A DNA stretch of 64,000 bases from NCBI GenBank assembly GCA_965223545.1, contig OZ245006.1, positions 608,001 through 672,000 on the forward strand, written 5' to 3'. The notes under the pieces were generated by a model. The model had not been told where the DNA came from and searched no databases. It saw nothing but the letters and a program-made list of their open reading frames with translations. Made by a program: the position numbers and the translations under genes. The DNA comes from Planctomycetota bacterium (lineage in GTDB: Bacteria > Planctomycetota > UBA1135 > UBA2386). Shown in pieces: positions 1-64,000 of the stretch. Position 1 is the first letter of the stretch, and each line of letters begins with the position of its first letter.

Positions 1-2
1 AC

Positions 3-1199
3 AGCCTTCGCGTCCCTCTCCGCAGCGCGTTGCTGCCAATCGCCGCTGCCCTGACGCTGACCGCCGCGCCCGAAGCCCAATCGCCGATCCGCATGACATG
101 GATCACGACCGGCGACACCCGCGCCATTCTGCAGTGTTTCGGGCAGCAGTCGTTGCCCTCCGGAACCGATCTCACGACCAGTCCCTCGATCTCGCAGGTC
201 AACCCCGGCGGCGTGTACCCGCTCAACGCGGGAGTCAGCTTCTTCTCTCGACAGACCCTCGCGGGCTGGCCGTCGGTCGAGATCCGTGATTCGGCGTCGG
301 CCTACGCCTTGAACCGCCTCGTCGGGAGCGCGGGCTACACGGCGATGACCGGCGGGCCCCAGAGTGGCTTGCTGTGCAAGCAGATCACCGACACCCACGA
401 CAGTGTGCTGTCGCTGCGCCAAACCGCGTGGGCGTCGGTCCAAGCGGACTTGGTCGTCATCGCATCGACGACCCGGACCCAGACCTGCGAGGTGTGTCCG
501 TTTGGCTGGCCGGGCGGGCTCAAGTCGAACCTGCAACACTGGGCGAACGTCGACATCGGCGACGACGGCAGCGAGGAGGTTTCGTACGTGGCGTCGACCA
601 CGGGCGGCTCGCTGACCCGAACCTTCCCGATCACCTTGCGTCGGAACTCGACGCTACGGATCCGCCTCGGCACGCGCAGCCTGTCCGAGGCCTCGATCCC
701 TCTCGGCGTCTACGCGGAGGTATCGGTGTTCGTGTGGGGCTCGCTGCGAGTGGAGCTGCGCAACGTCCGCTATCCGGGCTCCGCGATCCCCTACGGCGCG
801 GGGTGCCCCGGTACCAACGGTATCGCCAGCCACGGCGCGGCGACCCCCGCCGCGCTCGGCAGCACCGCCATCTACGAGCTGCACAGCGGGCCCTTGAACT
901 CACCGACATTCCTGTATCTCGGCGCGTCCAACACCACCTTCCTCGGCCTCGGCCTGCCGCTGAACCTCGCTTTCCTGGGCGCGCCCTGCGATCTGCTCAC
1001 CAGCATCGACGCGACCATTCCCGCGATGACCGACGCCACCGGCTACGCCAACATTGCGCTGCCGGTGCCGGCAAGCCTTCCGGCGGCGGTCGGTGCACGG
1101 TTCTACTCGCAGTTCGTCTCCGTCGAGCCCCTGCCGGTCAATCCGCTGGGGCTGACCTACAGCAACGGGTTGGTGTCGATTCTCGGCGGCCCGCTCTGA
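3..1199 (+). CDS. Secreted protein (probably 5'-partial) with conserved Cys-containing C-terminal domain
   Basis: Frame is open from the window edge. Signal-peptide-like N-terminus (LPIAAALTLTAAPEAQ). C-terminal YGAGCPG...LGAPCDLL...LPVP...NPLGLTYSNG is shared with the ORFs at 13816 and 17162. Confidence 0.75.
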   Translation, partial: SLRVPLRSALLPIAAALTLTAAPEAQSPIRMTWITTGDTRAILQCFGQQSLPSGTDLTTSPSISQVNPGGVYPLNAGVSFFSRQTLAGWPSVEIRDSASAYALNRLVGSAGYTAMTGGPQSGLLCKQITDTHDSVLSLRQTAWASVQADLVVIASTTRTQTCEVCPFGWPGGLKSNLQHWANVDIGDDGSEEVSYVASTTGGSLTRTFPITLRRNSTLRIRLGTRSLSEASIPLGVYAEVSVFVWGSLRVELRNVRYPGSAIPYGAGCPGTNGIASHGAATPAALGSTAIYELHSGPLNSPTFLYLGASNTTFLGLGLPLNLAFLGAPCDLLTSIDATIPAMTDATGYANIALPVPASLPAAVGARFYSQFVSVEPLPVNPLGLTYSNGLVSILGGPL

Positions 1200-1242
1200 G
1201 GGCCCCACGCACCGCACAACCACCGCGGAGTACGATCCCCAC

Positions 1243-1641
1243 ATGCCCGACAACCCCCGCTTCCAGGCTGCCTCCCCCTACGGAGACGACGTCCTCGCTC
1301 TCCCAGTCGAAGACCTGGACGCCGCGTCGGCGCACTACACCGCGTGCTTCGGTATGGTCGAAGTGGAGCGGCGCGACACGCCGCACCCAGCGGTCATCCT
1401 CGAGCGCGACGGGGTGCGCATCGGCTTTGCGATCAACGGCGGGGACGCATCCAACGAGGGGGCGGCCATCCTGGTGCACGGCATCGAGCAGCTCCGCGAC
1501 GAGCTCGAGGGCAGGGGGGCCAAGATCGGAGACTGGCGCGTGGACGAGCGCGACGGCATGCGGTTTCAGGTCTTCTTCGTCGTCGCCCCCGACGGGCTCT
1601 GCTACTACTTCCACGAACCGCTGGCAGGAACCGAGCCCTGA
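1243..1641 (+). CDS. VOC/glyoxalase/bleomycin-resistance family protein
   Basis: 132 aa; LPVEDLDAASAHY...FGM and VVAPDG..YYF are typical VOC motifs. Confidence 0.8.
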   Translation: MPDNPRFQAASPYGDDVLALPVEDLDAASAHYTACFGMVEVERRDTPHPAVILERDGVRIGFAINGGDASNEGAAILVHGIEQLRDELEGRGAKIGDWRVDERDGMRFQVFFVVAPDGLCYYFHEPLAGTEP

Positions 1642-1679
1642 ACCTGTTCCGCGGACCTCCGGGCGAAGCAGAGGCCCGC

Positions 1680-3158
1680 ATGACGCGAACACCAGTGATT
1701 CTGTTGACCGGTGCGACCGGATACGTCGGCGGCCGCCTCCGCGCCGCCCTGGAAGCCGAGGGCGACTCGCTGCGATGCATGGCCCGGCGACCCGAGAACC
1801 TCCGCTCCCGCGTGTCGTCTTCGACCGAGGTCGTCGCGGGCGACGTGCTCGATCCCGACTCGCTCCAGGACGCTCTGAGCGGCACCAAGGTGGCCTACTA
1901 CCTGGTGCATTCCATGGGTTCCAAGGCCGACTTCGAAGAGAGAGATCGGCGTGCGGCGACCAACTTCGCAACGGCTGCGCGCGCGGCCGGACTCCGACGG
2001 ATCATCTACCTCGGGGGACTCGCCGAGCCCGGGTCGGATCTCTCCGCCCACCTTCGCAGCCGCCACGAAGTCGGCGAGATTCTGCGCACGTCCGGCTGCC
2101 AAGTCATCGAGCTGCGGGCATCGATCGTGATCGGCGCGGGGAGTCTGTCGTTCGAATTGGTCCGGTCGTTGGTCGAGCGGCTTCCCGTCATGATCACGCC
2201 GAAGTGGACCACGGTGGAGGCGCAGCCGATCGCGGTCGAAGATCTCATCGACTACTTGATGGCCTGCAGGCGGCTCGAAGGCACCGAGAACCGCATCTAC
2301 GAGATCGGAGGAGCCGATCGCGTCTCCTACGAAGGCCTGATGCGAGAATACGCCCGCCAGCGAGGCCTGCGCCGGTTCATGCTCCGCGTGCCCGTCATCA
2401 CCCCGTGGCTCTCGAGCCTCTGGCTCGGCCTGATCACGCCGGTCTTTGCCCGGATCGGGCGCAAGCTCATCGAGAGCATCAAGAGCCCCTCCGTGGTCCG
2501 CGACCCCTCGGCGGTCGTCGACTTCGACATCGAACCCACCGGGATGAGTTCTGCTATCGCCCGCGCCCTCGCCGACGAAGAAGCCTCGTTCGTTGAGAGC
2601 CGTTGGTCGGACGCACTCTCCAGCGGCGGCGACGTCGTGACCTGGGCGGGGGTCCGCTTCGGCAACCGGCTCGTCGACCGCCGCTCGCAGGTGCTCGCTC
2701 TGGAGCCCGTCGCTGCGTTCGCACCAATCCGTCGCATCGGTGGCAGGAACGGGTGGTACGCGTTCAACTGGCTCTGGAGCCTGCGCGGGACGATCGACCT
2801 CCTGCTCGGCGGCGTGGGCACGAGACGCGGGCGGTCACATCCGGACCGCGTCCGCGTCGGGGATGCCATCGACTTCTGGCGAGTGGAGGCATACGAGCCC
2901 GATCGACGGTTGCGCCTCTCGGCCGAGATGAAGCTCCCGGGAAGGGCATGGCTCGAGTTCGAAGCCAAGCCACAAGGCGCCGGCTCGGTGGTCTGCCAAA
3001 CCGCCGTCTTCGACCCCGTCGGTCTCGGCGGCCTGGCATACTGGTACCTCGTGTACCCACTGCACGCGCTCGTCTTTCGCGGCATGCTGAACGGGGTCAC
3101 GCGGGAAGCTCAGCGCGGCCGCGGCCGCAACCAAAGACCGAGCGCACCACGACAGTAG
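1680..3158 (+). CDS. Atypical SDR NAD(P)-binding oxidoreductase with C-terminal DUF2867-like domain (YbjT-like)
   Basis: ATG 1680; ILLTGATGYVG Rossmann motif; AYYLVHSM; C-terminal GDAIDFWRVE..RLRLSAEMKLPGRAWLEF. Confidence 0.85.
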   Translation: MTRTPVILLTGATGYVGGRLRAALEAEGDSLRCMARRPENLRSRVSSSTEVVAGDVLDPDSLQDALSGTKVAYYLVHSMGSKADFEERDRRAATNFATAARAAGLRRIIYLGGLAEPGSDLSAHLRSRHEVGEILRTSGCQVIELRASIVIGAGSLSFELVRSLVERLPVMITPKWTTVEAQPIAVEDLIDYLMACRRLEGTENRIYEIGGADRVSYEGLMREYARQRGLRRFMLRVPVITPWLSSLWLGLITPVFARIGRKLIESIKSPSVVRDPSAVVDFDIEPTGMSSAIARALADEEASFVESRWSDALSSGGDVVTWAGVRFGNRLVDRRSQVLALEPVAAFAPIRRIGGRNGWYAFNWLWSLRGTIDLLLGGVGTRRGRSHPDRVRVGDAIDFWRVEAYEPDRRLRLSAEMKLPGRAWLEFEAKPQGAGSVVCQTAVFDPVGLGGLAYWYLVYPLHALVFRGMLNGVTREAQRGRGRNQRPSAPRQ

Positions 3159-3312
3159 CGGAGCCCGCGAATCCAGCGGTGCTGGGCGGCCGCGCTGAGC
3201 CCGGAGGCCAGTGTTGTCTTCGAGCCTCCGGGAGCTGCGTTGTCGAATTCCCGGCGACGACGGGCCTTCCGAAAGGTTGTTGCCGCTCGAACATTCTCGG
3301 ACCCCGAGGCTC
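3108..3312. repeat. Palindromic REP/BIME-like repeat, copy 1 (empty IS target, AG core at 3223-3224)
   Basis: Near-identical to 3309-3518. Internal inverted repeats are GCTCAGCGCGGCCGC 3108-3122 / GCGGCCGCGCTGAGC 3186-3200 and GAGCCTCCGGG 3222-3232 / CCCCGAGGCTC 3302-3312. Confidence 0.9.
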
Positions 3313-3518
3313 AGTGCGGCCGCGGCCGCAACGGTATCAAAGACCGAGCGCACCACGACAGTAGCGGAGCCCGCGAATCCAGCGGTGCTGGGCGGCCGCG
3401 CTGAGCCCAGAGGCCAGTGTTGTCTTCGAGCCTCCGGGAGCTGCGTTGTCGAAGTTCCAGCGGCATCAAGCCTTCGAAAATGTTGTCGCCGCGCGAAGAT
3501 TCTCGGCCCCGGACGCTC
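3309..3518. repeat. Palindromic REP/BIME-like repeat, copy 2 (tandem; empty IS target, AG core at 3429-3430)
   Basis: Direct tandem duplicate of copy 1 (period ~201-206 bp) with the same TGTCTTCGAGCCTCCGGGAG site. Confidence 0.9.
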
Positions 3519-3548
3519 CGCGACTGGCGGAACTCGGGCTTGCGGGCC

Positions 3549-4004
3549 CTACCGGCACCGCGCCGCCAGCACCGCATCGAGGGTGACGTCGTGGCGATAG
3601 TCGAAGAGCTTGACCAGCCGCGGGCGGATGACGAAGCGATCGGCGCACCGCCCCAACGCGCCGAACGGAGGGGCGTAGTCGATCTCGTCGCGAAGCCGGC
3701 ACCCGGCCGCGTGCGCGAAGAAGAGGTGCTTGTGGCGCCACTCGGCGAACGGCCCCTCCACCATGACGTCCTCGAAGAACCGGTTCTTCTCGTAGGCGAC
3801 GTGCTCGGCCACGATCGTCGTCCACGACAGCCCGATCTTGGTGCGAACCCGCACCCTCGTTCCGACCTCGAGACCCGTGGGTGGTTCGATGATCTCGGTC
3901 CGCTCCCACGGCGGCTGCAGCAGGGCGAACGCGTCCGGCCGCTCATGGAACGCGAAGACCTCCTCCACAGTGGCGGGCAACACGCTCTCCTTCACGAATC
4001 GCAC
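3549..4004 (-). CDS. SRPBCC/START-fold ligand-binding protein
   Basis: GTG start 4004; VEEVFAFHERPDAFALLQPPW, FEDVMVEGPFAEWRHKHLF, LRDEIDY. Confidence 0.8.
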   Translation of the reverse strand: MRFVKESVLPATVEEVFAFHERPDAFALLQPPWERTEIIEPPTGLEVGTRVRVRTKIGLSWTTIVAEHVAYEKNRFFEDVMVEGPFAEWRHKHLFFAHAAGCRLRDEIDYAPPFGALGRCADRFVIRPRLVKLFDYRHDVTLDAVLAARCR

Positions 4005-4057
4005 GACCCGTCCGAGTCTACCTCGAGTCGGGCCGCGAACCCGGCCTCTTCCGCTGA

Positions 4058-6346
4058 TCACAGCGGCGCGCGCGTGAACACGCCGCGACCGTAGGTGCCG
4101 ATCGCGATCTCGTTGGAGCGCGGGTCGTAGACCATGTCGGTCACGTAGGGCGTGGTCGGCAACCCGTCGTTGTAGCTCTGCCACGTGGTGCCGCGGTCGG
4201 TCGACACGAAGACCCCGAGGTCGGAGCCGATGTAGAGGTGGCCGCGATCGTCCGGTGACCACAGCACACAGCGCACGTTGATCATCGATCCCAGGTTGCC
4301 CGTGCAATCGTTCCAGGTCTCGCCGGAATCGCGGCTGCAGACCACCCGGGTTCTAGTGATCCCACTCAGCCCCGCGATGACGAGGCGCCCGGCGTCGCTG
4401 ACCGAGCCGAACTCGATGTCGGTCACCTGCTTGCCCGACCACGATCCCGATCTGAGGGTGGCGAGATGAAGCGTCGGGTTGGCCGGAGTGGAGACGCGCA
4501 TGGGAACGATGCTGCCGTCGAGCCCGACCACGATCACTTCCGCAGTCGGCGTGGCGAGCGTCGCAGCAACCTTGGTCGGCACGGTTCCGGCCGGTACCGA
4601 GAACCGCTGGGACCACGCGGTGCCGGGGCCGGGGGTGCTGTAGACCGCGCCGCCGAAGTTCGTCAGGAAGGACCGGCCAGACCAGGTCAGGTCGGCGGTC
4701 CAGGGTTGACCACTCGGCAAACCGCTGGAGAACGAGTTCCACGCGCCACACGTCTGGCTCAGCGAGGGCGGGTACTGGAAGCGAAACTGACTGGTCGATG
4801 ACAGGCCGACCAGGGTCGAGTACAGCGTGCCGTCCTTGAACAACACGTCGCCACCGTCGCAGCAGGTGATTGCGTCCCACTGCCGGAACTCGTTGGGCCC
4901 CATCTGGACGCCGTTGTCCTGGGTGCCGATCGCGTATCGAGTTCCCGCGAACTTGTTGGCCTGATCCGGATTCACGGCGAGGGTACGCACCTGCATCGCG
5001 GCCAGCGAAGTCCCGCCGACCGTCCGCCATGTCGTGCCGACGTCCTCGGAACGCACGAGGCCGCCGTCGTTGCCGGCAAAGACGACGTTTCGCTTGGTGA
5101 CGTGTGGCCAGATGCACTGCACGTCCTCGTGCGTGAGGTTCGCGGAAGCCGTCCATGTCACACCCGCGTCGGTCGAGGTGTACATCGCGCGGGCGTTGCA
5201 ACCGGTCCACACCACGTTCGGGTTCGAATCCGAGACCGCGATCGCGTTGTTGTGTCGCATCTGACCCGCCGCCGGAACCGGCGTCGTCACCTGCGTCCAG
5301 CTCTGGCCACGGTCCATCGACCGCCAGATTCCGGCCCAAGTGTCATCGGGCGCCGCGACGCTGGCGTAGACCGCGTTGTGCACCCCGATCCTCCCGGCGC
5401 CAAGCGCGATCCGCGCCAAGGCCGGCGGCGCCCCCGGCAGAGCCTTGGTGACGAACGACCCGGCGGTCCCCTGGCTGCCACTCACGTGCACCACGCCATT
5501 CCGCGTCGTCGCGACGACCGAGAAGCTCCCCGTCAACGGCTGGCCGACGACCTCGACCGCCGCCATTTGATCGACGACGACCCGGTCCCAAGTTCCGGCT
5601 TCGCCGCGGAACAATCCCTGGCTCGAGGCGACGAAGACGACGTCCGAGTTGGGATCGCCCCCCGGCTGCACGTCGATGTCGGAAACGTACGCCGTGATGA
5701 GCGAAGTGAACGCCACGCGGCTCCACGACAGGCCCCCGTCCGAGGTGGTGTAGAGCAGCCCCATGGAAGGGGCGCCCGTGCCACCGAAACCGGTTCCGAA
5801 GCTGCCGGTGCCGACCCACGCGGTTCCGGACCGGACCAAGTGGGTTTCGATCGCGCTGATCGAAGGGTGTGCGATCGCGTCGAAGGCGGGCGCCCACGAA
5901 GCCCCCTCGTCGGTACTGCGCCACAGACCACCGCTCGAGGCGCCGGCCCACAGCAGCGACGGGTTGCCGAAGTCCTGGGCGAAACTGATGATGCGACCGG
6001 TCCAAGTTCCGGCCACCGGTAGACAGCCCGCGGGCCCTTGCGCACCGACCGGTCCGACGAACTCCCAGGGCAGGGCCGCGCCGTCGGCCTCGGGTGCGCC
6101 ACCGCGAGGGTCTCCGCCGGCATACAGGTGCGCCAGCCGAACACGGGCGACTTCGGCCGCCCCCTCTGGTTGGTAGGGGTCCGTCTGCTCCGCTGCTGGA
6201 GCTGGGACGCCCTGCGCAGTGCGTTGGTCGGCGTGCGTGCATGCCACGCCGAACAGGGCCGACGCGCTGGCGGCAGCGAGAGCAGAAAAACAGGTACGAC
6301 TGGATCGCGTCGACGGGGATCTCAGCGCGGCCGGGGCCGCAACCAA
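4058..6346 (-). CDS. Secreted/lipoprotein BNR (Asp-box) beta-propeller, sialidase/GH74/VPS10-like
   Basis: Multiple Asp-boxes (STDEGASW, TSDGGLSW, SMDRGQSW, STDAGVTW, SRDSGETW, STDRGTTW); GNDGG, GTQDNG and C-terminal GTYGRG; hydrophobic leader ending GVAC. Start uncertain (TTG 6346, inside repeat copy 3). Confidence 0.8.
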   Translation of the reverse strand: MVAAPAALRSPSTRSSRTCFSALAAASASALFGVACTHADQRTAQGVPAPAAEQTDPYQPEGAAEVARVRLAHLYAGGDPRGGAPEADGAALPWEFVGPVGAQGPAGCLPVAGTWTGRIISFAQDFGNPSLLWAGASSGGLWRSTDEGASWAPAFDAIAHPSISAIETHLVRSGTAWVGTGSFGTGFGGTGAPSMGLLYTTSDGGLSWSRVAFTSLITAYVSDIDVQPGGDPNSDVVFVASSQGLFRGEAGTWDRVVVDQMAAVEVVGQPLTGSFSVVATTRNGVVHVSGSQGTAGSFVTKALPGAPPALARIALGAGRIGVHNAVYASVAAPDDTWAGIWRSMDRGQSWTQVTTPVPAAGQMRHNNAIAVSDSNPNVVWTGCNARAMYTSTDAGVTWTASANLTHEDVQCIWPHVTKRNVVFAGNDGGLVRSEDVGTTWRTVGGTSLAAMQVRTLAVNPDQANKFAGTRYAIGTQDNGVQMGPNEFRQWDAITCCDGGDVLFKDGTLYSTLVGLSSTSQFRFQYPPSLSQTCGAWNSFSSGLPSGQPWTADLTWSGRSFLTNFGGAVYSTPGPGTAWSQRFSVPAGTVPTKVAATLATPTAEVIVVGLDGSIVPMRVSTPANPTLHLATLRSGSWSGKQVTDIEFGSVSDAGRLVIAGLSGITRTRVVCSRDSGETWNDCTGNLGSMINVRCVLWSPDDRGHLYIGSDLGVFVSTDRGTTWQSYNDGLPTTPYVTDMVYDPRSNEIAIGTYGRGVFTRAPL

Positions 6347-6436
6347 ACACGGAGCATTCCGCGACCCGAGCGTCGGTCGCGGGTTCCGCGGTCGCCGGCG
6401 GCCGCGCTGAGCCCAGAGGCCAGTGTTGTCTTCGAG
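6320..6436. repeat. Palindromic repeat copy 3, left part (interrupted by the IS)
   Basis: CTCAGCGCGGCCG...GCGGCCGCGCTGAGCCCAGAGGCCAGTGTTGTCTTCGAG; the last ~39 nt are identical to copy 2 up to the AG core. Confidence 0.9.
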
Positions 6437-6512
6437 ATGGGATGAGAGGGTCGATCCCTCCGACGCAGTCGCCACACAATGGCGCTGCAAAATCAAAGGA
6501 GCAGATCGACCC

Positions 6513-7589
6513 ATGACCAAAGTTACCGCTCAGACCTCCCCCGTGACCATCGGTCTCGACATTGGCGATCGGAACATCCACTACTGCGCACTGGACGCGT
6601 CGCGGACGGTCGTTGCGCGGGGCAGTTTCCCGACGACGCCGACAGCGCTCTCGAAGGCGCTGAGCGACTTCCCGGGCGCCAGAGTCGCTCTCGAGGCCGG
6701 CTCGCAGTCGGCCTGGATGTCTCGGCGGTTGCGCTCGGAGGGCTACGACGTTCACGTCGTGGACCCGCGCCGAGTGCAGCTGATCGCCAAGGATCCTCGC
6801 AAGACCGACCGGCGCGATGCCGAGACCCTGGCTCGCCTGGAGGCAGGGATGCCCGAGTTGCTCGGCACGATCCACCACCGCAGCGAGCAGGCACAGGCCG
6901 ACCTGTCGGTCATTCGTGCGCGCGACCTGCTGGTGAGGATGCGGACGATGGCAGTGCAGCAGGTCCGGAGCCTGGCGAAGGGCTTCGGCGTCCGGCTGCC
7001 GTCGGCATCGACCGCGGCGTTCCCGAAGCGAGCTCGCGAGTCCATGCCGGTCCTGCTACTCACTGCGGCGGAGCCGCTGCTGGACTTGATCGCCGACCTG
7101 TCCCGCCGGATCGACGAGCTCGACAAGGCGCTCGTCGAGGCGAGCCGCGAGCGATACCCCGAGGTCGCCGTCGTGCAGCAAGTCAACGGCGTGGGGCCGG
7201 TCACAGCGACCGCGTTCGTGCTGACGATCGAGGATCCGACACGATTCGCCGAAAGCCGCCGCGTGGGCTCCTGGCTCGGCTTGTGCCCAAAGAGCTTCGC
7301 GTCGGGCGACAGCAATCCGGAGCTGTCGATCAGCAAGGCTGGCGACGGCTATCTGAGACGGCTTCTGGTGCAGTGTGCGCACTACATCCTCGGCCCGTTC
7401 GGCAAGGACTGTGACCTCCGGCGCTTCGGGCAACGCCTGATCGCCCGCGGCGGCCGCGGCGCGAGGAAACGCGCGGCGGTCGCGGTTGCCCGCAAGCTCG
7501 CGCTACTGCTGCATCGGCTGTGGCGTCATGGCTTGGTCTACGACCCACTCCACAACAGCGACCGCGTAGCTGCCCACACCGCGGTATGA
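6513..7589 (+). CDS. IS110-family DEDD transposase/bridge recombinase
   Basis: RBS AGGAG 6497-6501; GLDIG, ALEAG, KTDRRDA (DEDD); GVGPVTA; GLCPKSFASG (catalytic Ser region); ISKAGD.YLRRLL; AVAVARKL. Confidence 0.95.
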   Translation: MTKVTAQTSPVTIGLDIGDRNIHYCALDASRTVVARGSFPTTPTALSKALSDFPGARVALEAGSQSAWMSRRLRSEGYDVHVVDPRRVQLIAKDPRKTDRRDAETLARLEAGMPELLGTIHHRSEQAQADLSVIRARDLLVRMRTMAVQQVRSLAKGFGVRLPSASTAAFPKRARESMPVLLLTAAEPLLDLIADLSRRIDELDKALVEASRERYPEVAVVQQVNGVGPVTATAFVLTIEDPTRFAESRRVGSWLGLCPKSFASGDSNPELSISKAGDGYLRRLLVQCAHYILGPFGKDCDLRRFGQRLIARGGRGARKRAAVAVARKLALLLHRLWRHGLVYDPLHNSDRVAAHTAV

Positions 7590-7678
7590 CCCAACCATGA
7601 TCGCCCCACCCCCAACCAACCGAATACCGTGGAGGAACCTGGCGTGATGCCGCTCCTGCACTGCTGAAGACTCACCGC

Positions 7679-7815
7679 CCGATCCCGGCGACAGCGACCG
7701 GAGGCTTGGCCCTCGAGGCCGTTATCGAGAAAGCTGCGCCGGGTCGGACGGATCTCATCGTGCACCGGTCTCGGACGAGGCCATCAGAGTGCGTATGGAA
7801 GCCTGCGGAGTCCGA
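7679..7815 (+). ncRNA. Putative bridge/seek RNA of the IS1111-type element (exact ends unknown)
   Basis: Two stem/internal-loop modules. Target loop has CCGGAGGCT 7698-7706 and TCGAG 7725-7729, matching the target. Donor loop has ATCTCATC 7752-7759 and ATGGAAG 7795-7801, matching the circle junction. Confidence 0.8.
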
Positions 7816-7885
7816 AGCTTGTCGCGCAGGGCGGCGCCAAGGCGCCCAGATTCTCAAGAAGAACAGATCCACAGACAAAGAGCTG

Positions 7886-7912
7886 TTGACGGGATCGCCC
7901 CTCTCATGGAAG
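7886..7912 (+). promoter_or_regulatory. -35 box (TTGACG) of predicted IS circle-junction promoter
   Basis: TTGACG 7886-7891 plus a 17-nt spacer. Circularisation creates GAAGAT at the -10 position, versus GAAGCC in the integrated state. Confidence 0.55.
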
Positions 7913-8001
7913 CCTCCGGGAGCTGCGTTGTCGAAGTTCCAGCGGCATCGAGCCTTCCGAAAGGTTGTCGCCGCGCGAAGATTTGCGGACCCTGAGGCTC
8001 A
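7913..8001. repeat. Palindromic repeat copy 3, right part
   Basis: CCTCCGGGAGCTGCGTTGTCGAAGTTCCAGCGGCATC...CCTTCCGAAAGGTTGTCGCCGCGCGAAGAT...GAGGCTCA continues the repeat exactly where the left part stopped. Confidence 0.9.
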
Positions 8002-8233
8002 CGGTGCGTTTTGCGGATGCGGGGTGTGACATGCCCCGGGCAGTGCCGCGCCGCAGCGACCGCAACACCCAACACGGCAACTTCCCCATATCTCTCACCC
8101 CTCGGTGTTGCATTCCGGCGGTCACGACACTCTCAACGAGGCGATGGCGCTTGACCGCAACACCTAGCCGACCGCTGCGCCGCGCTTCGGCGGCCACTCG
8201 GCCATACTACGGCGCAGGCGAGACCCTCCGCGA

Positions 8234-8926
8234 ATGTCAGACATCCCAGACCCCTCCGCCGCGGTCACGCGTGCCCTCGATGACGGAGACGCCCGCGCTC
8301 TCGACGAGCTCGTGGTCGCGTTGCTGCCACGGCTGGAGGCCTACGTCCACCTGAAGATGGGACCAGGCCTCCGGCAGCGTGAGGGATCGGCGGACGTCGT
8401 GCAGTCGGTGTGCCGCGAGGCTCTCGAGGGCTTGCGCGATGGCCCGTTCGAGTTCCGCGGCAGAGCGGCCTTCTTGTCCTGGCTGTTCACCACCGCGCTC
8501 AACAAGATTCGCGAGCGCGACCGATTCAATCGCCGCCAGCGCCGGGCTGCCGCACGCGAGTTGCCGGCAACCGCGATCGGCTCGGCCGCCGGCCACTTGG
8601 TGTCGCCGAGCCGCAAGCTCATGGCCCAGGAGGAGCTCGCCCGGGTCGAGCACGTCTTCGGCACGCTGTCGGAACGCGACCAAGAGATCATCATCCTCGC
8701 CCGCGTCATGGGGCTGGCGCGGACCGAGATCGCCGAGCTGCTCGGCTGCACCGCCGCCGCGGCGCGCGTCAGACTGGGACGCGCCGTGGCGCGCTTGGGC
8801 GCGGCGCTCGCAAACGCCGAAGGCGACGCCCTGCCATCACGGGCGCCGGATCGATTGCGCGGCAGCATCGACGCCGGCGAGGACGACGACTCGTCCACCG
8901 GCGCTCGACCGGACTCCTCGCGGTGA
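8234..8926 (+). CDS. ECF sigma-70 factor, planctomycete-type
   Basis: Region 2 (SADVVQSV, AAFLSWLFTTALNKIR) and region 4 (LSERDQEIIIL..GL.RTEIAELLG..AARVRLGRA). Confidence 0.9.
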   Translation: MSDIPDPSAAVTRALDDGDARALDELVVALLPRLEAYVHLKMGPGLRQREGSADVVQSVCREALEGLRDGPFEFRGRAAFLSWLFTTALNKIRERDRFNRRQRRAAARELPATAIGSAAGHLVSPSRKLMAQEELARVEHVFGTLSERDQEIIILARVMGLARTEIAELLGCTAAAARVRLGRAVARLGAALANAEGDALPSRAPDRLRGSIDAGEDDDSSTGARPDSSR

Positions 8927-8935
8927 CCCGCACCC

Positions 8936-11900
8936 TCACCGTCCGTTCGCGAAACGATCGGCGGCTCCCGCCTCCCACTTGTGCAGAAACGCCGGCCATC
9001 CCCACCGCTCGTGGAAACGCGCGTACAAGCGGCGACCATCCCGAGACCAGGCCAAATGGCTACTCGTGCCACCGCCGAGTTCCAACAACAACGTGCCCGT
9101 CGCAAAGTCCAGGATCTTGACCTTGCCGTCTGCACCCGAGGTCGCGACGCGTTGGCTGTCCGGCGCGACGGCCACGGAGTACACGCTCGTCGACAGTCGG
9201 GCGAGCTGACGCACGACTGTCAAATCCTCGGCGTCGCGCAGATACACACCACCCCCGGCATCTCCAGTGACGATCAGCGGCTCGTCCGGCACCGGCGCAA
9301 GGTCCGCCACGCGTTGATCGGTGCGCGCAGCGGCCTCGAGCTCCCCGTCGCCGACAGCAAACCGCAGCAGCTCACCATCATCGCGGCCACAGAAGACGCC
9401 CTTGCCGTCCGCTGAGAACTCCGAGAAGGCGGGTGGCGAGGAGCCCGCGTCGAACTCGTGTCGCCAGCGCACGTCGAGGGAGACCGCATCCAGCACCTGC
9501 ACCGACATGTCGTCCCAAGAGGAGATGGCGAGACTCAGCCCGTCCGGACTCACCGAGATCGCCGAGATCCTACCGGGCACCACCCGGCGCTCACCCTCGA
9601 TCGATGCATCGCGGACGCGGAAGCGGCGCAGGATCCCATCCCACCCGACGACGAACATCGCGTCGGTCGTGAGCGCGGCTCGCTCGCCGAGCATCTCGGG
9701 CGAGGACGCCTCATGGTGCATCACGATCGCACCGGTCCGCAGCTCGCGCACCGCGATGCTGCCGTCCATCTCCGAGTACGCGACGCGCCCCGACGCAACG
9801 TCGTAGCCGACGCCGCGACAGTCCCTGCCAAGCGAGTACGAGACCAGGTCTTGCGGCGGTTTCGCCGGCCACACTTTGACCGTGCCGCCGTGCGCCATGG
9901 TCGCGAGCCGCGATCGGTCGGGGGAGAGCGCGCAGCCGAAGACGCCGAGCGCGTGGCCGTCGTAGCTGCCCAGCGGCTCTCCGGTATCGAGCTTCCAAGC
10001 GGCCACCATCGCCTTGCCCCATCCGCCGACGGCATAGAGCACGCCGTCGCTCGAGTCGATCACCATTTCCCGCACGACCTCGGGCACGCGCAACGCGTAG
10101 CGCAGCGCACCGGTGTCGGCTTCTCGCACGACGATGCGCGGGTCCCCACCGGAGAGCACGAGGAGGTTTCGGCGCGGCGCCACCCGCAGCAGTTGAGGAG
10201 CCTGCAGCAGGAAAGGCACTTCACCTGGCTCGACGAGCGTGCGTTGCTGGCCGGTCGCGAGGTCGATGCGCGCGAGACGCCCCTCTTTGTCGCCCCAATA
10301 CAAACTGTTTCCATCGGGAGCGTACTCGATGAGCACGACCCAGCCGGGGACGGGATACTCCGTGGTCGGCGAACTGGAGTCACCGAGCGATTGGATCCGC
10401 AGCGGGGCGTCCACCGTTCCCCACGCGTAGTGGGTGCCGTCCGGCGAAACCGCGATCGGAAGGTAATCCAAGCCCGACGCCAGCCTCCTCACCTTCGTCT
10501 GCGCGCTGGTGTCGATCAGGTCGGCGTAGAGGTCCCCGCCCGTCCGCCCAATCGCGATCACCCGGTGACTCTCGGTGGTCGGGACGATCGCGTAGCCCTC
10601 GGAAGAGATCGGGATCTCGGTAGCCTCGCTGGACCCCACAGCCCAGCGAAGCGGAGACGCTTTCTCCGGCGCGACCAGGAGCTCGCTATCCGACAGCCAA
10701 TGCACCCGGCCCGCGCTCGAACAGACCCCGGTCAAGGAGAACAAGGCGTCGTCGACCTGGTGCAGGATCCAGTCGTGCTCCCAGCCCCGCAGCGCCGGAT
10801 CCGTCGCCGCCAGCTGCCGCTGCGCCTCGCCCGCCTGACCGGCATCCAGCGCGAGCTTTGCCGCTCGGATCGACGTGGTGTAGGTGCCCCAGTCCGCGCG
10901 GCGCCTCTCAGCGGCGACGTTCTTCTCCGCTTGCTCGACCCGTCGGGCACCCCACAGCAGGGCGGCCGCGCCCAGCAACAGGGCCAGTACCAAGCCGACG
11001 ACGGCGACGACCGTCGCCCGGTGGCGCCGCACGAGGCGGCTGAGCTCGTAGACCAGCGTCGGACGCCGCGCGGCGATGGGCTGAAACTCCAGCACTCGGC
11101 GGACATCGCTGGCGAACGCGGAGACGGTCGGATAACGACGTTCGGGATTGCGCTCCAGGGCACAGCGCACGACGACCTCGACGTCGCCGCGGAGGTGGCG
11201 GGCCAATCGGGCCGGCGTGCTGTTTCGCTTCGACGCCAGTGCCGGAGCATCGGACCGCTTGAGCAGCAGGCGGCTCGGCGGCTCGATCTCGCCCTCCAGG
11301 ATCCGGCGAAGCCCGGCCTGCAGCGGCAGCTCCCCGACGCTGCGACGATCCTGCGGCAAGTCGCCAGTCAGCAGCTCGTAGAGCACCAACCCCAGGGCGT
11401 ACACGTCCGTCCGCGTGTCCACCGCGCCACCTTCGAGCTGCTCGGGACTCGTGTACGTGGGGGTTCCGACGAATCCTCCGGCAACGGTCAGACTCTGCCC
11501 GCCCCGCGAAGCCAATGCCTTCGCCAAGCCAAAGTCGATGATCACGGGTCGCGGCCCCTCGAGGTCGTGGGCAACGAGGATGTTCGACGGCTTCAAGTCT
11601 CGATGGATGACACCGCGCTGGTGCGCATGCGCGACGCCGGCACACACGTCGACAAACAAGCGCAACCGGGCGTCGATGTCATAGCGATGCTGGTCACAGA
11701 ACCGCGTCAGCCAAGGGCCATCGATCAGCTCCATTGCCATGAAGGGCTGTCCGTTCGTCGCGATCCCCACGTCGAACACCGTGGCGATCGCGCGGTGCTG
11801 CATCTTGGCGAGCACCTGACCCTCGGCGGCGAAGCGCACCAGCGAGTCTCGGTCCTCACAATGCCAACGCAGCACCTTGATCGCGACCGCCCGATCGACC

Positions 11901-12238
11901 GGCGCGGTCTGCCGACCGCGATACACCGTGCCGAAGCCACCTCGCCCCACGACCTGCTCGACCTCGTAGTTGTCGATCTCCGGCAGTGCGGGCGCCAAGG
12001 GGACGGCGCGCAACAACTCTTGGCCGCGCGCCAACGACTCGAACAGGGCCCGAATCGCCGCGCCGTGGTCGGGCCACTGCCGGCACAAGGCGTCGACGTC
12101 GTCGGGCCCGGTTTCGCCGCCGACCCGGGACCACGCTTCATAGCACGCCTCTTCGACGGCAGGTGGCAAGGCCGGGGACCGCGCCTCCGTCGAACCATGC
12201 CGGCCAGCGGCTGAGGAGCTAGACGAGCGACCGACCAT
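8936..12238 (-). CDS. Ser/Thr protein kinase with TM segment and C-terminal WD40 propellers
   Basis: GRGGFGTV, VAIK, HRDLKPSN, DFG, GTPTYTSPEQ, TDVYALG; TM VVAVVGLVLALLLGAAALLW; LRGWEH; WD40 repeats. Start uncertain. Confidence 0.92.
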   Translation of the reverse strand: MVGRSSSSSAAGRHGSTEARSPALPPAVEEACYEAWSRVGGETGPDDVDALCRQWPDHGAAIRALFESLARGQELLRAVPLAPALPEIDNYEVEQVVGRGGFGTVYRGRQTAPVDRAVAIKVLRWHCEDRDSLVRFAAEGQVLAKMQHRAIATVFDVGIATNGQPFMAMELIDGPWLTRFCDQHRYDIDARLRLFVDVCAGVAHAHQRGVIHRDLKPSNILVAHDLEGPRPVIIDFGLAKALASRGGQSLTVAGGFVGTPTYTSPEQLEGGAVDTRTDVYALGLVLYELLTGDLPQDRRSVGELPLQAGLRRILEGEIEPPSRLLLKRSDAPALASKRNSTPARLARHLRGDVEVVVRCALERNPERRYPTVSAFASDVRRVLEFQPIAARRPTLVYELSRLVRRHRATVVAVVGLVLALLLGAAALLWGARRVEQAEKNVAAERRRADWGTYTTSIRAAKLALDAGQAGEAQRQLAATDPALRGWEHDWILHQVDDALFSLTGVCSSAGRVHWLSDSELLVAPEKASPLRWAVGSSEATEIPISSEGYAIVPTTESHRVIAIGRTGGDLYADLIDTSAQTKVRRLASGLDYLPIAVSPDGTHYAWGTVDAPLRIQSLGDSSSPTTEYPVPGWVVLIEYAPDGNSLYWGDKEGRLARIDLATGQQRTLVEPGEVPFLLQAPQLLRVAPRRNLLVLSGGDPRIVVREADTGALRYALRVPEVVREMVIDSSDGVLYAVGGWGKAMVAAWKLDTGEPLGSYDGHALGVFGCALSPDRSRLATMAHGGTVKVWPAKPPQDLVSYSLGRDCRGVGYDVASGRVAYSEMDGSIAVRELRTGAIVMHHEASSPEMLGERAALTTDAMFVVGWDGILRRFRVRDASIEGERRVVPGRISAISVSPDGLSLAISSWDDMSVQVLDAVSLDVRWRHEFDAGSSPPAFSEFSADGKGVFCGRDDGELLRFAVGDGELEAAARTDQRVADLAPVPDEPLIVTGDAGGGVYLRDAEDLTVVRQLARLSTSVYSVAVAPDSQRVATSGADGKVKILDFATGTLLLELGGGTSSHLAWSRDGRRLYARFHERWGWPAFLHKWEAGAADRFANGR

Positions 12239-12343
12239 GGGGAGAATTGTGGCCGGACCGGCGGCGGTCCGAAAGGGCAGGCGGACACACGACGGCGGCC
12301 CCTGGGAGACGACAGTGGCAAACCCCGACGCCATAGTAGTCGC

Positions 12344-13774
12344 ATGCGCCCGCATCCCGACGAAGCCGAAGCGCTCCTGGACCTGGTCCGCGACGCCACG
12401 CGCGACTACCTCGCCTCTCTAAAGGCCCGCCCGGCGCGACCGCGCGGCGCTGGCGCCGCCGCCGAGTCGTTCGCCGGACCGCTACCCGAGGACGGAGTGG
12501 GCGCCGAGGCCGCCCTGCGGGAGCTGATCGCGCGCGGCCCGGATGCGGCCGTGCACAGCGCGGGTCCGCGCTACTTCCACTTCGTCATCGGGGGCAGCAC
12601 GCCCGCTGCCCACGCGGCAGACTGGTTTGCCTCGACTCTCGACCAACTGGCCTCGGCCTGGGTCAGCTCGCCCCTCGGCGTGCGCCTCGAGCAGATCAGC
12701 TTGGAATGGCTGAAGGACTTGTTCGGCCTGCCCGCATCGATGTTCGGAGTGATGACGACCGGCGCGATGATGGCGAACTACACCGGCCTCGCCGCCGCCC
12801 GGCAGTGGTGGGGTGAGCGGCAGGGCGTCGACACGGCCCAAGACGGCATCGCGCAGTTGCCGCCGATGCAGGTGCTGACCAGCGGGCACGTGCACGCGAC
12901 GATCGACAAGGCCCTGGCCATGCTGGGCGTCGGCCGCCGCCAGGTCCGGCGCTTCGCGCGCGACGCCGCCGGGCACCTCGACGAGGACGCACTGCGCGCG
13001 GCGCTGCAAGCGCTCGACGGGGCACCGGCCGTCTTGGTCGCGAACGCCGGCGAGGTCAACACCGGCGCCTTCGACCCGATCGAGACGATGGCCGCGCTGG
13101 CGCACGAGTTCGGTTGCTGGCTGCACGTCGACGGCGCCTTCGGCCTGTTCGCGCGCACCGCCCCCGAAACCGCCGCGCTGGCGCGGGGAGTCGAGCGCGC
13201 CGACTCGGTCACCGTGGATGGCCACAAGTGGCTCAACGTGCCGTACGACTGCGGCTTCGCCTTCGTCCGCGACCGCACGCTGCTCGCCAAGGTGTTCGCG
13301 CTGGTCGCCGACTACTTGCCGGACCCGGCCGATCCACGCCCGATGTACTCGAGCCTCGGCCCCGAGTCGTCGCGGCGGGCGCGAGCGCTGGCGGTGTGGG
13401 CAACCCTGCGCGCCTACGGACGCAGCGGCGTGCGCGCCATGGTCGAGGAGCACCTGCGCCTGGCGCGCCGGCTGGCAGCGCGCGTCGACGAGGCACCCGA
13501 CCTCGAGCGGCTGGCACCCGTGCCGCTCAACATCGTCTGCTTTCGCTACAACCCCGGTGGGTTGGACCCAGCGGCGCTCGATGCGGTCAACGAGCAGCTG
13601 GCGGAGGCCGTGCTCGCCGACGGCCGGGTCTACGTCGGCGCGACGCGGTTCGAGGGTGTGGTCGCCCTGCGTCCGGCGATCGTCAACTGGCGCACGGACG
13701 ACTCGCACATCGACGAGCTGGTCGACGTCGTGCGCACCCTGGGCGCGGCCTGCAACCAAGCGCCCGAAGATTGA
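12344..13774 (+). CDS. PLP-dependent decarboxylase (group II, aromatic-amino-acid/glutamate decarboxylase family)
   Basis: PRYFHFV, AGEVNTGAFDP, WLHVDGAFG, DSVTVDGHKWLNVPYDCG, LNIVCFRY. Confidence 0.9.
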   Translation: MRPHPDEAEALLDLVRDATRDYLASLKARPARPRGAGAAAESFAGPLPEDGVGAEAALRELIARGPDAAVHSAGPRYFHFVIGGSTPAAHAADWFASTLDQLASAWVSSPLGVRLEQISLEWLKDLFGLPASMFGVMTTGAMMANYTGLAAARQWWGERQGVDTAQDGIAQLPPMQVLTSGHVHATIDKALAMLGVGRRQVRRFARDAAGHLDEDALRAALQALDGAPAVLVANAGEVNTGAFDPIETMAALAHEFGCWLHVDGAFGLFARTAPETAALARGVERADSVTVDGHKWLNVPYDCGFAFVRDRTLLAKVFALVADYLPDPADPRPMYSSLGPESSRRARALAVWATLRAYGRSGVRAMVEEHLRLARRLAARVDEAPDLERLAPVPLNIVCFRYNPGGLDPAALDAVNEQLAEAVLADGRVYVGATRFEGVVALRPAIVNWRTDDSHIDELVDVVRTLGAACNQAPED

Positions 13775-13815
13775 CGTCGGCACTCGAAGCCGTCGTTTCG
13801 TCCGCGGTGGTGATC

Positions 13816-15219
13816 CTACAGCGCCTGCATCAGCGCGGTGACCCCGTTGCTGAGGACGATCCCGAGCGGGTTCGCCGCACCATCCGCGACCGCGGCCTGC
13901 AGGTGTAGCGACACCCCTTGCAGCGCCGGCAGGTCGGGGATCGGCAGCGTCCATGTCCGCGTCACGCCCGCGCCGGACACCGCATCGGTGGCGTCCGGGC
14001 TGACCAGCAGCGCACACTGCGCCGCGCCGAGCGGGGCGAGCGACCAGGGCAAAGTCACACCACCTCCCGCCCACGCGGTATTCGACGCGCCGAACGCGAT
14101 GATCGCGGGCGCGCCCGCCGGCAGATTGCCGACTTCGAGGCCGAGGGTCTCACCGAGCCACGGCCGCAAGTTGTCCTCCAGCTGGAGCGACGGCGTGCCA
14201 GCCGAACCGGCGCACCCCGCGCCAAACGCGGTGACCTGCGCGGGGCTCGGGTTGTAGTACTCCCAAGTGTCCAGCGGCCCGAGAGGGCTGGAGCGCGTCA
14301 CCATCACCATGCGCTGCCGGCGCTCGTCGAACGCCATCCGCCCGTAGCTGCCCAGCGGTGGCGATACGGCCGGAGTCCGGTAGGACCACGTACCGTCGAA
14401 GTCGTCGGTCGTCGCCGGGTTGTAGCCACACGCGTAGCCGCAGGTGGCCCAGCCGCCAAACGCCACCATCTTGCGCCGCAGCTTGTCGTACGCCAGGGCA
14501 TGGCCGACGCGCTTGGCCCCCAACGCGGCCGGTCGCATCGCGGTTCCATCCCACTCGACCGTCCGGCCGACGACGAACGTGGTCTGCTGGCCGGTCCAGT
14601 AGTAGGGCACGCTGTACTGGCCTCCGTAGATGACGACCACCGCGCGGTCGGGGTCGAACGCCATGACTGCGCCATTGCCACCGCCACCTCCACCGGCCCA
14701 ACGCTGCACCCAGGTCGAGCCGGTCCACGCCCACAGATCGCCGGTGGACAGGTACAACCCGGCGGCGCTGTCCCAGTACTCACCACAGCCGAGCAGCACC
14801 TCGCGGCGCGCCCCGTCGTACACCAGGCTGTGCCCGGTGCGCTGGGGAGTCGGCTGCGCCGCGGGAGTGATCTTCGCCCAAGCCGTGCCGTCGAACTCCC
14901 ACACATCGGCGCCTTGGGTCCCGACGACGCGGTGACGGTGGTAGTCGTAGACCGCCAACTGCAGATTGGGCGGCACGACGCCACTCGCCGGCACCAAGGT
15001 CCACTGGACCCCATCGTAGCTCCAGACCTCGATGCCAGAGCCGCCGCCACCGACCCACCACACGGCCTGCGCGGTCGGAGACCACGCCATCACCGCGGGT
15101 GCGAGCCCGGGCGGCGCCGTCGCCAACTGGCGGTTGACCCAAGTCGACTGGGCCGCCGCGGGGATCGCAACGGCGCACAACACGGCAGACAACAACGGGC
15201 TCGGGCAAACCGATCGCAT
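13816..15219 (-). CDS. Secreted kelch-like six-bladed propeller protein with conserved C-terminal domain
   Basis: ATG 15219, signal peptide ending AAAQ; 6 repeats (VWSYDG, VWEFDG, LWAWTG, VEWDG, DDFDG, TWEYY); C-terminal FGAGC...QCALLVSPD...LPIP...NPLGIVLSNG. Confidence 0.85.
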   Translation of the reverse strand: MRSVCPSPLLSAVLCAVAIPAAAQSTWVNRQLATAPPGLAPAVMAWSPTAQAVWWVGGGGSGIEVWSYDGVQWTLVPASGVVPPNLQLAVYDYHRHRVVGTQGADVWEFDGTAWAKITPAAQPTPQRTGHSLVYDGARREVLLGCGEYWDSAAGLYLSTGDLWAWTGSTWVQRWAGGGGGGNGAVMAFDPDRAVVVIYGGQYSVPYYWTGQQTTFVVGRTVEWDGTAMRPAALGAKRVGHALAYDKLRRKMVAFGGWATCGYACGYNPATTDDFDGTWSYRTPAVSPPLGSYGRMAFDERRQRMVMVTRSSPLGPLDTWEYYNPSPAQVTAFGAGCAGSAGTPSLQLEDNLRPWLGETLGLEVGNLPAGAPAIIAFGASNTAWAGGGVTLPWSLAPLGAAQCALLVSPDATDAVSGAGVTRTWTLPIPDLPALQGVSLHLQAAVADGAANPLGIVLSNGVTALMQAL

Positions 15220-15350
15220 CACGCTCACTCCCAGGTTTCGGCTGCGGGCTCGGGCCGCATTCGGGGCGACTCTCGAGCCCCGGACTTGCAACTCATTAGA
15301 ACACATTCTCGACCGCTTTGACACCCCCGCGCGCGTGGACGTGTGGCACC

Positions 15351-15734
15351 TCACACCGATGCTGCGCCTCGGCCGCGGCGCAGCATGCCCAGCACCACGA
15401 ACACCACGAACGGCACGCTGGTCAACAACCCACTCGACAGTGGACGCAGGTCGCGCACGTAGTCGATCCAATGGATCGCCGCGATCAACGCGAAGTAGAA
15501 CGTGAGCACCACGTGCGCTGCGCCGCATCGGGCGGGGGCGCACGCGCACCAGCCGCTCAAGGCGCCGAGTGCCAGCGCACCCGCGCTCGCCTCTTGCACA
15601 ACGTGCAGCGCCTCTCCGTCGAAGCCCGCCGCGATCTCCGGCAGCACACCGAAGGGCAGCAGCGCACCGATGCCACCGATGCCGAGCATGCCGAGAGCGA
15701 ACAGGGCGTAGATGGTGCGGTGCAGCGTCCACAT
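15351..15734 (-). CDS. Small four-TM membrane protein, function unknown
   Basis: ATG 15734; four hydrophobic segments, two containing His. Confidence 0.65.
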   Translation of the reverse strand: MWTLHRTIYALFALGMLGIGGIGALLPFGVLPEIAAGFDGEALHVVQEASAGALALGALSGWCACAPARCGAAHVVLTFYFALIAAIHWIDYVRDLRPLSSGLLTSVPFVVFVVLGMLRRGRGAASV

Positions 15735-15804
15735 CGTCCTGGCATCGTAGCCGCTCGCGCGGCGCGACTCCGTACAATCAGCACACCCCCCCGCCCCCCG
15801 GAGA

Positions 15805-17142
15805 ATGCTCGCCACCACGCTAGTCGCCTCTTTCGCCGCCGCCCTGGCACAGCCGTCGCAACCGCCGTCGCCCTCGCGACCACCCAACGTGGTCGTGGTC
15901 TTCACCGACGACCAGGGCTACGGCGACCTGGAGTGCTACGGACACCCCGTCCTCCGCACACCGCATCTCGACCGGCTGGCGGCCTCGGGCGTCCGGTTGA
16001 CGCAGTTCTACGCCGGCGGCCCCGTGTGCACGCCATCGCGCGCCGCACTGCTGACCGGCTGCTACCCGGTGCGCGTCGGCCTGCACCAACGCGTGATCTA
16101 TCCCGACAGCGACTTCGGCCTCCATCCCGAGGTGACGACGGTCGCCGAGCTGCTGCGCACCCGGGGCTACACCAACGGCTGCTTCGGCAAGTGGCATCTG
16201 GGTCACCGCCGCGGATTGATGCCCACCGACCAGGGCTTCGACGAGTTCTACGGGGTGCCCTACTCCAACGACATGGCGCAGGCGCATCGCGCCGCGGACG
16301 ACGACTATCCCTTCCGCCTGCCGCTGATGCGTGGCGACGCCGTGGTCGAATGGGAACCGGATCAGCGCACACTGACCCAGCGCTACACCGACGCGGCGAT
16401 CGCGTTCATGCAGACGCATTGCGAACGGCCGTTCTTCGTCTACCTGGCCCACTCGATGCCACACGTGCCACTGTTCGTCGACGCCGGCCGGGCGGGGCGG
16501 AGTCCGGCGGGCCTGTACGGCGACGTGATCGAGGCGATCGACGACAGCGTGGGGCGAATCCTGGCAGTGTTGGACGACCTCGAGCTGCGGCAACAGACCG
16601 TGGTTTGGTTTGCCAGCGACAACGGACCCGCGCGGCACGCCGCCGACCACGGCGGCTGCGCCGGGCCGCTCCGCGGTGGCAAGGGCACGGTCTGGGAGGG
16701 CGGTCTGCGGGTGCCATGCCTGGTGTCATGGCCAGGAGTCATCCCCGCCGGGACTACCTGTCGAGCCATCGCGACCGCGATGGACTTCCTGCCCACGGTC
16801 GCGGGCTGGGCCGGTGCGACGCACGAGGCCACCATCGACGGACACGACATCGGCGGGCTGCTGGCGGGCACGACCGAGGCATCGCCGACGTCGCGATTCC
16901 TCTACTACGACCGGGATGGCGAGCTCGCCGGCATCCGCCTAGGCGCCTACAAGCTGCTGTTGGAGGGGCCGCAGCTCTACCACCTCGAGCGCGACGTCGG
17001 CGAGCGCCGTGACCTGGCGGGACAAGAGCCCGCGCTGGTCGAAACGCTGCGCGAACGCGCGACGAAGACGGACCGCGCAATCAGGGCCGCTGCGCACCCG
17101 ACGCATCCGGGCACGGGCGCCTTGTTCTCTCCCGCGCGCTGA
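15805..17142 (+). CDS. Secreted formylglycine-dependent sulfatase (arylsulfatase A-like, S1)
   Basis: PNVVVVFTDDQG, CTPSRAALLTG, GKWHLG, SDNG, GGKGTVWEGGLRVP; signal peptide. Confidence 0.95.
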   Translation: MLATTLVASFAAALAQPSQPPSPSRPPNVVVVFTDDQGYGDLECYGHPVLRTPHLDRLAASGVRLTQFYAGGPVCTPSRAALLTGCYPVRVGLHQRVIYPDSDFGLHPEVTTVAELLRTRGYTNGCFGKWHLGHRRGLMPTDQGFDEFYGVPYSNDMAQAHRAADDDYPFRLPLMRGDAVVEWEPDQRTLTQRYTDAAIAFMQTHCERPFFVYLAHSMPHVPLFVDAGRAGRSPAGLYGDVIEAIDDSVGRILAVLDDLELRQQTVVWFASDNGPARHAADHGGCAGPLRGGKGTVWEGGLRVPCLVSWPGVIPAGTTCRAIATAMDFLPTVAGWAGATHEATIDGHDIGGLLAGTTEASPTSRFLYYDRDGELAGIRLGAYKLLLEGPQLYHLERDVGERRDLAGQEPALVETLRERATKTDRAIRAAAHPTHPGTGALFSPAR

Positions 17143-17161
17143 TCGCAGGTTGCCCGCACGA

Positions 17162-19471
17162 TCACCCACCGAACGACAGCGCGCTCGCCGGTGTCAAGCC
17201 GAAGCCCAACGGCGCCGTGGCATCCAGGACCGCACCTTGCACGAACAGGCGCGCCCCCGACAACGCCGCAACGTCGGGCACCGGAATCGGCAGGCTGAAG
17301 AAGCCGCTCGCGTTGGTCGAGCGCGGCAGGACCAGCAGCTGGCGCGCGGGATCGACGGCGAGCACACAGCCGCCGCCCAGCGGCACGCTGGCTGCGGCAG
17401 CCGAGAACAGCACCACTCCGGGCCGGGAGCTCGCCCCGCCGAGGAGGTCCATGCCGAACTCGACGTTGCCCAACCGCGGGATGCCGTAGCCGACGAGGTC
17501 GGGCCCTCCGGCCACACAGCCACCACCGATGTCGGCGACCCCCGGCGCGGGGTCGTCGACGATCCACGTATCGCCATGGCGGCCGACGGCCTTGAGGCCG
17601 CCGAACATCACCGTCTGACCGCGACGCGCATCCCACACCTGCACGTGGTACGCACGCGCTGCATTCGCCGGCCCAGTGGGCAGCGCCTGCCAGGCAGTGC
17701 CGTCGAACGCCCAACAATCGGCCAGCACGGTCCCCGCCGCCTCGCCGCCACAAAGTACCACCGCTCGCAAGATCGGGTCATAGTGCATCCGCGCACCAGC
17801 GCGCGGCGAGGGACCCGCACCGGCCGGTGAGACCGCGCGCCAGGCCGAGCCGTCCCATTCCCACGTGTCGCCGAACTGGAGGGTCGAGAACCCGGCGTTG
17901 CGCTGTCCGCCAAACAACACCGTACGCCCCCGGGATGGGTCGAACGCGATGGCTGCCGCCTCGCGCGCCGACGGCGCTTGCCCGCTGACGACCGCAGTCC
18001 AATCCGTGCCGTCCCATTCCCAGGTGTCACCCAAGAAGGTGCTGTTCGGCCCGCGACCACCGAACAACACCGTCACGCCGCGGCTGCCGTCGTGCGCCAT
18101 CGCAAGACCCGCGCGAGCGCTCGGCGACCGAAACGGGCTTCGCTGCCGCCAGAGTGCTCCATCGAATTCCCAGGTCTGAGAATCCAGGAGGAGCGGCTCG
18201 CCCACGGCGGGTGCAACTCCACCGAACAACACACTGACGCTGCGCGTGCTGTCGAACGCCATGCCGGCTTCGAAGCGGCCAGTTGGCCCAGCCGTGCGCA
18301 CTTCGTTCCAGCCCAAGCCGTCCCACCGCCAGGTGTCGCCCGCCGAAACACTGGGCCCCCAGAACGTGACGCCACCAAAGACCACCAAGGCCCCGCGAGT
18401 GGAATCGTAGATCGCCGCCGCGCCGTTCCGCGCCGCCGGTGCGACCTCGGCCTCCAGCTGCCACGAGCGACCGAGGTCGCGGCGCCAAACATCCGCGGCC
18501 GATGTGGCCGCCAACCCGGGACCCGCAGAGGCGACGACGCGTTGGCCGCCGACAAGCACGGCAGCCCGGCGGCTGGTGTGATAAACCGCCGCCGCTTGAT
18601 GGCGGGCGCTGACTCCGGGAGTCGCCGTCCAGCCCACTCCATCGAACTCCCAGCTGTCTCCGTAGGCGGTGGTCGGCGGGGCCGATGGGAGTGCAGCCGA
18701 GTACCAGCCGCCGACGACCACCACGCGGCGCCGGTCGCGGTCGTAGTAAACCGCAGCGCCTTGGCGCGGGGACGGGGCTCCACTCGCTACGATCTGCGAC
18801 CACTGCACACCGTCCCACTCCCACAGCTCCGAGTCCACGCCGCCGAACAGGACCACGCGACCGCGCGCCACGTCGTACACCATCTCGTGGCGGAACCGAG
18901 GACCGGGAGCCCCCACGATCGTCGCAGCGGTCATGGGCAACCAACTGTTCCCATCCCACTCCCACGTGTCGGCGAAGGTCGTGCCTTGCCGAGCCCCGCC
19001 GTACAGCACGACCCGGCCACGGCGCTCATCGTAGGCCATCGCCGCGCCAAACCGCGCGGCGGGTGCGATGGAGGGCGATCGCTGCTGCCACCGGACCCCA
19101 TCCCACTCCCAGGTATCGCCTAGAACGCCGTTCGGCCGGCTCCCTCCGAACACCACGGTCCGGCCGCGGGCGACATCGAACGCCATCGCGAACGAGGAAC
19201 GCAGGGGCGGTGCCGAAGACGGCCGGCGCAGGACGAAGGCGCCGCCATCGCTCTCCCAGGTGTCGTTGACCCGGATTCCGTCGACCGTGCCACCGAACAG
19301 GACGACGCGATCGCGGACGCTGTCGTAGACCATGCGGTGGCCGCTGACCGGCGTGAGGACATCCAGCTGGCGCCACTCTCGCTGCGCCAGAGCCGGAGAA
19401 GGAACAAAGACCAGAAGCACGACAGCCGTGGCCGTGCGAGGCAAGCGAGTCGAGTGCACAAAGCTCTCCAA
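17162..19471 (-). CDS. Secreted protein with 12 kelch-like repeats (two propellers) and conserved C-terminal domain
   Basis: Signal peptide ending ALAQ; 12 x (M.YD..R.RVVLFGG...DTWEWDG); C-terminal IGGGC...GGGCVLAVDP...LPIPVP...APLGFGLT. Confidence 0.88.
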   Translation of the reverse strand: MESFVHSTRLPRTATAVVLLVFVPSPALAQREWRQLDVLTPVSGHRMVYDSVRDRVVLFGGTVDGIRVNDTWESDGGAFVLRRPSSAPPLRSSFAMAFDVARGRTVVFGGSRPNGVLGDTWEWDGVRWQQRSPSIAPAARFGAAMAYDERRGRVVLYGGARQGTTFADTWEWDGNSWLPMTAATIVGAPGPRFRHEMVYDVARGRVVLFGGVDSELWEWDGVQWSQIVASGAPSPRQGAAVYYDRDRRRVVVVGGWYSAALPSAPPTTAYGDSWEFDGVGWTATPGVSARHQAAAVYHTSRRAAVLVGGQRVVASAGPGLAATSAADVWRRDLGRSWQLEAEVAPAARNGAAAIYDSTRGALVVFGGVTFWGPSVSAGDTWRWDGLGWNEVRTAGPTGRFEAGMAFDSTRSVSVLFGGVAPAVGEPLLLDSQTWEFDGALWRQRSPFRSPSARAGLAMAHDGSRGVTVLFGGRGPNSTFLGDTWEWDGTDWTAVVSGQAPSAREAAAIAFDPSRGRTVLFGGQRNAGFSTLQFGDTWEWDGSAWRAVSPAGAGPSPRAGARMHYDPILRAVVLCGGEAAGTVLADCWAFDGTAWQALPTGPANAARAYHVQVWDARRGQTVMFGGLKAVGRHGDTWIVDDPAPGVADIGGGCVAGGPDLVGYGIPRLGNVEFGMDLLGGASSRPGVVLFSAAAASVPLGGGCVLAVDPARQLLVLPRSTNASGFFSLPIPVPDVAALSGARLFVQGAVLDATAPLGFGLTPASALSFGG

Positions 19472-19601
19472 GGTACGCGAGGGGGGGCCCAGGGACCGGA
19501 CTGGTACTGGGTACTCGCAAAACGCAGCCCGAAGCGGCAGAAGTTTCTGGGCTCTGACCGCAGGGCCGATCGGTCGCAGCTCGACGTATCATGGACTCGC
19601 C

Positions 19602-20582
19602 ATGCCAGCGCCGGCCCCTCGATGGAGAACGTTCGCCCGGCGCTCTCTCTTGGCCGTGACCGGCGGGCTCGCGGCTCTCGGTGCGCTAGAGCTGGCGCTG
19701 CGCGCTCTGGTCCCCGACCGCACTTTCGACGCGGCCGACGACATGACGTGGATGCGAGACGGAGGAGCCGCGGTCGCGCGCGCGTTCACGGTCGACCCCG
19801 AGTTCGGGTTCCGCCCGATCATCCCCGGCGCCAAGTACAACGAGTGGGGCACCATGCGCAACGAGTACTCGCTGCGCAAGACCGCGGACCGAACTCGCCT
19901 GCTGTTCGTCGGGGACTCCGTCACTCATCGCGCCAGGATCGTCGACGGCCTGCGCGCCCTGTACGGCGAAGAGCACTACGAATGGTGGAACGCCGGCGTC
20001 GAGTCGTTCGCGCCGGTGCAGTACGTGCGCTACTACCGCCGCTACAACCGCGCCATCCACCCCGACCACGTCGTCGTCACCTTCCACCTCAACGACTTTG
20101 CCACGACCCCGGTGGCGTTCATCGACGGCGAGGGGCGCTTGCAGGTGTTCTCGCCGAAGCGGCCGCTCACGGAGATCAACGCCTGGGCGTTCCAACACAT
20201 CCGCATCTACCGAGCGTGGCTCGGCTTCACCGGGACTCTACGGACCCAGGACAATCAGAACGCGGTCCGCGCCGAGGTCCGCGCGGCCCTGGCCGAGCTC
20301 CGGGATCTGGTGAGGGAGGACGGCGGCCGGCTGACCATCGTTCTGCACCCGATGATGATCCCACTGCGGGACTGGTCGCCGGCCGACCGAGAGAACCACG
20401 AAGTCGCGGAGCGCATGTTCGGCGAGCTCGGCCTCCGCTACTTCACCCTGACCGACGCGCTGGAGAGAGGGCTCGCAGCCGGTGTCGAGGCCGCGGGCCC
20501 GGACCACCATCACCCGTCGCCCGAGATCGCGCGCTACTTCGCGCGGTCGCTCCACGCCCGCGGACTGCTTCGCTCCGAGTGA
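19602..20582 (+). CDS. Membrane-anchored SGNH/GDSL hydrolase-like protein
   Basis: N-terminal TM; LFVGDSVT, NAG, FHLND, DHHHPS. Confidence 0.8.
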   Translation: MPAPAPRWRTFARRSLLAVTGGLAALGALELALRALVPDRTFDAADDMTWMRDGGAAVARAFTVDPEFGFRPIIPGAKYNEWGTMRNEYSLRKTADRTRLLFVGDSVTHRARIVDGLRALYGEEHYEWWNAGVESFAPVQYVRYYRRYNRAIHPDHVVVTFHLNDFATTPVAFIDGEGRLQVFSPKRPLTEINAWAFQHIRIYRAWLGFTGTLRTQDNQNAVRAEVRAALAELRDLVREDGGRLTIVLHPMMIPLRDWSPADRENHEVAERMFGELGLRYFTLTDALERGLAAGVEAAGPDHHHPSPEIARYFARSLHARGLLRSE

Positions 20583-20642
20583 CGCACCGCCGTCAACCGG
20601 GACGCGCAGCACGCTGAGGGTGCGTCGCCTATCATTGGACGC

Positions 20643-22148
20643 ATGGGATCTAGAGTGAAGAAGCTGGTGGCCGTCTCGTTGGCGACCGCTCTCCTCCTGG
20701 AACTGACACTGCAGGCCGGCTACCTCGCTTTGTGGCTGTGGTATCCGCGCCACGCGGATCTCGCCGTGCGGGCCGGCGACCGCGTGGTTCTCTGTATCGG
20801 CGACTCCTATACGTACGGAATGGGAGCCAGCACGCGGGCCGCCTCGTATCCCGCACAGCTGGAACGGATCCTCCGCGAAGAGCTCGCCGACCGGTGGTGC
20901 GTGGTCAACGACGGCTGGCCGGGACGGGCGAGCCGCGAGGCGCTGCAACGGCTCGACGACAACCTGCGCCGCTACCGGCCCGAACTCGTCTACGTGATCA
21001 TCGGCACCAACGACCGGCACGTCCGCCCTGAGGCGCTCGTGCTGCCTCGCGAAAGCGCAGTCTCCGAGAACGACTCGGGATTCGAGCTCAAGTGGCGCAC
21101 CGGCAAGCTGCTGGCGCTCTTTGCGGCGGTGGGAGAAGCCGAGCAGTCCACGCACGCGGACATCGGCAAAGGTGCCGACGCCGGCCCACGGGCCGATGAC
21201 CCGTGGCGGCATGAGGCCGAGGGCGACCACGACAGTGCGCTCGCCATCTACCGCACCCGTCTCCGATCGGCAGCAGCCGGTTCGCAGGCCGAAGCAGAGT
21301 GCCACCGGCACATCGCGCGGATCCTCGCCAAGGCCGGAGACCCCACCGGCGCCGGCGCCGCGATCGACTGGCTGCGCAACGCCTACGCCCGCGCACCATC
21401 CGAGGACGCCGCGGTGCGGCTGCTGCGCGCCCTCTGCACCGCCAAGCGCGACCGGGAAGCTCTCGAGCTCGCCCAAGCACTCCGCGTCTCGCACCCGCGG
21501 AACGCCGACATCTTGTGCGACCACGCGGCGCTATCGCTGCGCCGCCGCGACCACGAGCAAGCCAAGCGCAGCATCGAGCGCGCAGTCGAGCTCGATCCCG
21601 ACAACCCGCGCATCTGGACCACGCGGCGTTCGATCTACTGGATGTCCGACCCGGTCGAGGCGACGCGCAGCGCCGTGCGCTCGTATGCGATCTCCGGCGG
21701 CCTGCAGCAGGCGAAGTGGATGGTCGGGCTCCGCGATCGGGTGTCGGACGAGGTGTTTACCGCACTGTGCGCAGAGCTGATCGCGGATCGGGATGCGCGC
21801 GCGGCGCTGCACGCCCTGTGGACGCAAGACGACCGCGACGAGGGCCGAGATCGCGCCGCGCTCGTCTGGCTGAGCCATCTCCGCCAGATCGTGGAACGTA
21901 CCCGACGCGCGGGGGCTACCCCCGTTCTCGCCACCTACCCGCATCGCAATCCGTTCCCCGCCGAGCTGACTGCGCTCCGCCGCGACACCGGGGTCACTGT
22001 TCTGGATCTGCACGCGGAGTTCAGAAGAGCCCGCCGCGCCGCGCCGACGGTCGAGCTGTTCGCCGGCGACGGCCATTGCAACGACGCCGGCTACCGCCTG
22101 ATGGCCGACCTCGTCGCCCGCGATGCCGTCTCGCGCGTGGGATCGTAG
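20643..22148 (+). CDS. Membrane-anchored SGNH/GDSL protein with internal TPR region
   Basis: IGDSYTYG, NDGWPG, IIGTND; helical TPR-like block (ERAVELDPDNPRIW); C-terminal GDGHCN.AGY..MA. Confidence 0.8.
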   Translation: MGSRVKKLVAVSLATALLLELTLQAGYLALWLWYPRHADLAVRAGDRVVLCIGDSYTYGMGASTRAASYPAQLERILREELADRWCVVNDGWPGRASREALQRLDDNLRRYRPELVYVIIGTNDRHVRPEALVLPRESAVSENDSGFELKWRTGKLLALFAAVGEAEQSTHADIGKGADAGPRADDPWRHEAEGDHDSALAIYRTRLRSAAAGSQAEAECHRHIARILAKAGDPTGAGAAIDWLRNAYARAPSEDAAVRLLRALCTAKRDREALELAQALRVSHPRNADILCDHAALSLRRRDHEQAKRSIERAVELDPDNPRIWTTRRSIYWMSDPVEATRSAVRSYAISGGLQQAKWMVGLRDRVSDEVFTALCAELIADRDARAALHALWTQDDRDEGRDRAALVWLSHLRQIVERTRRAGATPVLATYPHRNPFPAELTALRRDTGVTVLDLHAEFRRARRAAPTVELFAGDGHCNDAGYRLMADLVARDAVSRVGS

Positions 22149-22226
22149 TCGCGGACCGAAGACGCGCGGACATGCATTGTCCCGACCCTCGGGTTTTGCC
22201 GAAGAAAGCCAGGTGGAGCAGCACGG

Positions 22227-25200
22227 GTGGCGCGTCGAAAACCACGCGTTGCCCTGTCGCATCCGACCTCTACGGTAGCGCCCTTCATCACCCCCCCAAT
22301 CCCGACGTTGAGCCAGCCCTTCACACTCTTCGAGGTCTCCTGGGAGGTCTGCAACAAGGCCTCCGGCGTGCACACGGTGCTCGCATCCAAAGCCCGCAGC
22401 ATCGTCGACCAGCTCGGCGACGACTACGTCGCGGTCGGCCCCTGGCTGCTGTCCGATTCCGACCGAGAGGTCCCGTTCGACGAGGAGCACGGCCTGGACG
22501 CGTTTCGCGACGCCTGTCGCGCCGCCGGGACGCCGATCCGCGTCGGCCGGTGGCGCGTGCCCGGCCGGCCGCGCACCGTCTTGGTCGAGTTCTCGCAGCT
22601 GTACGACCAACGCGACGAGATCCTCGGCGAGCTCTGGGATGCCTTCGGCGTCGACTCGATCTCCGGCGACTGGGACTACGTCGAGCCCCTGCTGTTCGGT
22701 TGGGCGGCGGGACGCGTGCTCGAGACCTGGCGCGAGGAGTTCTTGGCGCCGCGCCGCCGGCGCGCGGTCGTGCAGTGCCACGAGTGGCTCACCGGCTCGA
22801 CCGTCCTGTATCTGCGGCGCCACGTGCCGGCGCTCGCCACCGTGCTGACCGCCCACGGCACCGTGCTCGGCCGGGCACTCGCCACCGCCGAGCACGCCCT
22901 GCAGAATGCGCTGGCCGAGGCCGAGCCGGCCGAGCTCGCCGAGACCCACGGCGTCACCGCCAAGCACTCGCTCGAGGGCATCGCCACCCGGGAGGCGGAC
23001 GTCGTCGGCACCGTCAGCGACACCACCGCCCGCGAGCTCGAGCTGCTGCACGGACGCTCGGGTGCGGAGGTGCTCCCGTGCGGCCTGGATCTCGCCACCA
23101 TTGCCGAGGCCGCGACCCCGACCGCGGTGGCCGACGCCCGCGAAGCATTGCTCGGCCTGGCGCGCAGCTTCCTCGGGCTTGCAGACCTCGGCGACGCCGC
23201 GCTGATCGGCACCGCCGGCCGCTACGAGTTCCACAACAAGGGCTTCGACCTGCTACTCGACGCGCTGGCGGAGCTCAACGACCAAGCCGGTCGACCCGTG
23301 GTCGCGTTCCTGTTGGCCCCGGCACCGAACTCCGGCGTGCGCTCCGAAGTCCTCGAGCGGCTGGCCGGCGAGCGCCCCGCCGACGGTCCGCTCGGCGTCT
23401 GCACCCACAATCTGTTCGACGAAGACCGCGATCCGATCCAGACCCACTGTGCCCGCTTGGGCCTCGACAACGCGCCGCAACAGCGGGTCAAGGTCATCCA
23501 TCTGCCGGTGTTCGCCGCCGCCGACGACGGCCTGCTCGGCCAGAGCTACGACGCTCTGCTGGGCGCGGTGCACGCCACCTGCTTCCCCTCGTACTACGAG
23601 CCGTGGGGACTGGCACCGCAGGAAAGCCTGGCGGTGGGCGTGCCGACGGTGACCACCGACTGCACCGGCTTCGGGCGGTGGGCACGCGAGCAGTCGCTCG
23701 GCGCCGACGCCGGCATCTGGGTGCTCGACCGCGAGCGGGCGCCATCGCCGTCCGTGGTCACGGCGCTCACCGGCATTCTCGAAGAGCTGATCGGCCGCGA
23801 CCTCCACGACACCGAACTCGCGCAGGTCTGCCGGCGCACCGCGGTGCGCTTCGGCTGGCCCGACCTCATCGACCGCTACCGGCAGGCGTGGCGCCGCGCG
23901 CTCGAGAGCCTCGACACCCGCTCGGCGCAGGGCATCACCCAAGCACGGCGCCCGCGGCGCCGGCTCGCGGTGCAGGCGGCGGCGAACGCCACCGAGCCCC
24001 GGCTGGTGCCCTTCACCGTGTCCGCCACTCTGCCCGAACCGCTGATCGGCCTGCGCGCCTTGGCGCGCAACCTGTGGTGGTGCTGGAGCCCCCACCGCGC
24101 GCTGTTCGAAGAGCTCTCGCCGCGCGCCTGGGAAAGCAGCGGCCACAACCCGGTCGCCGTGCTGCAGAACGCCTACGCGGACGACCTGCGCGAGCGCGCC
24201 GCCGACGGGGACTACTGCGCCCGCGTCCAGCGCGCCTCCGCCGAGCTCGACGAGTACCTCTCACAACGGCCGCAGGGCGGCACCGACGGCCCCTCCGCCG
24301 ACCGGCCCGTCGCCTACTTCTGCGCCGAGTTCGGCCTGCACGAGTCGCTGCCAATCTACAGCGGCGGCCTCGGCATCCTCGCCGGCGACCACCTCAAGTC
24401 GGCGAGCGACCTCAACGTCCCGCTGGTCGCGGTCGGCCTGTTCTACCGGATGGGCTACATGGGCCAGCGGCTCACCGCGGCCGGTGAGCAGGTGGCGATC
24501 GATCGAGAGAACGATCCCGACCGGCTGCCGCTCGACGCGGTCCTCGATCCGAACGGCGAGCCGCTGCACATCACGCTGAAGCTCCCCGGCCGCTCGTTGA
24601 CCCTGCGCGCTTGGACCGTCGCGGTCGGCAGAGTCACGCTCTACTTGCTGGACAGCAACGTCGCGCAGAACCTGGCCGAGGACCGCGACATCACCCGCAA
24701 CCTCTACGGCGGCGACGCCGAGACGCGCATCGTGCAGGAGATCGTGCTCGGCCGCGGCGGCGTTCGCCTGCTGCGCCAGCTCGACATCCACCCCTCCGTC
24801 TACCACATGAACGAGGGCCACGCCGCGTTCCTCACGCTGGAGCGCATCGCGCGGCTGGTGCGCGAAGAGGGCCTGACCTTCGACGCGGCGCGCGAAATGG
24901 TGCGGGGCACGACCCTGTTCACTACGCACACCCCGGTCCCCGCCGGCCACGACCGCTTCAACGAGGACCTGATGCGGCGCTACTTCTCCGACGCGGCCGA
25001 GTGGGTCGGCCTGCCGTGGGAGCGGTTCTACGCGCTCGGCAACGACGGCGGCGAGGGCGGCGAGTTCAACATGACCCACCTGGCGCTCGCCTTCAGCAGC
25101 TGGCGCAACGGCGTCAGCAAGCTGCACGGCGAGGTGTCGCGCTCGCTGCTGGCGGGGTTCTGGCCCGCGCTGCTGGAGAGCGAGGTGCCGATCGCGTCCG

Positions 25201-26483
25201 TGACCAACGGCATCCACCTCAAGACCTGGACCAGTCCCGAGATCCTCACCCTCTCCGCAACCGAGCCGGCGCCGGATCCCGCAGCCCTGTGGCGCGCGCG
25301 GGGTCAGCTCAAGCGCCGCTTGCTCGACGCGGTCGAAGCGCGGCTCAAAGCGAGCTTCGTCGCCCGCGGCGACAGTCCCGCGCTGCTCGAACAGCTGTTG
25401 GGTGGCCTCGACGAAAACGCCCTGTTGATCGGCTTCGCCCGGCGGTTCGCGCCCTACAAGCGCGCCGACCTGATGTTCACCGACCGCGACCGCCTGCAGG
25501 CGCTGCTCGACGATACCGAGCGCCCGGTGCGCGTCCTGGTCGCCGGCAAGGCGCACCCGCGTGACGAGCGCGGCAAGGAGATCGTCCGGGCCGTGGTCGA
25601 GCGCAGCCGCGAGCCGGCGTTTCGCGGCCGCGTCATCTTCCTCGAGGACTACGACATGGCGCTCGCGTACGCCCTGGTGTGCGGCGTCGACGTCTGGCTC
25701 AACAACCCGATCCGACCGATGGAGGCGAGCGGCACGTCGGGCATGAAGGCCGCCGCCAACGGCGCCCTCAACCTGTCGGTCAGCGACGGCTGGTGGCCCG
25801 AGGGGTTCGACGGCAACAACGGCTGGGTCATCGGCGACGTCGCCGGCTACGACGATCAAGAGCTGCAGAATCTGGCCGACGCGAGCGCTCTCTACCGCAC
25901 TCTCGAAGAAGAAGTGGTGCCCCTGTACTTCGACCGCGATGCCGCCGGCGTCCCGCAGGGGTGGATGGCGCGCGTGGCCCACACGCTGGCCAGCATCCCG
26001 CCGCAGTTCAACACCGACCGCATGGTCTCCGACTATCTGCGGCAGGCCTACCGGCCGCTGGCCACCGCCTATCACACGCTGGGCGCCGACCACCGCGCCC
26101 TGGCGCAGCACCGCGCGCGCGAGCTCGCGCGGCTGCGCCGCGGCTTCGAGCAGGTCGCCTTCGTGCAGGCACAAGTGGTCGACCTGAGCCAGCTGCGCGT
26201 CGGCGAGGCATTCGAGGTCCGCGCCGAGGTCGAGCTCGGCAGCCTGTCCGCCGAGGACGTCACCGTCGAGCTGGTGCTCGGCCACGCCGACGGGCCGCGC
26301 AACCTGCGCAACCTCACCGCCGTGACGCTGGCGGCGACCGGCCCGGCGCAGGGCAGCGTGGGGGCCTTCTCCGGCACGCACACGCTGGAACGCTCCGGCC
26401 GCTACGCGCACGGCCTTCGCGTCCGCGCGCGCGCTCCGGACCTGCCGGGCGGGCCGATCAACGATCTGGTCGTCTGGGCGTGA
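22227..26483 (+). CDS. glgP: GT3-type glycogen synthase fused to alpha-glucan phosphorylase (GT35)
   Basis: N-half: FEVSWEVCNK, HEWLTG, GRYEFHNKGFD, PSYYEPWGLAPQE. C-half: NLWWCW, YSGGLGILAGDHLKSASDL, HMNEGH, FTTHTPVPAGHD, ARRFAPYKR, EASGTSGMK. Start may be TTG 22308. Confidence 0.92.
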   Translation: MARRKPRVALSHPTSTVAPFITPPIPTLSQPFTLFEVSWEVCNKASGVHTVLASKARSIVDQLGDDYVAVGPWLLSDSDREVPFDEEHGLDAFRDACRAAGTPIRVGRWRVPGRPRTVLVEFSQLYDQRDEILGELWDAFGVDSISGDWDYVEPLLFGWAAGRVLETWREEFLAPRRRRAVVQCHEWLTGSTVLYLRRHVPALATVLTAHGTVLGRALATAEHALQNALAEAEPAELAETHGVTAKHSLEGIATREADVVGTVSDTTARELELLHGRSGAEVLPCGLDLATIAEAATPTAVADAREALLGLARSFLGLADLGDAALIGTAGRYEFHNKGFDLLLDALAELNDQAGRPVVAFLLAPAPNSGVRSEVLERLAGERPADGPLGVCTHNLFDEDRDPIQTHCARLGLDNAPQQRVKVIHLPVFAAADDGLLGQSYDALLGAVHATCFPSYYEPWGLAPQESLAVGVPTVTTDCTGFGRWAREQSLGADAGIWVLDRERAPSPSVVTALTGILEELIGRDLHDTELAQVCRRTAVRFGWPDLIDRYRQAWRRALESLDTRSAQGITQARRPRRRLAVQAAANATEPRLVPFTVSATLPEPLIGLRALARNLWWCWSPHRALFEELSPRAWESSGHNPVAVLQNAYADDLRERAADGDYCARVQRASAELDEYLSQRPQGGTDGPSADRPVAYFCAEFGLHESLPIYSGGLGILAGDHLKSASDLNVPLVAVGLFYRMGYMGQRLTAAGEQVAIDRENDPDRLPLDAVLDPNGEPLHITLKLPGRSLTLRAWTVAVGRVTLYLLDSNVAQNLAEDRDITRNLYGGDAETRIVQEIVLGRGGVRLLRQLDIHPSVYHMNEGHAAFLTLERIARLVREEGLTFDAAREMVRGTTLFTTHTPVPAGHDRFNEDLMRRYFSDAAEWVGLPWERFYALGNDGGEGGEFNMTHLALAFSSWRNGVSKLHGEVSRSLLAGFWPALLESEVPIASVTNGIHLKTWTSPEILTLSATEPAPDPAALWRARGQLKRRLLDAVEARLKASFVARGDSPALLEQLLGGLDENALLIGFARRFAPYKRADLMFTDRDRLQALLDDTERPVRVLVAGKAHPRDERGKEIVRAVVERSREPAFRGRVIFLEDYDMALAYALVCGVDVWLNNPIRPMEASGTSGMKAAANGALNLSVSDGWWPEGFDGNNGWVIGDVAGYDDQELQNLADASALYRTLEEEVVPLYFDRDAAGVPQGWMARVAHTLASIPPQFNTDRMVSDYLRQAYRPLATAYHTLGADHRALAQHRARELARLRRGFEQVAFVQAQVVDLSQLRVGEAFEVRAEVELGSLSAEDVTVELVLGHADGPRNLRNLTAVTLAATGPAQGSVGAFSGTHTLERSGRYAHGLRVRARAPDLPGGPINDLVVWA

Positions 26484-26508
26484 GGCCGGACGTCAACCGG
26501 CGCGGGCG

Positions 26509-28086
26509 TCAGTAGCTGCGCGCGAACAGCCGCGCCCGCTGCGCCTCGGCGACCCAGCGCTCACGCTCGGGCCCCTGGTCCATCATCTCGGCGGCGACCA
26601 CAGCGTCGTCCACCCGGCCGGTGCGCAACGCCACGCGGATCGCTGCCGGCAGGATCCGGCGCCGGTCCTCGGGCTGGCTCAGCGGGTCGAACGAGACCAC
26701 GCCGGCGATGAAGTCGTGCAGGGCCCGATCCTTGCGGAACAGCTCGAACCGCGTGTGGCCGTGGGTCGCCTCGCGGCCGGGACGCTTGCCGTAGCTGCAG
26801 AACGCCTCGACCCCCTGGCCGAAGTACTCGGCCTCGTTGTTGGCGGCGTAGTAGTCCAAGCAGAGATCGTCCCGCATCGCCACCTCGTAGAGCTCGGTGA
26901 TCCGCAGCCGCTGGCTGCGCGGGAACGCATAGAGGTGGGCCTGGTGCGCGATCTCGTGCACCAGCGTGTCGAAGCCGAACAACAGCACGTCGTCGAGCGA
27001 CTCGATGCCGGTCGCCGCCCGCAGACCGCCGATGCCGCGCACGTCGTCCCACAGCCGGCCGTCGAACGTGTGCTTTCCGCGCAGCATCGCGCGCGCCGGA
27101 TCCGCCGTCGTGCGCTCCAGCTCCGCCAGCAAGTCGTGGCGCCCACCCATGGCCACCAGCCGCGGCATCGCCGCCGCGAACGTGCCCATGGCGCGCGCCG
27201 CGACGCGCTGGCGCACCGGGTCGAGGTCGGCATAGGCCGGCATGAACTTCGCGACCCACAACCCCGAGACCTCCGGCACCGGCAGCGCCGCCGCCAGCGC
27301 GCGAAACTCGGGGCTATCGACCGCCACCGTGGCCTCGGCCTTGCGCCGCAGCAGCGCCTCGCCGAGCAATCGATGCACCACCGCGTGACCCAGGTGCTCG
27401 TCGAGAACCGCGCGAAACAAGCCGACCGCGCCGTCGAAGTCGCGGGCCCGCAATGCCGCGACGCCGGCGGCGAGGCCATCCGGCAGGACTCCCTCCGCGG
27501 TCAGCGGACTCAGCCCCGATCCCAATCGGATGTGCGCCTCGGCATGCAGTGGGTCGTGGCGCAGCACTTCCTCGTAGGCCGCCGCGGACTCCGCGATGCG
27601 CTGCACGCGAAACAGCGCCGACGCCCGCGCCGCCCAGAGCTCGGCCCCGGCCGGCGACGCCGCGTCGAGCAGCCGAGCCGACTCCTCGACGGCGCGGGCG
27701 AAGCGCCGCTGGCGGAGCAGCGCGCGCACCAGGAGCGCCGCCGCCCGCTGATCGCCGGGAGCAACCTCCAGCGCCGCCTCCGCGTACGCCACCGCCAGCT
27801 CGGGCGCGGCCATCTTGAGATGCACCTCGCCGAGACCGAGCAACCCCGCCGGATGTCCCGGCGCCCGGGCCCGCAGCTGGCGAAATGCGCGCAGCGCGCC
27901 CACCACGTCCTCGCGCTCGAGCAGGTCACGCCCCACCACCGACAGATGGCGGACGTCGCCACCGGCGGCTTCGGCGCGGGGCGCGGGGCTCTGGCCGGCC
28001 ACCGGCCCGAGCGCCAGCCACCCGACCACCAGCGACCACGGCCAGCGCGTCCGCCGTGGTGGCCTGCTTCCCCGCCCCGGATTCAT
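26509..28086 (-). CDS. Secreted TPR protein with C-terminal zincin (HEXXH) domain
   Basis: Signal peptide; TPR repeats; LVHEIAH followed by YAANNEAEYFGQGVEAF (lethal-factor/MtfA-like third-ligand motif). Confidence 0.8.
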   Translation of the reverse strand: MNPGRGSRPPRRTRWPWSLVVGWLALGPVAGQSPAPRAEAAGGDVRHLSVVGRDLLEREDVVGALRAFRQLRARAPGHPAGLLGLGEVHLKMAAPELAVAYAEAALEVAPGDQRAAALLVRALLRQRRFARAVEESARLLDAASPAGAELWAARASALFRVQRIAESAAAYEEVLRHDPLHAEAHIRLGSGLSPLTAEGVLPDGLAAGVAALRARDFDGAVGLFRAVLDEHLGHAVVHRLLGEALLRRKAEATVAVDSPEFRALAAALPVPEVSGLWVAKFMPAYADLDPVRQRVAARAMGTFAAAMPRLVAMGGRHDLLAELERTTADPARAMLRGKHTFDGRLWDDVRGIGGLRAATGIESLDDVLLFGFDTLVHEIAHQAHLYAFPRSQRLRITELYEVAMRDDLCLDYYAANNEAEYFGQGVEAFCSYGKRPGREATHGHTRFELFRKDRALHDFIAGVVSFDPLSQPEDRRRILPAAIRVALRTGRVDDAVVAAEMMDQGPERERWVAEAQRARLFARSY

Positions 28087-28198
28087 CCGGTTCTGTTCAT
28101 CGGGAACCAGTGGGGCGTCGCAAGAGTTCGCATGGAAAGTCCGCGCCCCTGGACGGCGCTCGCGGTGCAAGAGCCGTGGCGATTTCCGCCAGAACGCG

Positions 28199-29290
28199 CT
28201 ACCGCGGGCGGCCCAGCACCCGGATCTCGAGCACGTCCAGCTCGCGCACCCGGTCCCCGGACGGCCGCGCCTTGCCACCGCGCAAGCCCAGCTCGAAACC
28301 GTCGTACATCGACAGGTCGTAGCGCCCACTGCTGCAAGTCACGACAAACATCAACTTGCCGCCCTTCTCCAGGGTGAAGTAGTCGCCGGAACGGACACTG
28401 CGGTGCAGCCGCAGCCAACCGATGGCGTCGAACTCGTCGCGCGGGTCCTCGACCTTCGGCGGCAGGATCTCCGCCGCCTCGTCGCGGGTCGGCAGCGGCT
28501 CGACCACCGCGTTGAGCGCCCGCACGACCAGCTCCTGCCGCTCGATCTCGCCGACCAGGGTCCGCGCGCGCAAGGCCAGCGGACCGTCGTCGTCGAGGCT
28601 CGCCGCCAAGGCCTTGACGTCCGCCAACAGCGGGCCGTAGGTCTGCTCGGCGGTCGGCTTTTGCTGCTCGCCGTCGAACCGCTGCACGAACCCGTCGAGC
28701 TCCAGCTCCTGGGCGGCGCGCCGCTCGGCGGCGGCAGCCGCCGCGGCCCGCTCCTCCACGGCCGTGCGCCACTCCGCGCGGCGCTGGGCGTCGAACTCCC
28801 GGTAGCCGTCGACCAGCGCCTGGGTCTGGGTGTCGAAGACCACCACGTCGGCGTCGGCAACGTAGGCGGGTGCGCCGGCGTGCCGCACTTTCCACCAATC
28901 GCCGGCGTCCGCCATCAGCATCAGCTCGGTCCCCTTGGGCAGCACCATCGCCGGCACCTCCGACGACTTCGCCCGGTAGCGGAACGAGACGTTGCTGCCG
29001 GTCGTCAACACGACGCCGTCGACGGGCTCGCTGCTGAACTTCTTGTGGACGTAGCCGGTGGCTCCCAACGGCAGCAGCAGGCGACGGTAGTCACCGACCT
29101 TCTCGCCGACCTGCACCACGGTGTCGGCGGGAAGCAAGTCGTCGTACGACGGCGACTTCGGCCCCGCGAAACAACGCGCCTGCACCTCGTTGAGCACTTT
29201 CGCGTAACTGATGGCCGGCTCGGCCGGATCCTGCGCGCTCGGTGCCGGCGCGAACAGCAGCGCCAGCACAACAGCTCGTGTCGCGTTCAT
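28199..29290 (-). CDS. Secreted protein with two bacterial SH3-like domains and a coiled coil
   Basis: RBS GGGAGG; signal peptide; GSNVSFRYRA...LPKGTEL...GDWWKV..PAYV, plus a similar upstream domain (GDYRRL..TGYVHKKF). Confidence 0.7.
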   Translation of the reverse strand: MNATRAVVLALLFAPAPSAQDPAEPAISYAKVLNEVQARCFAGPKSPSYDDLLPADTVVQVGEKVGDYRRLLLPLGATGYVHKKFSSEPVDGVVLTTGSNVSFRYRAKSSEVPAMVLPKGTELMLMADAGDWWKVRHAGAPAYVADADVVVFDTQTQALVDGYREFDAQRRAEWRTAVEERAAAAAAAERRAAQELELDGFVQRFDGEQQKPTAEQTYGPLLADVKALAASLDDDGPLALRARTLVGEIERQELVVRALNAVVEPLPTRDEAAEILPPKVEDPRDEFDAIGWLRLHRSVRSGDYFTLEKGGKLMFVVTCSSGRYDLSMYDGFELGLRGGKARPSGDRVRELDVLEIRVLGRPR

Positions 29291-29483
29291 CGGTCCTCCC
29301 AGGATGTCGTTGCCCAGTCCGGTGGCGCGGCCCCCGGCCAGACCGCCGGCAGCACCCCCACCGCGCGCATGATAGTTGCCCGCCCCACCCCGACCCACCC
29401 CTTTTGTCGTGGAACCGGGCGGCGGGCGCGCCGCCCCGGGCCGCTGCTGGGCGCCGGCGCCGCCAACCGATACAAGTGGGGTG

Positions 29484-29927
29484 ATGCCACGCCTTGCCGC
29501 CCTCCTCCTGCTGCCGCTGCTCGCCGGCTGCACCTACCTGTCGGGCGACCCACACGTGATGGTGACCAGCACCCCGGCCGGCGCCGAGATCCTGCTCGAC
29601 GGCCAGCCCACCGGCCGCACCACCCCGGCCAAGCTCGAGCTCGGCGGCATGCTCGGCGGCAACCACCGCATCAGCCTGCGCAAGCGAGGCTACGCGCCCG
29701 AGACCCGCGAGGTCTTGCACTACAGCACCGGCTACACCTCGCGCTGGGTCGACGGTGTGGCCGACGTGACGCTGCCGGCGTTTCCGCTGTTCTGGACGTT
29801 CGGTGACATGGTGACTCCGTTCGCGCGCCGCTGGCAGTACGTGCCCCACGAGCTGCACGTGCGATTGTACGAGGAGGGGACGCAGCCGGTCAGCGCGGAC
29901 GACGGCGGCGATGCTCCGCCGCAGTGA
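29484..29927 (+). CDS. PEGA-domain lipoprotein
   Basis: Lipobox LLAGC; VTSTPAGAEILLDG..GRTTP; HRISLRKRGY. Confidence 0.85.
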   Translation: MPRLAALLLLPLLAGCTYLSGDPHVMVTSTPAGAEILLDGQPTGRTTPAKLELGGMLGGNHRISLRKRGYAPETREVLHYSTGYTSRWVDGVADVTLPAFPLFWTFGDMVTPFARRWQYVPHELHVRLYEEGTQPVSADDGGDAPPQ

Positions 29928-29930
29928 GCT

Positions 29931-30021
29931 GCCGGGAATCCTCGCGGCGACAACCTTTCCGAAGGCCCGCAGTCGTCAGCGCTTCGATACCGCAACGCCC
30001 GGACGCTCAACAGCACGGTCC
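29931..30021 (-). repeat. Diverged, inverted partial copy 4 of the palindromic repeat
   Basis: Minus strand reads GAGCGTCCGGGCGTTGCGGTATCGAA...CGGGCCTTCGGAAAGGTTGTCGCCGCG, aligning with 3222-3300; lies between convergent genes. Confidence 0.8.
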
Positions 30022-30036
30022 AGCGACCACAACTGG

Positions 30037-30456
30037 TTAGTTGCGGTCGTCCTCGAGGCGATCCCGCACGCCGCGCACGAACGCCAGCAGGTCATCGAGG
30101 TTCTGCTCAACGATGCCACGAAGGACTCGCGCGTCGACCACCAGGTAGCGATGGACGACAATGTTGCGGAAGCCGACGATCCGCTTCCACAGATCCACAC
30201 TCGCAGCATCGATCCAGCCGTCGGAAGCAACGAGACGGAACAACTCCCGATTCGTCCGCGGCTCACCCAGCCGCCGCTCGGCCACGATGATCGCCGCCAC
30301 GTCGATCGCGGCCTGGATCGCCGTCTGCAGGGTGTGTGCAACGAAGCCAAATTGGACCGGATCTGTCTCGATCGCCTCCGTATTGCCGTACCGGCGCAGA
30401 CGCTCCACCGCCTCGACAACATGCGCAGCATGCTTCTCGATCAGGCGCGCGTCCAT
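30037..30456 (-). CDS. hepT: HepT-like HEPN ribonuclease toxin (DUF86)
   Basis: FRNIVVHRY (RX4HXY); LQTAIQAAID; TGATG coupling to the upstream nucleotidyltransferase. Confidence 0.9.
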   Translation of the reverse strand: MDARLIEKHAAHVVEAVERLRRYGNTEAIETDPVQFGFVAHTLQTAIQAAIDVAAIIVAERRLGEPRTNRELFRLVASDGWIDAASVDLWKRIVGFRNIVVHRYLVVDARVLRGIVEQNLDDLLAFVRGVRDRLEDDRN

Positions 30457-30863
30457 CAAGCACCCCGCAGCAGGGTCCTGCGATATCGGTCGAGAATGGG
30501 CAGCAGATCCCAATACGCGTTGCGCGCGGCCACCTCGAACTCGATGCGCTCGCCATGATGGGCGTCCACCAGCAGGACCCCGTCGCGCAGCACACGGAAC
30601 AGAAGGTCCGGCGGGGCTCCGTTCGCGACGACGACGTCAACGTCACACTGCAACTCCTCCTCGAGATCGGCCTGTAGCTCGGCGATCGCAAGGAGGTCGT
30701 GGGTCGAAGGCTCCAGACAGTCCGCCAGCAGAATCGCGACATCTACATCGCTTCGCGGACCGGCATCGCCGCGAGCGCGGCTACCGAACAGCCACGCCGC
30801 CGCGAGGCCATCATGGCGGCCGAGCCGGTCCTTCACCGTGTCGACGACCAGAGATTCGTGCAC
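30456..30863 (-). CDS. mntA: MntA-like minimal nucleotidyltransferase antitoxin (type VII TA)
   Basis: LFGSRARG...SDVDVAI (GSX10DXD); VDVVV. Confidence 0.9.
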   Translation of the reverse strand: MHESLVVDTVKDRLGRHDGLAAAWLFGSRARGDAGPRSDVDVAILLADCLEPSTHDLLAIAELQADLEEELQCDVDVVVANGAPPDLLFRVLRDGVLLVDAHHGERIEFEVAARNAYWDLLPILDRYRRTLLRGA

Positions 30864-30921
30864 GACCTCGAATGATAGCGACAGATCCGCCCCGGGGCGC
30901 GCAACGATTGTCGACGAGGCC

Positions 30922-31158
30922 TCAGGTCTCGCTGCGCGCCGCCTTGAGCGTGCGCAGCGCGGCGATGCTGCCGCCCACGACCATCACGCCACCGATCACC
31001 GCCAGGGTGGGCATCGCGTCGGAGTCCGGAAACACGACGGTCACGATTGCCGCCACGGCAGCTCCGATCGCCACGACCGTACAGCTGAGGTAGAAGCCGA
31101 TCAGGCCGGGCGACCAGGTGGTGGGTTCGCCGCGCATTCCGTTCGTGCCGTCAGTCAT
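30922..31158 (-). CDS. Small two-TM membrane protein
   Basis: Two hydrophobic helices; fills the gap between same-strand genes. Confidence 0.5.
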   Translation of the reverse strand: MTDGTNGMRGEPTTWSPGLIGFYLSCTVVAIGAAVAAIVTVVFPDSDAMPTLAVIGGVMVVGGSIAALRTLKAARSET

Positions 31159-31219
31159 CGACGCGCGCACCATACGGGGACCGCGGATGCCGCGCCAGTC
31201 AGCGGGGAGTCAGGGCCGG

Positions 31220-33265
31220 TCAGGGCAAGTATCGCGACAACCGCGCACCCAGCGAGGAGGCGACGAACGGCGGCAGCCGTGACCACAGCTGCTGCGGCAG
31301 CTTGAGTCTGGGATTGCTCGGGTGGAACTCGGGGATCGTCGCGCTCTCGTCGAGCAGCACGTACTCGTAGGCCAGTGGCTCGGGGACGAAGCCCATGTTC
31401 TTCTTGAACTTCGCCGGCCCGGTGTCGCGACGGCTCCGGCCGAAGTCGAAGGTGTGGAAGCCCCGCTCGACGGCCCACTGCATGATCATCGCGTAGATGA
31501 AGTCGTTGACGCCGGTACGGTTGACGTTGGGGCCGGTGCCGGAGTAGTAGGCGCAGAGCGTGCCGTTGAAGCTGAAGCTCATCACCGCGGCGAGTGCCCG
31601 CCCCTCCGGGTCGCGGGCAGCGTGGATCACCACCATCGAGCCGAACTCCTCGAGCAGAGCGGCGAACCACCGCCGCGGCAGCGACGGCGATCCCAGGCGG
31701 CGCTTGTTCCGCGCGAACAAGCCGTAGAACTCGTCGACATCGCGCGATTCGCTGACCTTCAGGTGAAAGCGGTCCCGCGCGCGCCGCACCTCGGCCCGCG
31801 CCTTCTTCGGGATCGCCGGCAACACCTGCTCCGGATCCGCCGGCAGCTCCTTGCGGAACGTCACGTACAGGCCGGATTGTGGCAGCTCGAGCCCACTCTG
31901 CTCCTGGTGGCGCAGCTCGACGTAGCGCGCGCCGGCCTCCCGGCCGTGCATGCGCGCGGCGCGCAGCAGCACCTCGTCCTCGTCGCCCCCACCGGAGAGC
32001 AAGCCGCCGTACACACCGTACGGCACGCTGAGCAAGTTGCGGCCCAAGAACGGACTCTTGGTCAAGAACAGCGGCAGACAACCGCGCCACTGCCGCCCCT
32101 GCTCCGCCACCAGATAGATCGGCGAGTGCCGGAACACGTCGTGCACGACCTTGCGCCAGCCCGACAGGTGAAAGAACGAGCCATCGGGGTGCTGGCGCAC
32201 GAACGCGTCCCAGCGCGCGTCCTCGCCGGGGAGCAGCTCGCGCACTCGCAACGGCTGGTCGTCGCTCGGCGCCGCGCTGACCACCGAGTCCGGCGTGAAG
32301 TCCTCCGCGCCGGCGACCTCGTCCTCGACGCGGAAGTCGCGCAGATTCCGCGCCTGCGTGAAGATGATGATCTCGCCGACCAGACCGAAGCCGATCAGCT
32401 GCACACCGAAGGCGATCAGGATCGCGCCGAGCACGAGCACCGGGTTCTCCGCCGAGCGCTCGGCGGAGATGTCGGTCGAGAATTTGTTCCACAAGGCGAT
32501 GCCGGCGAACACCGCGCCGACCAGCATCAGCAAGAGCCCCAGCATGCCGAAGAAGCGCAGCGGCCGCTGGGTGAACCGCGTCAAGAACGTGACCGCGAGG
32601 ATGTCCAGCGAGCGGCGCAGGTAGACGCCGAGCCCGTAGAACCCGTGCCGGCCCATCTCTTCGCGGTGCCGCACCTTCACCTCGACGGTGCGGAACCCCT
32701 GGCGCATCGCCAGTACCGGCAGGAACCGATACTGCTCCCCGTAGACGTTGACCTGCTCCAGCACGCGGCGGTGCATCCCGCGCACGCTGCTGTTGAGGTC
32801 GTGGAAGGACACGCCCATCAACAGTCCCATGGTCTTGTTGAACAGCTTGGACTGCAGCTGGTTGAGCCATGGGTCGACGCGCGGGTGCCGCCACGTGGCG
32901 ACGAACTCGGCGCCGTTCTCCAACGCGTGCACGATCTTGATGAGGTCGTCGGGCTCGGCCTGCAGGTAGGGCGGCACGTTGATGATGAACTCGCCGGCGG
33001 CGCGCTCGACGCCAGCCGACAGGGCGATCGACTCGCCGAAGCCGCCGCCCTGCAGCCGCACGACCTTGATCGGGTGGTTGTGGGCGCTATCGCGCAGCTG
33101 CTGCTCGACAGCGCCGGCGACACCGTCGAGCACGAAGACGAACTCGTGCGCCTGCCCGGCGCGCTGCATCGCTCCGCCGTAGCCGTCGACCAACGCGGCG
33201 ATGTCGGTCGAAGGACTCGACACCGGGATCACCAGTGACACCAACCGGTCCCCGCGCACGCTCAT
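31220..33265 (-). CDS. Degenerate GT2 (ArnC/GtrB-like) domain fused to FemAB-family (XrtA/PEP-CTERM-associated) GNAT domain
   Basis: ATG 33265 (ATGA overlap). GT2 part: VSLVIPV, GESIALSAG, RFLPVLA..GF..EVKVRH, two TMs. FemAB part: WDAFV..HP..SFFHL.GW, LSVPYGVYGG, YVELR, FDFGRS, FKKNMGF. Confidence 0.88.
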   Translation of the reverse strand: MSVRGDRLVSLVIPVSSPSTDIAALVDGYGGAMQRAGQAHEFVFVLDGVAGAVEQQLRDSAHNHPIKVVRLQGGGFGESIALSAGVERAAGEFIINVPPYLQAEPDDLIKIVHALENGAEFVATWRHPRVDPWLNQLQSKLFNKTMGLLMGVSFHDLNSSVRGMHRRVLEQVNVYGEQYRFLPVLAMRQGFRTVEVKVRHREEMGRHGFYGLGVYLRRSLDILAVTFLTRFTQRPLRFFGMLGLLLMLVGAVFAGIALWNKFSTDISAERSAENPVLVLGAILIAFGVQLIGFGLVGEIIIFTQARNLRDFRVEDEVAGAEDFTPDSVVSAAPSDDQPLRVRELLPGEDARWDAFVRQHPDGSFFHLSGWRKVVHDVFRHSPIYLVAEQGRQWRGCLPLFLTKSPFLGRNLLSVPYGVYGGLLSGGGDEDEVLLRAARMHGREAGARYVELRHQEQSGLELPQSGLYVTFRKELPADPEQVLPAIPKKARAEVRRARDRFHLKVSESRDVDEFYGLFARNKRRLGSPSLPRRWFAALLEEFGSMVVIHAARDPEGRALAAVMSFSFNGTLCAYYSGTGPNVNRTGVNDFIYAMIMQWAVERGFHTFDFGRSRRDTGPAKFKKNMGFVPEPLAYEYVLLDESATIPEFHPSNPRLKLPQQLWSRLPPFVASSLGARLSRYLP

Positions 33266-34269
33266 CGCGCCGCCTCCCGCACGGTGACGCTCACGCGCTG
33301 GCGAAAGAACCCCGAAGCCTTCATCTGCAGCTCGGCCAGGAAACCCAGCAGAGCGACGTTGATCGCAACGACCGCGGTCACCGCGGCACCGCTCATGTGC
33401 CAGGTGTCGAAGCCGGTGGCCACCAGCTGCCAGTTCTCGATCTTGAACCAGCCCGAGATGAAGAACACGGGCGCAGCGAAGAACAGCGGCGCCGACAGCA
33501 AGATGAACCACCGGATCGGATGCGCCGCGAACTGGATCAGCATCTTGATGACGACCAGGTCGGCCAGCACCCGGAAGATCCGGCCGAGCCCGTACTTGGA
33601 CTTGCCGAACCGGCGGGCGTGGTGGCGCACCGGCACTTCGGTGACCCGCGCGCCCAGGCCGGCGGCCAGCGCCGCGATGAAGCGGTGCATGTCGGAGTAC
33701 AGATCCAGGCTGCGCACGACCCAGAGCCGGTAGGCCTTGAGCGAGCAGCCCGTGTCGTGGATCGAAACCCCGGTGACCCAGGAGATCATCAGGTTGGCGA
33801 TGCGCGACGGCAGCAACCGGGTCACCAGCGCGTCTTTCCGGTCACGGCGCCAGCCGCAGACGATGTCGAAGCCCTGCTCGAGCCGCTCGATCATGCGCGG
33901 GATGTCGGCGGGGTCGTTCTGCAGGTCGGCGTCCATGGTGACCACCGCTGCGCCGGTCGCCCGCTCGAACCCGGCTGCCATCGCCGCGGTTTGCCCGTAG
34001 TTGCGACGAAACAGCACCACGCGCACCCGGCTGTCGTCAGCCGCCAGCGCCGAGAGCACGGCGCGCGAGCCGTCCGTACTGCCGTCGTCGACGAAGATCA
34101 GCTCGTAGCTGTCGCCATACGACTGCAGCGACCAGCTCAGCGATTCGTACAGAGCACCGAGAGACTCGACCTCGTTGTACACGGGGATCACCACGCTGAC
34201 CCCCGTGGTCGGCGTGACGTCTTTGGCTGGATGATCTCCAGCGCGGCCGTTTCGCGGCGTTGTGTTCAC
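33262..34269 (-). CDS. GT2 polyprenyl-phosphate glycosyltransferase (ArnC/DPM1-like)
   Basis: SVVIPVYNE, FVDDGSTD, RNYGQTAAM, MDADLQNDP, HDTGCSLKAYR, two C-terminal TMs. Confidence 0.93.
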   Translation of the reverse strand: MNTTPRNGRAGDHPAKDVTPTTGVSVVIPVYNEVESLGALYESLSWSLQSYGDSYELIFVDDGSTDGSRAVLSALAADDSRVRVVLFRRNYGQTAAMAAGFERATGAAVVTMDADLQNDPADIPRMIERLEQGFDIVCGWRRDRKDALVTRLLPSRIANLMISWVTGVSIHDTGCSLKAYRLWVVRSLDLYSDMHRFIAALAAGLGARVTEVPVRHHARRFGKSKYGLGRIFRVLADLVVIKMLIQFAAHPIRWFILLSAPLFFAAPVFFISGWFKIENWQLVATGFDTWHMSGAAVTAVVAINVALLGFLAELQMKASGFFRQRVSVTVREAAR

Positions 34270-34396
34270 AGCTGCTGTCGCCGAGTGTGCGGGGAGCCCC
34301 GCGTCAACATAGCGTCACGCCGCGACGAGCCCACCGCCAAACGGCATTGCCCGGCAGCTGCGCGCTCGGGGCCGGTGACGCTGCTGCACGCCCGTC

Positions 34397-34837
34397 TCAC
34401 GGGCTGGCCGCCACCCAGAGAAGCGCGGCGATGAGGGCGAGCAGCGCGACCCAAGCCGCCACCTGCCGCCAGGTACGCCACGCGCGCCGCCGATGGCCGG
34501 GCCCTTGCAGCAGCAAGCCGACCGCGTGATCGAGGTGGCGCTCGGCGGCGCGGTAGTCCCCCGCCGCCGCGACCTCGTGCATGGTGTGGACCATTCCCGG
34601 CAGGGCGTCGACCAACTGCGCGGGCGCCTCCAGAAAATCCTGCAGGCGGGGTCCCTTGAACTCGCGCACGAGCAACACGTCGCCGGCAGCGCCGGCCGGG
34701 GCCAACACGTCCTCGCCGCCGCCCACGACGAGCCGGAGCCCGCCCGACTCAGCGGTGTCCGCACAAGACGCACACGAAACGCCGCTCACTGGTTCCCCGC
34801 AACGGGGACACGGGGTCACATCGCGCGAGCTACTCAC
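34397..34837 (-). CDS. Hypothetical protein with N-terminal CxxC..CxxC and C-terminal TM
   Basis: CPRC...CASC; terminal VAAWVALLALIAALLWVA; start uncertain (GTG 34837 or 34819). Confidence 0.55.
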   Translation of the reverse strand: MSSSRDVTPCPRCGEPVSGVSCASCADTAESGGLRLVVGGGEDVLAPAGAAGDVLLVREFKGPRLQDFLEAPAQLVDALPGMVHTMHEVAAAGDYRAAERHLDHAVGLLLQGPGHRRRAWRTWRQVAAWVALLALIAALLWVAASP

Positions 34838-35007
34838 CGCATCATCTATCGGTCCCGCGGCCGGCACGCTTGAGGTGCGACAGCGCCATCGCCCCACGCC
34901 AACGCCAGTTGCGCAATCGCGCGGGACCGGTGGCCGACACCGCCCGACCACCGCCATTGCAACCGGCCTGGCAACGGCCAAGATCTGCAACCGACCCGCG
35001 CCTCCGA

Positions 35008-36069
35008 ATGGTCCGCCGCCTTCGCATCGCCGTCGTCGCCGACGGCCCCACCGAGCTTCCCGCGCTGCTGGGCCGCGCTCGTGCGCGCGCTCAGATCCGG
35101 CTGTTCCGCGACCTCTACGCCGAGGCGGAAGCCCTGCGCCGCTACCAACCCGCGGTGGTGTTCGTCGTGCTCGGCGAGATGGAACCGCAGGACGAGGGCG
35201 CGCTGCGCATGCTGCGCGCGTGGATGCCGGACACCGGCCTCGTCCTCGCCGGTGAGAGCCCGGATCTCGGTCTGCAGGCCATCGCGACACCGTTGCACGC
35301 CGCGGTCTTGCCCGCAGAGCCCAGCGTCGAACAACTCGACACCGCGCTGCAGGACGCCGAGACCAACGCCAACGGCGACGTGACCGCCAGCCTGATCGAT
35401 CTGGTGGGCGGTCTCTCCGACGAGATCAACAACCCGTTGATGGTCACCGCCGGCTACGTGCAGCTGCTCGAGAGCCGGCTGGCCGAGCTCGACCAAGATC
35501 ACGCGGCGCTGGCCGATCTGGTGCAGCAGATCAAGGCCGGGGTCGCCCGCGTGAGCGCGACGATGGACAAGGTCGCACTGCTGACGCGCGCCGCTGAAGC
35601 GGCCGCCCCGGAGGTCGTCGTCGACCTCGCGCCGCTGGTCGCCTCCGCGCTCGAGCAGCGGCAGGCCACAGCCGGCGATGAGCCCGATTTGCGGCTCGCC
35701 ACGCCGCTGCCGGAAAGCGTCGCCGTCCTCGGCCACGAAGCCCTGCTCCAGGCCATGGTCGGGCAGCTTTGCGCCTGCGGTGTCGGGCTCTTGGCCCCCG
35801 GCGGAATCGCGCACGTGGCACTGCTCCGCGAGGGGGTCGAGTGCGTGCTGGAGCTGCGGCTGTCGTCGACTACGGTCCCCAGTTGGCGCCTCGCCCGCAC
35901 CTTCGAGCCGTACTACCTGAGCCGCTTGCTGCGCGGCACGGCGGAGGGGCTCGGTCTGTTCCTGGTCCAGCTCGTGGCCCACGGCCACGGTGGACACGCG
36001 CGGGCCGAGTGGGCCACCGACGGCGGTGCCGCACTTCGCGTCACCCTACCGGCGGCAAAAACGGATTAG
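35008..36069 (+). CDS. Degenerate receiver-like + histidine-kinase-like protein (pseudokinase)
   Basis: H-box reads LSDEINNPL (Asp in place of His); F-box TFEPYY and G2 GLGL retained; N and G1 boxes not recognisable. Confidence 0.8.
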   Translation: MVRRLRIAVVADGPTELPALLGRARARAQIRLFRDLYAEAEALRRYQPAVVFVVLGEMEPQDEGALRMLRAWMPDTGLVLAGESPDLGLQAIATPLHAAVLPAEPSVEQLDTALQDAETNANGDVTASLIDLVGGLSDEINNPLMVTAGYVQLLESRLAELDQDHAALADLVQQIKAGVARVSATMDKVALLTRAAEAAAPEVVVDLAPLVASALEQRQATAGDEPDLRLATPLPESVAVLGHEALLQAMVGQLCACGVGLLAPGGIAHVALLREGVECVLELRLSSTTVPSWRLARTFEPYYLSRLLRGTAEGLGLFLVQLVAHGHGGHARAEWATDGGAALRVTLPAAKTD

Positions 36070-36135
36070 CCGGCGGCAGCGGCCGGTCGATACCTGCAGA
36101 ACGTCCATCTGTCTGGACGTGTTGGGCTCTTGCAC

Positions 36136-37527
<1,392 letters not shown>

Positions 37528-37616
37528 CCTCGACGACCGCGGCGTTCCGCTATCTTGGTTGGCGTCGGGTCGCCGGCGCCGGCATGCTCCGGCCGCCGAG
37601 AGCCCTTTGATCGCGC

Positions 37617-40600
37617 ATGCTCCGTCGCAGCCTCACGATTCTGTCCGCGTTCACCATCCTCGCCCTCGCTCTGACCGTGGGCTACGCCGCGTTCGGGCTA
37701 TCGGGACCGGAAACGGTGATCCGCGAGGCCGAGGAAGAGCTCGCCGCCGGCCGCCCGCAGAACGCCATCGCCCGCCTCAGTCTGGTCGAGCGCTCGCTGG
37801 GCGGCGCCGGTGAGGAGCCGCTCGTGCGGCGCATGTGCGAGGTGCGCGCCCGGGCCCACCTCGCGATGCACAGCTACCGGCACGCGCTGCCGGCGCTGGA
37901 GCTGCTGGTCGATCAGTACGCCCCCGGTGAGCGCGAGCTCGAGCTGCTTTTGATCGAGACCCTGGTCGACAACGGCGACAGCCAGGCGGCGCTGCGCCGC
38001 GCGCGCCAGCTGTTGGAGAGCGAGCCCGGCGATCCCCGGGTGCTCGAGCTGGCCGGCAGTGCCCTGTACCAGCAGTTCACGACTCAATTCGACGAACTCG
38101 TCGCCGAGCTGGAGATCGGCCTGCCGCGGGCGCTCGTCGGTGAGGCGAAGGCGACCCTCGCTCCGTACCTCTATCGCCATCCGCACGGCCTGATCGGCAA
38201 TCGAGCCAAGGCCGATTTCGACGCCTTGATCGCGCGCCACCAACACGGCGCCTCCGCCAGCCTGTACGACGCTCCGATCCAGCGCATGCTGCCCGCCATC
38301 CGCGGTGCGATCGACTTCTACCGCCAGTCGATCGCGGCCGGCGGTGAGCCGACGACCGCCTACCGCGACTTGGCCCGCATCACCCTCGCTGCGGGCCGCG
38401 CCGACGACGCGTTGGCGTTGGCGCAGGCCTACTTGCGGCGCTTCGAAGGCGCCACCGCGATCCGCGCCGCCCTCGACGCGGCACGGATCCACGCGCACGC
38501 CGGGCGCGACCGCCGCGCGGCGGCGATCGCGACGCGTTTTCTGCGGTCCGATGCCTGGCGGCCGCACCTCTCCGACGAGACCACGGCGGAGCTGCGCGCA
38601 CTGGCGTTGACCGCGGGGAGAGCGCTCGATCGACTCGCCGACGGCGCCGAGCTGCTCGCCCTGGTCGAGACCATCGATGGCATCGAGCAGCACCTGGTAG
38701 AGGTCGCCGACGACGCCGATGCGCCGGCGGACATGGCGCCCGAGGCGGGCCTGGTCCGCGGCTACGCGGCGCTGCACGCGGGAGACGGTGAGCGCGCCGA
38801 GGAGCTGACCGGGCCGCTGCATTTCCACGCCAACGCGGACCGCCAGCCGGCAACCGGCGAGAGCCTGATCGGCGAGATCATGCGCTTGCGGCTGCGCGCT
38901 TGGCGGCAGAGCGGCCGGGGTCCGGGCCAGTACCGATGGATCTGTGAGCAGTGGCGTCAGCTGGCACCGGACGATCCCGAGCCCTTGCGCCTCTCGGTGG
39001 CCAGCGCCCTGCAGCACAACAACGTCGTCCTCAACGACGCCGTCCAGCTGCGCTCGCTGGCACCACATGACGACGAAGCGTTGCGGCTGTACGCCGCCGC
39101 GGTCGACGCCGCGCGCGCCGGTTCCGGCCGCGATAGCAACGCACTCTTCAAGCAAGCCGTGCAGCTGCGTGGACAACTGCCACGGCATCTCGGCGAGCCG
39201 GCGCTGCTGTTGCCCGTCGCCGAACGAGCGCTGGCCGAAGACCAGCCCGGCATTGCCGCCGAAGCCGCCCGCCGCGCTGCGCAGGAGTATCCGTGGGCGG
39301 TACAACCACGCCGACTCTGGGCCGCGGCGGCGCACGCCCTCGGCAACACCGCCGAGGCGAGCCGCGTGCTGGACACTCTGGTCACGTTCCACCCCGATCG
39401 CCCGGACCTGCTGCCGGCGCTGGTCGAAGCACGACAGCGGGCCGACCAGCCGATCGACGACCTGCTCTACGAACTCGCGATCGGCGCACCGGCCTCCGCC
39501 GAGCTCGCGACGGCGCTGCTCCGGCGGTGCATCGCACGCCGGGACTGGATCTCGGCCCGGCGCTTCGCGATCCGCTTGGCGCCGCTGTTCGCCGACAGCC
39601 CGGACGTGCTGGCGGCGACGGCCGACGCGCTCTCGCTCGGCGGCAACACTTGGCTTGCCAAGCGGCTGCTGCTGCCGATGTTTCGCGGCATCTTCGACGC
39701 GGATCCCCAACAGGCGGCGCCGGTCGCCCGGCGCTACCTCGTGCTGGCCGCCCAGTCGCGTGATTTCGCCACCGTGCGCGCCATCGCCGACTCGACGATC
39801 GAGCTGCTGCGCGACGATCCCGCGCAGTTGGTCGAGATCGCCGAACAGCTGATCGCCGCGCACGCGCCGGCGCCGGCCTACGACGCTCTCCAGCACGTCC
39901 TACAAGATCCCGCGCACACCGGCGCGCGCGATGGCACCGTTCATCTGCTGGCCGGCAGGGCAGCGCTCGCGATGGGCCGCATCGAAGACGCCGAACACGC
40001 ACTGACCGCGGCCCTGACCTTCGCCGACGGGCGCGCCGCCAGCCGGCTGCTGACCCTGCTCATGCTGGATCAAGGGCGCGCGACCGAAGCCGCCAGCGCT
40101 TACCTGGAAGAGGCGGCGACCGACCCGACCAGTGCCGCGATCATGCTGCGGCTGGGACGCGCGGCGGAGGCAGGTCGCTGGGTCGACGCGACGCTGCGGG
40201 CCGACCTCGCCAACTGGAAGGCATTGTGTCTGGCCGCGGTGCTGCGCCCGAACAAGAAGACCTCGTCGCCGATCGGCGAACTCGTCGAGGCCGCGCCCGA
40301 GTTGCTCGTCGACGTCATCGCCTACGCCGGCGAGTCCGGCTTCGAGCAGATCGGGTTGCAGCGCGCGAAACAGCTCCGGCAGCGCTTTCCCGACAACAGC
40401 TTGGCGCGGCTGGCCCACGCGCACGCGCTCTCGCAAGCCGGCAACGACGAGGCCGCACTGGCGCAGCTCGCCCAGCTCGTGCAGCACGATTCGGCGGTGG
40501 CCGCCCTCGACGAGCTGGTGCGGGTTCTCGCCGAGCACGACCCGGAGCAACTGACGAGTCCGGAGATGGTCCAGCGCGTCGCGCAGGTGGTCCGCGCCAA

Positions 40601-41666
40601 CCCGGGCCTCTGCACGCCACGTCTGATGGCGCAAGGTCTGCGCAACGCCGCGCAGCTGCTGGCGGGCGCGGACCAGCCCACACCGGCGGCAGCCGCCACT
40701 CTGGCGACGCTGTGGACGCGCTTTCCGGTGGAGACCGGCGCGGGCGTCGCCGAGGTCGAAACCCTTGCCCGTCTCGGTCACGGCGAAGCGGCCGTCGAGC
40801 TGCTCGACGCGTTGGACCGAAGAGTGCCGGCGACCGAGCGCGGCGCGTTCGCGACCGCGGTGGGCCACCTTTGCCAGGAGTGGACGACGACGGCGAGCCC
40901 GGGGATCCGCCGCCAGCTCGATCGGCGCCTGCGGCGCATGATCGAACGCGACGGCGCTTACGGTGCTCTGGTGCACGCCGTGCTCGACCACAGCGCGGCG
41001 GCCAGCGCGCCGACGCCGGCCGAGCGCGACGAGCAGATCGCCCTGCTGGAGGCCCATCTGCGCCTGTTCGAGAGCGAATCGGATCCCGACAGCGGCGCCG
41101 TGGCGCGCACCATCCGGCGGCTGGCGGTGCTCGAGGGGCACGAGGAGACGCTCGAGCGCATCGATCCCATGCTGCGCGATGACCCGTCGCTGGTCGACGT
41201 CTGGCAGCTCCGCGCCACGCTGCTGAGCCAGAGCGGGCTCTACGATCAGGCGCTGCGCAGCCTGCGCTGGCTGGTGCCGATCTACGACAGCGACAGCTTG
41301 GTCTTCGACTACTACTACCTGATGGCGACCCGCGGTGTGGTCGCCGACGACGCCGTCACTGCGCTGGCCCAACGGCTCGGCGAGCGCGCGGACAGCACCC
41401 CGTTCAGCGCGGTCGTCCGCGGCATTCTGCATCTCCGCCTGGGCGAGGCCGAGCGCGCCGCCGCCATCCTCGACGGCACCGAAGCCGGTGGCGACGACCG
41501 CATCTACTACGCGGCGCTCGCTCACTTGGCAGTGCCCGACCCCGAAGCGGCGGAGCGGGCCGCCGCGTACTTCGAGCAGCTCGCGGTCAGCGGCCGCGGC
41601 AATCCGTCGGCAATCGCGAGCGAGATCGCCAGCCTGCTCCGTGGCGCGCGTTCCGCGGGTTTGTGA
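37617..41666 (+). CDS. Large membrane-anchored TPR/alpha-solenoid protein (1349 aa)
   Basis: N-terminal TM; Ala/Leu-rich helical repeats throughout; follows the kinase/regulator pair as PrsT does in PrsK-PrsR-PrsT loci. Confidence 0.8.
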   Translation: MLRRSLTILSAFTILALALTVGYAAFGLSGPETVIREAEEELAAGRPQNAIARLSLVERSLGGAGEEPLVRRMCEVRARAHLAMHSYRHALPALELLVDQYAPGERELELLLIETLVDNGDSQAALRRARQLLESEPGDPRVLELAGSALYQQFTTQFDELVAELEIGLPRALVGEAKATLAPYLYRHPHGLIGNRAKADFDALIARHQHGASASLYDAPIQRMLPAIRGAIDFYRQSIAAGGEPTTAYRDLARITLAAGRADDALALAQAYLRRFEGATAIRAALDAARIHAHAGRDRRAAAIATRFLRSDAWRPHLSDETTAELRALALTAGRALDRLADGAELLALVETIDGIEQHLVEVADDADAPADMAPEAGLVRGYAALHAGDGERAEELTGPLHFHANADRQPATGESLIGEIMRLRLRAWRQSGRGPGQYRWICEQWRQLAPDDPEPLRLSVASALQHNNVVLNDAVQLRSLAPHDDEALRLYAAAVDAARAGSGRDSNALFKQAVQLRGQLPRHLGEPALLLPVAERALAEDQPGIAAEAARRAAQEYPWAVQPRRLWAAAAHALGNTAEASRVLDTLVTFHPDRPDLLPALVEARQRADQPIDDLLYELAIGAPASAELATALLRRCIARRDWISARRFAIRLAPLFADSPDVLAATADALSLGGNTWLAKRLLLPMFRGIFDADPQQAAPVARRYLVLAAQSRDFATVRAIADSTIELLRDDPAQLVEIAEQLIAAHAPAPAYDALQHVLQDPAHTGARDGTVHLLAGRAALAMGRIEDAEHALTAALTFADGRAASRLLTLLMLDQGRATEAASAYLEEAATDPTSAAIMLRLGRAAEAGRWVDATLRADLANWKALCLAAVLRPNKKTSSPIGELVEAAPELLVDVIAYAGESGFEQIGLQRAKQLRQRFPDNSLARLAHAHALSQAGNDEAALAQLAQLVQHDSAVAALDELVRVLAEHDPEQLTSPEMVQRVAQVVRANPGLCTPRLMAQGLRNAAQLLAGADQPTPAAAATLATLWTRFPVETGAGVAEVETLARLGHGEAAVELLDALDRRVPATERGAFATAVGHLCQEWTTTASPGIRRQLDRRLRRMIERDGAYGALVHAVLDHSAAASAPTPAERDEQIALLEAHLRLFESESDPDSGAVARTIRRLAVLEGHEETLERIDPMLRDDPSLVDVWQLRATLLSQSGLYDQALRSLRWLVPIYDSDSLVFDYYYLMATRGVVADDAVTALAQRLGERADSTPFSAVVRGILHLRLGEAERAAAILDGTEAGGDDRIYYAALAHLAVPDPEAAERAAAYFEQLAVSGRGNPSAIASEIASLLRGARSAGL

Positions 41667-41693
41667 ACCGGGCGCGCTGTGAGTGGCGGGCGT

Positions 41694-42602
41694 CTAGAAC
41701 TCGTGATGAGTTGGAGCCTGGCTCCGTACGTTCAGTAGCGCCTCGGAGCGCAGGGACGGTAGCTCCTCGATACCCGCGAGGGCTTCCGTCAGGCCGACGA
41801 ACGAGAAGCGCTGCAGCAGGCGGTCGAGCTTGGGCAGGGTGCGGCGCAAGTTGACGTAGTGGCGGAAGCCGCGGAGGCCGCCGATCGGGTGGCGGGGCTG
41901 GTCGGGGTCGACTTCCCACGGGTGCAGGTAGACGCAGCCGGGCAGGCCCTGGCGCTGTTGTTGGCGCAGGGCGCGGGCCAAGAGGGCCAAGGGGAACAGG
42001 CGCAGGTAGCCGCCGCCGCCGACCGGCAGTCGCCGGCCGCCGAGCTCGAGCACCAGCGGCGGAAACTCGAGTAGCTCGCGGTCGCCGACCTGCACGCGGT
42101 AGGGCTGCAGCGGAGCGCCGGGCACGCCGTAGTCCGGGTGCTGGATCGGGAACACCGAGCTGTCGACGCGGTAGCCGCGGTCGGCCAGGACCGACAGCGC
42201 CCACGGGGTCCGCGCGGTGATCGACCACGTGCAGGCGCGGAAGCTCTCCGGTCGCTGCCCGGTGATCGACGTGAGGATCTGCTCGGTCTTGGCCAGGTCG
42301 TCGGCGAAGCCGGCGGCGCCCAGCGCGTCGAGGACCTGGTGGTCGTAGCCGTGCGAGCCGATCTCGTGCCCGGCCGAGGCGACCTCGGCGACCAGATCCG
42401 GCAAGCGCTCGGCGATCCAGCCGAGAAAGAAGAACGTGGCCCGCGCGCCGCGGCGCGCGAACAGGTCGAGCAGGCGACGGGTGGCGTCCCCGCAACGCAG
42501 CTCGATGGCATCCCATTCGTCCCGGCCGACGACGTGCTGCATGTTGAGGACTTGGAAGTAGTCCTCGACGTCGACGGAGAGTGCGTGGCGGACCTCAGTC
42601 AC
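41694..42602 (-). CDS. Polysaccharide deacetylase, XrtA/PEP-CTERM-associated type
   Basis: SVDVEDYFQ, ATFFFLGW, HEIGSHGYDH, DSSVFP, GGGGYLRLFP, YLHPWEVDPDQP. Confidence 0.92.
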   Translation of the reverse strand: MTEVRHALSVDVEDYFQVLNMQHVVGRDEWDAIELRCGDATRRLLDLFARRGARATFFFLGWIAERLPDLVAEVASAGHEIGSHGYDHQVLDALGAAGFADDLAKTEQILTSITGQRPESFRACTWSITARTPWALSVLADRGYRVDSSVFPIQHPDYGVPGAPLQPYRVQVGDRELLEFPPLVLELGGRRLPVGGGGYLRLFPLALLARALRQQQRQGLPGCVYLHPWEVDPDQPRHPIGGLRGFRHYVNLRRTLPKLDRLLQRFSFVGLTEALAGIEELPSLRSEALLNVRSQAPTHHEF

Positions 42603-43788
42603 AAGAGCCTCCCAAGCGCTGATAGACCTCCACCACCCGCCGCGCGTTGTCGCTCCAGGTCCAACCGCGCTCGATCAGGCGCCTGCGCCCGGCAGCACCG
42701 ATGGCCGCGGTCCGCTCCGGGTCGTCGACCAGCGCGCGCAGCGTGGCCGCCAACGCCTCGACGTCACCCGGGGCGAACAGGAGGCCGTTGTCCCCGTTGG
42801 CGATGATCTCGCGCAGGTTGGCCTGGTCGGGCGCCAGCGTGGCGACTCCGGCCGCCAGCGAATCGAACAGCTTGAGCGGCGAGGCGTACTCGTTGATGGC
42901 GGGGATCAGGGCGGCGTCGAACGCGCACAAGTGCGCCGGCAGCGCGGCGGCCGGCACGACGCCCTCGCAGCGCAGACGCGCCTCGACACCGAGCTCCCGC
43001 GACCTTCCCCGCAGCCCGTCCAACGCCGGGCCCTCGCCGACGACCCACAGCTGCACCGCCTCGAACCCCGGCCGTGCCAGCACCTCGAGCGCGAGATCCA
43101 GGCGGTGCCAGTCGCGCAGAAAGCCGACGAACCCGAGCACGAAGGTGCCCTGTGGCAACGCCGCGCGCAGCGCCCGGCCGGCGCGCCGCGCCGCCTCGCC
43201 ATAGCGCTCCGGCTGCGCGCCGTTGGCGATCACGTGACAGCGCTCGGCCCGCGCCCCGAGCGCGACCAGCCGGTCGCGCAGCACGGCGGTGACCGGCAAC
43301 ACCGCGTCGGCGCCGGCCAACACGCGCCGCTCGGTGCTGCGCGCGCGGCGCGCGAAGCGCAGCAGGCCGAGGCGCTCCATCTCGTCGGTCATCGGCGAGT
43401 TGACCTCGAGCAGCAGCGGCACGCGCCGCGCGGTCGCCACCGCCAGCCCAGCCGCGCAGTGCAGCGCGTGCCGCTCGTAGATGAAGTGGGGCTCGAACTC
43501 GTCCGCCGCGCGCCGCAGCATGCGCACGCCGTAGCGGTCGTAGCCGATCTCCATCGCCTCGACCGCCGGGCGCGGCAGCGACAGCTTCTGCCAGGCGGCG
43601 CCGCGCCGCCCCGCTGCACCGCGCTCCCCATCGCCCGCACCCGCGCCGACCGCGGTCTTCTCGACCAAGGCACACTCGCGCACATCGTGGCCCGCGGCGC
43701 GCAGCGCGGCGATCAGCTCGCGCACGTGCACGGCCTGACCGTCGTCGGCGCGGATCCGGTGGTGGTAGAGAATGCGGTAGCCGGTCAC
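42595..43788 (-). CDS. GT4 glycosyltransferase
   Basis: GTG 43788; GQAVHVRELI, IYER, LLLEVNSP, GFVGFLRDWH, SPLKLFDSLAAG. Confidence 0.9.
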   Translation of the reverse strand: MTGYRILYHHRIRADDGQAVHVRELIAALRAAGHDVRECALVEKTAVGAGAGDGERGAAGRRGAAWQKLSLPRPAVEAMEIGYDRYGVRMLRRAADEFEPHFIYERHALHCAAGLAVATARRVPLLLEVNSPMTDEMERLGLLRFARRARSTERRVLAGADAVLPVTAVLRDRLVALGARAERCHVIANGAQPERYGEAARRAGRALRAALPQGTFVLGFVGFLRDWHRLDLALEVLARPGFEAVQLWVVGEGPALDGLRGRSRELGVEARLRCEGVVPAAALPAHLCAFDAALIPAINEYASPLKLFDSLAAGVATLAPDQANLREIIANGDNGLLFAPGDVEALAATLRALVDDPERTAAIGAAGRRRLIERGWTWSDNARRVVEVYQRLGGSCD

Positions 43789-44966
43789 GCGACCACTCCC
43801 CCGGACTTGGACTGCCACGCCCGCTCGAACAGCGCGACGAGTCCGGCGACCGGCGCGTCCCAGGAGTAGCGCTGGGCCCATGCGCGGATCGCGGCACGGT
43901 CGGGCGGACGGTCGAGGAAACCGCGCACGGCGTCGCGCAACGCAGCCACGTCGCCGACCGGAATCGCCGTCCCGACCCCCGGGCCCGCCAACATCTCGGG
44001 CACCGAGCCGACCGCCGAGGCCACCACGGGCAGCCCACTCGCCAACGCCTCGGTGACGACGTTGGGCCACCCCTCGCGCTCGGAGGGCAGCACGAGGACG
44101 TCGCACGCGGAGTACGCCAACGCAACGCGCTCGGGCGGCTGTGGCCCCAGCCACAGCCCGCGGTCACCGAGCGACCGGCACAGCGCGCGCCGTTGGTTGC
44201 CGTCGCCGATCAGCACCAGCTTGGTCGCCGGCAGCGCATCGAGCGCCTCGACCGCGCGGTGAAAGCCCTTGGCGCGGATCAGCCGGCCGACGCCCAACAC
44301 CAAGTGGCCCTCCTGCGGCAGGCCCAGCGCGGTGCGCGCCGCCGCGCGATCGCCCGGCGCGAACCGCTCGAAGTCGACACCGTTGCGCGACAACTGCACG
44401 TCGGCATCCGCCAGCCCGGCGACCTCGACGAAGCGCTGCCGCAGCGGCTCGCTCACCGCCAACCGCGCGAAGGCCGCCGGCATCGAAGCGCGCACCTGCG
44501 CTGCCACGCCGCGCAGCGCGCCGACGACGTTGACGTCGGTGCCGCGCGCGGTCACCACGGTGGGAACGCCGAGCGGCGCGGCGATCGCCAAGGCGGCGAC
44601 CCCGTCGGGGTAGACGTAGTGCGCATCGAGCACCGCGTCGGCCTCGGCCAGCAGGCGCTCGACCAGAGCGCGCGCGCTGCGCGCCATGCGCCGCGCCTGC
44701 GCCCACATCGAGATCCCCGGCAGATGGCGGTAGCGCGGATGCCAGATCGCGACGCCGTCGACGACCTCGCGCTCCGGCGCGCGCGCCGCCTGACGCTCGA
44801 AGCCGCGCCGCAAGCCGATGGGGACCGCGGGCAGCGGGTTGACCACGACCCATTCGCAACCCAGCGCGGCGACCACGCGCCGCATGCGCTCGCGCACGAA
44901 CAGCCCGTGCGTCGGCAGCGACGGCGACGGAAAGAGGTTGCTGAAAGTCACGATGCGGCGTCGCAC
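43785..44966 (-). CDS. GT4 glycosyltransferase (TuaC-like)
   Basis: FSNLFP, DAHYVYPDG, TARGTD, VGRL..KG, PSEREGWPNVVTEALASG. Confidence 0.9.
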   Translation of the reverse strand: MRRRIVTFSNLFPSPSLPTHGLFVRERMRRVVAALGCEWVVVNPLPAVPIGLRRGFERQAARAPEREVVDGVAIWHPRYRHLPGISMWAQARRMARSARALVERLLAEADAVLDAHYVYPDGVAALAIAAPLGVPTVVTARGTDVNVVGALRGVAAQVRASMPAAFARLAVSEPLRQRFVEVAGLADADVQLSRNGVDFERFAPGDRAAARTALGLPQEGHLVLGVGRLIRAKGFHRAVEALDALPATKLVLIGDGNQRRALCRSLGDRGLWLGPQPPERVALAYSACDVLVLPSEREGWPNVVTEALASGLPVVASAVGSVPEMLAGPGVGTAIPVGDVAALRDAVRGFLDRPPDRAAIRAWAQRYSWDAPVAGLVALFERAWQSKSGGVVA

Positions 44967-45044
44967 GGCCCAACGCTATGCGGTCGAGACCGCGGGTTCG
45001 AGGTCGTCTTTCGCGGCGGCTCGCGGTGCCATCACGACTCGCCT

Positions 45045-46907
45045 TCAGGCCCAACGCGCCAGGAAGCGATCAAAGGTCAACACCGCCCAGAGCAGATCGG
45101 CGTGATCGGCGCGGCCGCTGCGATGCGCCGCCAGGAGCTTGGCCACCCGCGCCGGGTCGACCACGGTCGCCAGCCGGTCCTCCGCCAATGCGCTGTGTAG
45201 TGCGTCACCCAAGGCGCCGGCCATCCACTTGCGCAGCGGCACCGAGAACCCCCGCTTGCTCCGCGCCATGGCTTCGTCACCGAGCCGCGGCCGCAACGCG
45301 TCGCGCAGAAACCCCTTGGTCTGCTGCCCGCGCAGCTTCATCGCCGATGGGATCCGCGCCGCCAGCTCGACCAGCCGGTAGTCGAGCAACGGCGCGCGCA
45401 CCTCGAGCGCTACCGCCATCGACGCCCGGTCGACCTTGACCAAGACATCGCCCGGCAGCCAGGTCTTGATGTCGGCGGCGATGGCCCGCGCCAGCGGGTC
45501 CGGTCCGTCGGCAGCACGGTAGGCCGAGACCACCGCTGCCAAGGGATCGCCGGCCGCCTCCGCGTAGTCCCCGCGCAGCACCGGTCGGACCTCCTCGGGC
45601 AGGCAAGCGCTCACCGAGCGGGCGTAGGCGAGCGCGGGATCCCGGGCGAGGTTCTGCAGCGTTCGCTTCAGCCGCACCGGACGCGGGAGGAAGTCGGCTT
45701 TGGGATAGGCCCGGCCGAGCACTCCCCACAACCCGCTGGGAAGCAGCTGCCGCAGCCGGTTCTCCAATGAGTCGAACCGATAGCGGCGATAGCCGGCAAA
45801 GCTCTCGTCGCCACCGTCACCCGACAGCGCCACGGTGACGTGCCGCCGCGCCATGCGGCTGACGTGATACGTCGGGATCGCGCTGCTGTCGGCGAACGGC
45901 TCGTCGAAGGTCTCGCCGAACCAGCCCACCTCGAGCATGTCGGAGATCGCCACGGTCTCTTCGAACAGGCGGGCGCCGGTCGCCCGCGCCGCCTGGCGGG
46001 CGTGCTCGATCTCGTCGAACTTCGGGTCGTCGAAGCCGATGCTGCACGCCAGCACCGGCTGGCGGCTCACCCGAGCCATCGCGTCCACGACCGCGTAGCT
46101 GTCGACGCCACCGGACAGGAACGCACCGAGCGGCACATCGGAGAGCAGCCGCCCGCGCACCGCATCGTCCAACAGCTCGAGCACCCTCGCCGACAGCTCT
46201 TCCGCCGACGCATCCTCGCTGTCCGCGAAGCTCAGCTGCCAGTACGGGCGGACGTGCACGGCCCCGTTCTCGGCGGTCAGCAGGTGGCCGGGCGGCAGCT
46301 TGTGGATGCCCTCGAAGACGGTATCGGGATCGGCGACGTAGCGCAGACAGAAGAACTGAGCGACCGACTCCGGCCTCAGCCGCGGCCGCCGCTCGAGCCC
46401 AGCCAGCACGGCCTTGATCTCCGAGCCGAACAGCAGACGCCCCGCGGTCTCGTCGTAGTGGTAGTGCAGCGGCTTCTTGCCCAGCCGATCGCGCGCCGCG
46501 AACAGCGTGTGCGTGCGGGCGTCGTGAATGGCGAACGCGAACATGCCGTTGAGGTGGAGCGGCAAGTCCTCGCCCCATTCGCGGAAGCCATGCAGCAGGA
46601 CCTCGGTATCGCAGCGCGTCCGGAAGCTGTGGCCACGCGCCTCGAGCGCGGCCCGCAGCTCGGGGTAGTTGTAGATCAGCCCGTTGAAGGTCACGGTGAG
46701 CTCACCGCGCGCGTCCCGCATCGGCTGGGCGCCGCCCTCGGGGTCGACGATGATCAGCCGCCGGTGACCCAGCCCACAGCCGGGCAGCAGCTCGAGACCA
46801 TCACCGTCCGGCCCGCGGTGCGCCAGACTGCGCACCATGTCGGCGAGTGGCGGTTCGCGCACCACGACGCCCGGGTCTTGCCAATACTCGCCGGCAATGC
46901 CGCACAT
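45045..46907 (-). CDS. asnB: Asparagine synthase-type glutamine amidotransferase (EPS-associated)
   Basis: MCGIAG, HRGPDG, LGHRRL, ARDRLGKKPL, FLSGGVDS, LSGDGGDE, KVDRASMA..LEVRAP, KRGF. Confidence 0.93.
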   Translation of the reverse strand: MCGIAGEYWQDPGVVVREPPLADMVRSLAHRGPDGDGLELLPGCGLGHRRLIIVDPEGGAQPMRDARGELTVTFNGLIYNYPELRAALEARGHSFRTRCDTEVLLHGFREWGEDLPLHLNGMFAFAIHDARTHTLFAARDRLGKKPLHYHYDETAGRLLFGSEIKAVLAGLERRPRLRPESVAQFFCLRYVADPDTVFEGIHKLPPGHLLTAENGAVHVRPYWQLSFADSEDASAEELSARVLELLDDAVRGRLLSDVPLGAFLSGGVDSYAVVDAMARVSRQPVLACSIGFDDPKFDEIEHARQAARATGARLFEETVAISDMLEVGWFGETFDEPFADSSAIPTYHVSRMARRHVTVALSGDGGDESFAGYRRYRFDSLENRLRQLLPSGLWGVLGRAYPKADFLPRPVRLKRTLQNLARDPALAYARSVSACLPEEVRPVLRGDYAEAAGDPLAAVVSAYRAADGPDPLARAIAADIKTWLPGDVLVKVDRASMAVALEVRAPLLDYRLVELAARIPSAMKLRGQQTKGFLRDALRPRLGDEAMARSKRGFSVPLRKWMAGALGDALHSALAEDRLATVVDPARVAKLLAAHRSGRADHADLLWAVLTFDRFLARWA

Positions 46908-48283
46908 CAGCGCCCCCACCTCGGCAGCAACGTCTTCTCGGCAACCGGACGCCAACGCACCTCGATCTCACCGGGCCGGGCGCCGCTCGCGGCGGGCTGC
47001 TCGGCGTCGCGCCAGGCCACCGCCTCCTTGCGGGTGATCCACACCAGGCAGCTCATCAGCGCGAAGACGTGGTAGATCAGGTCGAAGTGGCCCCGGTTGA
47101 GGAAGGTCGCGCCGACCATGAACGCGACCGTCACCGCCTCCAGCATGCGCGAGTAGGTGTCGGCCCACTCGAGGTGCGGCCGGCCGCGCGCCACCCGGCG
47201 CACCCATGCCGCCGACCAGAACATCGAGCCCAACAGCACGAGGTAGATCGCGAAGCTGATGGTGCCGCCCTCCGCCCAGATCTGCAGATACGAGTTGTGG
47301 GCGACGAACGCCTCGGTGCTGCCCTCGAAGTGCGTCGGGTTGTAGTCGGGATAGTGGAAACGGAAGTTCTTCAATCCGACACCGATGAGCGGGTGGTCGC
47401 CGATCATGGCGAACGCGATGCCCCACGCCTTGATCCGCGCACCGGCGGACCCCTCAGCCGTGCCCTCGCCGATCAGCGCGATGCGGTCCAAGACCTGTTG
47501 TGGCGCGAACAGGAAGAACGCGATCGTCAGTACGCCCAGCACCGCGATCGCCGGCACCAGCCGCCGCGCCCGCCAGGCCAGCCAAAGCAAAGTCGCACAC
47601 AAGGCCAAGAAGGCGCCGCGCGAGAGCGTCAGCAGCACGGTGACGATGGTCAGCGCTATGGCGACCTCGGTGCCGCGGCGAACCCAGCGGAGCGACTCGG
47701 CGCGGCCCAGGTACCACAGCAGCGGAATCCCCATCACCATCGCCAACGCGAAGTCGTTGTTGTCCTCCAGCATGCCGCCGGGCCCGCGCAGGATCACAGT
47801 ACCGCCGCGGGCGACACCGAGCAGACCGTTCTTGAAGCCGTAGAAGCCGAAGCTGATGGCGATCACCCAGGCCAAGAACTTCAGGCGCTGGCGCGTGTCC
47901 ACCTGCCCGGTGGTGAACGCCGCGATCACCATGATCTTGACGAACTCGAGGTAGAACGTGGTGACGAACTGACTCTCGAACGAGTAGCGCGCCAAGGTCA
48001 CGCTGAGGCCGGCGATGGCGGCCAGCACGACCATGCCCCCGGTGCGCAGATCAGGCCGCCAGAACCGGCGGCTTCCCGATTCGTGCACGAACCAGCCGGC
48101 GATCATGACGATCGCCGCGAAGAAGCTGAACCGCATGTCGCGCGCGAAGCCCCAGCACAGGTCTTGCGGGCGCATGTAGGCCAACCACGAGAACAGGGCC
48201 AGACCGATGAACGGACGGCGGAACGCCGTCGGCATCACGCTCATGATCAGCGCGAACACCAGCAGGTCGCGCAACGCACCCAT
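46907..48283 (-). CDS. O-antigen ligase/Wzy-like polymerase, exosortase A-associated type
   Basis: Multi-TM; W..YMRPQ..WG, DNNDFAL, LSRGAFL, HPLIGVG, AHNSYLQI.AEGG. Confidence 0.88.
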   Translation of the reverse strand: MGALRDLLVFALIMSVMPTAFRRPFIGLALFSWLAYMRPQDLCWGFARDMRFSFFAAIVMIAGWFVHESGSRRFWRPDLRTGGMVVLAAIAGLSVTLARYSFESQFVTTFYLEFVKIMVIAAFTTGQVDTRQRLKFLAWVIAISFGFYGFKNGLLGVARGGTVILRGPGGMLEDNNDFALAMVMGIPLLWYLGRAESLRWVRRGTEVAIALTIVTVLLTLSRGAFLALCATLLWLAWRARRLVPAIAVLGVLTIAFFLFAPQQVLDRIALIGEGTAEGSAGARIKAWGIAFAMIGDHPLIGVGLKNFRFHYPDYNPTHFEGSTEAFVAHNSYLQIWAEGGTISFAIYLVLLGSMFWSAAWVRRVARGRPHLEWADTYSRMLEAVTVAFMVGATFLNRGHFDLIYHVFALMSCLVWITRKEAVAWRDAEQPAASGARPGEIEVRWRPVAEKTLLPRWGR

Positions 48284-48285
48284 GG

Positions 48286-49911
48286 CTACTGCGTCGGCGT
48301 CGGCTCACCCGCGCCCAAGAGGACGTCGAGGCCGTCGCGCACGACCGGTGGCAAGCGGGTCGGATCGAGGTAGTAGATGGTGATGACGGTGAGCAGCAGC
48401 ACCACGAGCACACCCACCACGATGCCGACGCGGCGCCGTCGGGTGGACTGCGCCTGCAGCTCGGCATCGGTGGTCATGTACGACAGGCCACCGAGCACCG
48501 GCAACGCCAGCACTCGCTCGACGTCGTCCACCGTCTTGAACGTGCTCTGCAAGATGTCGATGAGCAGCACCAACCCGATCGCCACCGCCAACCCGACCGC
48601 GAGACCGGCGAGCGCCACCAGGGTGATGTTCGGCTCGGTCGGCCGCTTCGGCACCTGTACCGGCGCCAACAGCTCGAACACGTCGTTGGTGCGCAGGCCG
48701 CCGCGCTGCAGCCGTTGGCTGCGCAGGGTCTGCTCCAGGCTGCGGATCGCGGTCTCCGCGCGCGCTTCTTTGTCGAGCAGCTGCTGGTAGTCGACCCGGC
48801 GAAACGGGATCTCGGCGATCTCGCTGTCGGTCTCGGCGAGCCGCGCTTCGTCCGCCTGCTGGGCGCCGCGCAGCCCCTGCACGCGGAGCTCGAGGCGGCG
48901 CACCTCGTCGGCAGCCTCGCGGTAGGCCGGGTTCTCGACCTCATCGGCGGCCGTCGGCCCGAACTTTGCCACCATCCGGTCCAGCTCCTCCTGCCAGCGG
49001 TCGCGCAGGCGCTGGCGCGCCGGCCGGTCCTTGTGCGCCTCACTCATCGCCGACAACGCCATGTCGATGTTCGCGATCCGCCCCTGCAGGGCGGCTACCG
49101 CCTTGCCGAGCGCCTCCGGCACGTTCGCTTGCGTCGGACCGGGCAGGGTCGGCTGCAGCCCCGCGCGCGTCGCGCGCGCCGCCTGCAGCTCGAGCTCGAG
49201 GGTCTCGATCTCGGCCTTGCGCTGCGAGACCGCGGCGTCGAGATCTTCGCGCCGGCGGGTCAGCGTGCTCTGACCCTGGTCCTGGCCCGGCGGCCCGACG
49301 TCCAGCGGGTTGATCCCCCAGCTGCGCTCGAACTCCGCCTTCTCCAGCCGCGCCGCGATCAAGTCGTCGTTCGATGCGTTCAGCTGCGCGTTGAGACGGC
49401 GCAGCTCCTCGTCGATGCGCACCCGCAGATCGGTCATCTGCTGCTCGACCCAGACGTCGATCAGCGCCTTGGTGAAGTCCACTGCCCGCGTCGCGTCGGT
49501 GTCGCGGTAGGTGACCCTGAGGTGCGCGGTCTGCCGGCCGCGCTTGGGGTTGAGGTCGATGATCTCCAACCGGTCGCGAAACTCGGCCTCGGCCGCCTGT
49601 CGCTCGGCGACATCCTCGATCGCGGCCTCGGGCCACTGCAGCTGCTGCAGCGCGTCCTTGGTCGCGTACGGCATCGTCACCTGGGCGCTGTCGACCAAGG
49701 CCGCCATCGGGTCGTCGGTGGCATCGGTGTCCAACATGCTGCCGTGGAACTCGAGCACCGTCGTGGCGACGTAGTAGCGCGGAATCAGGTAAGCGACCAG
49801 CGCGCCGACCAGCAGCCCGAGCAGACTCACGGGCACCAGCTGCCACCGGTGCCGGCGCAGCAGGTCCAGGTAGCGCGCGAGCGAGACCTGTGGCAGATCG
49901 AGCTGCGTCAT
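48286..49911 (-). CDS. Polysaccharide chain-length determinant (Wzz/Wzc N-terminal part, no kinase domain)
   Basis: TM - long coiled coil - P..P..P - TM - TVDDVERVLALPVLG - extra C-terminal TM. Confidence 0.85.
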   Translation of the reverse strand: MTQLDLPQVSLARYLDLLRRHRWQLVPVSLLGLLVGALVAYLIPRYYVATTVLEFHGSMLDTDATDDPMAALVDSAQVTMPYATKDALQQLQWPEAAIEDVAERQAAEAEFRDRLEIIDLNPKRGRQTAHLRVTYRDTDATRAVDFTKALIDVWVEQQMTDLRVRIDEELRRLNAQLNASNDDLIAARLEKAEFERSWGINPLDVGPPGQDQGQSTLTRRREDLDAAVSQRKAEIETLELELQAARATRAGLQPTLPGPTQANVPEALGKAVAALQGRIANIDMALSAMSEAHKDRPARQRLRDRWQEELDRMVAKFGPTAADEVENPAYREAADEVRRLELRVQGLRGAQQADEARLAETDSEIAEIPFRRVDYQQLLDKEARAETAIRSLEQTLRSQRLQRGGLRTNDVFELLAPVQVPKRPTEPNITLVALAGLAVGLAVAIGLVLLIDILQSTFKTVDDVERVLALPVLGGLSYMTTDAELQAQSTRRRRVGIVVGVLVVLLLTVITIYYLDPTRLPPVVRDGLDVLLGAGEPTPTQ

Positions 49912-49945
49912 CGTCCCACCCCCACTCTCCGTCGCCGAGCCCGCA

Positions 49946-50773
49946 TCAGAAGCCGAAGAAGAAGCGGTTGCCGATCCGGTTGGTGTCGCCGGTCAGGTAG
50001 TCGTAGCTGGCGCGCACCGAGGCGACGCCGAACAGGGCCCGAACGATCACCGCCACCGGCTCGAGCAGCTTCTCGACGAAGCGGGTCAGCATGCCGAAGA
50101 ACGTCGGCGGCACGTAGAGGAAGTCGTTGTCCTGCAGCTTGAGGTTGTAGGTCGTGTTGCCGGTCAACACCATCTCGCGCATGTTGATCTCGACGGTGAG
50201 CGGGTTCTGCGCATCGGGTCGGATCAAGCGCACGCGGCCCAGGTTGGCCAGCTGCGTCGGCGAGGACAGGGCCAACGCCTCGATCACGGTGACGTCGGCC
50301 TTGAGGAACGGAATCCGGCCCTTGCGTTCGGCCTCGCCCCAGACGTAGTAGGCCTTGCCGCGGTCGTCGACCCGCGCCGTCAGCGCGATCGGATCCCGGG
50401 GGAACAGCGGCTGCAGCTGCGCCTCGACCAGGCTCGCCGCCTCGCGCTCGGTCAGTCCCAGCACCGGCACGCTGCCGATGTAGGGCACGTGGATGGTACC
50501 GTCGATGCCGATCGGTTGCTTCTGCGCCAACAGCGCCAGCTGCTCCATGCCCGGCTGGCTGACCACCACCGGATCGAGGTAGAACTGGATCCCGTCGCCG
50601 CCGGCGATGTAGTTCTCCCACGTCGCCACACCATCGGCGCGTGAGCCGAAGCCCTTCTCGTTGAGCAGCTCCCGGATCCGCTGCTGCTCCAGGCCGGTGC
50701 AGCCGGCCAACGCGGTCAGCAGCCCCGCCAGCAGGGCGAGCAGACGGAGGGCAGAGGGCGGGGTCGGCTTCAA
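49946..50773 (-). CDS. wza: Polysaccharide export lipoprotein (Wza/Poly_export + SLBB)
   Basis: Lipobox ALAGC; DGTIHVPYIG.V...GLT; VWGE; LQDNDFLYVP. Confidence 0.85.
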   Translation of the reverse strand: MKPTPPSALRLLALLAGLLTALAGCTGLEQQRIRELLNEKGFGSRADGVATWENYIAGGDGIQFYLDPVVVSQPGMEQLALLAQKQPIGIDGTIHVPYIGSVPVLGLTEREAASLVEAQLQPLFPRDPIALTARVDDRGKAYYVWGEAERKGRIPFLKADVTVIEALALSSPTQLANLGRVRLIRPDAQNPLTVEINMREMVLTGNTTYNLKLQDNDFLYVPPTFFGMLTRFVEKLLEPVAVIVRALFGVASVRASYDYLTGDTNRIGNRFFFGF

Positions 50774-50806
50774 ACGGCGCTCCGGGCACTGGCTTGCATC
50801 CCCTTC

Positions 50807-50835
50807 ATGCTAAGACCGCGACCTTTGCGGTGCAA
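50807..50835 (-). promoter_or_regulatory. Candidate sigma70 promoter for the wza...deacetylase operon
   Basis: Minus strand TTGCAC-N17-TAGCAT, ~33 nt upstream of the wza start. Confidence 0.5.
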
Positions 50836-50850
50836 AGACGGGAAACGGGT

Positions 50851-51867
50851 CTACCGCGTCCGATCGCCGTATTGACGCTCGTAGTAGTCCCGGTAGGCGC
50901 CGGTGCGCACGCGCTGCCACCAATCGCGGTGGTCGACGTACCACCGCACCGTCGCCTCGAGCCCCTCGGCAAAGGTGTGGCGCGGACGCCAGGCGAGCTC
51001 GCGCTCGATCTTGGCGATGTCCATCGCGTAGCGGCGGTCGTGTCCGGGGCGATCCGTCACGTAGCGGATCAGCTCCTCACCCTTGCCCACCAGGCCCAGG
51101 ATGCGCTTGACCACGTCGATGTTCTGCTCCTCGGCGTTGCCGCCCAGGTTGTAGACCTCACCGGGCACGCCGCGCTCCATCACCGCGCGAACCCCCTCGC
51201 AGTGGTCTGTCACGTAGATCCAATCGCGCACGTTCTTGCCGTCGCCGTACACCGGCAGCGGCTGATCTTCGAGCGCGTTGGCGATCATCAGCGGGATCAG
51301 CTTCTCGGGGAACTGGAATGGGCCGTAGTTGTTCGAGCACCGCGTGGTGACCACCGCCATGCCGTGCGTGTGGAAGGCGGCGCGGACCAGCATGTCGCTG
51401 GCGGCCTTGCTCGCCGAGTACGGCGAGTTGGGCGCCAACGGCGTCGTCTCGGTGAACAGACCGGTGGGCCCCAGACTGCCGTAGACCTCGTCGGTGCTGA
51501 CGTGCACGAAACGCTGGACCTCGTGCTCTCGCGCACAGTCGAGCAGCACCTGGGTGCCGACGACGTTGGTGCGGACGAAGGCGCTGGCGTCGAGCACCGA
51601 CCGATCGACGTGACTCTCGGCGGCGAAGTGCACCACGATGTGCGGCAGGTGCGCGGCGAACACTTGCCGCATGTGGGCGGGATCGGCGATGTCGCCCTTG
51701 ACGAAGGTGTAGCGCGCGTCGGCCTCGACGTCGGTCAGGTTCTCGAGATTGCCGGCGTAGGTCAGAGCGTCGAGATTGACGACGTCGTGGTCGGTCTCGG
51801 CGAGCAGCAAGCGCACGAAGTTGCTGCCGATGAAACCGGCGCCGCCGGTGACCAGGATTTTGCTCAT
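50851..51867 (-). CDS. rfbB: dTDP-glucose 4,6-dehydratase
   Basis: [67 protein letters not shown]. Confidence 0.96.
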   Translation of the reverse strand: MSKILVTGGAGFIGSNFVRLLLAETDHDVVNLDALTYAGNLENLTDVEADARYTFVKGDIADPAHMRQVFAAHLPHIVVHFAAESHVDRSVLDASAFVRTNVVGTQVLLDCAREHEVQRFVHVSTDEVYGSLGPTGLFTETTPLAPNSPYSASKAASDMLVRAAFHTHGMAVVTTRCSNNYGPFQFPEKLIPLMIANALEDQPLPVYGDGKNVRDWIYVTDHCEGVRAVMERGVPGEVYNLGGNAEEQNIDVVKRILGLVGKGEELIRYVTDRPGHDRRYAMDIAKIERELAWRPRHTFAEGLEATVRWYVDHRDWWQRVRTGAYRDYYERQYGDRTR

Positions 51868-52718
51868 GAGGATTCCGCGCGAAGATACCTTGCGATCGCC
51901 TCTTGATAGGTCGGCAGCTCGCGGCCGCGAACCGAAGCCAGCCGGCCGCAATCCAGCACCGAGTAGGCCGGCCGCGGCGCCGGCCGATCGAGCTCCGCGC
52001 TCGCCATGGTACCGACCGGCACGTGGCCGAGGCCGGCCTGGGCAAGGATCTCGACGGCGAAGCCGTGCCAGGAGCACTCGCCGCGGTTGGCGGCGTGGTA
52101 GATCCCGGCACTGTCGGACAATGCCGCGAGATCGAGCAGGGCCTCGGCCAGGTCGGGCGTGTAGGTCGGCCGGCCGACCTGGTCGTCCACTACGGACAGG
52201 GGCTCGCCGGAGCGCGCCCGGGCCAGGATGGCGGCCGGAAAGTTGCGCCCGCCCGGCCCGAACACCCACGAGGTGCGCACCACGCAGTGCCGCGGCGCGG
52301 CGCGCTCGAGCACCGCGCGCTCGCCCGAGAGCTTGCTGCGGCCGTACGCCGACAAGGGACGGGGATCGTGCTCGGGTGGGTACGGGCTGCGCGCGGCTCC
52401 GTCGAAGACGAAGTCGGTGCTGACGTAGATCAAGCCGGCGCCGCGCTCGGCGCAGGCGTCGACCAGATGCGCCGTCCCGCCGCCGTTGACGCGCTCGGCG
52501 CGCTCCGGGTCGCGCTCGCACCCGTCCACGTCGGTCCACGCCCCGCAGTGCAGCACCGTTGTTGGCCGCTGGGCATCGAAGACGCGCTGGACGGCGTCGC
52601 GGTCCTCGACCGGCAGCGCGTCGTGGCTGCAGCCGTAGACGTCGACGCCGCGCGCGGCCGCCGATGCCACGACCGCGCGGCCGAGCTGACCCGTCGCCCC
52701 CGTCACCAGGACTGTCAT
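51864..52718 (-). CDS. rfbD: dTDP-4-dehydrorhamnose reductase
   Basis: VTGATGQLG, AWTDVDGCE, STDFVFDG, YGRSKLSGE, DQVGRPT, APRPAYSVL. Confidence 0.95.
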   Translation of the reverse strand: MTVLVTGATGQLGRAVVASAAARGVDVYGCSHDALPVEDRDAVQRVFDAQRPTTVLHCGAWTDVDGCERDPERAERVNGGGTAHLVDACAERGAGLIYVSTDFVFDGAARSPYPPEHDPRPLSAYGRSKLSGERAVLERAAPRHCVVRTSWVFGPGGRNFPAAILARARSGEPLSVVDDQVGRPTYTPDLAEALLDLAALSDSAGIYHAANRGECSWHGFAVEILAQAGLGHVPVGTMASAELDRPAPRPAYSVLDCGRLASVRGRELPTYQEAIARYLRAESS

Positions 52719-52788
52719 GCCAGTCCAGCGTAGCCCGCGGCGCCCGCCACTCCACGAGGTAGTCTACGCAGACCGAGAGCCGCCGCCC

Positions 52789-54333
52789 GTGTCGTCCTCC
52801 AGCCCCCCTGCCACCCACCCGCTGCACGCCCGGCGCGACGCCGCGCTGGTGGTGGCGTTCCAGGTGGCGATGCTGGTCGGTTTCGACGCGCACATCGACC
52901 TGCAGCTCGCCGATGAGGTGATCTACCAGGAGCAGGGCCATGCGCTGCTGCGCGGTGAGCCCGAGGCCAAGATGCTCGGCTACGGACCGGTCTACTCGCC
53001 GTTGTACGCGCTGGTGCAGCTGTTCCCGCTGCGCGGCGCGGAGGTGCAGGACGCGGTCACGTGGATCACCGGGATCGGCGGGCCGCTCGCGCTGTGGTGG
53101 GCGCTGCGGGGCTTCGCCGGCCCGGTGGCGGCAGTCCTCGGCGCGGCGTGGTGGGGCGGCGCTCCGCTGGTCATCGGCTTCCCGGTGCGCATCTACGTCT
53201 TCACCGCGATCTTCTGGCTGCTCGCGCTCGGTGCGGTGGCGCGGGGGCGGACGACGCTGGCCCTGACCCTGCTGGCGGTGGCCGCCTTCAACCGGCTGGA
53301 GCACCTCCCCTGGCTCGGCCTGGCGGGCGTACTGGTGGCCGTGCACGGCTGGCGCACGCGCGGGCGCCGGGCCGGGCTGCGCGGCGTGCTGTTCGCCGCG
53401 ATCGCGGCCGGCCTGATGGTGACGCTCACCACGTCGCCGTCTGCCCGACAGCACTCTTGGCTCGCGTTCCAAGACCACTACGCCGGCCATGCCGCCTCCC
53501 CCCCGGGCCAGCCGCCGCGCATCAGCACCCCGCTCGCGCAGCAGCGGCAGGTCGTGGCCCGGGACTTCGGCGCCGCCGATTCGGTCCTCGCCGCCGGCCG
53601 CGCCAACCCGGGCGCCCTGGCGCGGCACGTGCTGCGCAACGCCGGCTTCGTACCGAGCAACATCGCGGAGAATCTGACGACGCCATGGCGGCACGCGCCG
53701 CTGGTCCGTTGGGGCGCCCTGCTCCTCGTCGGCCTCCTCGCCCTCGCCGGTCTCGGGCGCAGCCGAATCCCGATCTCGGCCGACGCACATCTCCTGCTGT
53801 GGTCGGCCTGGGCCGTGGTGCCGGGCCTGCTGTTGGTCTATCCGCGCTCGGGATTCGTCCTGGCGGCGTCCCTGTCGTTGCTGATCGCCGTCATGCGCGC
53901 CGCCGACGCCGGCGCGGCGGCGGTCGCGCGGGCGCTGCCACGCAGAGCGGCGCACGCCATGGCCGGCGCGGCGTTGGTCGCGCCTCTGCTGTTTGCCGCG
54001 GCCGTTGGCGGCCCCCACCGGCAGGCACCGGCGAGCAGCTGTCCCGGCCGCGACGCGATCCGAGTGCTGCAGCGGGCCGCGATCGACAGCCATGATCGGG
54101 TGGGCGGCAGTGCCGCCCACGGGCTGCTGCGGCTCGCCAACCTCGATGCGGTGCCCGTCGGGTTGAACGCCACCGCCGCCTCGCCCCTCGACGCCGACTG
54201 GGTGTTGCTGTGCGCCTGGGACATCGGCTCGCCCGCCGAGGCGGCGGCACTCGTCCAGCTCGGCGGCGAACACTGGCGCCTCGTCGACGCCGGCTGGAGC
54301 ACGTCGCTGTTTCGCCGCGAGGTCGACCGGTGA
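52789..54333 (+). CDS. Polytopic membrane protein, possibly GT-C-fold
   Basis: ~10+ TM helices; DE..Y after the first TM (LADEVIY) and YGPVY.PLY; start uncertain (52717 or 52789). Confidence 0.6.
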   Translation: MSSSSPPATHPLHARRDAALVVAFQVAMLVGFDAHIDLQLADEVIYQEQGHALLRGEPEAKMLGYGPVYSPLYALVQLFPLRGAEVQDAVTWITGIGGPLALWWALRGFAGPVAAVLGAAWWGGAPLVIGFPVRIYVFTAIFWLLALGAVARGRTTLALTLLAVAAFNRLEHLPWLGLAGVLVAVHGWRTRGRRAGLRGVLFAAIAAGLMVTLTTSPSARQHSWLAFQDHYAGHAASPPGQPPRISTPLAQQRQVVARDFGAADSVLAAGRANPGALARHVLRNAGFVPSNIAENLTTPWRHAPLVRWGALLLVGLLALAGLGRSRIPISADAHLLLWSAWAVVPGLLLVYPRSGFVLAASLSLLIAVMRAADAGAAAVARALPRRAAHAMAGAALVAPLLFAAAVGGPHRQAPASSCPGRDAIRVLQRAAIDSHDRVGGSAAHGLLRLANLDAVPVGLNATAASPLDADWVLLCAWDIGSPAEAAALVQLGGEHWRLVDAGWSTSLFRREVDR

Positions 54334-54761
54334 GGCACGAGCTCGGCACGCACATCGTCGCCGTGGCGGCCGCCGCACTCGCGCTCTTCTCGGCGACCCG
54401 TCCGTTTCCGCTGCGCGTGTGGATCGAAGATCCCGACCCGCTGCGCTGCCGCTCTGGCCACTACGGGGCCACGCTGCAGACCCCGCCCGACGCCGATATC
54501 GTGACTGCCCTCATCGACGAGCTCGACCACGCCGACCGCCGCGCCTTGGCGATCACCGCTCTCGGCCAGCTCGGCGCAGCGGCCCACGCCGCGACGGCGC
54601 CGCTGGCCCGGGTCGCCGGAACACTGTCCGGCCTGGAGCTGGCGCGCGCCGTGCTCTCCCTGCGCCGCATCTCGACTCCCGCGGACGAAGCGCTGCTGGG
54701 TCCCGTGCTGGAACGGGCTGCGCGGGATGCCCACCCGCTAGCGCGGCAGACAGCGCGCTGA
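54330..54761 (+). CDS. Small membrane-anchored HEAT-repeat-like protein
   Basis: GTGA overlap with the upstream gene; N-terminal TM; RALAITALGQLG.AA..A..PL. Confidence 0.55.
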   Translation: MRHELGTHIVAVAAAALALFSATRPFPLRVWIEDPDPLRCRSGHYGATLQTPPDADIVTALIDELDHADRRALAITALGQLGAAAHAATAPLARVAGTLSGLELARAVLSLRRISTPADEALLGPVLERAARDAHPLARQTAR

Positions 54762-54779
54762 ATGCACCGCCGCGGCGAC

Positions 54780-55514
54780 CTACAGGTCCATGCGGTTGGC
54801 GCCGCCCTCGGCGACCAGATTGCTGGCGCGGCGCAGCGAGTCGAAGGTGCCGGCGTCGGTCCACCAGCCACTCAAGACGTCGCACGTCATCGTGCCTTCT
54901 TCGATGAAGGCGTTGTTGACGTCGGTGATCTCAAGCTCGCCGCGCGCCGACGGCTTGAGCGCGCGCGCCTTGTCGAAGGCGGATGCGTCGAACATGTAGA
55001 TGCCGATCACCGCGAGGTTGGACTCGGGCTGCTCGGGCTTCTCGACGATCTCCTTGACGACGCCGTCCTCGACGCTCGCCACGCCGAAGCGCTCGGGATC
55101 GGGCACCTCCTTGAGCATGATCTTCGCCCCGCGCTCTTGTCGCTCGAAGTCCTCGACCGCCCCGCGGATGTTGCCCTCGATCAGGTTGTCGCCGAGCACG
55201 ACGACGAACTTGTCGCCGTCGACGAAGTGCTCACACAGCTTCAGCGCGTCGGCGATTCCGCCCTCGCCGCGCTGGTAGGTGTAGCTGAGGTCCTTGAGGC
55301 CGAAGTCGGCGCCGTTGCCCAGCAGCTGCAGGAAGTGACCGGCGCTGTTGCCGCCGGTCACGATCTGGATGTCGGAGATGCCGGCGTTGACCAGACACTG
55401 GATCGGGTAGTGGATCATCGGCCGGTCGAAGACCGGCAGCAGATGCTTGTTGGTGACGCGGGTCAGCGGCAGCAGCCGGGTTCCCAACCCACCGGCGAGG
55501 ACGACACCCTTCAT
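54780..55514 (-). CDS. rfbA: Glucose-1-phosphate thymidylyltransferase (short RfbA/SpsI type)
   Basis: GVVLAGGLGTRLLPLT..NKHLLPV, LGDN, EKP, PSARGELEITD, WTDAGT. Confidence 0.9.
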   Translation of the reverse strand: MKGVVLAGGLGTRLLPLTRVTNKHLLPVFDRPMIHYPIQCLVNAGISDIQIVTGGNSAGHFLQLLGNGADFGLKDLSYTYQRGEGGIADALKLCEHFVDGDKFVVVLGDNLIEGNIRGAVEDFERQERGAKIMLKEVPDPERFGVASVEDGVVKEIVEKPEQPESNLAVIGIYMFDASAFDKARALKPSARGELEITDVNNAFIEEGTMTCDVLSGWWTDAGTFDSLRRASNLVAEGGANRMDL

Positions 55515-56461
55515 GCGTAGCTACTCCGGTACCAGTCGTAGGTGTGGCGCAGACCCTCGGCGAACGAGACCTGCGGCTCGAACTGCAACAGGTCGCGTGC
55601 CCTCTGCACGTCGGCCATGCTGTGGAACACGTCGCCGGCGCGCGCCGGAGCGAACTCAGGCTCGACGTCGACGCCGGCGTACTGAACGATCTCGTCGAGG
55701 AGCTGGCGCACCGAGTAGCAGCCGCCGCAGGCGATGTTGACCACCTCGCAGCCCTCGGTCTGCGCCTCCATCGCCAAACGACAGCCGAGCGCGATGTCGC
55801 TGACGTAGGTGAAGTCGCGGGTCTGTTCGCCAGTGCCGTCGATCCGCGGCCGCGCACCTTGGCCGGAGCGCAGCACGGCGAGGCAGAACGCGGCGACGAC
55901 GCCGGAGTACGGGCTGTCGGGCACCTGTCGCGGTCCGAAGACGTTGAAGAAGCGCGTCACCACGGTGGGCAAGCCGTAGACGAACGAGAACGAGCGGCAG
56001 TAGAGCTCGGCCGCCAGCTTGGTCGCACCGTACGGGGACTGCGGGTTCTCGCGGACTTCCTCGTGCTTGGCCGGCGTCTCATCGTCGCCGTAGGCGGAAG
56101 ACGAGCCGGCGTAGACCACCTTCAACCCGTGCTCGCGGGCGGCGTTGAGGACGTGGATCGTGCCGGTGACGTTGTGCTCGTGCGACTCGAGCGGATGCTC
56201 GACACTGCGCACCACGGACGGAATGGCGGCGAGATGGAACACGCCGCTGGCGCCTTTGACCGCGCGCGCGACGTCGTCCGTCGAGGTGACCGACCCCTCG
56301 ACGACGACCAGGTCGCCCTGCAGCCCCGCGAGGTTGTCGCGATGACCGGACGAGAAGTTGTCCAAGACCGTGACGCCATACCCGTGCTCGAGCAGGTGGG
56401 CCGTCAGATGCGAGCCGATGAAACCGGCACCGCCGGTGACGACGAAGCGTGGATCAGGCAT
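55511..56461 (-). CDS. NDP-sugar 4-epimerase (extended SDR, WbgU/GalE-like)
   Basis: [48 protein letters not shown]. Confidence 0.9.
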   Translation of the reverse strand: MPDPRFVVTGGAGFIGSHLTAHLLEHGYGVTVLDNFSSGHRDNLAGLQGDLVVVEGSVTSTDDVARAVKGASGVFHLAAIPSVVRSVEHPLESHEHNVTGTIHVLNAAREHGLKVVYAGSSSAYGDDETPAKHEEVRENPQSPYGATKLAAELYCRSFSFVYGLPTVVTRFFNVFGPRQVPDSPYSGVVAAFCLAVLRSGQGARPRIDGTGEQTRDFTYVSDIALGCRLAMEAQTEGCEVVNIACGGCYSVRQLLDEIVQYAGVDVEPEFAPARAGDVFHSMADVQRARDLLQFEPQVSFAEGLRHTYDWYRSSYA

Positions 56462-56590
56462 GGAGAGTATCGGGATTTCGGACGTGGATCGGGCTCCTCG
56501 AGCGTCCCGCCCGCGGCCGCCAGCCGCTCCAATCGCGGCGGCGACACCTCACCATCGACGGTTTCGACCGTCAAGGTGTAATCGGGCACC

Positions 56591-57535
56591 TCAGGCCAAC
56601 CGCTGCTTGAAGTACTCGGCGGTGCGCTGCAGACCCGTTTCGAGGTCGATCTTCGGCTCCCAATCCAGCACCCGCTTGGCCTTGCCGATGTCGGGCCGGC
56701 GCTGCTTGGGGTCGTCCTGCGGCAGTGGCTTGTTGACGAATTTGGAGCTCGACCCGGTGACCCGCAGCACGTGCTCGCCGAACTCGCGGATCGTCATCTC
56801 GCGCGGGTTGCCGATGTTGGTGGGCTCGGTCTCATCGCTGTGCAACAGCCGCAAGATGCCCTCCACCAAGTCATCGACGAAGCAGAAGCTGCGCGTCTGG
56901 TTGCCGTCGCCGAACAAGGTCAGATCCTCGCCGCGCAGCGCTTGGCCCATGAACGAGGGCAACACGCGCCCGTCGTCCAGCCGCATGCGCGGCCCGTAGG
57001 TGTTGAAGATCCGCACGATCCGCGTCTCCACACCGTGGTAGCGGTGATAGGCCATCGTCATCGCCTCGGCGAAGCGCTTGGCCTCGTCGTAGACGCCGCG
57101 CGGGCCCACCGGGTTGACGTTGCCCCAGTAGTCCTCGGTCTGCGGGTGCACGAGTGGGTCGCCGTACACCTCGCTGGTGCTCGCCAACAACAGCCGCGCC
57201 CGCTTCTCCCGCGCCAACCCGAGCGCCTTGTGCGTGCCGAGGCTGCCGACCTTGAGCGTCTGAATGGGTAGCTCGAGGTAGTCGATCGGGCTCGCCGGCG
57301 AGGCGAAGTGCAGGATGTAGCCGAGCGGACCCGAGACGTGGATGTACTCGGTGACGTCTTGTCGGACGAAGCTGAAGTTCTCGTGCCCCATCATCGCCTC
57401 GACGTTGTCGAGGTTGCCGGTCACCAGGTTGTCCATGCAGACGACCTGGTAGCCGCCGTCGAGGAGGCGCTCGCAGAGGTGCGATCCAATGAAGCCGGCC
57501 CCACCGGTGACGAGCGCGCGCTTGGGTAGAGTCAT
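56591..57535 (-). CDS. uxs: UDP-glucuronate decarboxylase (UDP-xylose synthase)
   Basis: [58 protein letters not shown]. Confidence 0.93.
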
Positions 57536-58605
57536 GGGTGATTCTCAGGGAAAACGGCACCAGCCAGGGGATCGAGTGTGACCACCGTCCCGGCTTCGAT
57601 CCGGAACCGCGCCCCCGACCACACCACCGCGCCCTCACCTTCGCCGTGCACTTCGAGCCGAGGCGCCCGCGGTTCCGTGCGCACCGCGCCTTCGAGATCG
57701 AGCGCGGCAGGCAAGAACCGCTGGCTCGGTTTGTCGGTCAGGATCGCCAATCGATGCGCGGAAGGCAACTCCACGCTGCCGCCGCGCATGTGCAATCTCG
57801 CGGCGGCCGGCCCGTAGTTGTAGACCGTGCCGCGACCGCGCTCCGCCTCGAGGTACATCGAGCAGCCGGCGGCCTCGAGCACCGAACCGTCCGGCAGCAT
57901 GGCGCGGACCGGGCGCGTCTTGGTCTCCAGCGTCAGGTGGCGCAGGCGCTCGATGCCGAGCTCGACCTGCACGTCGCCGAGCCGGTCGATCCTTACCCGC
58001 GCCGGACCGGATGAACGCAGCTGTCCACCGTCGTGGAACACCAGCTGGAACTCACCGCGCCGCCGGACCTCCATCACCGCGCCGACGCGCAGGACGCGCA
58101 GCTTGTCGTAGAACGCCAGCGGTACGAACGCGGTGTCGTCGGCGGCCAACAGCCAGACGCGGTCTTCCAACCGAGCCAAGACGGCGACGTCCGGCGCCGC
58201 CTGCTCGCCGAGCTCGCGCCCCACCCACGACGGCCAACCGCCAGTGGGCGCCGCGGCGATCCGGCGCAGCAAGTCCAGGCCCTCGGTCAGCCCGACGCCC
58301 GCGGCGAGGTCACCGCCATCCGCGCGCCCAAAGGTCCCCGGGGGGTAGGTCGGCGTCGCCGGGTACGGAGCGTACACCGAGCTCAAGCCCTGAAACCCCG
58401 GCACCAGCACGCGCTCGCCCGGCGCCAACGGCACCCCCGGGATCGGCTCCGGCACCTGCGCCTCGCGCCGGCCCAGGAGCCGCTCGAAGGGCATGCGCAC
58501 CTGAGCCGGCGCGCTCGCCACGAGACCGGCGACACAGCACAGGACGAGGGCGCTGCGCGCTCCGCGCGAGCGCGCCGACAGGTTGGAGTCGAGCATCAAA
58601 GCCAT
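57532..58605 (-). CDS. Secreted hypothetical protein, beta-rich (weakly FecR-like) C-terminal region
   Basis: Signal peptide ending SAPAQ; co-oriented, overlaps the uxs start (ATGA). Confidence 0.65.
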
Positions 58606-58727
58606 GGATCGCAACAAGCGGTCGGTGAGGGGCCGCCGCGCGCCCGCCGACCCCGGGTCGCTGCGCAGCTTAGCCCGCAGCGCCGCCGACGCCACCGCCA
58701 AGCGGCGCGGGCCGCCGGCGCACCGCG

Positions 58728-59396
58728 TCACGTGCCATCGGTTTGGCCGAGGGGATCGTCGTCGATCGGGTACTGCGGGCCGGTGAACGGCGCCCGCTCC
58801 TCTTCCGCGGGCGGGGTCTTGGGCCGCGGCGGCAACTTGCCGGAGAAGCCGACGAACTCGATCTCGAAATCGGTGCGCATTCCCTCGGCCGGCCGCACCA
58901 TCTCGGCGTAGCGCGTCGCCAGCGCGGCGCGCAGTCGCCGACTGGTGTCCTGCAGGGCGACGCCATCGGGCGCCTGAAAGAACGCCCGCACCACGATCCG
59001 CTTGAGCCCGCCCGACTCGACCGAGACCCGCAGCCGCGTCACCTCGTCGAGCGCTTCGCCGGCATTGCGCAAGCCGGTCTCCAACGCCTCGCGCGCGACG
59101 CGGACCACCCCGCCGGAGGCGTGGCTGGCGACGTAGCGCAGCGGCTCCTTAGGCCGCCTCCCGTAGAGGAAATACAGCAGGTTGAGCACCAACAACAACG
59201 CCGCGCCGACGACGACCAGCTCGAGCCCGGCGTGGTCGCGGGCCGAGACCCTCACCTCCCCCTGCACCTCGTCGTAGACGCCGAACGTCGTCGGCCGCGC
59301 GTAGAACAGCACCACCGCCACCGCCGCCGCCAAGCCGAAAGCGGCGTCGGCGAAGAACACCAACCCGCGTCCCAAGCTCCGCACGTCGTGCGCCAC
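58728..59396 (-). CDS. AmaP/Asp23-like two-TM membrane anchor protein
   Basis: Two TMs, then GVVRVAREALE..LR....L.EV..LRV.V resembling the Asp23/AmaP fold; directly downstream of accC. Confidence 0.6.
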   Translation of the reverse strand: MAHDVRSLGRGLVFFADAAFGLAAAVAVVLFYARPTTFGVYDEVQGEVRVSARDHAGLELVVVGAALLLVLNLLYFLYGRRPKEPLRYVASHASGGVVRVAREALETGLRNAGEALDEVTRLRVSVESGGLKRIVVRAFFQAPDGVALQDTSRRLRAALATRYAEMVRPAEGMRTDFEIEFVGFSGKLPPRPKTPPAEEERAPFTGPQYPIDDDPLGQTDGT

Positions 59397-59404
59397 CGCT
59401 GTTC

Positions 59405-60751
59405 CTATCGGCTCGAGAAGTAGCGATCGATGAAACCGGTGTCGATCTCACCGTTGATGAAGTCGGAGTGGTCCAGGATGCGCCGGTGCAACGGCACGGT
59501 CGTGGCGATGCCATCGAGGGTGATCTCGTCGAGGGCGCGCCGGGCGGTGGCGATCGCCTGGCGGCGTGTCGGCCGGTGCACGATGAGCTTGCCGACCATC
59601 GAGTCGTAGTTCGGCGGCACCGTGTAGCCCTGGTAGACGTGCGAGTCCCAGCGCACGCCGGGGCCGGACGGCGGGATGTAGGTGTGCACCGTTCCCGGTG
59701 ACGGCGCGAAGTTGCGGTCGGGGTCCTCGGCGTTGATGCGGAACTCGATGGCGTGGCCGCTGACCGCGATGTCCTCCTGGCGCAGCGCCAGGCGCTCCCC
59801 CGCCGCGATCCGGATCATCTCCTGAATCAGGTCGACGCCGGTGACCTCCTCGGTCACCGGATGCTCGACCTGGATCCGGGCGTTGATCTCGATGAAGTAG
59901 AACTCCTTGTTGCGGTCGAGCAGGAACTCGACCGTGCCCGCGGACCAATAGCCCGCCGCGCGCGCCAGCCGAATCGCCGCCTCCCCCATCCGGGCGCGGG
60001 TGGCCTCGTCGAGCACCGGACAGGGGCTCTCCTCGAGCAGCTTCTGGTGCCGGCGCTGCAGCGAGCAATCGCGCTCACCGAGATGGATCAGGTTGCCGTG
60101 CTGGTCGCCGAGGATCTGCACCTCGACGTGACGCGGCCGCTCGACGTACTTCTCGATGTAGACGGTGGCGTCGTTGAAGGCACCTTCGGCCTCGGCGCGC
60201 GCGGCGTGGAAGCCGCTGACCAAGCTGGCGTCGTTGTGGGCGACGCGCATTCCGCGGCCGCCGCCACCGGCGGCGGCCTTGATCAGCACCGGATAGCCGA
60301 TCCGCCGGGCGACGCCGACGGCATCGCTCTCGGATTCGACCGGCCCGCCACTGCCCGGCACGGTCGGCACCTCCGCGCGCTGCGCCAGCTCGATCGCCGC
60401 CACCTTGTCGCCGACCAGAGCGATGGTCTCGGCCGAGGGCCCGATGAACTTGATGTTGCAGGACTGGCACACCTCGACGAAGTGCGCGTTCTCCGACAAG
60501 AACCCGTAGCCGGGGTGCACTGCCTCGACGTCGGCGATCTCGGCCGCCGCGATCAGCGAGGGGATGTCGAGGTAGCTGGCGGTACTCGGCGCCGGGCCGA
60601 TGCAGACGGTCTCGTCGGCGTAGCGAAGGTGCAGCGAGCCCTTGTCCGCTTCGGAGTAGACGGCGACGGTCTCGATGCCCATCTCGCGCGCGGCGCGCAT
60701 GATGCGCAGCGCGATCTCGCCTCGATTGGCAATCAGGATGCGCCGGAACAT
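59405..60751 (-). CDS. accC: Acetyl-CoA carboxylase biotin carboxylase
   Basis: [65 protein letters not shown]. Confidence 0.97.
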
Positions 60752-61380
60752 CAGACCTTGATGACGAACAGAGGCTGCCCGTAGTCGACCGGCTCACCGT
60801 TCTCGGCCAGGATCTCCACCACTTCGCCGGACATCTCGGCCTTGATCTCGTTCATCACCTTCATCGCTTCGATGATGCACAGCACCGAGTCCTGCGACAC
60901 CTGGTCGCCCGGCTTGGCGAACGGCTCCGCGTCGGGCGACGGCGCCCGATAGAAGGTGCCGACCATCGGCGACTTGAACACCTCGCCGGCGTAGCCGACC
61001 GGCGCCTCGGCGGCCGGCGCCTCGGCGCTGGCCGCCGACCCGACCGGGGCCGGCAGCGCCGGTGCGGAGTACGCCGGGGCCGGCAGGGCGACCGCCGGCC
61101 GATCCTCCTTGAGGCGGACGCGCAGCTTGTGGTCGGCGCCCTCGAGCTCGACCTCGACGGCGCCGTTCTGCACCATCACGTCGATGAGCCGACGCACCTG
61201 CTCGACCTGATCGCCCGCGCCCCGAGCGGCGCCGGTCTTCTTGCGCGCCGTTCGCTTGGCGGCCTTGGCCGGAGCGGCGGGTTTGCGCGCGCTCTTCTGC
61301 GGCGCCTTCTTCTTCGGCGCCTTCTTCGTCACCTTCTTCTTCGACCCCGCCTTCTTGGCGGTGGAACGTTTTGCTGCCAT
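60751..61380 (-). CDS. accB: Biotin carboxyl carrier protein with Lys/Ala-rich N-terminal extension
   Basis: [39 protein letters not shown] coupling to accC. Confidence 0.95.
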
Positions 61381-61442
61381 GGTGCGGACCTTGGACCCAA
61401 CGGGGACACGAGACGGAGTGCCGCCCCGGAGTGCTACGGCCG

Positions 61443-62441
61443 TCAGACCATCTCCGCTATCTGCACGGCATTCAAGGCCGCACCTTTGCGCAGCTGGTCG
61501 CCCGCCAGCCAAAACGCCAGCCCCGGATCGAACACGCGGCTGAGGCGCACGCGCCCCACCGCAACCTCGTCGCGGCCGGCGCGCTCGATCGGCTGCGGCA
61601 CCAGGCTGCGCGCGGGCTCGTCCTGGACGACCACGCCCTCGGCGGCACTCCACAGCGACCGCGCCTCCGCCACCGACAGGGGCCGCTGCAGCTCCACGCC
61701 GACGGCCTCGCTGTGGCAGCGCTCCACCGGCACGCGCACGCAGGTCGCCTCGACCGGCAGCGCGGGGAGACCGAGGATGCGCCGGGTCTCGAAGCACATC
61801 TTGTCCTCTTCTCTGGTGTAGCCGTCCGCCTCGAAGGAGTCGATCTGCGGAAACAGGTTGAACGCCAACGGGTGTGGCAACGGGTCCGCCGCCGGCGCGG
61901 GGCAGCCGTCCAGGTGCGCCCGCGCGCCCTCGCGCAGCACCGTCATCGCCCGCTCGCCGGCCCCCGAAGCGGCCTGATAGGTCGACACCACCACGCGGCG
62001 CACGCCGGCGGCGCGCTGCAACGGCCACAGCGCCAGCACCAACAAAATGGTCGAGCAGTTGGGGTTGGCGATCAGGCCGTCGTGCGCACGCAGCGCATCC
62101 GGGTTGACCTCGGGCACCACGAGCGGCACGTCCTCGTGGCGACGGAACGCCGAGCTGTTGTCGATGACGACCGCGCCGGCGCGCCGCGCGCGCGGCGCCA
62201 GCTCACGGCTGAGCGCGCTGCCCGCGGCCAGCAGGACGATGTCGTACGCGTTCCAGTCGGCCTGCGCGACGTCGACCACGCGGTGCTGCTCACCGGCGAA
62301 GGGCAGGCTCCGGCCGGCGCTGCGCGGCGATGCGAACAGCGCCAGCGAGCGCAGCGGCACCTCGCGCTGCGCCAACACCGCCAGCATCTCGCGGCCGACC
62401 GCACCGGTCGCGCCGACCACGGCGACCCGGCGCGGGGTCAC
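61443..62441 (-). CDS. asd: Aspartate-semialdehyde dehydrogenase
   Basis: [62 protein letters not shown]. Confidence 0.96.
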
Positions 62442-62947
62442 GACGGCTCCGGTTCCCGCCGCCAGCTTCCCGACTTGCCGCCGTCCTTGCGCATCAGCTG
62501 CACCGCGGTGATCGTCATCCCGCGACAGCGCGCCTTGCACATGTCGTAGATGGTGAGGGCCGCGACCGACACCGCGGTCATCGCCTCCATCTCGACGCCG
62601 GTCGGGCCAATGGTGCGCGCCTCGGCCCACACCTCGATGCCGTCGTCGCCGATGGGAGTGAAGCCGACCTCGACGGCGGCGAGCGCCAGCGGGTGGCAGA
62701 GTGGAATCAGGCGCGCGGTCTCCTTGGCGGCTTGGATCCCGGCGACGCGCGCCACCGCCAGCACCTCGCCCTTGGGCAATTCGCCGGCCAGGACCGCCTG
62801 GCGCACCGCGGCGGTCATCTGCACCCGCGCCGACGCGCGCGCGGTGCGCGGAGACGCCGGTTTTTCCGAAACGTCCACCATCCGCGCCCGGCCGCGGTCG
62901 TCCAAATGTGTCAATTCGCCGGAATTCTCCGGAGGTTTACCGCTCAC
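62438..62947 (-). CDS. moaC: Cyclic pyranopterin monophosphate synthase
   Basis: LTHLD..G.ARMVDVSEK, LIPLCHP, TGVEMEAMT, TIYDMCKA, K.GGKSG. Confidence 0.96.
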   Translation of the reverse strand: MSGKPPENSGELTHLDDRGRARMVDVSEKPASPRTARASARVQMTAAVRQAVLAGELPKGEVLAVARVAGIQAAKETARLIPLCHPLALAAVEVGFTPIGDDGIEVWAEARTIGPTGVEMEAMTAVSVAALTIYDMCKARCRGMTITAVQLMRKDGGKSGSWRREPEPS

Positions 62948-63165
62948 CGTGCGCAGGGTAACACGCCCGCGGGCGGCGGCAAGCACGGCGGCGCAAGGCC
63001 AGCGCGACCGGACGAATCCAGGCGACTGACCTGTCCCCTCGCCCGGGGCTGACGTATATCTCATCATCGACGGCCTCGAGCGACGGCTTGCCGGCCTTGA
63101 CCCCGACACGACCGTTCGCCGATCACCGAAGCAGGCCTGGACCATCCAAGCCCAACGGAGACCAA

Positions 63166-64000
63166 ATGCGACGACACCTCCCGGCTGCTCTCACGCACGC
63201 CTTGGCGATCACTCTGGGCGGCGCACTCACCGCGCCGCTGGCCGCGCAGGAGGGCCTGGAAGGGCAGGTGGCGCGGCTGCTGCAGCGCGCCGACGCCGGG
63301 CAGCTGGAACGCGTGTGGGACGTGAGCGCCGAGATCGTCGAGCTCGACGGCCAGGAGGACGCCCTGGCGCGCGCCATCTCCAGCCGGGCCGACCAGGGCG
63401 GTGCCCTGGCGCGGCTGGCCGCGGCGCGCGCGCTCCTCGATCTGTCCAGCGGCTACGCCGACCACGTCCTACAAGCGCTGGATCCGCTGTGCAAAGCCGA
63501 CGACGGCGCCGTCCGCGGCGCGGCGATGGGGATGCTCGGCACTCAGGGTTTTTTCCGCGGCACCACGCTGCGGCGGGTAAGGGACATCCTCGAGGAGAAC
63601 ACGAGCTCCGAGCTCGCCGCCCCCCACGTCCGCGTCGAGGCGGCCAAGAGCCTGTGGCGCGTGGGCAGCGACGCCCAGCGCAGCACGGCGCGCAGCACGT
63701 TGCAGCAGTTCTTGACCTCCGCCGATCGAGAGCTGCGGGTCGAGGGCGCGCTGGCGCTGGCGGAGATCAACGTCGACTCGTCGCATCCCGCGTGGCAGGT
63801 GCTGCGCGAGATCCAGGACCAACCGACGGACGCCGGCCGGCTGGCGCGCAGCTATCTGCGGCTGGATTCCGAGCGCCGCCGGTTCGAGCACCTGCTGCGC
63901 CGCAGCCTGGACGCGCGCCGGCCCGGCGGTGACGACAGCCGCTACGGCAAGCTCGAGGAGATCATGGCGGAGATCCGCGGGCGACACACCCGCGGCGACT
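63166..64000 (+). CDS. Secreted HEAT-repeat protein, 3'-truncated by the window (possibly N-terminus of an S41/CtpA-type protease)
   Basis: RBS GGAG + ATG 63166; signal peptide ending LAAQ; HEAT-like VRVEAAKSLW and LRVEGALALAE; frame open to the end. The S41 guess rests only on the final LEEIMAEIR..H helix. Confidence 0.7.
   Translation, partial: MRRHLPAALTHALAITLGGALTAPLAAQEGLEGQVARLLQRADAGQLERVWDVSAEIVELDGQEDALARAISSRADQGGALARLAAARALLDLSSGYADHVLQALDPLCKADDGAVRGAAMGMLGTQGFFRGTTLRRVRDILEENTSSELAAPHVRVEAAKSLWRVGSDAQRSTARSTLQQFLTSADRELRVEGALALAEINVDSSHPAWQVLREIQDQPTDAGRLARSYLRLDSERRRFEHLLRRSLDARRPGGDDSRYGKLEEIMAEIRGRHTRGD

What the first reader, a model, noticed from the sequence alone, without database searches (positions are those of the whole stretch)
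7679..7815. Fully decodable bridge/seek RNA: all four guides match the repeat target and the IS circle junction
Seen: read on the bottom strand, the empty target is CCGGAGG-CT-CGAAG and the predicted circle junction is ATCCCAT-CT-TCCAT. Module 1 is a stem (CCCGGCG-A-CAGC 7684-7695 / GCTG-CGCCGGG 7733-7743) enclosing an internal loop closed by a GGCC/GGCC hairpin (7708-7720). Its arms are CCGGAGGCT (7698-7706, 9/9 to left target + core) and TCGAG (7725-7729, reverse complement of core + right target). Module 2 (TCGGAC 7744-7749 / GTCCGA 7810-7815, inner GCAC/GTGC hairpin) has arms ATCTCATC (7752-7759, 7/8 to left donor, the mismatch being a G:U) and ATGGAAG (7795-7801, 7/7 to core + right donor). 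Established: IS110/IS1111 recombinases use such bipartite RNAs, and IS621 uses a CT core. Inference: this is an intact, candidate programmable RNA-guided recombinase from a little-sampled lineage, with target, donor and guides all visible in one window.
Basis: partly seen in the sequence, partly recalled or inferred. Interest (0 to 1): 0.82.

Follow-up and report, generated by a model that had tools for sequence, protein, structure and literature searches.

The report
IS1111-type transposon with readable guide RNA
This is a jumping gene of a known RNA-guided family whose guide RNA really does spell out both the genomic repeat it lands in and its own joined ends; the decoding is sound, but the system is a new example of an already described mechanism.

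Summary
Window 6435-7912 is a 1478-bp IS1111-group (IS110-family) element: intact 358-aa DEDD/serine recombinase, 16/17 sub-terminal inverted repeats, AG (bottom strand CT) core at both ends, long 3' non-coding region. Four identical copies in the genome all sit at the same site of a ~200-bp dispersed repeat. One correction: the outer stem of module 2 is wrong (53% paired in relatives); a three-way junction closed by 7669-7678/7805-7812 fits better (82-94%), as Durrant et al. predicted for IS1111 bridge RNAs. The clade is already in their published tree; nearest named elements look like ISAcp5/ISCARN52. Expression and activity untested. Extra: one copy carries a partial duplication joined exactly at its own right-target-guide DNA. 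New member of a known kind.

The parts
6314..6434 (+). Left half of the ~200-bp target repeat; 6430-6434 is the arm read by the right target guide
   Evidence: repeat family D2; same flank in 4 of 4 copies
6435..6436 (+). Left core dinucleotide AG (CT on the bottom strand)
   Evidence: core AG in the right target guide of 61 of 62 relatives
6437..6443 (+). Left element end read by the left donor guide
6442..6458 (+). Left sub-terminal inverted repeat (16/17 with 7891-7907)
   Evidence: sequence; paired ends found in 75 of 139 loci
6513..7589 (+). IS110-family recombinase, 358 aa; D16 E61 D99 D102 and S264-G265
   Evidence: PF01548 + PF02371, NF033542 230 bits over cut-off 140, residues kept in at least 98% of 62 relatives
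7669..7812 (+). Bridge/seek RNA core: three-way junction closed by 7669-7672+7675-7678 with 7805-7812
   Evidence: model R1 hits 89 of 97 loci given
7679..7751 (+). Target-binding arm: basal stem, internal loop, apical hairpin 7708-7720
   Evidence: 97% and 89% paired with many compensatory changes, basal part 94% paired
7698..7706 (+). Left target guide, 9/9 to the right flank plus core (pairs with the top strand)
   Evidence: 6.34/9 own versus 4.53 permuted in 62 relatives
7723..7729 (+). Right target guide (5 nt + core; pairs with the bottom strand of the left flank)
   Evidence: positions 1-5 match own flank 97/84/95/76/69% versus 25-33% permuted
7730..7731 (+). Handshake position of the target loop (AA here, AT in 53 of 62 relatives = first two bases of the left end)
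   Evidence: role inferred from IS621
7752..7759 (+). Left donor guide (7/8, one G:U)
   Evidence: LD positions 3-5 covary in 60 relatives
7762..7792 (+). Donor-arm hairpin (GCAC/GTGC and inner stem)
   Evidence: GCAC/GTGC 100% paired, one pair with a double change
7795..7801 (+). Right donor guide, 7/7 to the right end plus core
   Evidence: variable position matches own end in 62 of 62 versus 85% permuted
7802..7803 (+). Handshake position of the donor loop (CC = first two bases of the right flank)
   Evidence: second base 58% versus 34% permuted; weaker in the strictest set
7886..7891 (+). Outward -35-like box that could form a promoter across the circle junction
   Evidence: TTGAC/TTGAT/TTGCC 27-28 nt from the end in 50 of 62 relatives; -10 only 3/6; inference
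7891..7907 (+). Right sub-terminal inverted repeat
   Evidence: sequence
7911..7912 (+). Right core dinucleotide AG
7913..8000 (+). Right half of the target repeat; 7913-7919 is read by the left target guide
   Evidence: repeat family D4
3218..3231 (+). Empty target site in a repeat copy
3424..3437 (+). Empty target site in the next tandem repeat copy

Best explanation
An active or recently active IS1111-group insertion sequence using a bispecific bridge RNA. Inferred cycle: the element forms a circle whose junction joins right end, core and left end; the junction brings the right-end -35 box in front of the recombinase gene and its 3' RNA; the RNA (core 7669-7812, a three-way junction) loads on the DEDD/serine recombinase; the internal loop of the target arm pairs with both strands of a 14-bp site in a ~200-bp dispersed, hairpin-forming repeat, the single strands flanking the donor hairpin pair with the circle junction, and recombination at the shared 2-bp core inserts the element in one orientation. 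Shown here: anatomy, fixed site in 4 of 4 copies, guide-target and guide-donor covariation, conserved fold. Inferred from IS621/ISEc11 literature: transcription, circle, protein binding, chemistry.
For: 4 identical copies, same site and orientation; catalytic residues intact and conserved; 0 of 20000 shuffles give all four matches; covariation in 62 relatives, 0 of 2000 permutations for right-target-guide positions 1-5, 0 of 5000 for the left target guide, still 0 of 3000 with one element per 70% or 60% protein cluster (42 and 24 elements); donor guides covary; top-strand match 5' of bottom-strand match, the IS1111 order; handshake bases match the post-insertion junctions as in IS621; multi-loop donor module predicted for IS1111 in Durrant et al. 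and found here.
Against: No expression, circle or activity data. Single-sequence fold is no more stable than shuffles, and the closing helix has pair probability of only 0.02-0.32 in single-sequence folds. The left target guide fits poorly (5/9 or less) in 24 of 62 relatives (rows). LD position 2 is mismatched in 48 of 60 relatives and position 7 matches in only 25 of 60. No consensus promoter in the linear element. Permutation tests do not fully remove relatedness.
Confidence: 0.92

Rival explanations
1. seekRNA-only model: only the target arm (about 7679-7751) guides; the donor ends are recognised by protein through the sub-terminal inverted repeats, and the donor matches are conserved by descent, not read.
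For: Siddiquee et al. found a 70-100-nt short RNA sufficient for ISEc11 transposition; donor ends and donor guides are mostly invariant, and LD positions 2 and 7 often mismatch.
Against: Where donor ends vary the guides vary with them: right-end position 3 matches in 62 of 62 versus 85% permuted (100 versus 67% among 24 distant elements); LD positions 3-5 match 80/83/92% versus 62/54/80% permuted.
Confidence: 0.12
2. One reading: 7744-7749 pairs with 7810-7815) is the working structure in this element, or an alternative state.
For: Perfect 6-bp complementarity here and in several close relatives; alignment-free test 4.12 versus 3.84 permuted, 14 of 5000.
Against: 53% of cells paired versus 82% and 94% for the competing helices that use the same bases; tested pair has probability 0.0 in four single-sequence folds; leader helix scores 5.46 versus 4.63, 0 of 5000.
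Confidence: 0.1
3. The matches are chance in a 70% GC genome and the site is chosen by protein or by the repeat's DNA hairpin alone.
For: The target arm is one side of a DNA hairpin (-9.7 to -15.3 kcal/mol); a stem-loop adds specificity for ISPpu10 (abstract).
Against: one of the four occupied sites has a degraded hairpin arm.
Confidence: 0.02

Closest known systems
IS1111-group elements ISEc11, ISKpn4, ISPa11 (seekRNA; Siddiquee et al. 2024, PMC11187229)
   Same: Sub-terminal inverted repeats, long 3' non-coding region, top-strand match 5' of bottom-strand match, GL-P----SG motif, repeat target (ISPa11 in REP)
   Different: Different target; 358 aa (paper gives 330-350 aa for the group); donor-side guides are readable and covary here, which the sections read do not describe
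ISAcp5 / ISCARN52 (ISfinder; a diverged IS1111 branch)
   Same: By eye the most similar named proteins in the supplement passages shown; ISAcp5 is called a more diverged IS1111 relative
   Different: ISAcp5 is said to have long non-coding regions on both sides; here the left end is only 76 bp. Similarity judged by eye, not computed; their RNAs were not examined
Unnamed cluster 1f909b488bc2f50e33 in Durrant et al. 2024 Supplementary Table 1 (PMC11208160)
   Same: About three quarters identical over the RuvC domain by my eye count: the clade is already in the published tree
   Different: No guide decoding or assay for it seen in the passages and supplement rows read
IS621 / ISCro4 (IS622) bridge recombinases
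   Same: Two-domain recombinase (only PDB sequence hits, E 5e-8 and 3e-8), 2-nt CT core, four guides, handshake bases
   Different: Those carry the RNA in the left end as two simple internal loops; here it is in the right end, reads the element in the opposite sense, and the donor guides lie in a three-way junction
ISPpu10 and ISPpu9 of Pseudomonas putida
   Same: Insertion into repeats with a stem-loop (abstract); partial modules made from internal recombination sites (abstract)
   Different: Need for the stem-loop not shown here; no solo RNA module found elsewhere in this genome

Membership tests
IS110 family | [quoted passage not shown] | tested here: met
   D16 E61 D99 D102 S264 kept in at least 98% of 62 relatives
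IS110 family | Site-specific insertion at a short core, one orientation | tested here: met
   4 of 4 copies; 61 empty sites
IS110 family | Circular intermediate | tested here: inconclusive
   No circle joint listed in contigs of 3 DNA runs; contigs drop rare forms
IS1111 group | Sub-terminal inverted repeats of 7-17 bp set in from the ends | tested here: met
   16/17, 5 and 3 nt inside the cores; 75 of 139 loci show paired ends
IS1111 group | Long non-coding region downstream of the gene | tested here: met
   left 76 bp, right 323 bp
IS1111 group | Top-strand match 5' of bottom-strand match in the RNA | tested here: met
   7698-7706 pairs with the top strand, 7723-7729 with the bottom; rule
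IS1111 group | Phylogenetic placement among IS1111 transposases | not tested
   No tree built; by-eye likeness to ISAcp5/ISCARN52; best plasmid hits 31-34% identical, one named ISMno22, which clusters with ISAzs32
Bridge RNA | Target guides covary with both target strands | tested here: met
Bridge RNA | Donor guides covary with the circle junction | tested here: met
   rests on 4 variable positions
Bridge RNA | Guides lie in loops of a conserved fold | tested here: met
   unpaired in the consensus fold; 86% cells paired, 0 of 500 shuffles; only half unpaired in single-sequence folds
Bridge RNA | RNA is expressed and binds the recombinase | not testable with these tools
   no RNA holder listed; the one RNA run laid gave no test
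Bridge RNA | Reprogrammable in an assay | not testable with these tools
   only natural retargeting across relatives is shown
IS110 group (IS621-like) | RNA in a long left end, two simple internal loops | tested here: not met

The most novel reading that the evidence does not exclude
This IS1111 branch uses a three-way-junction bridge RNA whose donor module is truly base-paired, and the DNA encoding the guides acts as built-in half-sites: the element can recombine its right end into its own right-target-guide sequence, producing tandem RNA-end modules that give raw material for guide change. One copy here shows exactly that junction (the only TATCG-AG among 87 AG positions in the element), and relative L024 shows a right end joined to another AG in its own non-coding region. 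It would be a natural target-half-only event, a class that the in vivo analysis read excluded and that the survey read did not report.
Probability: 0.3. Interest if true: 0.5.

Novelty: new member of a known kind. Interest (0 to 1): 0.33.

Why it matters
Solved structures with sequence similarity cover only IS621 and ISCro4; IS1111-type RNAs are less worked out and the two 2024 papers differ on whether they are target-only 'seek' RNAs or bispecific bridges. This clade gives about 60 naturally retargeted elements on one scaffold, with covariation on the donor side and a defined three-way fold, so it is a ready test set and a candidate compact recombinase far (best plasmid hits at most 34% identity) from those in use. 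It does not change the mechanism known since 2024.

Tried and rejected
Rfam: 0 matches at E up to 1 over 2800-8400. Single-sequence folding was uninformative. Promoter/terminator scan of the linear element: 0 and 0. Sequencing runs: no RNA holder listed; RNA run X18 laid 0 reads, no test; no circle joint and no duplication joint listed in contigs of X1, X4, X5, which shows neither absence nor presence; the 6434-7911 skip seen in all three can come from other empty repeat copies and was not counted as excision; depth over the element of about 124 versus about 33 on the flanks in X1 fits four copies but X1 may be the source sample. The near-copy of the right junction at 7795-7808 is taken as coincidence, as that stretch is the alignment consensus whatever the target. 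Right-target-guide positions 6-8 do not covary. No solo RNA modules in the genome beyond the 4 copies and the one partial duplicate. Earlier scan findings: nothing. Literature searches for self-targeting (2 reviews, listing only), Planctomycetes and multi-loop (only Durrant et al.) found no study of this clade; DNA end motifs were absent from the searchable supplements (one picture PDF each not searched, one file cut; bioRxiv supplements closed). A quick look for guides of the second IS110 element was not carried through.

Full report
Observation. They lie in the 323-bp stretch between the stop codon of a 358-aa ORF (6513-7589) and the end of a 1478-bp element (6435-7912, counting the AG core at both ends). 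The ORF has both IS110 domains, passes the NCBIfam cut-off for IS110 RNA-guided transposases and matches only IS621 and ISCro4 among solved structures. Numbered from Met1, D16, E61, D99, D102 and S264-G265 are present and kept in at least 98% of 62 relatives. The 8.1-Mb genome holds four copies identical in sequence, three whole and one interrupted; all four have the same ends and sit at the same position and orientation in a dispersed repeat. The repeat gives 184 blastn hits, 68 of them at least 180 nt, in 130 clusters, and the target's right arm is one side of a DNA hairpin. In 20000 shuffles of the non-coding region all four guide matches never occur together.

Covariation. I gathered 139 loci: 31 from genome contigs (best hits named Planctomycetota MAGs, 60-62% identity), 28 from 23 of 201 genomes of the same class, own genome included, and the best 80 of 183 from metagenomes. 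Both ends were found in 75. Two lacked the right-donor-guide motif and identical pieces were merged, leaving 68; 5 lacked a flank and 1 was redundant, leaving 62, the window element included. The five bases before the core in the right target guide equal the element's own left flank in 97, 84, 95, 76 and 69% of elements against 25-33% when guides and flanks are permuted (0 of 2000 each); positions 6-8 show nothing. The best left-target-guide match is 6.34 of 9 against 4.53 (0 of 5000), but 24 of 62 elements score 5 or less. The one variable base of the right end follows the right donor guide in 62 of 62 against 85%. For 60 of 62 elements, left-donor positions 3-5 match in 80, 83 and 92% against 62, 54 and 80% (0 of 3000 each), whereas position 2 is mismatched in 48 and position 7 matches in only 25. 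With one element per 70% or 60% protein cluster (42 and 24 elements) the target-guide and right-donor signals stay at 0 of 3000. The two bases after each right guide resemble the handshake guides of IS621 (passages of PMC13626964): AT in 53 of 62 target loops, equal to the start of the left end (AA in this element), and a second donor-loop base that follows the right flank in 58% against 34% (140 of 3000 in the strictest set, so weaker). Permutation does not remove all relatedness.

Structure. The outer stem of module 2 is not: on 26 hand-picked relatives (alignment A2) it is 53% paired. A model in which 7746-7751 extends the target arm (94% paired) and a leader at 7669-7678 pairs with 7805-7812 (82% paired; 8-12 double changes at each of its four outer pairs, none at the inner four) fits better. 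A covariance model finds the RNA in 89 of the 97 loci I gave it (91 matches; a few of these loci overlap the sets above) and only at the four copies and one partial duplicate in this genome. No Rfam family matches.

Mechanism. Shown: anatomy, fixed site, covariation, fold. Inferred from the family: excision or copy-out to a circle, a junction promoter (a -35-like box lies 27-28 nt from the right end in 50 of 62 elements, but the -10 across the junction is only 3/6; none in the linear element), loading of the RNA on the recombinase, pairing of four guides with target and donor, strand exchange at the core. Public reads gave no test of expression or circles.

Comparison with the literature. Durrant et al. 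(PMC11208160; section 12 whole; passages; supplement rows) predicted bridge RNAs in 93% of IS1111 elements, in the right end, often with donor bases in a multi-loop: this is what is found here. Siddiquee et al. (PMC11187229; abstract and sections 6, 8, 9, 13, 14; supplement passages) give the IS1111 hallmarks met here and name ISAcp5 as a diverged member; ISAcp5 and ISCARN52 look by eye like the nearest named proteins, and an unnamed cluster in Durrant's tree table is about three quarters identical over the RuvC domain by eye count. Ortholog screening in 10.1101/2025.05.14.653916 focused on the IS621-like clade (passages). Searches found no study of this clade; bioRxiv supplements, one picture PDF per paper and the cut part of one file were not seen and might list it.

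Side result. The copy at G000:C1:7067774-7063615 ends with a tandem repeat of element positions 1294-1478: its right end is joined through the AG core to the AG of its own right target guide, the only such perfect half-site among 87 AG positions in the element. Homology at the joint is 2 nt, which argues against a simple assembly slip, but the joint is not listed in the contigs laid. L024 has its right end joined to another AG in its own non-coding region, at a contig end; 2 of 139 loci show this. Insertion into a resident copy followed by homologous deletion, or a mini-circle, would explain it (inference). Half-match recombination (10.64898/2026.08.31.748434; abstract and section 8) and tandem non-coding modules beside IS110 genes (10.64898/2026.08.14.744561; passages and section 8) are described, mainly for donor halves, so this is a variant of a known event. 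ISPpu9 modules and the ISPpu10 stem-loop were seen as abstracts only.

Verdict. Real, well decoded, and ordinary in kind: a new member of the IS1111-group bridge recombinases, with a corrected RNA fold. Interest 0.33.

Noticed in passing
G000:C1:7063615-7063799 (locus L059): Tandem duplicate of the last 185 bp of the element, joined at the AG core to the element's own right-target-guide DNA: looks like a self half-match event.
   Followed up: partly
L024:2554-2608: Relative whose right end is followed, via AG, by a repeat of its own non-coding region from 25 nt after the stop; at a contig end.
   Followed up: partly
G000:C1, 11 places, e.g. 6423429 and 6848761: A second, distant IS110-family element (about 1.95 kb, about 500 aa, long left end) in 11 copies, inserted at another position of the same or a related repeat; one copy sits right beside a copy of the element studied. 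Its guides were not decoded.
   Followed up: partly
G000:C1:7065013-7067500: A 2488-bp element in about 8 copies interrupts the recombinase gene of copy 4; inverted ends, short flanking duplication and a 540-aa ORF suggest IS66 family (label recalled, not searched).
   Followed up: partly
window 3102-3518, 6314-6436/7911-8000, 29943-30008: The ~200-bp dispersed, partly tandem, hairpin-rich extragenic repeat itself (184 hits, 130 clusters) is an uncharacterised REP/BIME- or MITE-like family; no mobilising enzyme was looked for.
   Followed up: partly
G000:C1, 57 sites: A related repeat class carries the perfect left-target arm and core but a C at right-target position 3; none of the four copies uses it (too few to test).
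   Followed up: no
window 8234-8926 and 8936-12355: ECF-type sigma-factor-like ORF next to a Ser/Thr kinase-like ORF with beta-propeller repeats on the opposite strand; judged by eye from the translations.
   Followed up: no
window 14452-19341: Protein-coding repeats of about 147-168 bp period (Kelch-like by eye) on the minus strand.
   Followed up: no
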